A stretch of 64,000 nucleotides of DNA from Somniosus microcephalus (Eukaryota), in the NCBI GenBank assembly GCA_052327205.1, contig CM126226.1, positions 19,282,001 through 19,346,000 on the forward strand. Direction: 5' to 3'. Below the pieces are notes generated by a model. It saw nothing but the letters and a program-made list of their open reading frames with translations. It had not been told where the DNA came from and did not search any database. Shown one piece after another: positions 1-64,000 of this stretch. Every line of letters begins with the position of its first letter. Position 1 is the first letter of the stretch. Position numbers and translations under genes: made by a program.

Positions 1-3000
1 TATACATTTACTGGAATCTTATTTTCCAATCCATTAAATGGGAAAACAAAGAAACAAAGAAAAAAAATGCAAAAACAGAACATCAATAACAGGCATTTAA
101 ATAAACAGCAAGATCTTTTCTGATACATCTTGTTTCAGCTAACAGTTTCAGTTTCTGGGAAAAAGTCCACAATTAAATGTCGAAATTGTTAAAGCATGTG
201 AATTTTTTCATTCCTTACCCTGTTGAACAAGTCTCCAAGTGAGAAGTAAACAAAACACTACAGCAGCACTAGATCTTTTAAAATGCTTATTGTTTCTACC
301 TACTGTCATCTTGCATTACAAAAGGTTTAAAGATTTTAAAGATTTCTAAACTTTTCTGTGAAGAGAAAGTGAAATATTACACAGTTTTTTTTCCCCACTG
401 TCCCCTGGGGTAGCATTACTTACACAAGCTGAGGAACAGCATGGTTTAGCTGGAATCCAAGTGTCCCTATGATGGCTGAAGTGCCTTAAATCCCAACCTT
501 CAGAAAGAGCAATCCGCGTGGCGCAGGCTTCACGGGTGAAATGGCCTACTTCTGTTGCTATCAACAGGTGGCGGTGGTTGGAGTCCATGATAGAACAATG
601 ATCAGGGGCACCATCTTAAACTGACTGAATAAGTCAAATTCCATGATTATTACAATGGATTTGCATCAGTGTTTTGGGGATTGTATGTGTGATTTCTTTC
701 CCCATAAAAATCACAAATCAGTGGTCTTAACAATCATACATTGAGTGTCGATAGAGCTGGCTGGAAGAGCCAAATGGCCTTTTCTTGTTCCAGAATTGAT
801 GTTCTTGAATGTAAAAGTACTAAAAAAAAAAATTCTTGGGACTACTCACTCCCTTGTGCTCATTTCATACAACAGATAATTTTAAAGAAGTTAACCATCA
901 TTCCATTACAGTACCAAATGATATTCACAAAAGATTATAAGGAAATTCTGAACACACTATTAATTAGAACAGCCAGCAGGGTTTGGGTTACATACTGAAT
1001 GAACAATGGCTGGGAGTGCACTACATATAGGCCGCAGTGTTTTACAAGGGAGTTAAGTCATGATGTAGAGGTGTAGAAAGAGGGAGGGTTCAGGCAATCT
1101 CATAAACCAAACAGTGAACAAGTGATTGATCGCCAATATCTAAACCTAGAGATACATCTTTGAGGCCCATTCCTGCCCTTTATTCCAAATAGACAGAATT
1201 AAAGTTTGTGCAGTTTGTTAATTTTTGATAGTGGGAGAAGCAAACCAACAAAATCTCTACATACACTTGAGATATTCAGATGTTGTTAAGTTACATTAAA
1301 TTATGCAGTGTGGTCTTAACAGTTCAGATGATTATAATAAACCATTTGATCTGTGCTCTATTGGTTTTAATTCGTTGGACCCAGAGAATGGTTAGTGTTG
1401 CAGTTAAAATGCATTAACCCTAAATGCATTACCGGGATCTTGCCATGCACAAATTATCTGACACATTTGCAGTGCTACATAACAATGACTACACTTTAAA
1501 AGTAAAAGGCTGTGATGCGCTTTGGAACTTCTCTTACTTTCACAAAACAAATAAGGAATTGAACCCCTAAAAATAGTCAGTATCCTGTTTTATACAATAA
1601 AAAATATAACACCAACATTCAACTTTAATTAGGGCACTTTGTGGTTCCAGCAAATGCAATAGGTTTTACATAATTCCCCAAAGTTGCCCTGGAAATCACC
1701 ACACTTGCAGATACATACAAAGATTCTCATTTTATCATGACAGAAGGCCCAAAGTAGACCAAAAATCTAGAGGCAACAAACTTGACATTACCAGTTGGGA
1801 ACATGATGGTGAAAAATTAAATTCAATGACAGTAAAAGGTAAGTTCAATGTCACTGAAATCCATTCTGGAAAAATAAAGCTCCAGCACAGTCCTGATGAC
1901 AAAGGTATACTGCAACCCAGTATTTATTTATCCATATAAATGCAGGTAATAAGGTCATCAACTCTCCCCAGATCCTCTCAGTCACAAATGTACACTCACA
2001 GATACAAGGAGGATCATTATGTAACTTGTAACCTCTTGCTTCAAACCAAAAGTCAGAGCACTGACAAGATAATTGCAGCTCCTGCAATGCCATCATGACA
2101 GTTAAGAATTGTGGGAGTAAACCTCAACTCTCAGCTAAAGAATTTGAAAACAATGTTGAGTGGTTTAGTAGGAAAACTATTATAAGTTGCTGTTGCCTTT
2201 GCTGACATAACCTGCAAACCTACATGCAAGTCAGATTTTTTGCTCCTTACTTGTTGCGGCTGATTTAAAGTACCTCACAAAATTCCAAAACAAACTGAGT
2301 TTAAAAAAAAAATCTCAAATGCAGCACCAGACAAAATTGACATTAAATAATGTGCTACTTTTCTGTAATTGAAGGGATTGGTCTCCATTGGTAAGCAAGA
2401 GGAGCCCCATCGTGTGTGCCATCGGTTGGGAAGACACCCATCTCTGGGTCAGAAGGCTAGGAGATCAAACCGCACACCAGCCTTGAGCCACAATCTAGGT
2501 TGACACTTCAGGGAGAATTTGTTGGAGGCTGAAACATTAAACAGAGGTCCCATTTGCCTGGCTCCAGTGCTTCCGGTGGATTTTAAGATCATACAGTGTT
2601 CTTTAAAGAGGAGCAGGTAGCTCTCCTGGTGTCCTGGTCAACATTGCTCTCTCAATCAGCACTATAAAAACAAAATGGATCAACCGTTTGTGGGATGTTG
2701 TGGCTGCCACGTTTGCTTGTACAGTTCATTCCTCTTAATTCAACGTTACCTATTTCAAATGATCTGATAATGGATTTTTTTGTTCAGTGCTGTGTTAATT
2801 ATGTTGCTTAATTCAAATTATTGGATAGGTGAAATTGGTTTAACGCAAAATAACAACAGAATTAACTGACTGGACTGTGTAATATTCACCGCACACCAAG
2901 TATTTAATTGAGTGAAGTGTTTTTAGATTTGGTGATGTGATAAGATGTTCCACAAATCAAGTTTTGTCATTTTTGTTGCAATTACATCCTGGGACAAGCT

Positions 3001-3490
3001 GCCCAATTACATGTTCTACACTGTGTGTTATGCTTCTGAGAAAGAAGAAAGACAGCTTGACAGATAATTTTTTTTACAAAGATGGTGCACCTCTAAGTTT
3101 GGTTCTAAGAATTGCTCAAAACATCTCAGCTGTTCTCGAAAACTAAAAAAGGGAAAATTACAGATCGATTATAATATATACTGAACATGAAGCAAATCTA
3201 GGACAATGTAGCTCAACTTTTCCTCCAGCACAGGAGATGATGAATTGTGGCCAGTTTATTTAAAAAAAAATAGCCCTCTTTGAAACCCTACACTGATGTA
3301 ACCCTGGGGAAATGTATGCGGCTGTATTATTTAAACAACCGATAATTTGTACAAATACCAGCTAATCTAATCAGCGCCTTACTGCCACAGAAGTTAAAAG
3401 GTCACTGAAAAAAGTTTCAAATAAGTTCTCTTCCATCCCAACTTCAGTCAAGCCTGTTCTCTACAAACCACTGACCAAAATACAATTTTG

Positions 3491-4803
3491 AAACATAGAA
3501 ACATAGAAGATAGGAGCAGGAGTAGGCCATTTGGCCCCTCGAGCCTGCTCCGCCATTCAATGAGATCATGGCTGATCATCCAAATTCAGTACCCTGTCCC
3601 TGCCTTCTCCCCATATCCCTTGATCCCTTTAGCCTTAAGAAATATATCCAGCTCCTTCTTGAATATATTTAATGAATTGGCCTCTACTGCCTTCTGTGGT
3701 AGAGAATTCCACAGGTTCACCACTCTCTGGGTGAAGAAATTCCTCATCTTGGTCCTAAATGGCTTACCCCTTATCCTTAGACTGTGACCCCTGGTTCTGG
3801 GCTCCCCATCAGGAACATCCTTCCTGCATCTAGTCTGTCTAGTCCTGTTAGAATGTTATAAGTTTAAATGAGATCCCCTCTCATTCTTCTAAACTCCAGC
3901 GAATATAAGCCCAATCGACCCAATCTCTCCTCATACGTCATTCCTGCCATCCCAGGTATCAGCCTGGTGAATCTTCGCTGCACTCCTTCCATGGCAAGAA
4001 CATCCTTCCTCAGATAAGGCGACCAAAACTACACACAATACTCAAGATGTGGTCTCACCAAGGCCCTGTACAATTGCAGCAAGACATCCTTGTTCCTGTA
4101 CTCAAACCCTCTCGCTATGAAGGCCAACATATCATTTGCCTTCTTAACCGCCTGCTGCACCTGTATGCTTACCTTCAGTGCACAAGGACACCCAGGTCTC
4201 GTTGCACTTCCCCTTCTCCCAATCTATTGCCATTCAGATAATAATCTGCCTTTCTGTTTGACACCAAAGTGGATAACCTCGCATTTATCCACGTTATATT
4301 GCATCTGCTATGCTTCTGCCCAATCACCCAACCTGTCCAAATCATACTGGAGTTTCTCGGCATCCTCCTCACACACGCCCACCCAGCTTTGTGTCATCTG
4401 CAAACTTGGAGATATTACATCTAGTTCCCTCATCTAGATCATTTATGTATATTGTGAATAGCTGGGGTCCAAGGACCAATCCCTGCGGCACCCCACTAGT
4501 CACTGCCTGCCACTCGGAAAAAGACCCGTTTATTCCAACTCTTTGCTTTCCGTCGCCAACCAGTTCTCTATCCAAGTCAATACCTTGCCCCCAATCCCAC
4601 GTGCCTTAACTTTACACGCTAATCTCTTTTGCGGGACCTTATCAAAATCTTTTGAAAGTCCAAATACACCACATCCACTGGTTCTCCCTTATCTATTTTA
4701 CCAGTTACATCCTCAAAAAATTCCAGTAGATTAGTCAAGCATGATTTACCTTTTGTAAATCCATGTTGACTTTGTCCGATCCGGTCACTGTTTTCCAAGT
4801 GAC
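3491..4803 (-). mobile_element. CR1 LINE, 5'-truncated (RT C-terminus and 3' UTR)
   Basis: Minus-strand ORF fragments [29 protein letters not shown] and [12 protein letters not shown]; short-repeat 3' tail; multiple frameshifts. Confidence 0.93.
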
Positions 4804-6964
4804 CTGCAAGTACCTTCTGCGATTTGCCCAATACATTAAATTCTCATATGGATAATGCTTTTTATAATTTATCTCCTGGAATGTTTTCTACAAGCAAGTC
4901 ATTTGTCAATGTTTTTGTGTGCATGTAAAAACAAAATCTATCAAATAAAGGGAAACTCTCGTTAGCTGCAAGCTTCAGTTGTGTAGGCAACTTGTGTTTA
5001 TGCTTCATTTCCACACTGAAATCAAGTACAACAGTAGATAGCCTGGGAAGCATTGTGGTTCATATTTCTATTATGGCCAGAACTGGCAATAAAATGGACA
5101 CAAATATATTTTTCAGTTTCCCCCCTCATTTTATTAAAGGATTCAGCCTATTTTCCCTTCTTAACAAATTCATGAACGCGTTTATATAATTCAATGAAAC
5201 TATTGCAGAGGGGAAAATATTGGCGATAGTACAGCTACACATTAGTTATAATACTTTCTTTAAAAATCACTGAAGTGTTTAACAAAAGGGCAGTTCAATA
5301 GTACAACATGTTAGTGTGCTGACTCCCTACCACAAACAACACAGATTCAAGTCTATAATTTACTACACAAGAGGTTCCCACCCCTGACTGAACAAACAGG
5401 ACGAGGAACAGATGGAACAACCCTTTCACACATCCTTGACCAGCCAATTCCAGAGCAGGAAGCGGGGGTGGGGGAAGCTTGGGAGCAGATCACATACCCT
5501 CATCCAGGGGACATGGGTGACCAAAAAGGGAGCAAGAAGAAAAAATACCTTGCAAGGAGAGTCTCAAACAACAAATTGCAATCAACATGTTTCAAACTTG
5601 CAAGAGCCATTTTACTATTGTCACTCTCCCATGTGTCAAGAAGGTGCGTGTGTAGGGATAAATGACAAGCTAAATAAAAATATGTAGTATAGGTTACATC
5701 TGTTGGTAGACATTCTTAACTCTGTACGTGATATGATGCAACGGCATTTGAATTTTCAGTCAGCATGAACCCCAACTACTATTTTGTATTATATTTCTAA
5801 CCTACAATGATAAGAGTTGTGTAGCTGGTCTGTACAGTAATACATTAAAGATGCCATGTACATAGATGAAACACAATGTAAAGAGAAAGTCAGCCATTAG
5901 TAAAAGCTTGCATTTCAGTTCAATGCATCATTAACACCATTGCTTCAAACAGTGAAACAAATTAATATAGAGTAAAACAGTCTCTTTACTCCAGGTTGTA
6001 TCTGTTCTGTACTTACTGCAGATGATGAAGCTGGTGTTATAATAACATTTAATGCAAGCTGACTGTTAAAACAATAAGCAGAGACTGGGATAAAAATCCT
6101 CAAGTCTGGTCAGAACTCTTGACAGAACAGACCAGGTCTTGTCTCTCGTTGGTAAAAGATCAATGTTTTATCCATGTTCCAAAGAGGAAACCAGATGTCT
6201 GTGTCGTGCCCCTGGTTTTATCAGCTAGAGAGCGGCTGTGGTCTGGATTCACTGCACAGCATGCTGCAACACAGCTCCACACACTAATTTGCAGCATACT
6301 TACAATTTACCACATTCTTCACATTGGTTCCCAAATTATACTGCAATTTTTTTCTTTAAAGGTTAGATATTCATTTTTTTTAATTGCAGTGAAATGTGAT
6401 ATTTTCACTCATCCTTTGGAAAAAGATTGATAGATGCTTCATGAAGCAAAGGGTTATGGAAAAGGTCACACTATGCAAACTTCACTCATTCCTTTTATTT
6501 TGGGAGTTGGACTCACAGCTGGCCTCATACTGCAGGTATGACTGGGGAATGTGGCAGATCTTACTCAAACTAAAACCTGAAGAGTTAAACACTCTGAAAA
6601 TTGTTTCCTCTATAGCATATATAAATTAAAAAGATAGACTCCATTTATATAACATGTAATGATAGCTCATAGAAATGTTGCTAATCACTTCACATATAAT
6701 GAATTACTTTTAATTTGCACAAACATGGCAGCCATTTTGCACACAAAACCTCACAATCAGCAATGAGATGAAAGATCAGTTAATTGTTTTTTGGTGGTAA
6801 TGCCAGAGGGAGAAATATCAGTCAGAACACTGGGAGAACTCGTTCCTTTCAAAAAAAATGCTACAGGGTTCTTTAAAAATCCACCTCAACTACTGGAACA
6901 GTCAGGGAAGCCTTTGATCTAATGGCTCACCCGAAGGTCGGCACAGGGACAAAAGCAGGATGTG

Positions 6965-7880
6965 TGTGTCTTACACTAAACATCCGTAAGACAAAGGTCC
7001 TCTACCGACCTGCCCCCGCCACACAGTACTGCCCCCCGATTATCAAAATCCACGACAAGGCCTTGGACAACGTGGACCACTTTCCATACCTCGGGAGCCT
7101 ACGGTCAACAAGGGCAGTCGTCGACGACGAAGTCCAACACCGCCTTCAGTGTGCCAGTGCAGCCTTTGGTCGCCTGAGGAAGAGAGCGTTTGAAGACCAG
7201 GACCTCAAACCTGGCACTATGCTCATGGTCTACAGGGCAGCAGTGATACCCGCTCTCCAGTATGCCTCAGAGACATGGACCATGTACAGCAGGCACCTCA
7301 AAGCACTGGAGAGGTACCACCAACGCTGCCTCCGCAAGATCCTGCAAATCCATTGGCAGGATAGGCACACCAACGTCAGTGTTCTTGCTCAGGCCAACAT
7401 CCCCAGCATCAAAGCTCTGACCACGCTCGATCAGCTCTGATTGACGGGTCACATCGTCCGCATGCCCGATACGAGACTCCCAAAACAAGCGCTCTACTCG
7501 GAACTCCGACACGGCAAGAGAGCCCCAGGTGGGCAGAGGAAACGCTTCAAGGACACCCTCAAAGCCTCCTTGAAAAAGTGCAACATCCCCACCGACACCT
7601 GGGAATCCCTGGCCCAAGACCGCACAAAGTGGAGGAGAAGCATCCGGGAAGGCGCCGAACACCTCGAGTCTCTTCGCCGGGAGCAAGCCGAAGCCAAGCA
7701 CAGGCAGCGCAAGGAGCGCACGTCAACCCAAGCACCCCACCCACCCGCCCCTTCAACCACCGTCTGCCCCACCTGTGACAGAGACTGTAGGTCCCGCATT
7801 GGACTCATCAGTCACCTGCTTCCACATTAAAAATGTTTGCGCAAGTTATCCTCGGTTCCAAGGGATTGCCTAAGAAGAAG
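6965..7880 (+). mobile_element. RTE-clade LINE 3' fragment
   Basis: LNIRKTKV, VDHFPYLGS, ASAAFGRLRKR, YASETWT, GHIVRMPDTRLPKQALYSEL and a C-terminal CPTC..SRIGLISH zinc-finger-like motif; (AAG)n tail. Confidence 0.9.
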
Positions 7881-8287
7881 ATACACTTTTACATAGTTAT
7901 GGTGCATTCTTATTAAAGACATCAGCCAACTGCATCTCCAGGGTATCTTCGCATAATTTCCTTTGGTCTGTAACAAAGGTAGTCTGTGGTTAGACAATAC
8001 ACATGGCTGGCTGCAATGCAAATAGCTCTCATCAAATTATTCAATGTTAACGTACTTTTGCTTTTTAATAACCATGTCTCACTACCCAAAAGGCAGCCCA
8101 CTGTTTGTTTATTTTATTGAATTAATTTTGGTGGCATGTCTAAAAATGTAATTTCCACCTGTTGAAAGCTGTTAAAGGCAATCTAGTTGAAACGTGTAAC
8201 CACCAGTGAGAAGCCATGATCCCTAGGGCATCAACCTCATTGCTTATGGAGAGAAGCACAGGCACGATGGGCCGAATGTGCTGCATC

Positions 8288-8620
8288 GGCGGCATAGTGG
8301 TTAGCACTGTTGCCTCACAGCGCCAGGGACCCGGGTTCGAATCCGGCCTCGGGCGACTGTCTGTGTGGAGTTTGCACATTCTCCCCGTGTTTGCGTGGGT
8401 TTTCTCCGGGTGCTCCGGTTTCCTCCCACAGTCCAAAGATGTGCGGGATAGGTTGATTGGCTATGATAAATTGACCCTTAGTGTTAGGGGGGTTACAGGG
8501 ATAGGGTGGGATATGTGTTGGTGTAGGGGTTACGGTGATCGGGTGGGATATGTGTCGGTGCAGGCTCGATGGGCTGAAATGGCCTCTATCTGCACTGTGG
8601 GGATTCTGTGATTCTGTGAA
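8288..8620 (+). mobile_element. tRNA-derived V-SINE (HE1-like)
   Basis: Pol III A/B-box head (tggttagcactg...gggttcgaatcc), V-domain (gtgtggagtttgcacattctccccgtg...ctccggtttcctcccacagtccaaag) and a CR1-like tail ending (attctgtg)2. Confidence 0.88.
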
Positions 8621-8887
8621 TATCAATTTGTTGAGAGTTTCTTTTTGTTACAGACAATTTTCAAAGATGCTATTTGTACATTAAAAGGATCCAACATATA
8701 AATATCAGGCTTTGTAGCTGCTCTTTTTCTGTTCATTATGATTCTACACCAGAAAAGGGATGGAGAAAGGTCTGTAAGCAGTGGCCTTAAATAGGTACCG
8801 TCAGATATTGGGCCTTTTGAAGAGCTTTCCAAGAAAAGCCGGGAGAGTTCAGACTCCATTTTGATTTATTGCAGATTTGATGTTTGT

Positions 8888-9425
8888 AACATATAAGAAC
8901 ATAAGAAATAGGAGCAGGAGTAGACCAATCGGCCCCTCGAGCCTGCTCCGCCATTCAATAAGATCATGGCTGATCTGATCCTAACTGCCAATCCACTATC
9001 ACAGAACCATCTCCTGCATCTAACAGAATTAGACACACGAAATAGGAGCAGGATCAGGCTACACGGCCCCTGGGCCCGCTCCGCTACCCACAAGGCCATG
9101 ACCGATCCGAACCTAGACACATGTCCAAATTCCTGCCCGCTCCCCGTAACCCTTAATTCCCTTTACTTCTAGGAAACTGTCTATTTCTGTTTTAAATTTA
9201 TGTAATGATGTAGCTTCTACAGCTTTTTGGGGCAGCATATTCCATGGACCTACCACCCTCTGAGTGAAGTAGTTCCTCCTCATCTCAGTTTTGAAAGAGC
9301 AGCCCCTTATTCTAAGACTATGCCCCCTAGTTCTAGTTTCACCCATCATCGGGAACATCCTCCCCGCATCCACCCGATCCAACCCCTTCACAATCTTATA
9401 TGTTTCAATAAGATCGCCTCTCATA
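8888..9425 (-). mobile_element. CR1 LINE 3' end
   Basis: RGDLIETYKIVKGLDRV...TRGHSLRI...FTQRVV peptide; CR1 3' UTR and short-repeat tail. Confidence 0.88.
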
Positions 9426-10074
9426 TAGCAGAATGCCCACAACTTTTTGTTTCTGTGCATTATATTAACTTGTAAATAAATTTGACTAGCAGTTTTAGAG
9501 GGCACAAAGTCTCATATTATAGTATATTCTCTCTTTGGAAGCAATAAGGGATGAATTCGTCATTCTACGTATCTTCCTATAATTTATTGTGATTAGAATT
9601 AAGTACAGCAGGGAAGAAAGATGCATGTTTTGATTCACAGTCAGTTTGCTTATGGAAACTGCTGTCAACACATTTGCACAGGAAAAAGGTGTTGGGGAAA
9701 TGCCCAAGTGTAACGGGCACTTTTGACAATGCAACATTCCCTCAGTATCGTATGGGAACGTTAACCTAGATTCCATGCTCAAGTCCCAGAATGGGTCTTG
9801 AACTCGCAACCATCTGATCCAGAGACAAGAGTGTTGCTAACTGAATTAAGTGGTCACAAATAAAAGATTATTGCCTTTTTGAATGAAGGTGGTATTCTCC
9901 TCTATTTTCTGCTTAAATAATAGCACAAAACATAAATGTGCAAAAGCATCTTTCTACACGTGACAGCAAAGGTGAATGGGAAGCAAAACTAATGCAGACT
10001 TTTGGCAGCGAGATCTTCATTTTGGGTGATCAAGTACAATCTATTTTTGTCGCAATCTTGTCTGCATTAATTTA

Positions 10075-10880
10075 AGAACAGAAGAACATAAGAAATAGGA
10101 GCAGGCGTAGGCCATACGATCCTTCGAGCCTGCTCCGCCATTCAATAAGATTACAACTGATCTTAAACCTCAACTCCACTTTCTTGTCCTATCCCCTTGT
10201 CCTCAATTCTCTTAAGAGTCCAAAAATCTATCAATCTCAGCCCTGAATATACTCAATGACTGAGCATCTGGAGTGGGGAATTCCAAAGATTCGCAACCTT
10301 CCGAGTGAAGAAACTTCTTTTTATTTCAGTCCTAATGGGCCGATCCCTTATTCTAAGACTATGCCCCCCGAGTTCTCGATTCTCCAGCCAGGGGAAACAG
10401 CCTCTCAGCATCTACCCTATCAAGCCCTCTCAGAATCTTGTATGTTTCAATGAGATCACCTCTCATTCTAACCTTCAGAGAGTATAGACCCATTCTACTC
10501 AATCTCTCCTCATAGGACAATCCTCTCATCCCAGGAATCAATCTAGTGAACCTTCGTTGCACCTCCTCTAGGGCAAGTACATCCTTCCTTAGGTATGGAA
10601 ACCAAAACTATACACCGTGCTCCAGGTTTAGTCTCACCAAGGCCCTGTACAATTGCAGCAAAAGTTCCTTACTCTTGTACTCCAACCCCCTTGCAATAAA
10701 GACCAACAGACCATTTGCCTTCCTAATTGCTTGCTGTATCTGCAGGTTAACTTTCAGTGTTGTGTGTATAAGGGCACCCAAATCCCTCTGAACACCAACA
10801 TTTAATAGTTTCTCACCATTTAAAAAATATTCTGTTTTTTTTATTCTTCCCACCAAAGTGAATAACCTCACTTTTTTCTG
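10075..10880 (-). mobile_element. CR1 LINE 3' end
   Basis: QRDLGALIH, LYRALVR and QRRFTRLIPGMRGLSYEERL peptides; CR1 3' UTR. Confidence 0.88.
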
Positions 10881-10984
10881 GCATATCACTATACGAGATT
10901 TATCTTGCACAAAAAAGGGACTTAATTACTCAAATTTGTGACTTGTGCATTACTCAGGGCATTTCAAGGGGAGATGCTGAACTA

Positions 10985-11390
10985 CTTGGCTTATTGATAG
11001 CGGTATCACCTGTCAGAAAGCCCTGCTCCAGACATTAAGCACATAACCCAGCCTGACACTGCAATGCAGTACTGAGGGAATGCTGCACTGTCAGAGGTGC
11101 TGTCTTTTGGATCATATGTTAAAACAAGGCCTGGTTTGCCTGCTCAGGTGAACATAAAAGATCCTATGGCACTATTCAAAGAAAAGCAGGGGCGTTCTCC
11201 CAGCATCCTGGCCAATCCTTGTTCCTCAACCACTAAAATTGATTATATGGTCATTTATCTTGTTGCTGAGCAACTTGGCTGCCACGTTTGACAACATTAC
11301 AATAGTGGCTGCACTTCAAAAATTCCTCTTCGGCTGTGAAGCGCTTGAGGACATGAAAAATGCAAAATCAATACAAGTTCTTTCTTTACT
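10985..11390 (+). mobile_element. Deu-domain SINE (SacSINE1/AmnSINE1-like). Other decayed copies at ~2420-2720 (+), ~6640-6850 (-), ~9690-9860 (-), ~31600-32030 (+), ~51350-51590 (-)
   Basis: Contains gaggtgctgtcttttggat...taaaagatcctatggcactatt...cctggccaa, resembling the recalled Deu core, with an L2-like tail. Confidence 0.7.
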
Positions 11391-11555
11391 TTCGATGAGT
11401 TGCTAAAATTTTAAATTCAATACAAGTTTAAGATTAACATGAGGAAAATGTCTGATAAATCTGCACATTTCCATTTAATGCAATATGACTTCAGAATTCT
11501 GACAGGAGCATAACTTTTTATAAAATATCTTCAGATGGAAATGATTTTATCAGTA

Positions 11556-11880
11556 CAGGAAACTCTTTGGTATCCGGCACCGACGGGACCGGGATGGTGC
11601 CGGTTGATTAAAAATTCCGGATGACCGAGAGGGTTATCTGCCGAGGCTATTTTTAACAAAGAGTCAGACTCCTGGTATTGAGCTGTTCGGACTTCCGACA
11701 GCGCCAAGAAGCCGAGTAGTAGCAGTTTGGAGAACTACCCCCACTGACTAACTCGGTCGCCGCGGGAGACTCGGACTCGGCAACATTTCTGGTTATTGAG
11801 GTGTTGTTTTCGGAGTATGAATTTTGCCGGTTAACAGAGAATTGCGGATATTTAGGTGCTATTTAAACGAGAGTTTCCTG
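11556..11880. mobile_element. pogo/Tigger-like (Tc1/mariner superfamily) MITE, copy 1
   Basis: TA|CAGGAAACTC...GAGTTTCCTG|TA termini with TA duplication; 325 bp, non-coding. Confidence 0.85.
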
Positions 11881-14629
11881 TAAAATAATTTTCTGACACA
11901 AATAAGCATCAGCCAAAAGATTCAGCAGTTAAAAAAAACAGAATTTGAATGACTGGGTCAAATCTTTATTCATGCACTGTATTTCCTTGACCAAAACCAT
12001 CTGATTTATATCCATTTCGTACAATGCTACTTAACCATGAGGGAAACAAGGGCAAGTCTGAGGTTCACTTTCATATCATTCAAAAGAAGGTAAACCAAAG
12101 CCTAGTCTAAATGATGAACATATTTTATAGTAAAATCAGTCATATTTTTCTTTAAAATAAACAAACATGACCAAAAAATTACTTCAAAATGTCAATAGTT
12201 TGACATTCATATAAAAAATAAAACTCTTAAAATTGTAATTACACTGAACACCTCCCAATGATCTCAATCTGTATAAATATTGAAATGTGGGCCATTAAAA
12301 CAATTTCAAATTTTTATGACAACAGTGCACAAAATCCTAATGCTAAGTAGCATGGAACACAGAGGGAACAACATATGAGGCATAAGATAAGATCGATGTC
12401 CATATTTTTGTTGTAAAATTCAAACTTTTTTTGTAGCTGTGGTACAGAAATATATAGCCCAGTTCCCAAAGAGTTCAAAGTGAGATATAAATGACTGGTC
12501 ATTAGCGATCACAGGCAGTAAGCCAAACACCCCTCCTTCAATAACAGAGTAGTAGTACAAGAGCTGTATACTGCAGGACAAGTAGGAACCAAATTCATGA
12601 TTCCAATTAATTTAAAAAAGTAGTTTGCTTACATTTTACTATCTCACATCTTTGTTTTAGACAGAGCTATCAATAGTAAGGAAATGTTAGCAGTGATGTT
12701 TTATGATCAGTAAGGGCACAGTTACACTGCCATTTTCATGTTGATGTGAAGTGGTTCTGGTAGCAGCTTAACTAAGGCAGCAGGCCCTATCTGACAACAG
12801 AGAGCATTAAATCCAAGTAGAGAAACCTCTTCCATTGAGTTCACACCAACTGTGCTACAACTCCGGTCTCGTGCACAAACACATTTCAAAAGCTCGGGCA
12901 GTACACTGGACCTCACGGCAAATTTCAAAACTTTTGACTAGAGCGTTTCTGAAATTCCTAGAAAGCAGACATTCTCACTGCTCTCTAAAATTAAAAATGA
13001 TCTGCTGGGCAAGCTGAGCGGTGCACGTGCAATGAAATCCATTCTCGCTGCACCTGGGTGCCAGTTAGCCTGAGGTTATTCCACACGATAAACAGGTCTG
13101 CCAACTGCATCAGTGGGATACGAGTGTCAGGTCTTTAACTGCAGTATAACTGCAGCCTAAGGGTGACGCAGCTTCCATTTGAACATATGGAGCTATTTAT
13201 TTTTTTAAGAGTTGCATACATTAAAATATGGCACATTTTAAATCAAAATGAGTGCCCATCACTGCTAATGAGTGACACATGGCCTAAATTCAACACCTCA
13301 ATTTAGAAGAAAGAGCAAGACAGAAAAGTTTAGAACACAAATGAGAGAAAGGTCATAGTAGAAACAATTAGTACTTTTATAAATTTAACATTTTCAAAAA
13401 TTGCACTAAATTCAGGATAAAAGTAAAAATATACAAAGTAAATGGGAAATAACTGGTTTTAAACCTCCACGTCTTCAACTGCTGTAAATTCTGCATGTTA
13501 ATACAATGTTTTCAGAAAAGTGCCTAATATAGACACTGGAACTAAACAAAATAAACTAGGGCATATTAAAAAAAATAGTAGGGATTAGCAGGAATAAATA
13601 TGACCTTCACAAAACGCAATTATGGGAACACTGGAACAGGACACTGGCTAATCAGACTGTTTCTGCATTTTTTACAAGCTCAGAATTTAATCATGCCTCA
13701 CTTTATACCTTTATTTGGAAACTATCGCTTGCTTCTGATAAAATCCATTTTGCAAACAATTTGATGAACCTCGTGGATTCTTCTTGCCCTTATTTCTGCT
13801 ACTTCTGCCATTGTTGATCATTTTCACAAGTAAACAGGCAAGAGTGGGATAAAATCACAGTCATCTCTGATCATTTGCACCAAGAGGTACGATAAATGTG
13901 TAAATTCAAAATGCATTGCTTAGCACACTGTGCTTGCATCATCTTCAATGGCAGCCTAGACCTGTACATTTTGATTATATTAAAGGATCAAAGGAATGAG
14001 AATAAGGTTTGAACAGTAGAAAATCTCAAAATGAGAGACAGATCCCTGTAGATGTACAGTGAACTGAATCAGCTTTGTTCTACAATGAAAGGCTCCATTT
14101 TAGCTTCCAGTTGCTTATCTCTGGTTTTAGTTATATAATTAAACAAAACTCTGACTAAATTACAAAATGGTTACTTTCACTCAACCCTTCAAAATGACAC
14201 AATTTTATAGTTGAAGTTAAATGTTGCTACAGAGCCATTTATTTTTGAATGCCTGGTCCTACCATTCTCTACATCACCTCGATGGAATTTGGTTTGGACA
14301 TTATTGTGTAACATAGTGCTGTCTGACATTAATAAAGCATTACTGAGCTGTATATACTATACTTTATTCTGCCCACTCAATTCAAAATGTTCTTTGCAGG
14401 GATAACCAAATACAAATTGCAGCTGCTACGAAGACATACAACAGCATTTCAAGGGCCATAGGAATGGATCCACTTTAAAGAGACTGTCTTACCATCTGCA
14501 AAGGGTTTTAAATTAAAATAATTACATGAATCATGGTCAAATTTTAAGATCCTTTTGTTTATTTCCCCATTTATTTTGGACGATAACTTTGAATAATTTG
14601 TTTAAACAGTGAATGCTGATGACCTAACT

Positions 14630-15120
14630 GGGGAAAGGGGTAGAGGGTAGGGAGAGGGGGCTAAAGACACAATGGTGGAACAAAGGGAAGGAGGGGGATG
14701 CACAAGGGGACAGATACAGAGGAATAGAGCACTCTGGAGAGAGGCGGTTTCAGAAATGATGAGGAGTGAGGCCATGAAGGATTTAAACATGAGAATAAAA
14801 ATTTTAAATTGGGGAGCCAAGAACCAAAGTAGGTCAGTGAGGACAGCGGTGACATACAAGCAGGACTCGGCAGGATGGCATATGTGCAGTAAAGTTTTGG
14901 ATGAGCTGAAGTTTAGAGGGTGGAGGATGAAAGATCGGTCAGAAGAGCGTTGGAATAGTTGAGTCTGGAGGCAATAAAAGTGTGAATGAGGGTTTCAGCG
15001 GCAGAGAGGCTGAGGTAGGGGTGGAGGCGGATGATGTTACGAGGTGGAAGTAGACAGTCTTTGTGACAGAGACAAAATGGGGTTGGAAGCTCAGCTCGGG
15101 ATAGAACAGCCTTATGTTCT
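14630..15120 (-). mobile_element. L2-clade LINE relic
   Basis: RLHPYLSLSAAETLIHTFIASRLNYSNALL and FKIFILMFKS resemble the L2 ORF2 C-terminus; similar to the 61605-62609 copy. Confidence 0.75.
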
Positions 15121-16526
15121 AATAAACTATTTTGGGATTTTGCAGTTTCCCATAACTTACAATGCAAATGGCAATGTTTGTCCCAGAGCTTCTAAGGTGG
15201 TTTACTGCAGTATATTACCACAGGATAGTGAAGCCACCAATTTGAAAATTGTCATTTGCATGCTTTAGCACTATGTTGGCAATCCCAAAGTAATTTTATT
15301 TTAAATTATAAACAGATTATGTTACACTTTCATTTTTCATATAGGCTGTCAATACTTTTTGAAATCTTTGACAGCTGTATGAAATTAGTTTTCCATTTTG
15401 AACAAAATGATCTTGTAATTTAATGCATGAAGTTTAATTGTCCATAGCACCACAAAGAAAATGCCCGTCTTAAAAACCAAAAAGTTTCCAAATCAGGTGG
15501 GAGCTCTAAACTTTATCCCAATATGCTCAATTTGAATTTAACTGTATAATTGCATCTGAACTTAGATTCTCAAAGTAATGCAAAAACTATGTCCACAACC
15601 ATTGGAGAGACTAAGTATGCAGTGCACACCACAACATAAAACAGAATTTGATCATTCATTTGTATTTTAACTGTGCAAAGTAGCAAACATTTGTAAATCA
15701 GAAAATATGCATTTTATTAGTTAGCACGCTGTTAAAGTAAAGTCTCTCATCTGAGGAGGTGGACAATGTTCAGAGAACTTGGATTAAGTTTGCTAGATAA
15801 TACAACATATATTGTTACCTTGCTCTCAATAGCAATATAAGCCAGTTGTGAATTGCTTGCTTTTACTTACATATCGTTTGACATTTAAGCAAAATGAAGA
15901 GGCATCAATCTGTAACACAATCCACTTATTGCACTCTCACTGCAGTCAAAAAAGTTGTGGATTCAAGCCCCACTCCAGGTCTTGAACATAATCTAATGTC
16001 AGTCAATGAGTTGGAGGCGGGACGGGACTTACTATGAGTCGCTATGAATTACTGCAAACACAACTCCTGTCCGAAACTACAGCAATTTCTCCCGATAAAA
16101 GCAGGATGATTTCTCGAGAAAAATGCAGTGAGTGGAGGATAGTTATACAATATAAATTATGTGCATAAAATTAATCCCAGTTATTTATAGCAGTGCCAGG
16201 CCAGGAATGGTGGCGTCACTATATACAGCCATAGTCTAGGCTGACAATTCAGTGCAGTGGAGTGCTGCATTGTTTCCACTGCACCTCTTAGTTTGGTATC
16301 AATGCAAATTGGTCAAATTTGCAAATGAGTTCTTGAGTTCAAGACACATGTAAATTAGGAACAGTAGTGGTCCCAACACTGAGCCCTGGGGCCACCCACT
16401 CAGTACTATCCCCCAACTCTGACAGGATTCCTCCAATAAGTACCCACTGTTTCCTACTCTTCAGCCAAATTCTTATCCATTCCCAAAATCTACCCACCTT
16501 TAACAGTTCATAGAGCCATAAATTAT

Positions 16527-17255
16527 GGGCTAAAAATTGCGGTTGGAGACGTACCTCCGGAGTATGCCTCTGACCCGCAAAAGAATTACACACCTACCTG
16601 ATGGCGGCGAGGCTGCGGAAACTTGCGGTCTGGCGCTGTGAGGTGGAGGGCGGCGTAATGGCCCACGGATCCCAGGGACGGAGGCGGTAGCCACGTGGGT
16701 CTGGCCCTCCAATCACAAAGCAGACTTTGATTTTAATCATTTCCGAAGGGAATCCCATAATGGGATGCAATGGAATTCCGAAATCTGATATAATTACAAT
16801 TTACAGAATTGGAATTTAATTCGTAATTAGCTTCATTCCACCAACCTCACTAAAAATTTAACTTTTTGATAATTTTCAATATCATTAAAACTCTAATCCA
16901 GGCCAATATTTGCAGAAACTCATTTGATACAGCGTACGTGTATAATTTGCGATTGAAACATTTTCTATCATGGATACCCCTTACGCTGATGCAAACAAGC
17001 TTTGCATCACCCGTAACATGTCCGTGCTCAATTGCTGGCCAGTCAGTGGGCAAATACCCCAACTCTGGGGCAGCAATTGCTTTCTCGTGGGCAGTGCAGA
17101 TGGCCTGTCAATGCATACGCTGACAGACCGCAAGTTCCAGATTTCCGCACGCATGCGGAAATCCCGAACTTGCGGTGGATTTCAAAGGCAAAATCCGAGC
17201 CTATATTTTACGCTTAGAAGAACACTGTTACCAATTACAGTTATGTAATTTTCTC
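16527..17255. mobile_element. Probable Harbinger-like non-autonomous DNA element with a degraded right end
   Basis: Left end gggctaaaaattgcgg resembles the termini of the elements at 21494 and 45877. CpG-rich interior; acgcatgcg..aaa block shared with ~61020. No clear right TIR. Confidence 0.45.
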
Positions 17256-17305
17256 TAATTGCATTAGACCAAACAATATTCTTCTGATCCGTGGTCCCTT
17301 GGTAG

Positions 17306-17832
17306 TGTTGGAGGAAATTTTAAAATGGCACCGTAGTGCCTGCTGAAATACTTGACATTCATTGACATTTTGCAGACACTGGCATAACAGACAGCTGACT
17401 TGATCTGCTTACACCAAACGTGTGATGTCACTTGTACAGAACAGTAATATAATTAAGTTGTTTGCTAACAGTATAATAATATAATCAACTTGTTTTTGAC
17501 AGAATGTGATTAAGGGTTGCTAAGGTATCGGATTGGCCAAAGTTAAAGGATGCTAAAGTACCAGATTGGCCAAGGAATTAATGTAATATGGTATCTTTCC
17601 TGTTTTTAAATTGTATAAAAGGAGCGCGGCTGCTATTGTAAAGCTGAGAAGCTGGCGATTGCACCAAGGGGGTGTATAGCACTTCTCCCAGAGCGCTCTG
17701 TAAATAAAAGTGTACTCGCACATTCCAGCAAAGTCCGCAGTAGTCTGAGTTTATTGCTCTATAAGTCGAAGTTGGGTATACGTCGACCCTGTATATCACT
17801 GGGTCCATTCAGGCTCCAATTTGGCGGTAACA
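17306..17832 (+). mobile_element. Solo LTR (endogenous retrovirus or LTR retrotransposon)
   Basis: TGTT...AACA termini and a 4-bp target duplication GTAG (17302-17305, 17833-17836). Two ATTGG boxes (17532, 17565), TATAAAA at 17614 and AATAAA at 17703 lie in U3-R-U5 order. Confidence 0.85.
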
Positions 17833-19035
17833 GTAGGTTGGTCTCTAATTATCATCAAGTTAAAATGGGACAACCTCAAACATCTGTGCAATCTATAAAA
17901 CATCAGATACTTGCAGCATGAGACTTCTGCTTACTTAAATGCAACTATTCAAGAGACGTCGATGTGCAAAGTATCTTTCAAAAGGGAGTACTTTTGAAAT
18001 ACAGGCCAACAGTGGCTAATATTGTTGGAGAAACTACACAGAATGTTGAAAGGACCTTCAGACAAAACTAATGTTTTCAATCTATACACTGCCTCGCGCT
18101 TCACCAGTCTTCAACTTGTGTAGAAATCACTGACGCAAATCTTCAACAGTAGTTGCACTCCAGAGCTGCAGGGTACAAATCTTAGACCTGAAAGACTGGA
18201 AGGATCAAGAGGGGCAAATAGGCCAACCATCAAAACAATTATGCATCAATTAAAAGCAGGATTCAGGAACAAAGTTCAATCCACAGTCTGTTTTAAAACT
18301 CCTCTCATGTAATTTTTTCCACTAAAAACACACATCATTCCAGATAATAATCCCAACAGTGCTTACATTTGCCACTGGCCCAATTTTGTTTTCACACCAA
18401 GCAGTATTAAACTGCCAGTACTGTGAATGGTTTAGGTACCCCTATAGCACAGAAATCAACAGGAAATTCACATTAGCTTGATGCATTTTGACCTGAGGGG
18501 TAGGAGATTTTTTCCTTTACTCTGCTGCTAAATGCTCAGAGCCACATTGGCCTACGTTAGCCAAGCCAGCGTCTTCAAATTCAGAAATGTAATATTCTTG
18601 CGTATTTGCAGATCTACATGTGGGGAAAAGGAAAGAAACACAGGCACAGAAATATACTCTTAAGATAGCACACTGAAGCAGAATCGCCAAGTGAATTTCT
18701 GTATGTCATCACTGAAGCAGCAATGCAGAAAATGCACACTGAAATCTGTAATAATGAAGAAAACATCTTGATGATAGATGGCCAATGATTATCTTAATTC
18801 AACTGGCAAAAGGGCCGTTTCAAACTGACCCATTTTGATGACTGTAGAGCATTCCTCCCTCTGACTAAATAGATGCTGTAGCCACCACAACTAGATACCT
18901 TTTTTTAAACACTACTTTAATAGTAATCACTTGTTCAGCAAGACAAGACATCTGGCATTATTCATTTTGAACTAAATAAATCAAATAAGGAATTCAGGAG
19001 AAACTTCATTAGCATCACAAATCCCTTCTAATTTC

Positions 19036-20268
19036 AACAAACATCCACTACAAGCCCACTGACTCCCACAGCTACCTGGACTACACTTCCTCCTACCCTG
19101 CTTCCTGTAAGGACTCTATTCCATTCTCCCAGTTTCTCCGTCTCCGCCGCGTCTGTTCTGACGATGCCACCTTCCATACCAGTGCTTCCGACATGTCTTC
19201 CTTTTTCCTCAACCGAGGATTCCCCTCTACTGCGGTTGACACGGCCCTTGACCGTGTCCATTCGATTTTGCGCACTTCTGCTCTCACCCCTTCCCCTTCC
19301 TCCCAGAACCACGATAGGGTTCCCGTTGTCCTCACCTTTCACCCCACCAGCCTCCACATTCAACGGATCATCCTCTGCCATTTCCGCCACCTCCAACATG
19401 ATCCCACCACCAAACGCATCTTCCCCTTGCCTCCCCTTTCAGCATTCCGAAGGGACCACTCCCTCCACGACACCCCCGGTCCACTCCGATCACCCCCAAC
19501 AGCCCTTCCCCTTTGCCCGGCACCTTCCCGTGCAAGCGCAGGAGATGCAACACATGCACTTTTACCTCCTCCCTTCCCACTGTCCAGGGCCCCAAACACC
19601 CCTTCCAGGTGAAACAGCGATTTACTTGTACTTCTTGCAATTTAATATACTGTATTCGCTGCTCACGATGCGGTCTCCTCTACATTGGGGAGACCAAACA
19701 CAGATTGGGCGACCGCTTTGCGGAACACCTCCGTTCAGTCCGTAAAGGTGACCCTGAGCTTCCGGTCGCCTGTCACTTTAATTCACCGCTTCACTCCTAC
19801 TCTGATCTCTCTGTCCTTGGCCTATTACATAGTTCCAATGAAGCTCAAAGTAAGCTCGAGGAACAGTACCTCACCTTTCGATTAGGCACTTTACAGCCTT
19901 CTGGACTCATCGAGTTCAACAATTTCAAACTATAACCCCATCCCCCGTTTTTCATGCTGTATGATTTTGCCATTCCCATTTGCAACATTTTATCTTTCCT
20001 GCCTCTTACATAAGCACAGTATGTTCCTTCAATTCCTCCCCCCACCCATCCCCCCCCCCATCCCCCCATTCCCCCCCCCCCCCCCGCCGTCTCTGCACCT
20101 GCTTAATATCTGTTACATCTCCAGCTTTTTCCAGTTCTGATGAAGGGTCGCAGACCTGAAATGTTAACTCTGTTTCTCTCTCCACAGATGCTGCCTGGCC
20201 TGCTGAGTGTTTCCAGCGTTTTCTGTTGTTATTTCAGATTTCCAGCATCTGCAGTATTTTGCTATTGT
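19036..20268 (+). mobile_element. Penelope-like element, 3' part (RT C-terminus, GIY-YIG endonuclease, terminal repeat)
   Basis: CKRRRCNTC linker and NLIYCIRCSRCGLLYIGETKHRLGDRFAEH (GIY-YIG); tail with a hammerhead-like core. Confidence 0.92.
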
Positions 20269-20320
20269 CTCTTTTAATTTATCCTGATACAATAGTAAAT
20301 ATTAAATATAAAATTATATA

Positions 20321-20635
20321 CAGGAAACTTTGTGTTATCCGGAGGCTAAATGTCCGGCAAGTTCGAGCCACCGACAAAAAACAGGAGCCGTTTTGTTAGG
20401 TTTTTTTTCTTCTCGTGGCTTTTCTTTCCAACAGTCAGGCTCTGCAAAGTCTCTCTGAAGCTGTTGCTAAGCGACAGAGACGCTTCCAAGGTACGGCCGA
20501 CTGTTTAGAAGCTGTTGCTGTTTGTTGCCAGATACGGGCTCCGTATGCTTCAACATTAACGCTGGTGTGTCCGGCAGTTTTGAGGGAACGGCAACAGCTC
20601 GGTCCCGTCGGTGCCGGATAGCACAAAGTTTCCTG
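20321..20635. mobile_element. pogo/Tigger-like MITE, copy 2
   Basis: TA|CAGGAAACTTTGTGTTATCCGG...CCGGATAGCACAAAGTTTCCTG|TA; 315 bp. Confidence 0.88.
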
Positions 20636-21493
20636 TAGCTGATTACCATCTTTTGTCATTCTCTCATTTCTACAAAATTCATATTTCTCTCTTCAGCATT
20701 GGAATTGTATAATTTTTAATAAATCACCAAATGCAAGGTGTGATATATTGAGTGCTTGAATGCAACAATACACAGGCTAAAGGAATATTTGGTCTTTCAT
20801 TCAAAAATAGTTCCCTCCACTCTAGAACTGCCTGGACTGCTCTACAAGGTCAAGGCACAGATTAAACAGGAGAGTTTCCTAATCCCTGCTGAAAGCTCAT
20901 CAATGTTATCCAGGACTTCAGCGACAAGAAAACTCCAGCAGCCCTGACTGGCAGCTATTTAAAGTGCCCATCAGTCCATAACAGGCTATAGGATAGACTA
21001 GCCACAATCCACAACAGCTACTTGCCTATTTTATTGCTAAATTAACCCACTCGAGGACTGTCAGCCAGCCATTTGCAGGACATATATCTATTTCACACAT
21101 ATTGAAACCCAAGGACTCCTACTATTTTTGTGCAATCAATACAATTTATCTGCATGGTAGTCCAAGAACAATGATACAAGGACCAGACACAACTTAGTGC
21201 AAGCTAGTATTGCGACACATGGTACACCATGGCTGTGGTAGGACTAAACCTCTGCATTTGCGATTTTTCAAGTGGAAACTCCCCATCTTGGTTCAGCAAC
21301 CAATGGAAGGTGCAAAGTGGAAGGATGGCTTTCCCACATTGGGAATAGGTAGAAAGGTCACTAGCAGAGGCAGCCCTGCCTCCTAGCTACAGAATGTGCA
21401 GAGATAGAGGGGCCGGTTGCCAACCATCTCAACTGGAGAACTGTGTGCATATCAGTCTCAAAGAAAAAGATTGGGGAAGTGGATTATCTGATT

Positions 21494-22898
21494 GGCCTGG
21501 ATTTTGCGGTCAGCGGCGAACGAACGGTGCCAGCCGTTCATTACACTAACACTTGCCCACAAACTTTCTATGGGCTTTTGCACTGGAACGTTCGATGATT
21601 AGAAGTCCAAAATAGCACGGCGCCCTCTACAGGGGATCTAGGACCTGTGTGAACGGGACAAGCCACTGTGTACCAATCAGATTGAAGAATCCTTAGTGAG
21701 ACGCGCAAAGTCTGAACCGGGAAGTGTATGTTAGAATAGTTAATTCAATGCCAAATCATGGACAGAAAGCGAAAGAGAGGGAAAGAAAGATGGGATTAAG
21801 AGAGAGATAAAAGACAAAGAAAATGTTAAAAGAAAATGATTTAATTTTATGTTTTTATATTTGCCAACAATAATAAAAGTTTGAATGAATGAGACTCCAC
21901 ACTTGTAAAAGTTCATTTTCAATGCCAGAGGGTTATATTGGAAGTAATTAGGACTTCATCACACCAATAAAAATTTACAGAGACTTGAATGGACAAGCCC
22001 GGACTTTTTCTGGTGTGTTTAGTGGGCATCTCTTTCTCAAATACCCCTACTTCTTGCCCTTCCATGTATTTCAAAGCCGAGTCTCTCGGCAGCAGGACAA
22101 GTAGATAAGGTGGTTAAAAAGGCATATGGGATACTTATATTCTATGCCTCGGCTAATGAAGGCAAGAGCAAGGAGGTTATGATGGAGCTGTACAAAACGC
22201 TAGTTAGGCCACAGCTGGAATACTGTGTGCAGTTCTGGTCGCCACACTATAGGAAGGACGTGATTGCATTGGAGAGGGTGCAGAGGAGATTCACTCGGAT
22301 GTTACTTGGGCTGGAGCACTTCAGCTATGAAGAGAGGCTGGACAGGCTGGGGTTGTTTTCCTTAGAGCAGAGAAGGCTGAGGAGGGACCTGATTGAGGTG
22401 TACAAAATTATGAGGGGCATAGATAGGGTAGATAGAAAGGAACTTTTCCCCTTAGTAGAGGGGTCAATAACCAGGGGGCATAGTTTCAAGGTAAGGGGCA
22501 GGAGGTTTAGAGGGGATTTGAGGAAAAACTTTTTCACCCAGAGGGTGGTTGGAATCTGGAACTCACTGCCTGAAACATTCAAGAAGCATTTAGATGAGCA
22601 CTTGAAACGCCATAGCATTCAAGGCTACAGACCAAGAGTTGGCTAATGGGATTAGAATAGACAGGGCTTTATGGCCGGCGCGGACACGATGGGCCGAAGG
22701 GCCTCTTTCTGTGCTGTATAACTCTATGATACTGTTATCACGAAGCTTCTGGAGGAGCAGGGCAACTTGGACAGCAACTTCCCGATTTCCGTGTTTAACT
22801 GTGCATGTGTGCTTGCCAGAAGTTGCTCTTTGATTTACTCTTTAATAACAGTGAACGCTGATAGCCTCACCGTTATTTTTAACCGCAAAATCCAGGCC
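21494..22898. mobile_element. PIF/Harbinger-group non-autonomous element, interrupted by a CR1
   Basis: Perfect 17-bp TIR GGCCTGGATTTTGCGGT with ATT on both flanks (3-bp duplication). Confidence 0.8.
22105..22730 (+). mobile_element. CR1 LINE 3' fragment nested in the 21494 element
   Basis: ORF 22110-22646: LYKTLVRPQLEYCVQFWSPHYRKD...ERVQRRFTRM...TRGHSFK; CR1 tail. Confidence 0.9.
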
Positions 22899-23216
22899 AT
22901 TGTCTTCACCGTGTAGAAATATTAAAAAACGTTGATGGAATGAAAACTCACTTTATATTGTACATCAAGTTAAATGCCCTACAATTATGCTTTAGACCTG
23001 CAATTTAAATTCCTTATTATATCCTCCTGTGAGCCACATTACACCATTTTTGAGTGACGATATCACATTAGCTCCTCATAGTTTTCTATCAGTATAATTT
23101 TAGCACCACTTTAACTTGTATTTGCAAAGATTACAGTATATATATGGTATAGAGGACATAATAGTGTTCTAATTTAGTCTAGCTGCTGAAATGACATCAA
23201 ATTCACTTAAATTTAC

Positions 23217-23967
23217 GATAGCAAAATACTGCGGATGCTGGAAATCCGAAATAACAACAGAAAACGCGAGAAAAACTCAGCAGGCCAGGCAACATCCGTA
23301 AAGAGAAACAGAGTCAACGTTTCAGGTCGAAACCCTTCTTCAGAACTGAAAAAAGGCAGGAAATGAAACAGATTAAAAGGTAGGTTGGGGGCTGGGAAAT
23401 GGGGGAGGGGATGAAGAAGAGACATTAAGAGATATTCAAGGGGAGACGAGATGGTAATAGGACAGGTAAAGAGACAAAGGATGGCTCTAGATGAAGTGTG
23501 AAATGCGCTGGCAGAGTGAGAGACAGCTGCCGTGTGGGAGAGAGAAAAAGGAAAAGGCACAAACCAAAAGTGTGGATAAAAAATATAAAAATATGATAGG
23601 GGCCGAGGTTATGATCTGAAATTGTTGTACTCGAGAGAGTCCGGAAGGCTGTAAAGTGCCTAATCGGGTGCACAATGGGGTGCTGTTCCTCGAGTTTATG
23701 CTGAGCTTCCGTGGAACAATGCAAGAGGCTGCGGACAGTGAGGTCTGAGTGGGAATGGAGCGGTGAATTGAAATGACAGGCGGCCGGAAGCTCGGGGTCA
23801 CCCTTACGGACTGAACGGAGGCGTTCCGCAAAGCGGTCACCCAATCTGCGTTTGGTCTCCCCAATGTAGAGGAGACCACATCGTGAGCAGCGAATACAGT
23901 ATACTAGATTGCAAGAAGTACAAGTAAATCGCTGTTTCACCTGGAAGGGGTGTTTGGGGCCCTGGAC
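23217..23967 (-). mobile_element. Penelope-like element, 3' fragment
   Basis: NLVYCIRCSRCGLLYIGETKRRLGDRFAE on the minus strand, with the same tail as the 19036 copy. Confidence 0.92.
23312..23347 (-). ncRNA. Minimal hammerhead ribozyme motif in the Penelope terminal repeat
   Basis: Minus strand reads AGUU-CUGAAGA-A-GGGU(UUCG)ACCU-GAAA-CGUU-GACU: conserved core boxes, stem II with UUCG loop, palindromic loopless stem III. Minimal hammerheads are an established feature of Penelope-like elements. Confidence 0.65.
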
Positions 23968-25019
23968 TTAAATTTATGCCATTTAAACCCCTAGAGTAAA
24001 CGACAGCTTTAGTACTTGACTCCCAATTATCCATAATTATACAATCAATGACAGGTCCAAACTTTTAAAAACACAAATATACTTTCACAAGAGGTTGACC
24101 TTGCCTAAACATACAACACAGCCTACCCAAAAGCACAAATCCGGTCATTCATTTCATGGATGCAAGTTTTTAGTTTTAGATGAAAATAGTTGTCTACCTG
24201 CTGACTATTAATTGTGATAACCTCAGAGATCTCTTCTGTAAAACACCTTGTCCAACTCACCCAGATACATTTCTAACTGGTGGTTTTATTCCAAGCACAG
24301 CTGAGGGAAGTCACTACTTGTGCAACTAATCACTTGGAGAAATTTGAGTGCCAGTTACAAATAGCCACATACCTGCTGATAAACGTAAAGGACGGGCAAG
24401 TGCGAGGTAAATCAAGAATTAATGCGAGTCAAATTGAGGGTAAAATGAAAAGGTTCCAATCCTTGCAAGTGGGGGAAAAAGAGGTAAAGGAAAGCAAATG
24501 TCACTCTTCTACCTGTCGTGTTGCATACTTGTTGTTTCAGCAGTTTTTCTTAAACTACAGTGGAGTCTGCAGTGCTGACGGGTATGCTAAACTTCCTATG
24601 AAGAAATGATGACATTCACTGTCAGTTCAATTTTGATAGAAAAAAGTGATCAAAGCGCTTAAGGGGATTAAACTATGTCATGGTCTTTGAGCATCAGGCT
24701 CCAAGGAAAGAAAACAAAAGGGATAGGAAAGGAACGTTGGTTCAGATGTTGAATCTAAACTGAAGAGAGCAATAAAGGCAGCTGTATGTGCATAATAAGA
24801 CTGGATAGCCGCTTAAGGTTTACAGGATACGTGGCGTGGAAGAGTCAAAATACTCCCCATTTAAAGCAGATATTATGTTACATTGATAAGCATTTTTATT
24901 TCAAGTTGCATAACTGCTTACTCACCGTGACAGTCACAACAATGAACATTGCAGCACAGGTTTAGTTGAAAATTAATGGATAAATGTACAAATAAGTAAA
25001 TAACTGGAAATAAACACCA

Positions 25020-25745
25020 GGATGAGCAGGACTTAGTGCAGGATAGGATACGGGCAGCAGAGTTTGGATGACCGGGAGTTTATGGAGCATGGAGGATGGG
25101 AGGCCAGCCGAGAGCGCATTTGAACAGTTAAGTCTGGAGATGACAAAGGCATGGATAAGGGCTTCAGCAGCAGATGGGATGAGGCAGGTGCAGAGGTGGG
25201 CGATGTTATGGAAGCAGGTGGGTTTTGTGATAGGCTGGATAAGGGGCTTGAAGTGAACTCGGTCTAGTAAGACGCCAAGGTTGCAAACCTCAGACCGTGG
25301 CTGGGGAGGAGGCTGGCATCAATAACAAGGGTCTGAAGATTGTGGTCAATGTCTTCAGCTTTCCTAATGTGTAACTGGAGAAAATTGCAGCTCATCCAAG
25401 ACAGGAAGTTGGACAACAATATGACAACGCAGAGGTAGGTGGGGGCGAGGTAGAGCTGGGTGTCATCAATGTACATGTGGAAGCTGACTCCATATCCTCG
25501 ATATTGTCACTAAGAAGCAGCATGTAGTTGAGGAAGAGGACGGGGCCAAGGATAGATCCTTGGGAGACTGCAGAGATAATGGTGCGAGGGCGAGAAGAGA
25601 TTGCTGGAGATGTTCCGGCTGTGGTTGGATAGGTAGGAGTGGAACCAAGCGAGGGCAGTCCCACGGAACTAGACAACAGAGGAGAGGCATTGGAGGAGGA
25701 CGGTGTGGTCAAGCATGTCCAAGGCTGTAGAGAAGGTTGAGGAGA
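25020..25745 (-). mobile_element. L2-clade LINE relic. Further minus-strand L2-like relics at ~26920-27360, ~53400-53930, ~55100-56030
   Basis: VSQGSILGPVLF and YIDDTQLY...WMSCNFLQL reverse transcriptase motifs. Confidence 0.78.
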
Positions 25746-28700
25746 GATAATTGAACATGTCAAGGTTACTATTCCGCTGCTATGAAAAAGCCACAATATT
25801 GAACTTTCATCAAACTCATGCCTGCCCTAGGAGTGATTCTGGCTCAGTTTTTCTTTTCAGTCATCGGTACTCATTATGCAAAGATCTTGATGCCTTATTG
25901 CTGCAGGAAAATAATAAGAATTAGAACTACTGCCATTTTGGGGGATGCAGATTATGTATTTCTTATTTCTTCAGTCCACTAACTGATTTTTATTTAAAAA
26001 TATACGTTATTGCTCTAAATGAGTAACTGCTTCTTGCTTTGTGGTAGGAGGCACTTCATAAAGAGGGGTTGTAAAAAGGGGAAAATGTTTACGGCAGAAG
26101 ATGAACCAGTCTGCATCTAGTGGCTGGCTAAATGAGGTTCTGTGGAGATGCATGGGAGTAAATGACTTGGCTGTGCTCTCTTTTGGGGGAAATCGTGTAT
26201 GATGTAGCAGTCTGGGGCAGGAGAGAAGCGACTTGAAGGATATAAATAAAAAATCAATACTAAACATTTGTCAACTAATGGCGAGTGGCACTAGTGATTG
26301 ACAGGCAGTAAATGTTAGGAGACAGGATGTTGCGTGCAACTAATCAGCACTGGGGGAAATGGAAAGAACACTAGCATTTTGTCAGATGGAATGTTCTGTT
26401 CAGTCATAAAATTCCTAGAACGTTTGGAAAATGCTAATGTTTTTCATGACTTGTTAACAAGTAGCCAATCAAAAAGATTTTAAAGTTCAATTTAAAAGCT
26501 GCAACAGAAACTGCCACAATCTGGTATTAATTTCAGAAAATGCACGCATGGGGTGGGGGCGGGAAATCACAAACAAGTTTCTACATATTCAAAGACTCCA
26601 GTTAGAACATGGTTGATATTAACAGGACTTTAAAAAAAAAAAATGACTAAATGCCTTGTTTGCTTCAAACGCATTGATTTTTATTTTTTCATTCATGGAG
26701 ATAGTTTGTGAATTGGAGATGTGATAAGAAATGTACTTCTAGACGTTCCAACAGTGTTCAAGAAACTAAACATTAACTGCCAAGATCACATCAGGGGAAG
26801 ATTTACTTTCAGTAGCACTCCTCCCATATGGGACTAATTCTCAGAGCAGTTTACATTGAGGAGGGAAAACGGTGGACGATGAGCATGAGAGAAAATTAGC
26901 AAAAGCTTGGGGGGGGGGGGGGGGGGGAGAATGAGTAAAGGCACAGGCCAAGAGAAGAGTAATGAGGAAGACAGGTAGGTGTAGAGAACAGAGGTGCAGT
27001 GACTGAGAGTGGCCACCTATGGTTGATAACCAGGAGTAACCTGGTGTCAGAGGAGCAGATGGCTGGAGATCACTGAGGTACGGTAGGGTAAAGGCATGAA
27101 GGGATACAAAAGTGACAACGAGGATCCTGAAGTAAATTCGCTGGGGCAATGAGAAACAGGGCAGCTTAGTAAGGGTGGGGACTGCAGGTCTTTGTGAAGA
27201 TGAAGAATGCAGGCATTCTAAATGAGTTGCAGTTTGCAGAGGGAGGAGGCTGGGTAAGTAAGAGAGAAGTTGAGCACCTAGGATTTGAAATGCATTAACT
27301 TGGGCTTTGGAGGTGGCGGGAGAGATGCAGACAGACAATATTGAGAGATGAAGAAAGGTTTTTGGTTATGGTACACATGCAAGAGGCGTAAGGAAAATGT
27401 ACTGTTATGAAATCAATGAAAACGTTTTGTAACAGTACTTTTTCCTTCCCCCTCTTGCATCTATACCATACAGCCAGAGATAAGTTACACTGTAAACTAC
27501 CTCCCCAAGTATACTCTGTCTTCATGAAAAGAACTATTGAGTTGCCCATGCAGTGGGGGAGGGGGTGTGTGTGTCTGGAGGATTATTAGTTACGTTTTGA
27601 AAGGGTAGAATGAAAGCTCGGTGTTCAGGGCATCAAATACTCAGCTAGATCCATATGTCAGTTGTTGAATTGCTACTTGGGTATCCTAGGTTCTAAAAGG
27701 CTGGCTTCAATTTAATGTTTATATGTTACTTTAAACTAGTTTATCTTAATTTTATCTAAACATAATGTAAAATATTCCACAAAATATAAAATCAAATCTA
27801 CTTAAAAGTGATTACAAATGAAGACTGCAGCATACATCTGCAGCACGAGTCACGTATTGTGGCTAAACGCAATGAAATGTAGATCAGTTGCACAAGCAGA
27901 GATAAGTAAAACAATATGTTGGGTTCATATATTTTAATACAGTTTAAAGTAATCATCTTATGGCACATTGCATCCTTTTTGTGCAGACATCGCTGACTTA
28001 CATTTTGTGGGGGTACTTTAAAAAAAAATCTTTATTCTAACACTAAATTTAGATCAAATGCAATTATCGTTTAAAAACTCATTGAAACCCAGCCACGATA
28101 AATGTGAACATTTGTGAGTATTATACTATTGCAAGTTTTCCTCAACTGTACCAATACGTTTGATTAATATTTTTAACTCACCACAGCATGCATCTGTAGG
28201 AAAAGGGAAAATGATGCACAAACTTGGTGTTGTCTCCGCCAGACCCCCACCCCAACCAACCCTCCCCCCCCCCACCCACCGCCCCGGTAATTTGACATCA
28301 GGAAAAGTTGACAGGACTGGGAGGTCCTTTGCTGGCCAAACCTCAAACAAAAGGCATCCTTCTCCCCAAAAAAGTTCCAGCCCACATTCCTGTCAGCACC
28401 TGAGCTTAATTGATGGATGGGGAGGAACTTGCCATGTGTGCAGTGAGTGGGAGGGGCATCGACTACACATGCATTAGATATTTAAGATGCTGCGTCTAAG
28501 CTGTTCTCAAGACTGCTTACATTTTTCTGAAAAGGACACTGCAGGAATACTTCAAGTTAACTGCAGCAGGCTTCAACGTTCACTGGATAAAGTGTGCACA
28601 AGAGGAACATTTTTAACAACATTCTTGTAACTATTCTGCACTTTTTAAGAAAAACTTTAAAGCACACCGACAAGGTAGCTGACAGAACACTAGTGCCTCC

Positions 28701-28785
28701 AATAATCTGTTATAAGGTTTTTGCAAAAGTGGCAAGTGTTTCAAACCCAAAGACAGTAGTTTCTTAGATTCATTAATTTCAAAAG

Positions 28786-29167
28786 ATGCCAGTCAAGATT
28801 TTCCTCTGGCTTTTGTCGTTCATTTTTCTGCTTTGCAATTTTCCTTCGGGTTCCAGCCAGGTTCAGAAAGCACCTCGGAGAAGGGGGGCTGCAGGAGGAG
28901 TGAACATTATGAAGCTCATCACCTGCTGTGATGATCTGAAAGAGCTGAAGATCCAGGTGGCCAACCTGACCAGCATTCTTACTGAGCTCAGTAGGAAACA
29001 GGAGACCGACTGGATAAACGTTGTCATGCAGATGATGGAAGTGGAAAACGGCTATCGGCAGATTGAATCTCGCATTACAGAAGCCGAAGGAAAATACTCT
29101 GAAGTGAACAATCGGATAGACATTATTCAGCTTCAGGCAGCCCAAACAGTTACGCAGACATCTGCAG
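28786..29167 (+). CDS. ANGPTL7: Angiopoietin-like 7, coding exon 1 (signal peptide and coiled coil)
   Basis: ATG at 28786 with a hydrophobic signal peptide. CCDDLKELKIQVANL...IDIIQLQAAQTVTQTSA matches recalled human CCEEVKELKAQVANL...IDIMQLQAAQTVTQTSA. Donor GCA G|gtaagg, phase 1. Confidence 0.95.
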
Positions 29168-31126
29168 GTAAGGGCAGACTATTCTGGGAAACAAGGGATG
29201 GGAATGGAGATGTTATTAAATGTATTTATTGCTCATAAGGTTAGGCATAGTATGAATAAACACAGGCAAATATGAGCCTGTAAATTTAAGTTTTAAAAGG
29301 TGATTTGCCATTTTCAGAACTATTAAAAGCTACTCTGCTTGATAAGTTACTTTTATTTCTTTATAGTTAAAATGAAGCAAAAAGTTAAAACTTCACATTA
29401 GTATTTCAGTATTATGATTAAGCAAGTCATAGCAGCTCACATTGATTAAATATGAACAACAACTTTATTTATATAGCGCCTTTAACGTAGTAAAATGTCC
29501 TAATGCGTTTCATGGGAGCGTTATCAAACAAAATTTGACAAATGAAAGTCACATTCCCACTTAATAAAACACAGCTGTATAATGTGGTCTGGGCATTCCC
29601 AATTTTCTTGAGCGAGATCCCATTCAAACTCATAAATAACTTGGAAAGCCTCAATTATGTTGACTACAGTTGAAAAAGAATAAATCAGGCAGCAACATGG
29701 AACAGAAAATCACGATCGCCCTTTCCCAAAAGAATGCAGGCGCCTCTGAACCCACTCACCCCAATTAAGTTTGACAAAGCCTCTAAAATCCATTTGTTGT
29801 TACAGTAATATAAGGCTACAAACCAGTTTTTACTTTTAATTACTGTACGTTATTAACTGATTCCATTTAACTACAGTATGTATTTTTCCTACAAGAGCCT
29901 ACTAAACTGGAGCAGAGTTTAATGTTTTTTTCCCGACTTTTATAATTAGTTAAATGAACCAACAATAAATTAACTTTCATAGGTTAGTGTATAAAACAAA
30001 ATCAACTAGTTCCTTAGAACACTTTGTTTATGACAGCACAATATATTTAACTGTACCAGTACATGAAGTGGAACTACTCAAGGTAACTGTAGAACTGATA
30101 CAGTAGGTTGATTTAAGTTGATTTTGCCTCTGAGCGCCATTAATTATGTTCAAACTACATTCTGATTCAGCACAAAAACACCTGCACCAATCTGAACAGA
30201 CTGCAACACATCAGAATTCCTCAAAAAATTCTCTCCACACAATGTACTTAAATGTTGCAGTAATCATTTTTATTTCTAAACTACAAGATCTTTCTGACCA
30301 ACTACAATAGTCATGCTACAAGATAGAAGAAAATACCGGCAGTTTAGTTTGTGTTCCCTTTCTTTTAGAAGGTAGAACTGCATTGTTGCAGCAGAAACAA
30401 TCCCCTCACATGAAATTGTACTTAAAAAAAAAACTATGCCATTTCCATCATATTTTAATGTAGTGACTGAATTTATTTGCAATCTAGATTTAAAACTAGA
30501 CTGCAAGCCTTGGTACTCTTGAAAGGGGGAGAGGGGAAGAGATAATGCTGGGATTATAGAATGCGTTAAACAATATAAATATTGTAATTTGTGAACCAGG
30601 ATTGTACTGCAGGTAATGGTCGGGATCTCTCTTTTCTGTTCACTCACTAGGGGTGTACCAAAGCAGAATATACTCTAAAGCTTTTAGCTTTGACGGATTA
30701 TTGAGAAACTACAAACTATTGTGAATTTGAAAACTATCTAGTAGCAGAGGTGCTCTCTCTACCTCCGGTCTCAAAGTACAAATCCGTACCTACCAGCTCC
30801 TGCCCTCTATAGCTCCAGATTTAACAGATTACTTGCAGCTCACACTTGCATCCTGTAGCTGGAGCCCACGGACAGAACACACACAAATTCCATTCAAAGC
30901 CCTGAGTCTGTGTTTCACCTGATTCTATCAGACACCTAATCAAATCAGACAAGAAACGTCAGCAGTCTTAAATTCTCACCTGCTGGTGAAGCAGACCACA
31001 CGGCATACCTTAGTAACTCAGTCATAATCTGAAAACAATTCACGAGAGGCTCCCATTTTGCACTTTACCTAAACTCAACAGCAGTCAGAAAGTGTCTGGA
31101 AATCAGAGTGAGGTGCTCTTAGTATT

Positions 31127-31281
31127 TGAAACAACAACAGAAAATGCTGGAAACACTCAGCAGGTCAGGCAGCATCGTGGAGAGAGAGAAACAGAGTTAA
31201 CGTTTCAGGTCGATGACCTGCTGAGTGTTTCCAGCATTTTCTGTTGTTGTTTCAGAATTCCTGCATCCGCAGTATTTTGCT
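31127..31281. mobile_element. Fold-back remnant of Penelope termini with a perfect 41-bp inverted repeat
   Basis: 31127-31167 is the exact reverse complement of 31214-31254. The sequence matches the Penelope tails at ~20200-20260 and ~50370-50440. Confidence 0.85.
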
Positions 31282-34200
31282 AATGCTCTTAGTATTTATT
31301 GGATTTTTGATCCGGTTTTGGGAAGGCAAATCCAGTGCACTGCTCTCCCCCTTTTACATTCAACACTGGGAGTTTCTGTCGATATGCTGGGCTCTGCTGT
31401 TAAATATGGAGACCCAGAATGCAAGAATGGTGCCCATGCATTTAGTACACTGAAACTGGTGTCCTTACCCCAACAGCACATTCATAGATCCACATTTTCA
31501 TGAATCTACAATGCTAAGTTCCAGGTTGTTTACACTGTGGAGTGCTGCCATGGATGAAGACCCAGTCATCTGCAGTGACTCCAATACAGTAGTACACAAG
31601 TGGCAGCTTGGGTCAATGGTAGTACTCTTGCCTCAGTCAGAAAGCTGTAGATCCAAACCCAACTCCAAGGCTAGGCTGACATCAGTGCAGTACTGAGCGA
31701 CTGCTGCATTGTCAGGGGTGTCACCTTTCAAGTGAGATGTTAAAGCGAGGTCCCGTCTGCCAGTTCAGGCGGATGCAAAACATCACATGGCACTTTTTCC
31801 AAAGTTTGTCCAGTGTCCTGGCCAACATTGCTTCTTCAACCAATATCACCAAAATGGATTAAATGGTCATTCTTTGCATGTGTTTTTTTTTCGTTTATGG
31901 GATGTGGACGCCGCTGGCAAGGCCAGCATTTATTGCCCATCCCTAATTGTCCTTGAAAAGGTGCTGGTGGTACCTTGCTGTACGCAGATTGGCTGCTGCG
32001 TTTCCCTAAATAACAGTGACTGAACTTCAAAGTAACTAAGAAAAGTAACAAAATCAAATCCATTCTTAAAATCATTTCACCAATCGAATACACAATCCTA
32101 TTTTGTCGAAGTTACTTATCCACTTGGTTAAGTTTGCTTAAGTTTTTTTTTAAGTGACATAAATAATTGGATAAGACAATATTGCTCTACACCCGTGTCA
32201 TTTTTAACCAGCACCCCTCTGCCATCAAAATGTATTGAAAACAGACATCTATCTTGGATTTTTTTCTGGTTGCTCTGATATTTAAAGAAGTGAGATATCA
32301 CCATTAGACCACAGTATGCTACACTGAGCAGAATCTGGCTGAAATTTGGAAATCAGTTTGCCAGTTTCGTAAATATACAATATCTCTTGCCCGAAGTAAA
32401 GATGCCCCAAGGGAGGTAAGTAAACCTACTAGGCATTATGTTATACCAAGGAAATGAAGTGTTAAATAGCTATTCCAGTTCTTGTAAACCTATCCGTCAG
32501 AAGTGACCTTTTAACATCCGAGACATTCAAGTATTCCAGCGGCATCAGGGTGAAGCACTAATGCTGACTTTAAACAGTTGACAGGTCACACAGTGAGTTA
32601 TAATGTAATGGTGTAGAGATATGTTTAACAGACCAAGAATGCTACTAGATTTTAAAAAGGTGAAGGCATTTAAAATAGTGTAACCATTTTCATTTATACA
32701 TGAAATTCTACAAATTGTAACATCCCATCTGATGGACCGCACTCTGGGGCTGTGGATGGCAGAAGCCTGCAGTTACAAAATAATGCCATTAATTAAAGTT
32801 TGATAAAAGAAAACTATTTGGCTGAAGACAGGGTCAGGCTCAGCGGTGATACGCTCTGTGATTGAAGAGCCTGCCAACAGACCTTACCGTCTCGGCTCAC
32901 TCATGAAGAATGGTCACTTGGTTGAGGCGGGGAAGGGTGCCCATCATCTGTGGATTCATAATCAGCAGGAGTCTACGGCTTTAGCAGAAGATGAGAAAAA
33001 CAGGAGGCAAGAAAAAATGCACTAAAAGACAATTATTTAAGGATAGGAAGAGCTGATTTACGGCATTGTCAGGTCACTCTCATAATGACCAAGGCACACT
33101 AACTTTTAGAGGCAGCAGGATTCTGAATTGCTGTCACACAGTTTCAGTATTCAAGGTAGGTTTACATGAAAACAAATACATCGCCTGGTCAATATGCACA
33201 TGAATAAAAAGTGTTGTATGTTATTTGATTCACACATTTCGAACTCTACTTATAATTATAAAGGAAATTATTTATGCAGATGCCACACTGAAGAAAATGT
33301 GGATATTTGGAAAGGCAGAAAGACCCATCTATCCACAAGAGCTATACACCGTTTTCATTAAGATGCAATCAAGTTGTCTAAATGCATCACTGCAACAGTT
33401 GCTAAACTATATGACTCCAGACTGACTATATTATCTAATAATCCATGCAGGCTGCCCCTACAAAAGTCCAACTGCCGGATTACACTTATCAAGTTCTCAG
33501 AGGATCTTTCATTACCTTACATTGAAAACGCTAAAACTTTTTTAAAAAACAAGCAAACTAGACCTTTATTTTCCAAGATAAAACCCAAGACATTTACAAA
33601 GACGGCATAAAATGTAGAGTACAAATTCCACACCCTCACTGAAATACATCAGAGTCAAATTAGAACCGATTCTGCATTTTCTGGGGACCATAGGAATGTG
33701 TGCAGAGTACTGTATACCATAGAGTTACTGAGCAGGCAGAAGAACGTCAGTTATATACACACATGGAGCACAATTTAGTTGCCACCTAACTATCACCATC
33801 TCCTAGAAGACAGTCACTTCAGCTCCTTTTAACCTACATATATCATGAAAATATAAGCGGCTGCTTGAAGTTAAAGCAAAAAGGGCAGATTTTGATTATG
33901 CTGCGATCGGTGCAAATCAAAATCCATCTCCGTGGCACTGACAACAGAAACCAATACATCAATGGGATAAAAATACAATTATCTCCAATGCTTTGCCACA
34001 CTCAGTCAAGCTGAAAATCCCTCCTAAAAAGTTTCAATGACTTGAAATGATTTTTAATTTTCTTTGCTGAAGGCACTGTCCTTTACTAGGATATGGCTCC
34101 ACTTTCAGTGGTAAACCTTCAGTACCTTGCCCAAGCATCCATACTTCATGCGAGAGCCCTGACAATTAATATCGGTAGCTTAGTTGACCATGGAAGGCAT

Positions 34201-34933
34201 CACAATTGAGCCTGGTCCTGTCCTCAACCAGCATCCCCCCATGGAAGCTTTGCCAGCAGGATAGTGATCAGAAGCTGGAAATTTAATTGATGTTTGTCCT
34301 CCCTAGCCCAGGAGTCCTGGTGTCAACTGTAGCACACCAATTGGTGCCGCAGTTCAAATCAGTTAACTCAGCACAGGCAGTAATCGTAAAAAAAAACCTA
34401 GTTTGTTATAAATAGTATTACGTACCTTTAGGACCAAAATCAGGTTATTATTTTGGAAATTCAAACATTTAAAAGCCTACCTTGCTGCATTTTTTCTCTT
34501 TCTGGGATATTAACAGATGTTCAACCTTTCTTTTGGCTTAACTGGGCCTGTATATATGGAACAAATTGCCACTTGCATCAACAAATTCAAGAGCGAACTA
34601 GATGGATATTTTCCCAAGAAATGGATCAAGGGGTGTGAGAGACAGAGTAGTGTGTAATACTTTTTAAGCTTTGGGACTCAAGATGGTCCACAAATGTTTT
34701 TGGCGCATCCTGTACATTCTGACGAAAGGGGAAGGGGAGGAGGGTTAAACAAGAAAAAGTAAAAACAAAGCTTAGACTAGGATAAATGGGCAGCTTAATT
34801 CAGAAAGGTCGAAACAAAACACAAGTCTGCAATTTCAGGTTAACAATGCTAACTTACTGGGTAGAGAATTTAGATGGGAACAATATGATGCAACAGTCTA
34901 AACAGAATATTTCAAAGTGACTAGTATATATGG

Positions 34934-36043
34934 TGCATTTGCTAAGATTCATGAATTCCCACAGCTAATAAATCAATTAGAAAGATAAAAAAAACACCAT
35001 GATAATTCTTAACTCGCTTCAATGTTTTCTTACTGGTGTGGAGTATGGTAGCTATTTAGTCTGGTTTCATAGACAGTGGATGAGAAGAGAATGAATGAAA
35101 GTTTCCTGCTTGAGTGAGTACCTTGCATGAATATAGATTTTGATCACTGTTCTAACTTGGAAAAGGACCTCACAAAAATTGATTAAAAAAAAAAAAGATA
35201 TTAGTAAAAGACACTCTTCATTGTTGCTCATATGCAGCTGCAGTGCGGTAATGGTTTGATTTAATACTCTGGCATTCTGGAGCAGTAATGCAGTCTTCAA
35301 TCTTTTGTTTGCAGATGCTACGTACGACTGTACATCGCTGTACCAGAAGAATTATCGAATATCTGGTGTGTACAAGCTACCTGCAGATGATTTCCTGGGA
35401 ACTCCAGAACTAGAGGTGATGCTTTTTAAAATAAACTTCCTTTATTTTTATTCATATTATCTTTTGGATTTACTTCAGCGGAGTTTCAAACTGGTGGACT
35501 GCACATACAGAGCCATTTGTTGAACACTGTCGTTGTGATGACCGCAATACACAGGACACTCGTTACTTATCATTTGTGAATTTTTTTACTCCATTGTGAG
35601 AATTGTTCAGTGAATACTAAAATATCGCCTCATTCTTCATTTTACTGTGATCTTTTCAAACAGTGAATTTGGCCTAGGATTTTACTGGAGTATGGAATAT
35701 ACCTTCCTATTGCTGAAGAATCCCCAAGTTTTAAATTCAACCATTACTGCAGCTGCATATGAGCAACAACGAAGAGAGTGGCCTGTTCTTTAGTAATTCA
35801 TATTTTTTCCACTTTGTGAGGTCCTTTTCCAAGTTAGAACAGAGCCTGTATCAGTGATCAAAATCTATGCCAAGCAGGAAACTTTCATTCATTCTTTTCT
35901 CTGCCACTGTCTGTGAAACCAGACCAAATAGCTACTGTACTCTGCACCAGGGAGAAAGCATTGAAGCGAGTTAAGAATGACCATGATGGTTATTAAACCT
36001 TTCTAATTGATTTATAACTGTAGGAATCCATGAAATGAATGCA
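34934..36043. repeat. Long imperfect inverted repeat (arms ~34934-35287 and ~35709-36043) enclosing ANGPTL7 exon 2
   Basis: 34998-35112 aligns without gaps to the reverse complement of 35871-35985 at 101/115 identity. Further matching blocks (tgttctaacttggaaaaggacctcacaaa; ttgttgctcatatgcagctgcagt; aaatcaattagaaag) extend both arms. Confidence 0.92.
35315..35415 (+). CDS. ANGPTL7: Angiopoietin-like 7, exon 2 (start of fibrinogen-related domain)
   Basis: ttttgtttgcag|AT GCT ... CTA GAG|gtgatg; (D)ATYDCTSLYQKNYRISGVYKLPADDFLGTPELE; 101 nt. Confidence 0.96.
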
Positions 36044-36593
36044 TTTTTAATGAACGAAAAATAAAAAATGCTGGAAATATACAGTCAGAATCTGTAAAGA
36101 GACCAGACAAGTTAACGTTTGAGGTTAAGGTTACACTTGAAACATTTCCTTGTCGACTTTCTCTACAATTGCTGACAGACTTGCCGAGTTTCTCCAGCAT
36201 TTTGTGTTTTTGTTTCTATTTTCTAGCATTTACAGTTGTTTTCAATTTAAATTTTTGATGAAAATGTGTTCTGATGGAGCTAAAGAATTAATTGAGAAAT
36301 GGAGGGTGAAAACGGTTAAATAACACAAGCTACTTTATTCCTCAACTTCCAAGATACAATTGTAGTACATGTGTATGCAATAGGATTTACCCAACAGAAA
36401 ATTCAAATCAAAATTCTCCATGCTAGATCAAAATGATTTGAGGCTGCAAGTACACTGGCCCTAACTTAGACTAGTAAATGAGGCTTTGAATCTGCTCAGT
36501 TTCTCATTATAATCGAATGAAAGTCCAACTAAATATTTCAGTGTTCAATAATATTCTCCATGTCTAATTAAATAATCATTTGCACTGCCTTAG

Positions 36594-36788
36594 GTGTACT
36601 GCGACATGAAAACTGGAGGTGGTGGCTGGACTGTTATACAACGTCGCAAAGCTGGCCTAACCTCTTTCAATCGTGACTGGAAACAGTACAAGCGAGGGTT
36701 TGGCAACATCCGTGGAGACTTCTGGTTGGGAAATGAACACATTTTTCGATTAACTAGGCAGCCAAGTATACTCAGGATAGACATGGAG
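36594..36788 (+). CDS. ANGPTL7: Angiopoietin-like 7, exon 3
   Basis: ccttag|GTG TAC TGC ... ATG GAG|gtaact; VYCDMKTGGGGWTVIQRR...FWLGNEHIFRLTRQPSILRIDME carries fibrinogen C-terminal domain motifs; 195 nt. Confidence 0.97.
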
Positions 36789-37025
36789 GTAACTCATTAG
36801 AATTTTCATTTATATATTTTTCCAAAATTATGACTAATTAATTTTATTGCAGATGAAATATTCAATAGACAGAATTGGAAACAGTAGGAAGTTTAATATT
36901 TAAATTTCTGCCATAAAAAGATTTAGCGGTGCGCAATAAATGTGAATTAACATTCTACAGCATGCTCGTACCAATTTATATTGGTGTAAGTAAACTGTTT
37001 AATGACTTGACCTATATAACTACAG

Positions 37026-37224
37026 GACTGGGAAGGACGTACTTGTTATGCAGAATACAACTACTTTTCGATAAGCAATGAATTGAATAGCTACAGATTA
37101 ATAATTGGAAATTACAACGGGACAGCTGGACGGGACTCACTCAGGTACCACAACAACACTGCCTTCAGCACAAAGGACAAAGACAACGACAAGTGTGTGG
37201 ACGACTGCGTACAATTCCGCAAAG
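37026..37224 (+). CDS. ANGPTL7: Angiopoietin-like 7, exon 4
   Basis: ctacag|GAC TGG GAA ... CGC AAA G|gtaagt; DWEGRTCYAEY...YHNNTAFSTKDKDNDKCVDDCVQFRK; 199 nt. Confidence 0.97.
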
Positions 37225-37719
37225 GTAAGTGCCGATCAGTAAATAAAAGAAAACAAGATGTTTTCAGGCACTGGATGGGTCATGGCATTTTCAGCTAGCA
37301 TTCATTTTTTGTAATGCTGTACTAATGTCCTATTAAAGTTACAGAAGGCAAACAAGAAGTTTCCACAAAGTCTGCAGGCAATTCAATACACTGGGAAAAT
37401 GTGACCAAGAATAATACAGCCTTCCAATACCAATATTTAATAAGAATTGTGACAATATACTGCAGAATTTAGCTATATTTGATAGGTTCTATGAATACAT
37501 TACAAAGAAAAAATTATGTTACATAAAAATGCACAGGACTGGACACAATCACTGTGAAGCACCTGGCTGGTCCCAAAGTTTAAAAATACCATACCCCTCT
37601 CTCTCACTTTCTCTCTTGAATTTACCAGCACTATCCACCTCTACTGCCTCTCCAATCTTTAACTCCCAAGAAAGGGTATTCACAATATATTCAATAACTC
37701 ACTGTCCTTTTGACTGCAG

Positions 37720-37889
37720 GTGGCTACTGGTACAACTGCTGCACAGATTCCAATCTGAATGGAGTTTATTATCGTCAAGGGCAGCACGCCCAAAACTCTG
37801 ATGGCATCACATGGTACGGCTGGCATGGTTCAAGTTACTCGCTGAAACAAGTCGAAATGAAGATTCGTCCACAAAGCTTCAGGCCTTGA
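37720..37889 (+). CDS. ANGPTL7: Angiopoietin-like 7, exon 5 (terminal, includes stop)
   Basis: tgactgcag|GT GGC TAC TGG; (G)GYWYNCCTDSNLNGVYY...DGITWYGWHGSSYSLKQVEMKIRPQSFRP*, TGA at 37887-37889. The five exons sum to 1047 nt (348 aa plus stop) with no frameshift. Confidence 0.97.
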
Positions 37890-38686
37890 GCACTACACAA
37901 TTTGTGACTTCATAAATGAGAAACCTAACAGTTATTATTGCATTTTCTTACAACAGCATTGTGGACTGAAGGACTTTTCTAAGCAAAACTGAGAGAAGCC
38001 TCCCAGACATGTCTTTCTTCTCCATTCCTCCCTCTGCTACTCACTCACACACAATTACATGCCCGAAGACAAATGATGTTAAACATTGCAAAATTAAGTG
38101 AAAAGTACTAATCCCCATAACAGGTCTTTAAAATGTACATATAAAGAAATTAATAAGTACATGTTTTTTAAAATTGTACTGCAAAAATGTCACTGTGGTC
38201 TTCAATGGAATTAAATGTGAAAATTAATTTCACAATCTGGAAAAAAACAGCAGCTTTAAGAATTAGAGAGCATGCTACTCCAAAGAGATTTGAGAAAACT
38301 TCAAAATTATTTTAGTACTTTGCCCATAATACATACCAACATAAAGTGCAACAATATGTCCCTGCCTCTCCCCCGACTCCAAAGCATATGCATACATGTC
38401 AACCATCAGCTTTTTAAGTCATGCATCAGCGTTTAATAAGAAAAATATTTTTAAACTAGAACTGTAGATCTTTAATATCATCAATCAGATCATTTGGACA
38501 GCGAGACTGGAGTGACGGGACTAGACGGGACGTTTAACATGTTAAAAGAGCTTTCTAAATGCAAGTGGTTATTGTTGTTTGGTGGCATGGTTTGTTGCAC
38601 CAAGCTTGTGGCAGAGAGCTGTTGTGTTCCGAGAGTCCCAGTTACAGGTGTGTTTATTTAGTGTTTTCCCTAAAGAAGTTACATAA

Positions 38687-38720
38687 AATAAAATGCAGTT
38701 TCTAAAAATGTTTTATTTTC
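38687..38720 (+). terminator. Candidate ANGPTL7 polyadenylation signal
   Basis: AATAAA at 38687-38692, ~800 nt after the stop, followed ~17 nt later by a U/GU-rich tract (tgttttatttt). Alternative AATAAA hexamers occur near 39738 and 40382. Confidence 0.45.
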
Positions 38721-41700
38721 CTTAAAAGGAACTTTGGGGTGGAAAGCCTGGCTATTGTCTTATGTGGTGGTTTATTTTCTTCAGTCCAGGTTGCAGCTGC
38801 TTCTTTGAGACAAGGTGGATATAACCTGCCGTTAACGTATTTGCTGGCTTTGCTTGACAATTCCTGTCACGATACTTCACGAATTGCCAAGATTTGGAAC
38901 CAAAATAGGGTTAGATTGATGATGCGTTTTATTTAATTTAAAAAATGATACCGGAGATTCACATTTGGAATCATAGCAGCACCAAAATACCAGTAAACTC
39001 ACCAAATTAAGGGAGCGATTTTCCTGGGGGTTCAGTGTCTGGGCACTGGACAGGTGTAACTCACCCAAAGTGCGCCCGCAGAGACCAAGGGATGCCCAAA
39101 TTTGGTCGGTCAGGTCATTAACATAGCCCAGTTGCACCCAGAGTGTAGGTCCATCCCCTGGCAGGATCTCGCGCCAGGAAATTGGGTTGGAACCGTGAGC
39201 GCAACTGCAGGTCTACAGCTCTGGAACTAGCTACCAGCCTTCAGGTCTTCTGGCTGCTGTTGGACAACAGCATCCAGAAGGCAGACAAGCCCAAAAATCT
39301 AGAGTTCCAAAAACAAGAATAGGCCACTTACTCGGTTAGCCACCTTTATCCTGCCTGGCCCACTCAAGCCAACCCGTTTGAACATGATCCAGGCACAAGG
39401 CTCAACCCCAGCTTCTTAGGGCGCCACTGGAAATGGGTACGCCTTGGATGTAAGCAGAGGAAACTGAGGCAGGAGGACTGGGAACGTTCCCTCTCATCTC
39501 ATTACCCAGCGTAATGGGTCTACACTTCTTATTCCTGACCGTTGCACCCAGAGAGTACGTATTTTCTAGGGAGCAAATGTTAGGAAAATCAGGCCCATGT
39601 CAAAAATCAAACTACTCTTTGGGAGGGGGGCAGGGGGGTAATGCCCCCATAGAAAATAATCCACACGACTTCAGCACTCGCGTATCTTTCAGTAACTTCT
39701 AAACTGCCATACTGCTATCTGTCCTTTTGTGTACTGCAATAAAAGTGATGGAATTTGGGTACACCTGCAAGCCCATGTCCCACCGCACACAGTTGACCTC
39801 CTTGTTTTCATGTGTCTAGGTCTATAATCAGAACTGTTTTTGAGCAGTCAGCTTTTCTGGGGCTGTGTCGGCTTTATTGAAGCTGGTGGCCAACTTTTGT
39901 TGGTCTTCTAGGTTGGTGTGTATGCACAAGCACAGAAAGATTAGCAGTTACAGCTGAGTGAACGTGTATCTTCTGCAACACTTTGATAAAGCTGGACCAT
40001 TAGGTGATACACAAAGTGCACCCAAATTAGGAAAGGTCATTTATGCTCGACATCAGAAGATAATCTAGCTCTTAACTGGGGCCAGTATTCATTATTAGTT
40101 TAAGAGGGGATTCAATGAGCTGGTTGTCAACAGAGTGTATGTAAAGGCTGCAGAGAGAAATAATTTATTTTATACTGTTATTAAAGATGCTCTCAGTTGA
40201 TTTTTTTTTTAAATTACAGTTTAATAGAACTTAAGGATTTATTGTGCTTTATTGGCAAAATGTGAGCAATACGCAACAGGTAAACTCTTCGTTTGTACTT
40301 TTAAATAAGAATACATAAATAATATAGTTCTGCATTATTTAAATTCCTTTTGTAATATTGGATATGACATTATAAACATATAATAAAACATACTTAACAA
40401 AAAAAGTCAGTTTGTGAAACTATAACCAAAGTAATGTTCTTTTAAGTCACATAACCACATCACATGTATTATGCAGTAATACATCTGCAAGTGTTAATCC
40501 CTCAAGGACACTTGATTCATATATATGATTTTAAAAACCTTGACATTTCTAATTTAGAAACTCAATGACACTCTTCTTGCCTTTGCTTTTCCTCTCTCCC
40601 CGCACCCAATCCCATTACAGCAACCCTCGTCAGCTTGCAGTCCAGGCAAACAGGTCACACACTCCTCTAGGCTTTTGTGATGCCAATGCCTATTTGTGCT
40701 CAGTTGCCAAAAGCTCAATGCCACAAGCTGAGAATTACTGTCAAGTTGCGTTCCCCTTGCAAGATAGGAATTGCTCCACCCATTGCAAGGCATCTTGCCT
40801 CGGACCTGGTATTCACTTGTGGCTGACAGGTTTACGTGTAAGCCAGAGATGGAACTTAAATCTGCTCTATCAAAACAAGTGGCTAAAGCTGCCTAGAACA
40901 TGGGCTGATTTCTATTAGTGTATATTTTGTTTGTTTAAAAAATGTTCTACATTCCTTGTGGGCATAATTTCAAACAAATATATTTATGAATTTTTAACAT
41001 TAATATTTAGCAAGAAAAAAATACAGTACACAGTAGAGTCAAAATGGAAATCAGTCTGTAAACCTGACGGAAGTATAATGCCACAATGGAGACTAAGCAC
41101 TTATCAAAAGAAAACTGCATAAAATTTGCTTCGTAATTATATGTTGTGATTGCTTGTATTAAACCTGTACCAAACTTCTTCGTCCCATTGTGCAGGTAAC
41201 CACAAATTATCTTGAACTTGTACAATCTGTTGAATTCCAGCAATGCTGCCACACTGCAGTGGGGCACTCTAAGGCACAGCTTACTGTATTTTTACTTTAT
41301 GCTTATATAGCAAGCTTTATAAAAACAAAGGACTGTTAAGAAAAACTGCTGGAAAAACATGCATTTCTTTAAAAAAAGGGGAAATGTCAGAAATCCGTTA
41401 CCGAAAATAATATCCTACTAAATGAGTTTACCAGTTAATTGTATCATATTCCCTCAGACATAATGGAGGTTGGAATGACGACAAACTATTTCTACACATT
41501 TCAAAAACTCTAATTCGAGACTAGGTCCTGGAACATGCTCAACTTTACTGCAGACATTTAAATTACACTAATGCAATGTTATCGAGACCCGGTGCGTTTG
41601 TCCATCCTGCCAATGTGCATTGTCAGAAGTAGCCATGTTTTTTTTTCCCATTGTCAAGAAGTCTTCAAAAATTCCACAACAAATCCCTAAACCAGAGGTG

Positions 41701-42716
41701 GGGGAGGGAGAAGGAGTAACAAGCCGTCTGAAGACAAGCAAGAGTCACAGGTAAATTAAATGGCACGCACAGGCTTACAGCACCACCTGAGAGAGTTAAG
41801 CAGTAAAGTGAAGTTGGCTATTTTTTTTCTCCATTATTTACACAAAATCTGAAACAACCTCTCAAAGCTAGTTCACCCGGCAATATAACAATGTTGACAA
41901 CTACAAAACCCCATGTCTTGAACAGTTTTCCCCTTCCCCAAAATAAAATTCACTTAATTAAATGTTCTTTGGGGGCTGGGGTAGCTGCAGGCAGCATGTG
42001 GTGCATCTGTCGATTGCAGATTTTAAAAAAAAGAAACCTTTTTTGGTACACATTATCCACAGTATATAACATAACAAACACATTCGCAGATTTTTCTGTC
42101 ATGTCACAAAATTAAATGGATATTATTAATTCACCAAAGAATGGAGCAGTGAAACAGTAATGACAATTTTTAAGATCTGTCATCCGACTACTGCATGTGT
42201 GATTTATACAGACAACTGATGTATTGCTTGGGTCAAGGAAAATATAATCACTGCGATACTTATAAAACAGCCTCCATTTCTTTTTTACTAATTACGCAAA
42301 AATTATGAATGGCTGTAAATGCAAAGAAGTAGTTTGATTGCAAATGCACAATTCTTAGATTCTGTGGGGAAAATGTCTACAGAGAATCTTCATTCTTCAG
42401 CTTGGTTTGCTGCACATTTTGATAAAGTAATTCATACTTTGCAATGTACTTCTTGCATAAGGGTATTTACTTGCAACTTACTGGAAACTGATTGCACTTT
42501 TCCATCAGGCTAAACTATCAATATTGGTCAATTTGTAAGGATTCAATTTCTTAAATACTCATCATTTTGTGACTATGTACTCTCTTATGCGCTTTCAAGA
42601 AAGAAAAGTTCTTAGTGAAAACCAGATGCCAATTTGTATACAGCACTTCCTGTTTAAGTGAATAGGAATTCATCTGGGGCAGTATACAGCTTATTGTGCA
42701 ATGTGTAAAATATGTA

Positions 42717-43029
42717 CAGGAAACTTTGGTTTATCCGGAGGCTAACTGTCCGGAATGCTCAAGCCACCGTCAAAAATCAGGAGCCGTTTCGTTAGGTTTT
42801 TTTTTCTTTTCGTTGCTTTTTTCTCAACAGTCAAGCTCTGCAAGGTCTCGCTGAAGCTGTTGCTAAGCTACAGAGACGCTTGGACTGTTTAGAAGCTGTT
42901 GCTAAGCAACGGGGTTTGTTGCCAGATACGGAGCTCAAAATCTCCGTATGTTTCAACATTAGCGCTGGTTTGTCCGGCAGTTTTGAGGGAACGGCAACAG
43001 CTCGGTGCCGGATAGCACAAAGTTTCCTG
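42717..43029. mobile_element. pogo/Tigger-like MITE, copy 3
   Basis: Same TIRs and TA duplication; interior collinear with copy 2; 313 bp. Confidence 0.88.
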
Positions 43030-43514
43030 TACAGTGTGCAATGGCAAAACCATTTCCCGTTATTAATAGTGATATTAAACTTCATTTTATTGTACATGTC
43101 TACCGTTGACTTGGAACAAGGTGCTCCTTATAGATGCATCATGCTTCACAGAATAGCATTTTTGTTCCTGCTAACCAAGAACCTAGGCTACATAACACCG
43201 TGTTTAATGTGACTTTTGCAGTTTTCAATAAAACTTGAAACATTTCATGGTCAAATTAATTCGAGAAAGGACACTGGCTTTCTGTACACGAGTGGTGGAT
43301 AGCCCGGAGGTAAAGAACAGAATTCACCAAGGAGACAGGAAGGTCAATTAGAAAAACCAACCCATTTGAAACCAGTATTTTCAATGCTTAGCATTTACAA
43401 TTTGTTGCATTACCACAAAGATTGTGAGCATTGGTAAATATTAACTATTCGCTAATTGATCTCTCTATGAACATAAGTGACTTTGCACAATCAATTTAGA
43501 AAAGAAAGATCTAA

Positions 43515-43890
43515 CCCTCCAGATGGCTAAGTGGGTGAAGGGCCCACCTGGTAGTAAAGTACTTGGCAATGGAGGCCAGAAAGTCCCAGATTTAATTTCT
43601 GGCCTGTGCTGAGCTAGCTGATCTCAACTGGCATAACATTTGGGCTACGACAATTGGCCTTACTGCCCCAGGGCCAGATGGGAGACAATCAGCCAGGGTT
43701 CCTGCTGCATCACTATCCAATGTCTCCAGCTGTGCATGGATATGGCTCAGGTGTGATGTCCTCTATGGTCCAAATGCCAGCTGACACACAATGCCAAGGC
43801 TTATACCTGGAATAATGACCACCTAGGCGAGGTACAGGCAGGTGACCAGCTTAGAACAGGACCCACAATAGGAGACAACAGCTTTAGGCT
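43515..43890 (+). mobile_element. Old SINE-like family (unnamed). Related relics at ~32820-33000 (+), ~34080-34380 (-), ~63580-63870 (-)
   Basis: Degenerate tRNA-like head (gatggctaagtggg...gtcccagatttaat) and shared blocks (tgtgctgag.tagctgat; aatcagccagggttcc; tcactatcc) among the copies. Confidence 0.55.
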
Positions 43891-44051
43891 AAGAAAATCG
43901 TCATGAAAATATTTTTGAAGTAAAGTTTAAAACTGATTTTTTGAGTAAATGGCTGCATTATATAAAGCTTTAGATTTTTTTTGGAAATATATATCTCGCC
44001 TTTAATAATATCCCTAGCTCGCAACGTGCAAGAGAAGTTATATAACAGTGG

Positions 44052-44227
44052 CTATATTCAAGAAGGAGTTAGATATATTTTTTAAGGCTAAAGGGATCAA
44101 GGTATATGGGGAGAAAGCAGGGACAGGGTACTGAGTTTGGATGATCAGCCATGATCTCATTAAATGGCGGAGCAGGTTAAAGGGGCCGAATGGCCTACTC
44201 CTGCTCCTATCGTCTATGTTTCTATGA
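44052..44227 (+). mobile_element. Short CR1 3' end
   Basis: Reverse complement of the tails at 3491 and 47149 (same subfamily). Confidence 0.88.
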
Positions 44228-45876
44228 TGCACATCATGCTGTAAGCAATTGTATTTGTATTTCTGCCTTTGTGAATTTTACAATATAATGGAATGAGTGG
44301 CACTGGCATTTTATGTAAATCTTTAACATTTTCAAACATGCGTGCACATTGTCATTAATCCAAACGCAGCAGTTAATCCTTAAAAGGCAACATTACAAGG
44401 GGCACCATCAGGAACAGCTCAATTTCACGAACACGCGCCATCGACTGATCAGAGTGAAATGGTGGGTAATAATGCCTTGGCTTGGTGTGTGCCAAGCACT
44501 ACCCACTGAGACAATATCATAATTTAATTAACGCATATCACCAAAAATCCTTTAATTTGGAGAAAAATAGATCTCCTTCCCCCTTTTCCTCCCCTTCTCT
44601 CTTGAAAGTGATGATTCATGCTGGAGGGCAGTGCCACAGGCACCAGCAGATTTTGCTCAAAAGGTCTTCATGTGCTATCTGAATGTTAAGAGGTATTGCA
44701 TCCTAGCCTATCCTATCCTCACCCAAGTCCATACAACTAACTCAACACAGACTGCGTATCAAACCTGGAAGCTTCCTGATTTAAAAAGGTGGTGTGCTCA
44801 TCCAGTGAGTTACCAGGGACATCCTACTCGAATGAAAGTAAATCTCCAAAATTTAGGGTTAATTTTATCTTGCTCATCTTACTACAAGACTTTGTTACAA
44901 GGCTATACCTTGCATTGTTTTGTAAACTTATTTTTTGCATCCAATCATCATGGCTTACATAAACAAATAAATATCATGCTGCGCTGACCATTCCAGCAAA
45001 TGCGTTCAGACACACAAGTTAGCTCAGTTTGATTGAACTGCAACAACTCATGGTACTGAGCCACTGCACCCTCCTCCATGCCCATTTTGATATCAGTAAA
45101 AGTTACAAAAGCAAAAAAAAACTTCTATATAAAATTGTGGTCAACAACAAAAAAATTGAAGTAGATAAATGAAACGGGATGATCATCATTCAGAGGGAAG
45201 AATGTGGAAGCAGTTTGTTAATTACATTGATGCCATGTACAAGCAACACAAAGGATACAGTTGCAATCCAGGTTGATAAACACAGTTGCATAATGAATGT
45301 CTTACGTTGGCAACAGCAACCACCTCCTTTTAACATTTATAGAAAAGAGGAACATAATGTACTGGCACGATGCCAAGCTCTTTTTCCGTCGCCTTCGTCT
45401 CCGTGCCCATTTCTTTGGCCAGGAGTCATCCCCCCGCAAAGCGGACCCTTTCTCGCGCTTTCAGAATTCTGGTTCTACCTGGGCCCCTCCCTCTGGCCTC
45501 TTACCTTCTCTAGATCTTTTCATTGCTAACTGCCGGCGTGACATCGGCCATCTCAAATTCTCTGCTCCCCTCATTCACACCAATCTACCTCCCTCTGAAC
45601 TTGCAGCACTTCGTTCTCTCCGATGTTGTTGTTTGGCGAACCGACCTCTACCGTGTGGAGGCTGCACGCCAACTCCCTGACACCTCTTCCTACCTCCCCA
45701 TGGACCATGACCCCACTACCAAACATCAAACCATTGTTTCCAAAACTGCCACTGACCTCATCTCCTCTGGAGATCATCCCTCCATGGCTGTCAACCTCAC
45801 AGTCCCCCAAACCCGCACAGCCCGCTTTTACATTCCTCCCAAGATCCACAAACAGGGCTGCCCTGGTAGACACATT

Positions 45877-46580
45877 GGGCTAGAAATTCAGTAAGGCCCC
45901 GCCAGCTTTGCGCCCAGTTACCGCCCAAAGAGGGCTTCTGCGCCAATAGAGGAGTTTGCGCTGATATTCAGCGCAGCGGTAATGGCGGCGGTAGCCGGTA
46001 GCGCTGCGCCGGCACCGATGACGTCATCGGTGTGCGCAGTGCCCCGGTTCCGCCCCGACCCCCATATTTAGTTGCGGCCGCCTCTTCCGCAGCGGCCGCA
46101 AACAACATTCTGCAACCGTGGCCGTCCTGCAGCCTTAGTGGCGCTAGTTAAGGCGGAGGTGCGGCCGGCTGCTTTTTTGGCGGCCGCTTGCCCGCACCTC
46201 CTTCCCCGGCCTCCTCCACCGCCACCCCCCCCCCCCGCGGCATTGCCGGCTGCTTTCCGCGAGCCCGGCACTTCTCCGTGGTGCCGGGCTCATTTGCCGG
46301 CAGTATCAAGCGGCGATCTCCCCGTTGCAGGCACCTCCCCCTTGAGAAGGAGGAGGCCTGCAGTACCGCAGCCTGCCGCTCTGCAGCGGGTGGCGCAGCG
46401 GCACCTACAGCGCTGAAATTCAGTTTCAGCGCCCCAAGCGGGGCGGGCACACCCTGGAATAGCGCCCGGTTCCGACTTGGGGCGCAAAAACTGAATTTCT
46501 GACGGTCGCAACTGGCTCCGTGCGCAGCGCTAACTTTTGGGCGCAAGCGAGCTGGCAGGGCCTTACTGAATTTCTAGGCC
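45877..46580. mobile_element. GC/CpG-rich PIF/Harbinger-group MITE
   Basis: ~30-40-bp imperfect TIR (ctagaaattcagtaaggccc / gggccttactgaatttctag) with ATT duplicated (CATTG under a shifted boundary). Removing it restores the Penelope RT sequence. 704 bp. Confidence 0.88.
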
Positions 46581-47148
46581 ATTGTTTCAGCCTGTTCTTG
46601 CCCAATGGAACGGATTGCTTCCTATCTCAACTCTCTTTTTTTCCCTCCCCTTGTCCAGTCTCTTCCACCTACTCTTCCGACTCCCTCCGCCACTTTAACA
46701 GTTTCTAGTTTCCTGGACCCAACCGCCTCCTTTTCACTATGGACGTCCAATCCCTCTACACCTCCATCCCCCACCAGGACAGCCTGAGGGCGCTCCGCTT
46801 CTTCCTTGAACAGAGGCCCAACCAGTCCCCATCCACCACCACCCTCCTCCGCCTGGCTGAACTTGTTCTTACATTGAACAACTGCTTTGACTCCACTTAC
46901 TTCCTCCAAATTAAAGGTGTTGCTATGTGAACCCACATGGGCCCTAGCTATGCCTGCCATTTTGTAGGCTATGTGGAACATTCTTTGTTCCAATCCTGCT
47001 CAGGTCCCCTCCCTCACCTTTTTCTGGTACATTGATGACTGTATTGGTGCCGTTTCCTGATCTCGTCCCGAACTAGAAAATTTCATTCACTTTGTTTCCA
47101 ATTTCCACCCTTCCCTCACCTTCACATGGCCCATCTCCGACTCTTCCA

Positions 47149-49190
47149 TAGAAACATAGAAGATAGGAGCAGGAGTAGGCCATTTGGCCCCTCGAGCCTG
47201 CTCCACCATTCAATGCGATCATGGCTGATCATCCAAATTCAGTACCCTGTCCCTGCTTTCTCCCCATATCCCTTGATCCCTTTAGCCTTAAGAAATATAT
47301 CCAACTCCTTCTTGAATATATTTAATGAATTGGCCTCTACTGCCTTCTGTGGTAGAGAATTCCACAGGTTCACCACTCTCTGGGTGAAGAAATTCCTCCT
47401 CATCTCTGTCCTAAATAGCTTACCCCTTATCCTTAGACTGTGACCCCTGGTTCTGGACTCCCCGACCATCGGGAACATCCTTCCTGCATCTAGTCTGTCT
47501 AGTCTTGTTAGAATTTTATAAGTTTCAATGAGATCCCCTCTCATTCTTCTAAACTCCAGCGAGTACAAGCCCAATCGACCCAATCTCTCCTCATACATCA
47601 TTCCTGCCATCCCAGGTATCAGCCTGGTGAATCTTCACTGCACTCCTTCCATGGCAAGAACATCCTTCCTCAGATAAGGTGACCAGAACTGCACACAATA
47701 CTCAAGGTGTGGTCTCACCAAGACCCTGTACAACTGCAGCAAGACATCCTTGTTCCTGTACTCAAACCCTCTCGCTACGAAGGCCAACATACCATTTGCC
47801 TTCTTAACCGCCTGCTGCACCTGCATGCTTACCTTCAGCGACTGGTGCACAAGGACGCCCAGGTCTCGTTGCACTTCCCCTTCTCCCAATCTACTGCCTT
47901 TCAGATAATAATCTGCCTTCTTGTTTTTGACACCAAAGTGGATAACCTCTCATTTATCCACGTTATATTGCATCTGCCATGCTTCTGCCCAATTACCCAA
48001 CCTGTCCAAATCATACTGGAGTTTCTCAGCATCATCCTCACAGCACACACGCCCACCCAGCTTTGTGTCGTCTGCAAACTTGGAGATATTACATCTAGTT
48101 CCCTCGTCCAGATCATTAATACATATTGTGAATAGCTGGGGTCCAAGGACCGATCCCTGCGGTACCCCACTAGTCACTGCCTGCCACTCGGAAAAAGAGC
48201 CGTTTATTCCAACTCTTTGCTTCCTGTCTGCCAACCAGTTCTCTATCCAAGTCAATACCTTACCCCCAATCCCATGTGCCTTAACTTTACACGCTAATCT
48301 CTTATGCGGGACCTTATCGAAAGCCTTCTGAAAGTCCAAATACACCACATCCACTGGTTCTCCCTTATCTATTTTACTAGTTACATCATCAAAAAATTCC
48401 AGTAGATTAGTCAAGCACGATTTACCTTATGTAAATCCATGTTGACTTTGTCCGATCTGGTCACTGTTTTCCAAGTGCTCTGCTTTTACATCTTTTATAA
48501 TGGACTCTAGCATTTTCCCCACTACCGATGTCAGGCTTACCAGTCTGTAATTCCCCGTTTTCTCTCTACCACCTTTTTTGAATGGCGGGGTTACATTAGC
48601 TACCCGCCAATCCATGGGTACTGTTCCAGAGTCTATCGAATTTTGGAAGATGACCAGCAATGCATCTACTATTTCTAGGGCCACTTCCTTAAGTACCCTA
48701 GGATGTAGATTATCAGGCCCTGGGGATTTATCGGCCTTCAATCCCGTCAATTTCACTAACACCATTTCCCGACAAATACTGATTTCTATCAGTTCCTCCC
48801 TTTCATTAGACCCTATGTTCCCCGGCATCTCTGGGAGGTTATTTGTGTCCTCCTTTGTGAAGACAGAACCAAAGTCTGCCATTTCTTTGTTCCCCATTAT
48901 AAATTCCCCTGATTCTGACTGCAAGGGACCTACGCTTGACTTTACCAATTTTTTTCTCTTCACATATCTATAAAAGCTTTTACAGTCAGTTTTTATGTTC
49001 CTTGCAAGCTTACTTTCATACTCTATTTTCCCCTCTTAATTAATCCCTTTGTCTTCTTTTGTCGAATCCTAAACTGCTCCCAATCCTCAGGTTTGCTGCT
49101 TTTTCTGGCCAATTTATATGTCCTCTCCTTGGATCTTATGCTCGCCCTAATTTCCCTTGTTAGCCACGGTTGAGTCACCTTTGTTTTATT
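47149..49190 (-). mobile_element. Young CR1 LINE (~2 kb, 5'-truncated) inserted into Penelope
   Basis: KSPGPD, NYRLVSLTSVVGK, YLDFQKAFDKVPH, SGVPQGSVLGP and FADD motifs; possible short TTCC duplication; near-identical to 3491-4803. Confidence 0.93.
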
Positions 49191-50517
49191 TTCCCTTCCC
49201 TTTTTCGACTTCTCGGTCTCCATTTCTGGGGATAGGCTATCGACAAACATCCACTATAAGCCCACTGACTCCCACAGTTACCTGGACTACACTTCCTCCC
49301 ATCCCGCTTCCTGCAAGGACTCTATTCCATTCTCCCAGTTTCTCCATCTCTGCCACATCTGTCCTGACGATGCCACCTTCCATACTAGTGCTTTGATAGG
49401 TCTTTTTTCCTCAACCAAGGATTCCCCTTTACCGTGGTTGACATGGCCCTCGACCGTGTCCGTTCCATTCCCCGCACTTCTGCTCTCACCCCTTGCCCTC
49501 CCTCCCTCCCAGAACCAAGATAGGGTTCCCCTTGTCCTCACCTTTCACCCCACCAGCCTCCACATTCAACGGATCATCCTCCGCCACCTCCAGCATGATC
49601 CCACCACCAAACACATCTTCCCTTCTCCTCCCCTTTCAGCATTACGAAGGGACCGCTCCCTCTGCAACACCCTGGTCCACTCCTCAATCACCCCCAACAG
49701 CCCCACCCCACGGTACCTTCCCATGCAAGCGCAGGAGATGCAACACCTGCCCTTTTACCTCCTCCCTTCCCAATGTCCAGGGCCCCAAACACTCCTTGCA
49801 GGTGAAACAGCGATTTACTTGTACTTCTTGGAAATTGGTATACTGAATTCGCTGCTCACGATGCAGTCTCAACACTGGGGAGACCAAACACAGATTGGGT
49901 GACCGCTTTGCGGAACACCTCTGTTCAGTCCGTAAGCATGACCCGAGCTTCCGGTTGCCTGCCATATTAATTCTCCGCTCCACTCCCATTCTGACCTCTG
50001 TCCTCGGCCTCTTACACTGTTCCAATGAAGCTCAACGTAAGCTCGAGGGACAGCACCTCATCTTTCGATTAGGCACTTTACAGCCTTCTGGACTCAACAT
50101 CGAGTTCAACAATTTCAGACTGTAACCTCTGCCCCTATTTTTTCAGGCGGCAGCTGTGGTTGCAAATGGGATGGCAGAATCATTTAATCTCTGCTGCCTT
50201 CCGCCCCATCACAGACCGTCCCTTTTGTTCTTTCCTCTCCACCCCCCCCCCCACCCCTTTCCCTGCCTCTGCACCTGGTTAAAATCTATTACATCGCTAA
50301 CATTTTCCAGTTCTGACAAAGGATCACAGACCTGAAACGTTAACTCTGTTTCTCTCTCCACGGATGCTGCCTGACCAGATTGAGTGTTTCCAGCATTTTC
50401 TGTTGTTCTTTCAGATTTCCAGCATCTGCAGTATTTTGCTATTGTATGATGTACTGGCTACCTTGTACTGCAGCATTATGCAACTCAAGGCGAGGTTTCA
50501 ATGTGGATAATTATGGG

Positions 50518-51275
50518 AATGGTCGCAAAGTGGTTATGTTACTGGGCTAGTAATCCAGAAGCCTGGACTATTGATCCAGAGACCCGAGTTCAAATCCCAC
50601 CACGGCAGCTGGGGAATTTAAATTCAGTTAATTAAATAAATCCAAAATAAAAAGCTAGTACAGGAAACTTTGTGATATCCGGCACCGACGGGGCCGAGCT
50701 GTTGCCGTCCCATCAAAACTGCCGGACAAACCAGCGCTAATGTTAAAACATTCTCCGTATCTAGCAACAAACCCTGTTGCTTAGCAACAGCTTCTAAACA
50801 GTCGGCCATAGCTTGCAAGCGTCTCTGTAGCTAAGCAACAGCTTTAGCTAGACCTTGCAGAGCCTGACTGGTGGAAAAAAAAGCAACGAAAAGAAAAAAA
50901 ACTTACTGAACCGACTCCTGAATTTTGCCAGTGGATCGAACATTCCGGACAGTTAACCTCCGGATAAACCAAAGTTTCCTGTATCAGTAATGGTGACCGT
51001 GAAATTAATGTCCTTTAGGGAAGGAAATCTTCCGTCCTTACCCGGGCTGGCTTACATGTGACTCCAGACCCACAGCAATGTGGTTGACTGCCCTCTGAAA
51101 TGGTCTAGCAAGCCACTCCGTTGTACCAAACCGCTACAACAAAGTATAATCCACACGGACTACAGCGGTTCAAGAAGGGGGCTCACTTCCACCTTCTCGA
51201 GGGCAATTAGGGATGGGAAATAAATGCTGGCCTTGCCAGCGGCGCCTACATCCCGTGAATGAATTAAAAAAAAAA
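50518..51275 (+). mobile_element. tRNA-derived SINE with a LINE-derived tail, split by MITE copy 4. The same tail occurs inverted at ~31885-31970, ~54645-54730, ~55295-55520
   Basis: A/B-box head (agtggttatgttact...gagttcaaatccc); tail gggcaattagggatggg.aataaatgctggccttgccagc followed by an A-run. Confidence 0.75.
50661..50981. mobile_element. pogo/Tigger-like MITE, copy 4 (inserted in a SINE)
   Basis: Same TIRs and TA duplication; interior is the reverse complement of copies 2 and 3; 321 bp. Confidence 0.88.
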
Positions 51276-51634
51276 TACTGCTTCATTCTGACATCATCAC
51301 ATAAAAGACTTATTGCAAAAAATAAAGGTCTATGGTAAAGAGACAGCCTGGCTGAAGGAAAAGCGCCTCTCACAACTGCAGGACAGTGTTTCACAGCTTT
51401 TGAAGTGTTGTAATGTAGGAAACGTGGCAGCCAATTTGCGCACAGCAAGGTCCCACAAACAGCAATATGATAATGACCTGTTTCAGTGCTGTTACTTGAG
51501 GGATAAACTTCTCATCCGAAAGAAGGCACCTCAGACAGTGCAGCGCTCCCTCAGTACTGCACTGGAGTGTCAGCCTAGGTTTGTGCATAAATCTCAGAAG
51601 GAGGGCAGAAAGCACAAGAAAACAAATGTTTCTT

Positions 51635-52550
51635 GAATTGGCAGGATGTAGTCAGCTGCGTGTTCCAACGATCTGTGTTGGGGCCTCTCTTGTTCTCTAT
51701 ATGCATAAATGACAAACATAGGAACAGAGGGAGTAATATCAAATTTGCTAAAGACACCAATTTAGAGTCACGGCAAATTGAGGAAGAATGCAGGAGACTG
51801 CAAGGGGACAGAGACAGGTTAGGTGAGTGGGAAGATAGGAGGTAAATGTCAGTTAACGTAGATAAATGTGAAGTGGTAAATTTAGAGAAAAGGATCGAGA
51901 ATGGTATTATACCTAAATAGTAAAATCCTCAATGGTGGGCAGGAACAGAGATCTCGGGATTCAGGTACATAGATCTTTAAAAGCATTATTGGATGTGGAA
52001 AGTGTCATAAAAAGGTCAAATTGCCTTTACGGTTTCTATATGAGGCACTGAATACAAAAGCAAGGCTAGGCCACAGATATGCACATCCTATTATAGAAAG
52101 GATACTGGAGCCATCGAAACGATGCAACAGATTTACTAGGAGGATACCATGGATGAGAGGATAGAGTTATAATGCGTTACTTGAAAAACTAAGATTGCAT
52201 TCACCAACAGAGACGTTTAAAGGAGGATCTTACAGAAGTTTCCAAGTTTGATGGGATAAATAGTGAGAGATTATTTCCACTGTTTGGTAAATCAGTAATG
52301 AGGGAGCATAAACTTAGGATCAGTACTAAAATGAGGGTTGGAATCATTATTTTCATAGAAAGGACTATTATAGAGCATGGAAAGCATTACGTATGATGCT
52401 ATTGAAGCCAAGTCAATCACAGCATTTAAGAGAAAATTAGGTGAACACTTTGAAGAGTGCAGGGAAATGGGATGTGAGTAGCTCCTGTGTTAACACTGAC
52501 ACAGGCACTTTGGGCTGAATAGCCTCTTTCTGGCCTGAAATTTCAATGAA
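51635..52550 (+). mobile_element. Old CR1 LINE 3' fragment
   Basis: Degenerate SVLGPLLFSICIND, KFAKDT and LQGDRDRLGEW motifs; CR1-like tail. Confidence 0.8.
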
Positions 52551-55549
52551 TCAATGGTCTTAAAAAGTTACAGAAATAACTTATCAGAACTGTATGGCAC
52601 TGTATTGTCACACATATCACTGTGAACCCTTAACCACATCGTCCAGACAAGCAAGAGGACAAGAGTCAATTTCATACTTTCACGTATTCTCCCTTTTAGA
52701 AGACTTCATGATTTGCCCAGAAGTGCTAAACTCAGTAAGTTTGTAGGGTCACTATTCCATTGTTGGGTTAAAAAATGATACACTGTCAACCTGACAATAA
52801 TCAAACCCGTACATTTTTTTTAGTAAAAGACATTAATTAATCTTGCCTTAATTTTTAAAAAGAATTTTAAATGAAGATGGCGTTGCCAATTGCTTCGTAT
52901 ATTTGACATTATACTTATACACAGGTATATGAAAAAGGCTGGTGTAGAATTCACATCTGCAGGTTCTTTTCCTGTTCCTCTTTTTCTTCTATCTTACATT
53001 GTCAGTATCAAGCTGTTCGGGTCAGGCCAAATGCAAAGTAACGATCGCGATCGTTATCCCCAACATTGCACCATCTGAGAAAAGCATTTTCTACTGCACC
53101 TGTATGACATGTTCATTCCTCACATTCGCCATCTTTGCCATGTTGCTAAGTAAGACTGCCTGTTTAGTGCCAATTTACGCCAAAATGATTAGAATTTGTG
53201 CAGCTGACCCATGTAGCGTAGGAACTGGGCTGACTCAGCACAAACTTGTTTTACTGAGAAATGCTATGAAGAGCAGAGAGGGGATATTTTCATTCCATGA
53301 TTCAATGGATGGAAAATTGTTCAGGCTGCAAACCAAGTGTATTGTCCTCCACATCCGAATTCCTGATATGTACTTCCATCAAATGAAGTTCTATGACGGG
53401 AGTGCGATTCATAAAGTGACCCCTTGTGTCCCCAAATGGCATAATGTAAACGAGGAAGAGAAGGGGGCCAATGATGGAATCTTGTGGTACTCCGAAGGTG
53501 AACTGGGAGGATAAACCATTATTGAAGATATGCTAGTTCTGTTGGTTGACCCAGGCAGAAGGGAATTGCAGAGTAAACAGTGACGCACAATGGACTGATT
53601 TAACTATGTTAAACACTAAGGAGAGGTTCAGAATGATAAGGTATAATACACCTTGGTTGGTCCCAAAGGAGATTAGTGCCTTTGATGAGGGCAATCTCTG
53701 TGTTGTGGGCAAGGTGGAAATTAGATTGAAGGGATTCGAAAAGACAGTTTTGGGAGAGCTGAACATGAGAGCTTGGGGAGGTGAGGGAGGTTAGAAACAG
53801 GATGGTACCTGGGAAGGATGGAGGTTGGAGTAGGTTTATTGAAAACAGGAGTTATAGTAGTAATCTTGAAGGGGGAAGGAAAGCAACAGTGTCTGAGCAA
53901 GCAGAGACATTTATGATGTAACTGGGGTAAGAGAAATAGTTCTAAATTGAGGAATTGAGTGTTTGTGGAAACCCACTGTTACAAATTGGCTGCCACATCT
54001 ATCTACATAACAGGTATTGTGCTTCAAAGTAATTCACTGTATGCAAAGCAATTTGAGAAGTTTCTGACAATCTTAATAAAGCATTATATGAATAGAAGTC
54101 TGATGCATAGTCTTATTTCTCAGTAAAATCCGCTCTCTACCACATAATAATCCTGGTCTAGTATTAACATTGTATAATACCTTCAGTCCATCACATGATA
54201 CAGGGCCATATGGAAAATTATTCAGATGGCATCCAACAGTGAGAACAAAAGAAATAAATTATAACAGTAAAACCTTTCAGGGTCAAGTATAATTCTGAGT
54301 GAACCTGAAAAAGTTTTGGCACACTTATGTAGTCAACAAAAAGCCAAAATCTTCAACTATTCATTTAAAATTCTACTCAATTCAGTCTGGAAGCAAAGAA
54401 AAGGTATTTTAAATAACTATTATGCTACATACACCACTGTACTATAATCACCCCAGAGGCTACTGTCTGGTATGTGATCTCCTCAAGTTACACAGATTTT
54501 ATTTCAGAAACGTCTCTGCTTCAAGTAAAACAGGTCTCGACCGGCTAAACAAAATGATCAGTTTTCCGCTCAGAATGCCAGCTAATTGTGAATTATTAAA
54601 CAGGGCTTTAATTCCCTTGCCCACCAAAGCCCTCTTGGCCATTTTTTAAATTCGTTCCTGGGATGTGGGTGCCGCTGGCAAGGCCAGCATTTATTGCCCA
54701 TCCCTAATTGCCCTTGAGAAGGTGAGCCATTTCCACATTGTTTCATTCACTGCTAATGTATGAACGGTTGCCAGCATTTGAATGGAAATGCCTTTTCAAA
54801 GTCTCCTTATTGCAATAACATGTCAGCTCACTTCTTTTGTTTTGCACTTATGGATTAACGGCATTAAACAGGCTGCATTTCAAACTTAATTAAGCTAGAT
54901 AGGTTTTATAAAATGCTATGCTTCTACAGCAGTTTGAACTGCTGCAACATAATTGAGCCCCTATAAGCATGCTGATTCCAGTACTTCTCGTCTTCCTCAT
55001 CCTGAATACCGAACCATACAGAAAAAATATTTTTAAATTCACTGGAAAAAATATTCAGCAGAAGTCCTACAGAAAATAAAAAGCAAGGTTAACGTATTAC
55101 AACGGGGCCAGTAGCATGCAGAAGCACTAAAATGGAGAGATCAGAGATTAGGGGAATGGGAGCCAATGTAGATCAGCAAGGACTGGGGGGGGGGGGGGGG
55201 GGGAAAGAGGACACAGTGTAAGACAGGAAACGTGCAGCATAGTTTTGGATAAGTTGGAGTTTATGGAGGGTGGAGGACAAGATAAGTGATAGAGCTTTTT
55301 TTTTTTTTTTTTTTATTCGTTTATGGGATGTGGGCATCGCTGGCAAGGCCAGCTTTTATTGCCCATCCCTAATTGCCCCTCGAGAAGGTGATGGTGAGCC
55401 GCCTTCTTGAACCACTGCCGTCCATGTGGTGATGGTACTCCCATAGTGCTGTTAGGGAGGGAGGCCCAGGGACAATGAAGGAACGGCAATATATTTCCAA
55501 GTCAGAGTGGTGTGTGAGCTAATGAATCTTGAGGTGAAGAAGGCATATA

Positions 55550-55856
55550 CAGGAAACTTTCTGGTATCCGGCACGGACGGGACCGAGCTGGTGCCAGTCG
55601 ATCAACAATGCCAGATAACCGAACGCTATAGTTAAAAGATACGGAGCTCAGTGCTCCTTCTAAAGCAACAAACCCTGCAACAGCTTCAAAACAATCGGCA
55701 CAGCTTGCAAGCGTCTCTGTAGCTTAGCAACAGCTTCAGCGAGACGCTGGCACAGCCACAAATGAGTAAAAAAAAGTTATCTGAACCGACTCCTGAATTT
55801 TGCCGGTGGATAGAGCGTTCCGGTTATTTAGTGGCCGGTTAATCGAAAGTTTCCTG
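55550..55856. mobile_element. pogo/Tigger-like MITE, copy 5 (inserted in an L2 relic)
   Basis: TA|CAGGAAACTTTC...GAAAGTTTCCTG|TA; 307 bp; same orientation as copies 1 and 4. Confidence 0.85.
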
Positions 55857-56932
55857 TACAAGGGTTTTAGCTGAGGAGGGAGTGGAGGCAGGCAATGTTG
55901 AATAGGTGGAAGTAAGTAAGAAGTTGTGTAGTAGTAGTCGGGTGATGAGTTTTAAAAACCTATGGATTGTTGCGGAACGGAAACTGAGGGAGGTGAGGAG
56001 TTGAGAGATCTTGGGAAAGAATAAGTTGGATTGGGAGGTATTTCAATTTCAATAGTGAGGATACTGGAAAGAGGAATGCAGATTGATGTATTTGGGGTTT
56101 AAAAGGTGTACGGCAATGTCACTTGCAATTTGCAGAACGAACAAGAGTGAGTCAAATTCTCCCCTTCAAGAAAGTTTAACAAGTACTGTTGTATCATCTT
56201 CTGACTGGAAACAAAGCAAAAAAAAAAATAAGGAAGTTTAAGCAGCAACATATTTTTGCCATTAAATTGACTGGAAAATTACTTTAGGTAAATAGTACAC
56301 GTGTACCTAAAAATAAATATCTGCACAACTGAAATATCTGAGTCATATAAAATTATAGTTGATTGCAAGTCAGGCCAATCAAGTTAGTTTGCTATCTTGA
56401 TGCCAAGTACAATCAAGGATTTTTTTCAAAGTCCATTTCATCTTCAGAATTACATTAGAACTATCTATCAGGCTGTAACTCTGCACTATTTAGTCCGACA
56501 AAGAGACTCACTTATCTTCCATTATCCAATTCTGGCAAAGGGTCTACACCTAAAACATTAACCTGTCTTTTCTCTTTGCAGGTGCTAACAAACTTGCTAT
56601 GCATTTCCAGCAACTGTTATTCTTATCTCAGGCTTCAACTGTACTTACAAATTCATACAGATTTAGAAAGTAATGCACATTTAATGCAAGTCTCTTGATA
56701 CCATCGGTTTTAGCTTTGTACACAGAACTGGGAGAATAAATCTTTTGGGTTTTTTTTTAAGAAACTTAAACATTTATCTATATTAACACAGGAAACAAAA
56801 GCTGTTAAAACACTATAGTTGCAGCTTGCATACATTCTCCCTTTATTAAGTGAGCAAGAAACAGAAAACTTTTCTTGCCAAGTATCATGAACAGACACAC
56901 GAGGATTCATTCCTGCATCACGTTGATGGTGT

Positions 56933-57128
56933 ATTTATAATGTTGAAGTCTTTGGGGGAAATTTTAATTTATAATGTTGAAGTCTTTGGGGGAAATTTTA
57001 ACCTAACCCGCCCATCGGGAAACTGTTGAAACCTAAGTCAATGGAGAGCGATATCGGGCGGGGTGAAAACCGCCATTCCACCCGATCCCGTGGGCTTCCT
57101 GCCTGATGAGTTAAGTTAAAATGACCCC
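56933..57128. repeat. Short palindromic MITE (~56988-57128) with a perfect 34-bp tandem duplication (56933-57000) across its left junction
   Basis: (atttataatgttgaagtctttgggggaaatttta)x2; imperfect TIR ggggaaattttaacctaac / gttaagttaaaatgacccc. Confidence 0.7.
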
Positions 57129-58388
57129 TTTTGTCTATTCCTTAGGGTCCAAATGCTGCCCTGTTATGGAGTGTGTTCCACAGCACTGCAGTGACAGAAA
57201 ACAATTCACATGCACTATTGTTTTTTAAGTCAGAATGTGCAACTTTGCTTTCCGATTGTTGTACCTTCCCAAATGGCTGGAGAAGGAACACAGAGGCCAC
57301 TGTACAGAGCTGCTGAGAAAAATGGCTGTCTCATCCTTTGGAGTGACCAGCAAAAACTATTTCGTTTAGGTCATTATATAATCTATTGTTTAATAATGGA
57401 TGTGTTTTTTTTCCACATTTAAAATGAGGTAGCTTCAGGTTTCAAATGAATTAAAGAAAATACCGTAGAACTTCAAAGTAGCTGTTAACATCTAATTAAC
57501 TTGTTACAACTGACATTTTTGACAGCACTTGCAGTATGTCAGAAGCAGCTTTAACAATAATGATATTAATATGTTACTTCTTGCTCTCATAAAATCCAGC
57601 CAAGTAAGGCAAGGTTCAGCCAAGTAGAACTAAGGTTACAAAGTTATTTAAAAAAAATACCTACCCCATTTGATCATTCTTGTTGAATATTACTGTATGT
57701 GGCTACTACAGATTATTACATGGAGCTCCAAGTGAGACCAGAGTCCCAGACATGCATTTTTCTTGCACTGAACGACCAATTTTCAATGAAGTATATGAGC
57801 AACACTTCAAATGACAGCCAACCAGCTTATACAGCTGAACTCTTTAACCCTGTAAAAAGTCCTGGACTGCCAACAGCTCTTAAAAGAAATAGACAACATG
57901 ACTCAAAGTAAACTTCCATTATTTATGGATTAAAATTACTTCCATGAAATCAAACAAGATGCCCAAATGAAACTCTGCAGAGCGTTACATTAACTGCTTG
58001 AGAGGTGAACCAGGTGCCTTATTGAAACCATATTTCCACCTTATTAGTTTAGGAATGTAGCGCATGCCACCAGTGTTCCAGAGCTTTAAATCCCAAGTTA
58101 GATTAATAGTAACTTTTGCATGTTTTATTCGGATCTAAACATTAAATTCCAGTATACTTCCACTATGATAGTACGAATCAAAGTACAATTATCATCCAAA
58201 TGCAATATTTATTGACAGCTAGTTAGGCCTTTGCCAGAATTCAAACGCACATTCAATAATGCAAGCCAGTTTGGACTGTTGGAATTTAAATAGAGGGTGC
58301 TGTCCTCACACTTGTTACAAACAGGCACAAATCCCAACAGTGTTGAGCAGCACAGTCTTAAAGAAAATACAAGAAGTGTCATCAGGAC

Positions 58389-58547
58389 CAATGTTCCCTC
58401 TAAGCTGCGCAGTAACGGGAAAGTTCCCACACAGGCCGTTCACCAGCGTCTCCGTTGTAAATACCGTGCATGCACGGAAATTTAAAGGGACCACGCACTA
58501 AAAGAAACAGGCCGTGCAGAACAAAGTGCAGCTTGCAGGGAACATTG
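58389..58547. mobile_element. hAT-superfamily MITE
   Basis: TIR CAATGTTCCCT / AGGGAACATTG and a perfect 8-bp target duplication ATCAGGAC (58381-58388, 58548-58555); 159 bp. Confidence 0.9.
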
Positions 58548-60313
58548 ATCAGGACATACCATTTAGGTCCATGAGAATAGGTAGGTGCTGAAATCAGTAC
58601 AACATCCAGAACAAATAGAGAAAACTAGAATTGGGTGGAACCGATTTTAAAGGACACTGGTCAATGGTAAGTTTTAGTTTTTCCTTCTCCAAATTCTGCA
58701 TGAGTAGCAGCACATTTACACAGAAATTGAAAATACAATTTTTTTTTTTTTTTTTTTAAGGCTTCTCTTTTTATTAGTGCTGCATGTTTATAAATGTAAC
58801 CCAGTCTTGATTCTTTATATCACAGGCCCCATTATTCAAATTCCACCCCCCCCCCCCCCCAAATCTCATGCTGGGTTACTGCACCCAAGTTCCAACAGCC
58901 CTCCAATACCTCACCCACATGGCTATTCTTCATATGTGAACCTAGATAGCAGTTTCAGCAGATTATACAACTGTAAAAGGCATTACAGTACAGTGAGATC
59001 CTGTCCTCTCTCAAATGTGCTTTCCAGGTGATGTTGCTGAATAGCTATTAATGGGAACACTGACTACCTTTCCCCCGGTCCCTTTTCTTAATGCAAGCTA
59101 ATTATAGTCAAATTAAGGGCGACTTTTATACTTGCACAAACTGAGCTGTAAATGGAATATAAAGTGCAAAAAACTAGAGGCAACAGAATGGTGAATATGT
59201 AACAGAAATATACACCTTGATTATCACGTGCATGCATCTTATCTTCGACACACATGACTACGCAAAGATTGCAAAGTTATTAAATGTACCAAACATGGGA
59301 AATGTTAGCTGCTGTTTATGAAGCAACTTGCATCAACCATTTCCATTAATCTATAAAATGTTAAGAAAGTAATTTTAGGGAAACTTTAGGAGTTGAGTTT
59401 CATTTTGAAAGCTGCAAAGGGCCCATTAGCCCCAAACTTATTGTCGATCCCAAGCTACCTCCCATCTCTGAAAAATCAGAAATAAGCTTCACTGGGACAA
59501 AGCTTTTCATCCTCACACTAAATGGATCATTGAATCAATAGTCTCTTTAGGCTTAACAAATAAAAAAATTTTAAAAATTGAAGCAAAACCCCAGGTTAAA
59601 TATATATGCAACTATCTCCTGCCCTTGTACGTACCAAGATTTATTCAGATCTCTAAACTTGAGAAAATTCTTCCAAAATATTCAAACCCAAACAAAAGTA
59701 TGCAACACATTTCAAACAATGGAAGAGTTATATTTTGAAACATGTTCAGAATTGGGAATTTTTCCAAATACAAGTATGCACTCCTCAAGGGAGTAGGATA
59801 GGTTAGAAATCTGGCTAATATAAATGTAGCATAAAGACAATGTGTGGTTTACTATCAACTTTTTACATTCACGGGCTGCTTTGTTCAATATCTGTGTTGC
59901 AGTGAATACATTTTACTAATGTTCATCTTTCAATTTAGTGTTGTAGAGATTTTCTTTATAAATTTTAAAAACAGAGCACTGCTCAGGCAATGCCATCAGC
60001 TGCTTCTTAGGCGGGAGGTATACTGTGCTCAATACAAACTCATCAGTACAAGATGGCCTCCTGAAATGGGAAGGAAACTGGGACTTTTCAGCTTTAATAC
60101 ACTTGATAGTGTTCCGAATTATACTGCCACTTTTGCATCAATAAGCACTTCAAACCACTTGCACAGTTGCAAAAATGGCAAAATAGCTGCACCCTTAGTT
60201 TTTTTTTTTTTAATTGCAAGCTCAATAATTACAAAGTGCAATCCTTAAATTGTACCAGATCATCTATCGCTTCAAACTGTGCGACATGGTGATTTGATTT
60301 TTGTGGAGACCAG

Positions 60314-60499
60314 GGGGTGAAATTGGACATGGGTGGGATGCAAAACAGGCGGTATCGCATCGGTCTCCCCTTATGCACCCTGCCCAATAATCAGCTCCGT
60401 TGACTTCAACAGAGCCGGCTATCGGGCGTGTCGTATAACGGGCGGCGAAAACGAGTCCGCCTGTTTTGTGTCCACGCCAGTGTCTAATTTCGCTCCCCC
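60314..60499. mobile_element. Short palindromic Harbinger-like MITE
   Basis: Imperfect TIR ggggtgaaattggaca / tgtctaatttcgctcccc with CAG on both flanks; internal hairpin ctccgttgacttcaacagag; ~100 nt from the MTOR donor site. Confidence 0.65.
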
Positions 60500-60600
60500 C
60501 AGGTTTCACCATCACTAATTATTTTTCAGACCTGCCACTGCAATCAAAACTGTAGTGCAAGTATTTTCAACACTTCTTTAAACTCAGTGGTTCTACTTAC

Positions 60601-60746
60601 CTGATTAATGATTCTAGAATTGCAGGGCAGGGACCTTTCTGGAACTCCAGCTCCTTATAATGCAAGGCTTTGGCATATGCACGACATTTGGCTGCTCGCT
60701 CTCCAAGGAGGACAATGCCATTATCATCTCTCAGTGGTAGAGGCCC
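60601..60746 (-). CDS. MTOR: MTOR internal coding exon (equivalent to human exon 28), start of the FAT domain
   Basis: Minus strand reads ttccaacag|GGG CCT ... TTA ATC AG|gtaagt. It translates [48 protein letters not shown](S) and continues the previous exon in phase 0. 146 nt. Confidence 0.97.
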
Positions 60747-60937
60747 CTGTTGGAAACGAAGGAGTTAGCTACTTCAAACAAAAATGTATTTAACTTTTTG
60801 CCGAAACATTTGAAGCCAACCACTTGATGGATGAGAGCGCGATGACGAAGAACAAAATTTTCTATATTTTGCACCCAGTGTCTGCATCAAGCACCCAGCG
60901 GACATGATTTCCTGCAGTGGGTATGTGTAGCAACAAT

Positions 60938-61380
60938 GGCCCAGAAATTCGGGTCCCAACGCGTGAGTACGGACGGAGTACCCACGCGTGGACCCGATGG
61001 AAGTGCCGGTTTCTTGCATGCACTACGCATGCGCGGGAAACTGGCATTTCCGATCCTCTGAACTAAGGGGTTCAGAGGTCAAACGCGTGCACGCAGGAGT
61101 CTGGAGGTCCCATGCAGGCCGCTCACCGGCTTTTATGTGGGAGAAACTGCATATGCACGAAAATTTGAATGGGCTGCGCAGCCAGTTAAAGGGACCGCGC
61201 ACCAAAAACAATAAAAGGGAACACTGCAATCCACATACCTTTGCAATACCTGGGGAAGACAAATACAGACCAGTAATAGTAAAACCACTTCACCAGCTGT
61301 ACACACACGGCACAGCTTCAGCCACTCGGCTCCACCCAATTCCCTCACAATGGCCATGGTTTTGGTCACCTCTGCCGGCC
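60938..61380. mobile_element. Truncated Harbinger-like element
   Basis: Starts ggcccagaaattc, like the 45877 TIR; CpG-rich; shares a block with ~17120-17200; right TIR not found. Confidence 0.45.
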
Positions 61381-61604
61381 CAACATTTGCTGTTTGAATT
61401 GAAGGCTGAAGTAGCACAGCTGCCAGAGGTGCTGCTGAAAACATCGATCCTTAGTGGTGCTCACTGCAGCAACAGTGTCACTCTATTTGCATTATTAGTT
61501 TTCCATCAAAAGCAGCAAACTTCCAATAGAAATGTAATATTAGTCAGAGAATGATGTGCAGCACAGGGTAAGGAAGAAAACAAGCAACCCAAATGATAGC
61601 AGCG

Positions 61605-62608
61605 ACGACAACAACAACAACTTGTATTTATAAAGGGCCTTTAACGTAGTAAAACATCCCAAGGTGCTTCACAGCAGCGTTATCAAACAAAATTTGACAC
61701 CGAGCCACACAAGGAGACATTAGGAGATAGGTTTCATGGAGTGTCTTAAAAGGAGGAAAGAGAGGTAGAGAGGCAGAGAGGTTTAGGGAGGGAATTCCAG
61801 AGCCTTAGGGCCGAGGCAGCTGAAGGCACGACTGCCAATGGTAGAGCGATTAAAATCAGAGATGCGCAAGAGGCCAGAATCGGAGGAACGTAGAGATCTT
61901 GGAGGGTTGTAGAGCTGGAGAAGGTTACAAAGACAGGGAGAGGTGAGGCCATGGTGGGATTTGAAAACAAGGATGAGAATTTTTAAAATCGAGGCTTTGC
62001 CGAACTGGGAGCCAGTGTTGGCCAGCGAGCACAGGAGTGATGGGTGAACAGGACTTGGTGCGAGTTAGGTTTTGGGCAGCAGTTTTGGATGAGCTTAAGT
62101 TTATGTCGGGTGGCCGGCCAGGAGAGCTTTGGAATAGTCAAGTCTAGAGGTAACAAAGGCATGGATGAGGGTTTCAGCAGCAGATGAGCTGAGGCAAGGG
62201 CAGAGTCTTTCGGTTACAGAGGTGGAAATAGGCAGTCTTAGTGATGGCGCGGATGTAGTCAGAAGCTCATCTCAGGGTCAAATACAACACCAAGGCTGTG
62301 AATAGTCTGGTTCAGCCTCACAGTTGCCAGGAAGAGGGATGGAGTCGGTGGCTAGGGAACGGAGTTTGTGGCGGGGACCGAAGACAATGGCTTTGGTCTT
62401 CCAAATATTTAGTTGGAGGAAATTTCTCCTCATCCAGTGTGTTGGACAAGCAGTCTGACAATTTAGAGACAGTGGAGGGATCGAGAGAGGTGGTGGTGAG
62501 GTTGGTGTCGTCAGCGTACACGTGGAACCCGAAATTGTGTTTTTGGATGATGTCGTCCAGGGGCAGCATGTAGATGAGAAATAGGAAGGGGCCAAGGATA
62601 GATTCTTG

Positions 62609-62609
<1 letters not shown>
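61605..62609 (-). mobile_element. L2-clade LINE 3' fragment
   Basis: LPLDDIIQKHNFGFHVYADDT, WMRRNFLQLNIWKTKAIVFGP and LWNSLP; (TTG)n tail on the minus strand. Confidence 0.88.
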
Positions 62610-62641
<32 letters not shown>

Positions 62642-62831
62642 ATGTCAACAGCAAATATTACTGACAGCATCTTATAGTACGCCTTAAAACTGATTCACTA
62701 GAAAATGTTCTTTTTGATTTCAATACAATTGCAGTCCTTAACCGGCCACGAACATTAGCATATGTAGTAAGTAAGTTTTGTAAAAATCTCTGGCGTCTAG
62801 TAGGCATTTTGTCTGAAACATGTTCCATCTA

Positions 62832-63165
62832 CAGGAAACTCTCGATTTACCGCACCTAAATAACCGGAAACCTCTGTTAACCGGCAAAATTCAGGAGTAG
62901 GTTCAGGTAAGTTTTACTGCATATTAGTGGCCGCTCCTAGATCTGTGGCTGTGTAACTGGGGTTCCTGCACTTGTTGCTAAGCAACAGGGATGCTTGGTC
63001 TGTGGCCGGGGTTCCTGCACCTGTTGCTAAGCAACAGAGAAGCCTGGATTTGTTGCTGTGTACGGAGCTCTCGTACCTTTTAACTATACCTCTCTGTAAT
63101 CCAGGCTTTTTGATAAACCGGCACCACGCCGGTCCCGTCAGTGCCGGATAATAAAGAGTTTCCTG
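62832..63165. mobile_element. pogo/Tigger-like MITE, copy 6
   Basis: TA|CAGGAAACTCT...AGAGTTTCCTG|TA; 334 bp with an internal 49-bp duplication. Confidence 0.85.
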
Positions 63166-63225
63166 TACTTTGGTAAAAGGACATCAATTGCATAACTTGA
63201 CTGTCATGCTTAGCATTTCTTTTAC

Positions 63226-63388
63226 CTTGTCACTGTGCTCCATGAACTCCGCCAGGTTCAGCAGTGTCTGTGTGACCTCGGCGATGTCCTGAGAAGTTAG
63301 AGCCTGCTCAATACTTCTGATCAACTCATCTTGTTGTTCTTCATGCAGTTCTGACCAACAGGATAGGAAAGCTGCATTAAACAGGTCT
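63226..63388 (-). CDS. MTOR: MTOR internal coding exon (equivalent to human exon 27), just upstream of the FAT domain
   Basis: Minus strand reads tttcatgcag|A GAC CTG ... GAC AAG|gtaaaa. It translates (R)[54 protein letters not shown], nearly identical to recalled human m[57 protein letters not shown]. 163 nt with canonical AG/GT. Absent from the ORF track. Confidence 0.97.
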
Positions 63389-64000
63389 CTGCATGAAAGA
63401 GAAAATCAAAAGTTTTAGAAAATACAGAGAGAAACAAATCATCTGGCTGTTTAGATTTGCAAAAGGCTTTAGTTACACAATGTTTATTCATGCAGAATAG
63501 AAAGCATCAGAAATATGAACTGCAGTTTTATTCAAGCATATTTATTTATGGCCAACTTTTTTCTCTTACTGTGTGCCCTTCGATTCTTCCCCCCATGGCT
63601 ATTTTTCAAGTATGAGCCTAGACAGTGAATGCTGGCTGTTTATTCAACGATGGATGGGGGCACCACAGCCAGGTCTGATCCGGTCTTCACCTGATGTCAG
63701 CCCACCAGCAGGGATCTCTGGATAGCAATCAGAATCTGGAAACCTTGCCTGATTTTTCCCCTCCGTGCCCCTGAAGTGCTGCCGAGATCAGCAATTCAAA
63801 GCACACCATGGACTGAACCTGGGACTCTCTGGTAAGTGAAGAAAAACTGGGTGAGTTACCACAGGCCCAGCAGCACTCAGGAATCTATACTGGCGCTGAA
63901 ATTATTGCCTTCATACCGGGGGGCGGGAAAGAGAGAAGGACAGAAAAAGACTTGAAACTTGAGGGGAAAAAGAGTGTACGGTTCTTGGATTTATATTGAT

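What the first reader, a model, noticed from the sequence alone, without database searches (positions are those of the whole stretch)
34934..36043. ~350-bp inverted repeat places ANGPTL7 exon 2 in the loop of a potential pre-mRNA hairpin
Seen: arms ~34934-35287 and ~35709-36043 are reverse-complementary (core 101/115 identical, no gaps) and bracket the 101-nt exon 2 in a ~420-nt loop. The left arm ends ~27 nt before the exon, in the expected branch-point zone. The arms match none of the repeats I recognise elsewhere in the window. Established: flanking complementary intronic sequences promote exon skipping, back-splicing and ADAR editing. Computed by hand: skipping exon 2 shifts the frame, adds 27 residues and stops at TGA 36674-36676, giving an NMD target or a coiled-coil-only product without the fibrinogen domain. 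Inference: an RNA-structure switch controlling ANGPTL7 output, inside an intron also transcribed antisense by MTOR. This is the best candidate for an undescribed system in the window.
Basis: partly seen in the sequence, partly recalled or inferred. Interest (0 to 1): 0.75.

Follow-up and report, generated by a model that had tools for sequence, protein, structure and literature searches.

The report
Old inverted intron copy, shark ANGPTL7
About 340 bases of one intron of a shark's ANGPTL7 gene have a single backwards twin in the next intron, so the unspliced RNA is predicted to fold around exon 2, but the twin is likely an old DNA-copying scar that is decaying like ordinary intron DNA, and any effect on splicing is untested.

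Summary
The inverted repeat is real: arms 34948-35287 and 35708-36034, 269 of 319 aligned bases alike, around the 101-nt ANGPTL7 exon 2, inside an MTOR intron on the other strand. The arms are not a transposon pair: five genome searches find only these two copies in 6.4 Gb. It is a single-locus inverted duplication, older than the split from a relative about 9% diverged that holds both arms. Nothing shows selection for pairing: 4 of 6 lineage-specific left-arm changes destroy a match, none creates one, G.U wobbles have no strand bias, and the arm region diverges as fast as the flank. A second two-copy pair turned up in a 1.8-Mb sample, and repeat-derived nearby pairs occur in 39 of 180 stretches. 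The two RNA runs laid had no exon 2 or 3 reads, so skipping, circles and editing are untested; some skipping is plausible, as the mouse Tbxt insRCS2 allele has this anatomy. The scan noted similar pairs before (PPP3CA in this genome; TBC1D9, PCM1, UNC5 elsewhere; unchecked notes). Verdict: ordinary member of a known kind; a regulatory switch is unsupported.

The parts
28786..29167 (+). ANGPTL7 coding exon 1 (signal peptide and coiled-coil part), 382 nt
   Evidence: ORF and GT donor; homologues named angiopoietin-related protein 7
34948..35287 (+). left arm, at the 3' end of intron 1 (frays to about 34934)
   Evidence: present in organisms D and G
35286..35289 (+). candidate branch point TAAT at the inner end of the left arm, 26 nt before the end of the intron
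   Evidence: read from sequence against the recalled UnAy consensus; not tested
35315..35415 (+). exon 2, 101 nt, in the 420-nt loop; its donor matches 5 of 9 consensus positions against 7-8 for exons 1, 3 and 4
35708..36034 (-). right arm, in intron 2, reverse complement of the left arm (frays to about 36044)
   Evidence: whole in organism G, only 35708-35795 seen in organism D
36043..36244 (+). decayed palindromic repeat like the end repeat of a Penelope-like element, abutting the right arm
   Evidence: 55 matches from 250 candidates; aligns to the repeat at 20090-20290 that follows a GIY-YIG reading frame
36594..36788 (+). exon 3; holds the TGA at 36674-36676 reached if exon 2 is skipped
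28786..37889 (-). the whole ANGPTL7 coding span lies within MTOR, which runs on the - strand
   Evidence: mTOR_dom and FRB exons bracket the window

Best explanation
The two arms are the only two copies found in the genome and likely arose once, by a local template switch or break repair that wrote about 340 bases of nearby intron backwards into the neighbouring intron, and they have likely drifted as unselected intron DNA since. Shown: two copies only, both arms in a relative about 9% diverged, arms 16% apart, changes that break matches. Predicted: a long duplex on either strand (ANGPTL7 or MTOR pre-mRNA). Inferred: the left arm, which carries the branch-point region, is the original; exon 2 is normally included; any skipped RNA would be a minor, frameshifted by-product removed by nonsense-mediated decay, not a regulated output.
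For: Two matches and two candidates for either arm in 6.45 Gb; three shared 23-26-nt words with 1-2 mismatches each hit only the two arms; a third copy as old as the arms would escape all three with p about 0.06; controls with neighbouring repeats gave 55 and 95 matches. Organism G holds both arms: 77 other letters in 807 and 78 in 947. Of 6 changes shared by D and G against the window in the left arm, 4 restore a match to the right arm (identities 284 to 288), so the window's lineage lost those matches; none created one. Rate 6/340 in the arm vs 2/366 in intron outside it, Fisher p 0.16. G-vs-window divergence 20/215 upstream of the arm vs 57/592 over arm and exon. G.U wobbles: 10 on + vs 12 on -. 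Perfect runs not clustered: p 0.38 and 0.06, or 0.65 and 0.32 with adjacent mismatches merged. Same kind of pair at L180 with exactly two genome matches. All 27 compared relatives' proteins contain exon 2 (26-32 of 33 residues alike); none of 14 short homologues shows the skip tail.
Against: No outgroup without the duplication was seen, so origin and direction are inferred. Only 6 polarised changes, from 40 of 272 rows shown, all on the left arm; right-arm changes were not listed. The duplex is very stable (266 expected arm-arm pairs), close to the exon, and exon 2 has the weakest donor; a 228/297 Alu pair is enough to cause skipping in TBXT (PMC10901737), so 'little effect on splicing' is not shown. 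A long duplex can act without exact sequence conservation. Protein databases would hide an NMD isoform. The genome search missed a 72% partner over 123 nt at L102, so much older copies could be missed. Sample-unique pairs are uncommon (2 in 1.8 Mb), so one sitting this tightly round an exon is unusual.
Confidence: 0.7

Rival explanations
1. Same origin, but the hairpin causes appreciable constitutive skipping or circularisation of exon 2 that lowers ANGPTL7 output and is simply tolerated, not regulated.
For: Stable predicted duplex; weak exon 2 donor; non-repeat reverse-complement copies of 220-297 bp cause exon 6 skipping in mouse Tbxt (PMC10901737, section 8 and passages); deleting one Alu reduced skipping in 7 of 8 reporters, by about 1 to over 40% PSI (PMC13019944); human ANGPTL7 loss-of-function variants exist and are linked to protection from glaucoma (PMC10950037, start of abstract).
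Against: Predicted unpairing of branch point 0.24 vs 0.29, acceptor 0.17 vs 0.34 and donor 0.02 vs 0.06 with and without the right arm; the right arm is transcribed 292 nt after the donor, leaving time for exon definition (inference); predicted stability separates skippable from constitutive exons only weakly (d = -0.12, PMC13019027 passage); the reading frame is intact and exons 1-4 are 282/292 identical to the closest compared relative.
Confidence: 0.17
2. A selected RNA-structure switch (skipping coupled to NMD, circRNA or ADAR) that tunes ANGPTL7.
For: Both arms kept in the window's lineage and organism G; tight placement round a frame-shifting exon; the left arm reaches the branch-point region.
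Against: 4 of 6 polarised changes break matches, none is compensated; no slower rate than flanks; no strand bias of wobbles; no Rfam match at E up to 1; in organism D no contig covers 35796-36117 and the two flanking contigs run on with 39 and 28 unaligned letters, which would fit loss of most of the right arm, though the tool warns that a hole proves nothing.
Confidence: 0.07
3. The right arm was written in the same event as the Penelope-like repeat beside it, the reverse transcriptase jumping to nearby DNA or to MTOR pre-mRNA (an alternative origin, compatible with neutrality).
For: The repeat starts within about 10 nt of the arm's end; the arm does not continue beyond it (score 29, null 95th percentile 36); Penelope elements form inverted junctions, and template jumps are proposed for them (PMC3846280 passages); chance for this family alone about 0.003 (post hoc).
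Against: 0 of 34 other loci of this repeat have a sample-unique inverted pair within 1.5 kb; the L102 and L180 pairs have no copy of it at their arms; some repeat lies within 20 nt of an end of either arm with p about 0.15.
Confidence: 0.1
4. Two independent insertions of a rare, old transposon in opposite orientations.
For: 45 of 46 nearby inverted pairs of 150 nt or more in the sample are repeat-derived; the search can miss old copies.
Against: No third copy in five genome searches; a profile of both arms finds nothing better than E 0.34 in 919,776 sampled bases; no cover by repeats in the 1.8-Mb all-against-all beyond 3 bases at the edge.
Confidence: 0.03

Closest known systems
Mouse Tbxt insRCS2 and insRCS alleles (PMC10901737; passages and section 8 read)
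   Same: A 220-297-bp piece of one intron present in reverse complement in the neighbouring intron, around one exon, with no transposon sequence; insRCS2 arose unplanned at a CRISPR cut by copying from the next intron, the origin inferred here.
   Different: Those alleles are new and insRCS is 297/297 identical and shown to cause skipping; here the pair is natural, old, 84% alike, the exon is frame-shifting, and skipping is untested.
Inverted Alu pairs that loop out exons (TBXT AluY-AluSx1; PMC13019944 section 4 read; PMC13019027 passages)
   Same: Arm length about 300 nt, about 77% identity, one exon in the loop; PMC13019944 also reports 4.69% of human exon-straddling inverted alignments as generally unique, non-Alu, non-LINE elements.
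   Different: Arms are single-locus, not SINE copies; no transcript evidence.
Reverse complementary matches of C. elegans zip-2 (PMC8330042, abstract only)
   Same: Intronic complementary arms that can drive both skipping and back-splicing.
   Different: The zip-2 match is 13 nt, conserved across five species and shown by deletion; here the arms decay at the flank rate.
Template-switch mutations (PMC7954356, abstract and first part of introduction) and class 2 templated sequence insertions (PMC5110952, passages)
   Same: A nearby or distant template copied into a new site, reverse-oriented copies giving inverted repeats.
   Different: Short-range switches are modelled within tens to hundreds of bases and class 2 insertions come from distant donors; junction marks here are too decayed to classify.

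Membership tests
Exon-flanking complementary intron pairs (loop-out / back-splice elements) | Reverse-complementary arms in the two introns flanking an exon | tested here: met
Exon-flanking complementary intron pairs (loop-out / back-splice elements) | Predicted stable arm-to-arm duplex | tested here: met
   -476 kcal/mol, z -22, 266 expected arm-arm pairs
Exon-flanking complementary intron pairs (loop-out / back-splice elements) | Skipped or circular transcript, or clustered A-to-G edits, observed | tested here: inconclusive
   zero depth on exon 2 and exon 3 bins in both RNA runs, 24% and 31% of each run read
Exon-flanking complementary intron pairs (loop-out / back-splice elements) | Effect lost when one arm is deleted | not testable with these tools
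   needs a minigene or edited cells
Conserved regulatory RNA structure | Compensatory changes or slower evolution than flanks | tested here: not met
   4 of 6 changes break matches, 0 compensated; rates not lower; small sample, left arm only
Inverted SINE/transposon pair or transposon terminal repeats | Arms belong to a dispersed multi-copy family | tested here: not met
   controls
Locally templated inverted duplication (template switch / templated insertion) | One donor nearby, copy in reverse orientation, no other copies | tested here: met
Locally templated inverted duplication (template switch / templated insertion) | Ancestral state with one copy and an empty site | not testable with these tools
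   no relative's assembly is held; G has both arms
Locally templated inverted duplication (template switch / templated insertion) | Junction microhomology, no target-site duplication or poly(A) tail | tested here: inconclusive
   ends fray over 10-15 nt; looked at by eye only
Described RNA family (Rfam) | Match to a covariance model | tested here: not met
   0 matches at E up to 1 in 34500-36700

The most novel reading that the evidence does not exclude
A natural, transposon-free counterpart of the engineered Tbxt insRCS2 allele: an ancient inverted intron copy that loops out a frame-shifting exon and has set ANGPTL7 dose in the eye or skin of one shark clade through skipping coupled to decay, one of possibly thousands of such self-made hairpins that rewire splicing in slow-evolving shark genomes.
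Probability: 0.1. Interest if true: 0.6.

Novelty: new member of a known kind. Interest (0 to 1): 0.2.

Why it matters
As it most likely stands it matters little: one more local inverted duplication in a repeat-rich genome where long intronic duplexes are common. If skipping were shown, it would be a natural test of whether transposon-free inverted copies change gene dose over long times, in a gene whose human loss-of-function variants are linked to lower eye pressure (PMC10950037, start of abstract). The class itself, roughly 0.1-4 pairs per Mb here, could be catalogued to ask whether such pairs avoid frame-shifting exons.

Tried and rejected
RNA evidence: no RNA holder was listed for the stretch (no evidence either way). 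Two raw RNA runs of organism B were laid on 34600-36900; the 76 and 225 reads laid were all partial, mainly on A-rich stretches and the repeat at 36050-36240, none on exon 2 or 3, and no joint came from them. Exon 1 was outside the laid stretch, so an exon 1-3 junction could only have shown as loose ends at exon 3; none was listed (193 loose-end rows not shown). Extension of the repeat beyond the adjoining element or into the loop: scores below the shuffled 95th percentile. Truncated homologues: the 14 hits are exon 1 frames that run on into the intron; isoforms X2 of Heterodontus and Mobula differ at the N-terminus, those of Latimeria and Heteronotia lack the exon 3 part, none lacks exon 2. 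No look-alike stretch among the scan's other genomes. No per-year shark substitution rate was found in the passages of PMC10587355, so no absolute date is given. Not in print as far as searched: ANGPTL7 + shark gave 9 papers, 8 listed, none on this repeat by title or abstract start; none of the 10 listed of 461 for ANGPTL7/exon 2/skipping/circular RNA names ANGPTL7. No supplements were read.

Full report
Observation. Window self-BLAST gives 34948-35287 against 36034-35708, 76.9% over 347 columns, E 8.7e-65; 269 of 319 aligned columns are identical and the best ungapped 115-nt core is 101/115. The loop is 420 nt and holds exon 2 (35315-35415). The five-exon model gives a 348-residue protein; skipping exon 2 adds 27 residues and stops at 36674-36676, 311 nt before the last junction, which by the recalled 50-55-nt rule would be an NMD target. 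Homologue names and Pfam identify ANGPTL7 of a cartilaginous fish; mTOR_dom and FRB exons on the - strand bracket the window. The stretch folds at -476 kcal/mol, z -22 against 20 shuffles, and at -467 on the MTOR strand.

Copy number. Each arm finds only itself and its partner in 6.45 Gb (2 candidates). Three words shared by both arms, allowed 1-2 mismatches, each hit only the two arms; a third copy 8% from the ancestor would escape all three with p about 0.06. Controls show that the search reports repeats: the decayed element beside the right arm gave 55 matches from 250 candidates and a younger copy 95 from 1752. The limit is also clear: a 72% partner over 123 nt was missed. A two-arm profile found nothing better than E 0.34 in 919,776 sampled bases. 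The arms are therefore a single-locus duplication, not a transposon pair.

Relatives. Of 24 runs listed, four were laid on 34600-36900. Organism G carries both arms on two contigs (77 other letters in 807, 78 in 947). Organism D carries the left arm, exon 2 and the first 88 nt of the right arm (45 in 880, 14 in 278), then nothing until 36118; the flanking contigs have 39 and 28 letters left over, which would fit a loss, but the tool warns that holes prove nothing. The arms differ by 15.7% of aligned columns, more than the window differs from G, so survival in G is what a neutral clock predicts. Only 40 of 272 difference rows were shown; I infer from their order that all rows shared by D and G over G's first contig, and all G rows up to 34866, are among them. 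On that reading six changes in the left arm belong to the window's lineage: putting back the D/G letters raises identities to the right arm from 284 to 288, so four destroyed matches (one leaves a G.U pair), one lies in an unpaired insertion, one at a site already mismatched, and none made a match. Four or fewer of six hitting matched sites has p 0.23 under neutrality; 6/340 in the arm against 2/366 outside gives p 0.16; G differs at 20/215 upstream and 57/592 over arm plus exon. Wobble-type mismatches split 10 to 12 between strands and perfect runs are not clustered. The sample is small and right-arm changes were not listed, but nothing points to selection for pairing.

Background. In 180 stretches of 10 kb, pairs with arms of 150 nt or more and spacers up to 2 kb numbered 45 repeat-derived (in 39 stretches) and 1 sample-unique; at 100 nt or more, 61 and 2. 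The unique pair at L180 (274/286 nt, 75%, 1.8 kb apart) has exactly two genome matches, like ours. Two in 1.8 Mb gives 0.13-4.0 per Mb, one gives 0.01-3.1: uncommon locally, but probably hundreds to thousands in this genome (inference). Long intronic duplexes as such are routine here.

RNA. The two raw RNA runs (24% and 31% read) have no depth on the exon 2 or exon 3 bins and give no joints, so skipping, circles and editing are untested. Indirect signs are weak: all 27 compared proteins contain exon 2 and none of the short homologues carries the skip tail, but an NMD isoform would not be there. The right arm changes predicted unpairing of branch point (0.29 to 0.24), pyrimidine tract (0.54 to 0.50), acceptor (0.34 to 0.17) and donor (0.06 to 0.02) modestly. 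Against my reading: exon 2 has the weakest donor, 5 of 9, and in mouse Tbxt a reverse-complement intron copy causes skipping, as does an Alu pair only 228/297 alike (PMC10901737).

Mechanism. Most likely one reverse-oriented copying event at a stalled fork or break (four-point template switch, PMC7954356; templated insertion, PMC5110952; the unplanned insRCS2 allele) wrote the 3' part of intron 1 backwards into intron 2; direction is inferred from the left arm carrying the branch-point region. A Penelope-like end repeat abuts the right arm, but 0 of 34 other loci of that repeat have such a pair and adjacency to some repeat has p about 0.15, so a shared origin is a minor rival. Since then the arms appear to have drifted. 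I put neutral relic with little effect at 0.7, tolerated skipping at 0.17, a selected switch at 0.07 and a rare transposon pair at 0.03; the Penelope origin (0.1) overlaps with these.

Known kinds and novelty. It would work, if it works, like exon loop-out by inverted Alu pairs (PMC13019944, section 4; PMC13019027, passages) or nematode reverse complementary matches (PMC8330042, abstract). It meets the anatomical features, fails the multi-copy and covariation features, and the functional ones are untested. PMC13019944 already reports 4.69% of human exon-straddling inverted alignments as generally unique sequence. Searches found no paper on this repeat. Earlier notes of this scan describe like pairs at PPP3CA in this genome and at TBC1D9, PCM1 and UNC5 elsewhere; I did not check them and do not count them as support. 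Papers seen otherwise: PMC5237311, PMC10587355, PMC11167929 and PMC3846280 as passages; PMC10950037 and PMC7199928 as search listings; no supplements.

Verdict. Observation confirmed; interpretation partly supported; new member of a known kind; interest 0.2.

Noticed in passing
L180:6914-7187 and 9021-9306 (G000:C8, near 230.01 Mb): A second inverted pair, 75% alike, 1.8 kb apart, with exactly two matches in the genome; gene context not examined.
   Followed up: partly
L102:3053-3175 and 4166-4290 (G000:C25, near 35.0 Mb): Sample-unique inverted pair of about 125 nt, 72% alike, one arm squeezed between two unrelated repeats.
   Followed up: partly
window 19034-20268, 23215-23967, 49240-50445: Penelope-like copies with a GIY-YIG frame (19402-19932, E 1e-4) and end repeats; 19582-19945 and 23599-23967 form an 87% inverted pair 3.7 kb apart.
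   Followed up: no
window 31124-31300: Palindromic end-repeat element with a tail, seemingly flanked by a 13-14-nt direct repeat read by eye; 77 family copies in the 1.8-Mb sample.
   Followed up: partly
organism D, against window 35796-36117: No contig laid over most of the right arm; flanking contigs end with 39 and 28 unaligned letters. Possible loss of the arm, unproven.
   Followed up: no
proteins P0022, P0030: Annotated ANGPTL7 isoforms X2 of Latimeria and Heteronotia lack the exon 3 part in frame.
   Followed up: no
window 3494-4807 and 47147-48483: Two 1.3-kb copies, 94% alike, of a repeat with long reverse-strand reading frames that look LINE-like by eye.
   Followed up: no
window 27367-27470, 60313-60497, 17127-17176: Self-complementary (palindromic) stretches in the self-BLAST, not examined.
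   Followed up: no
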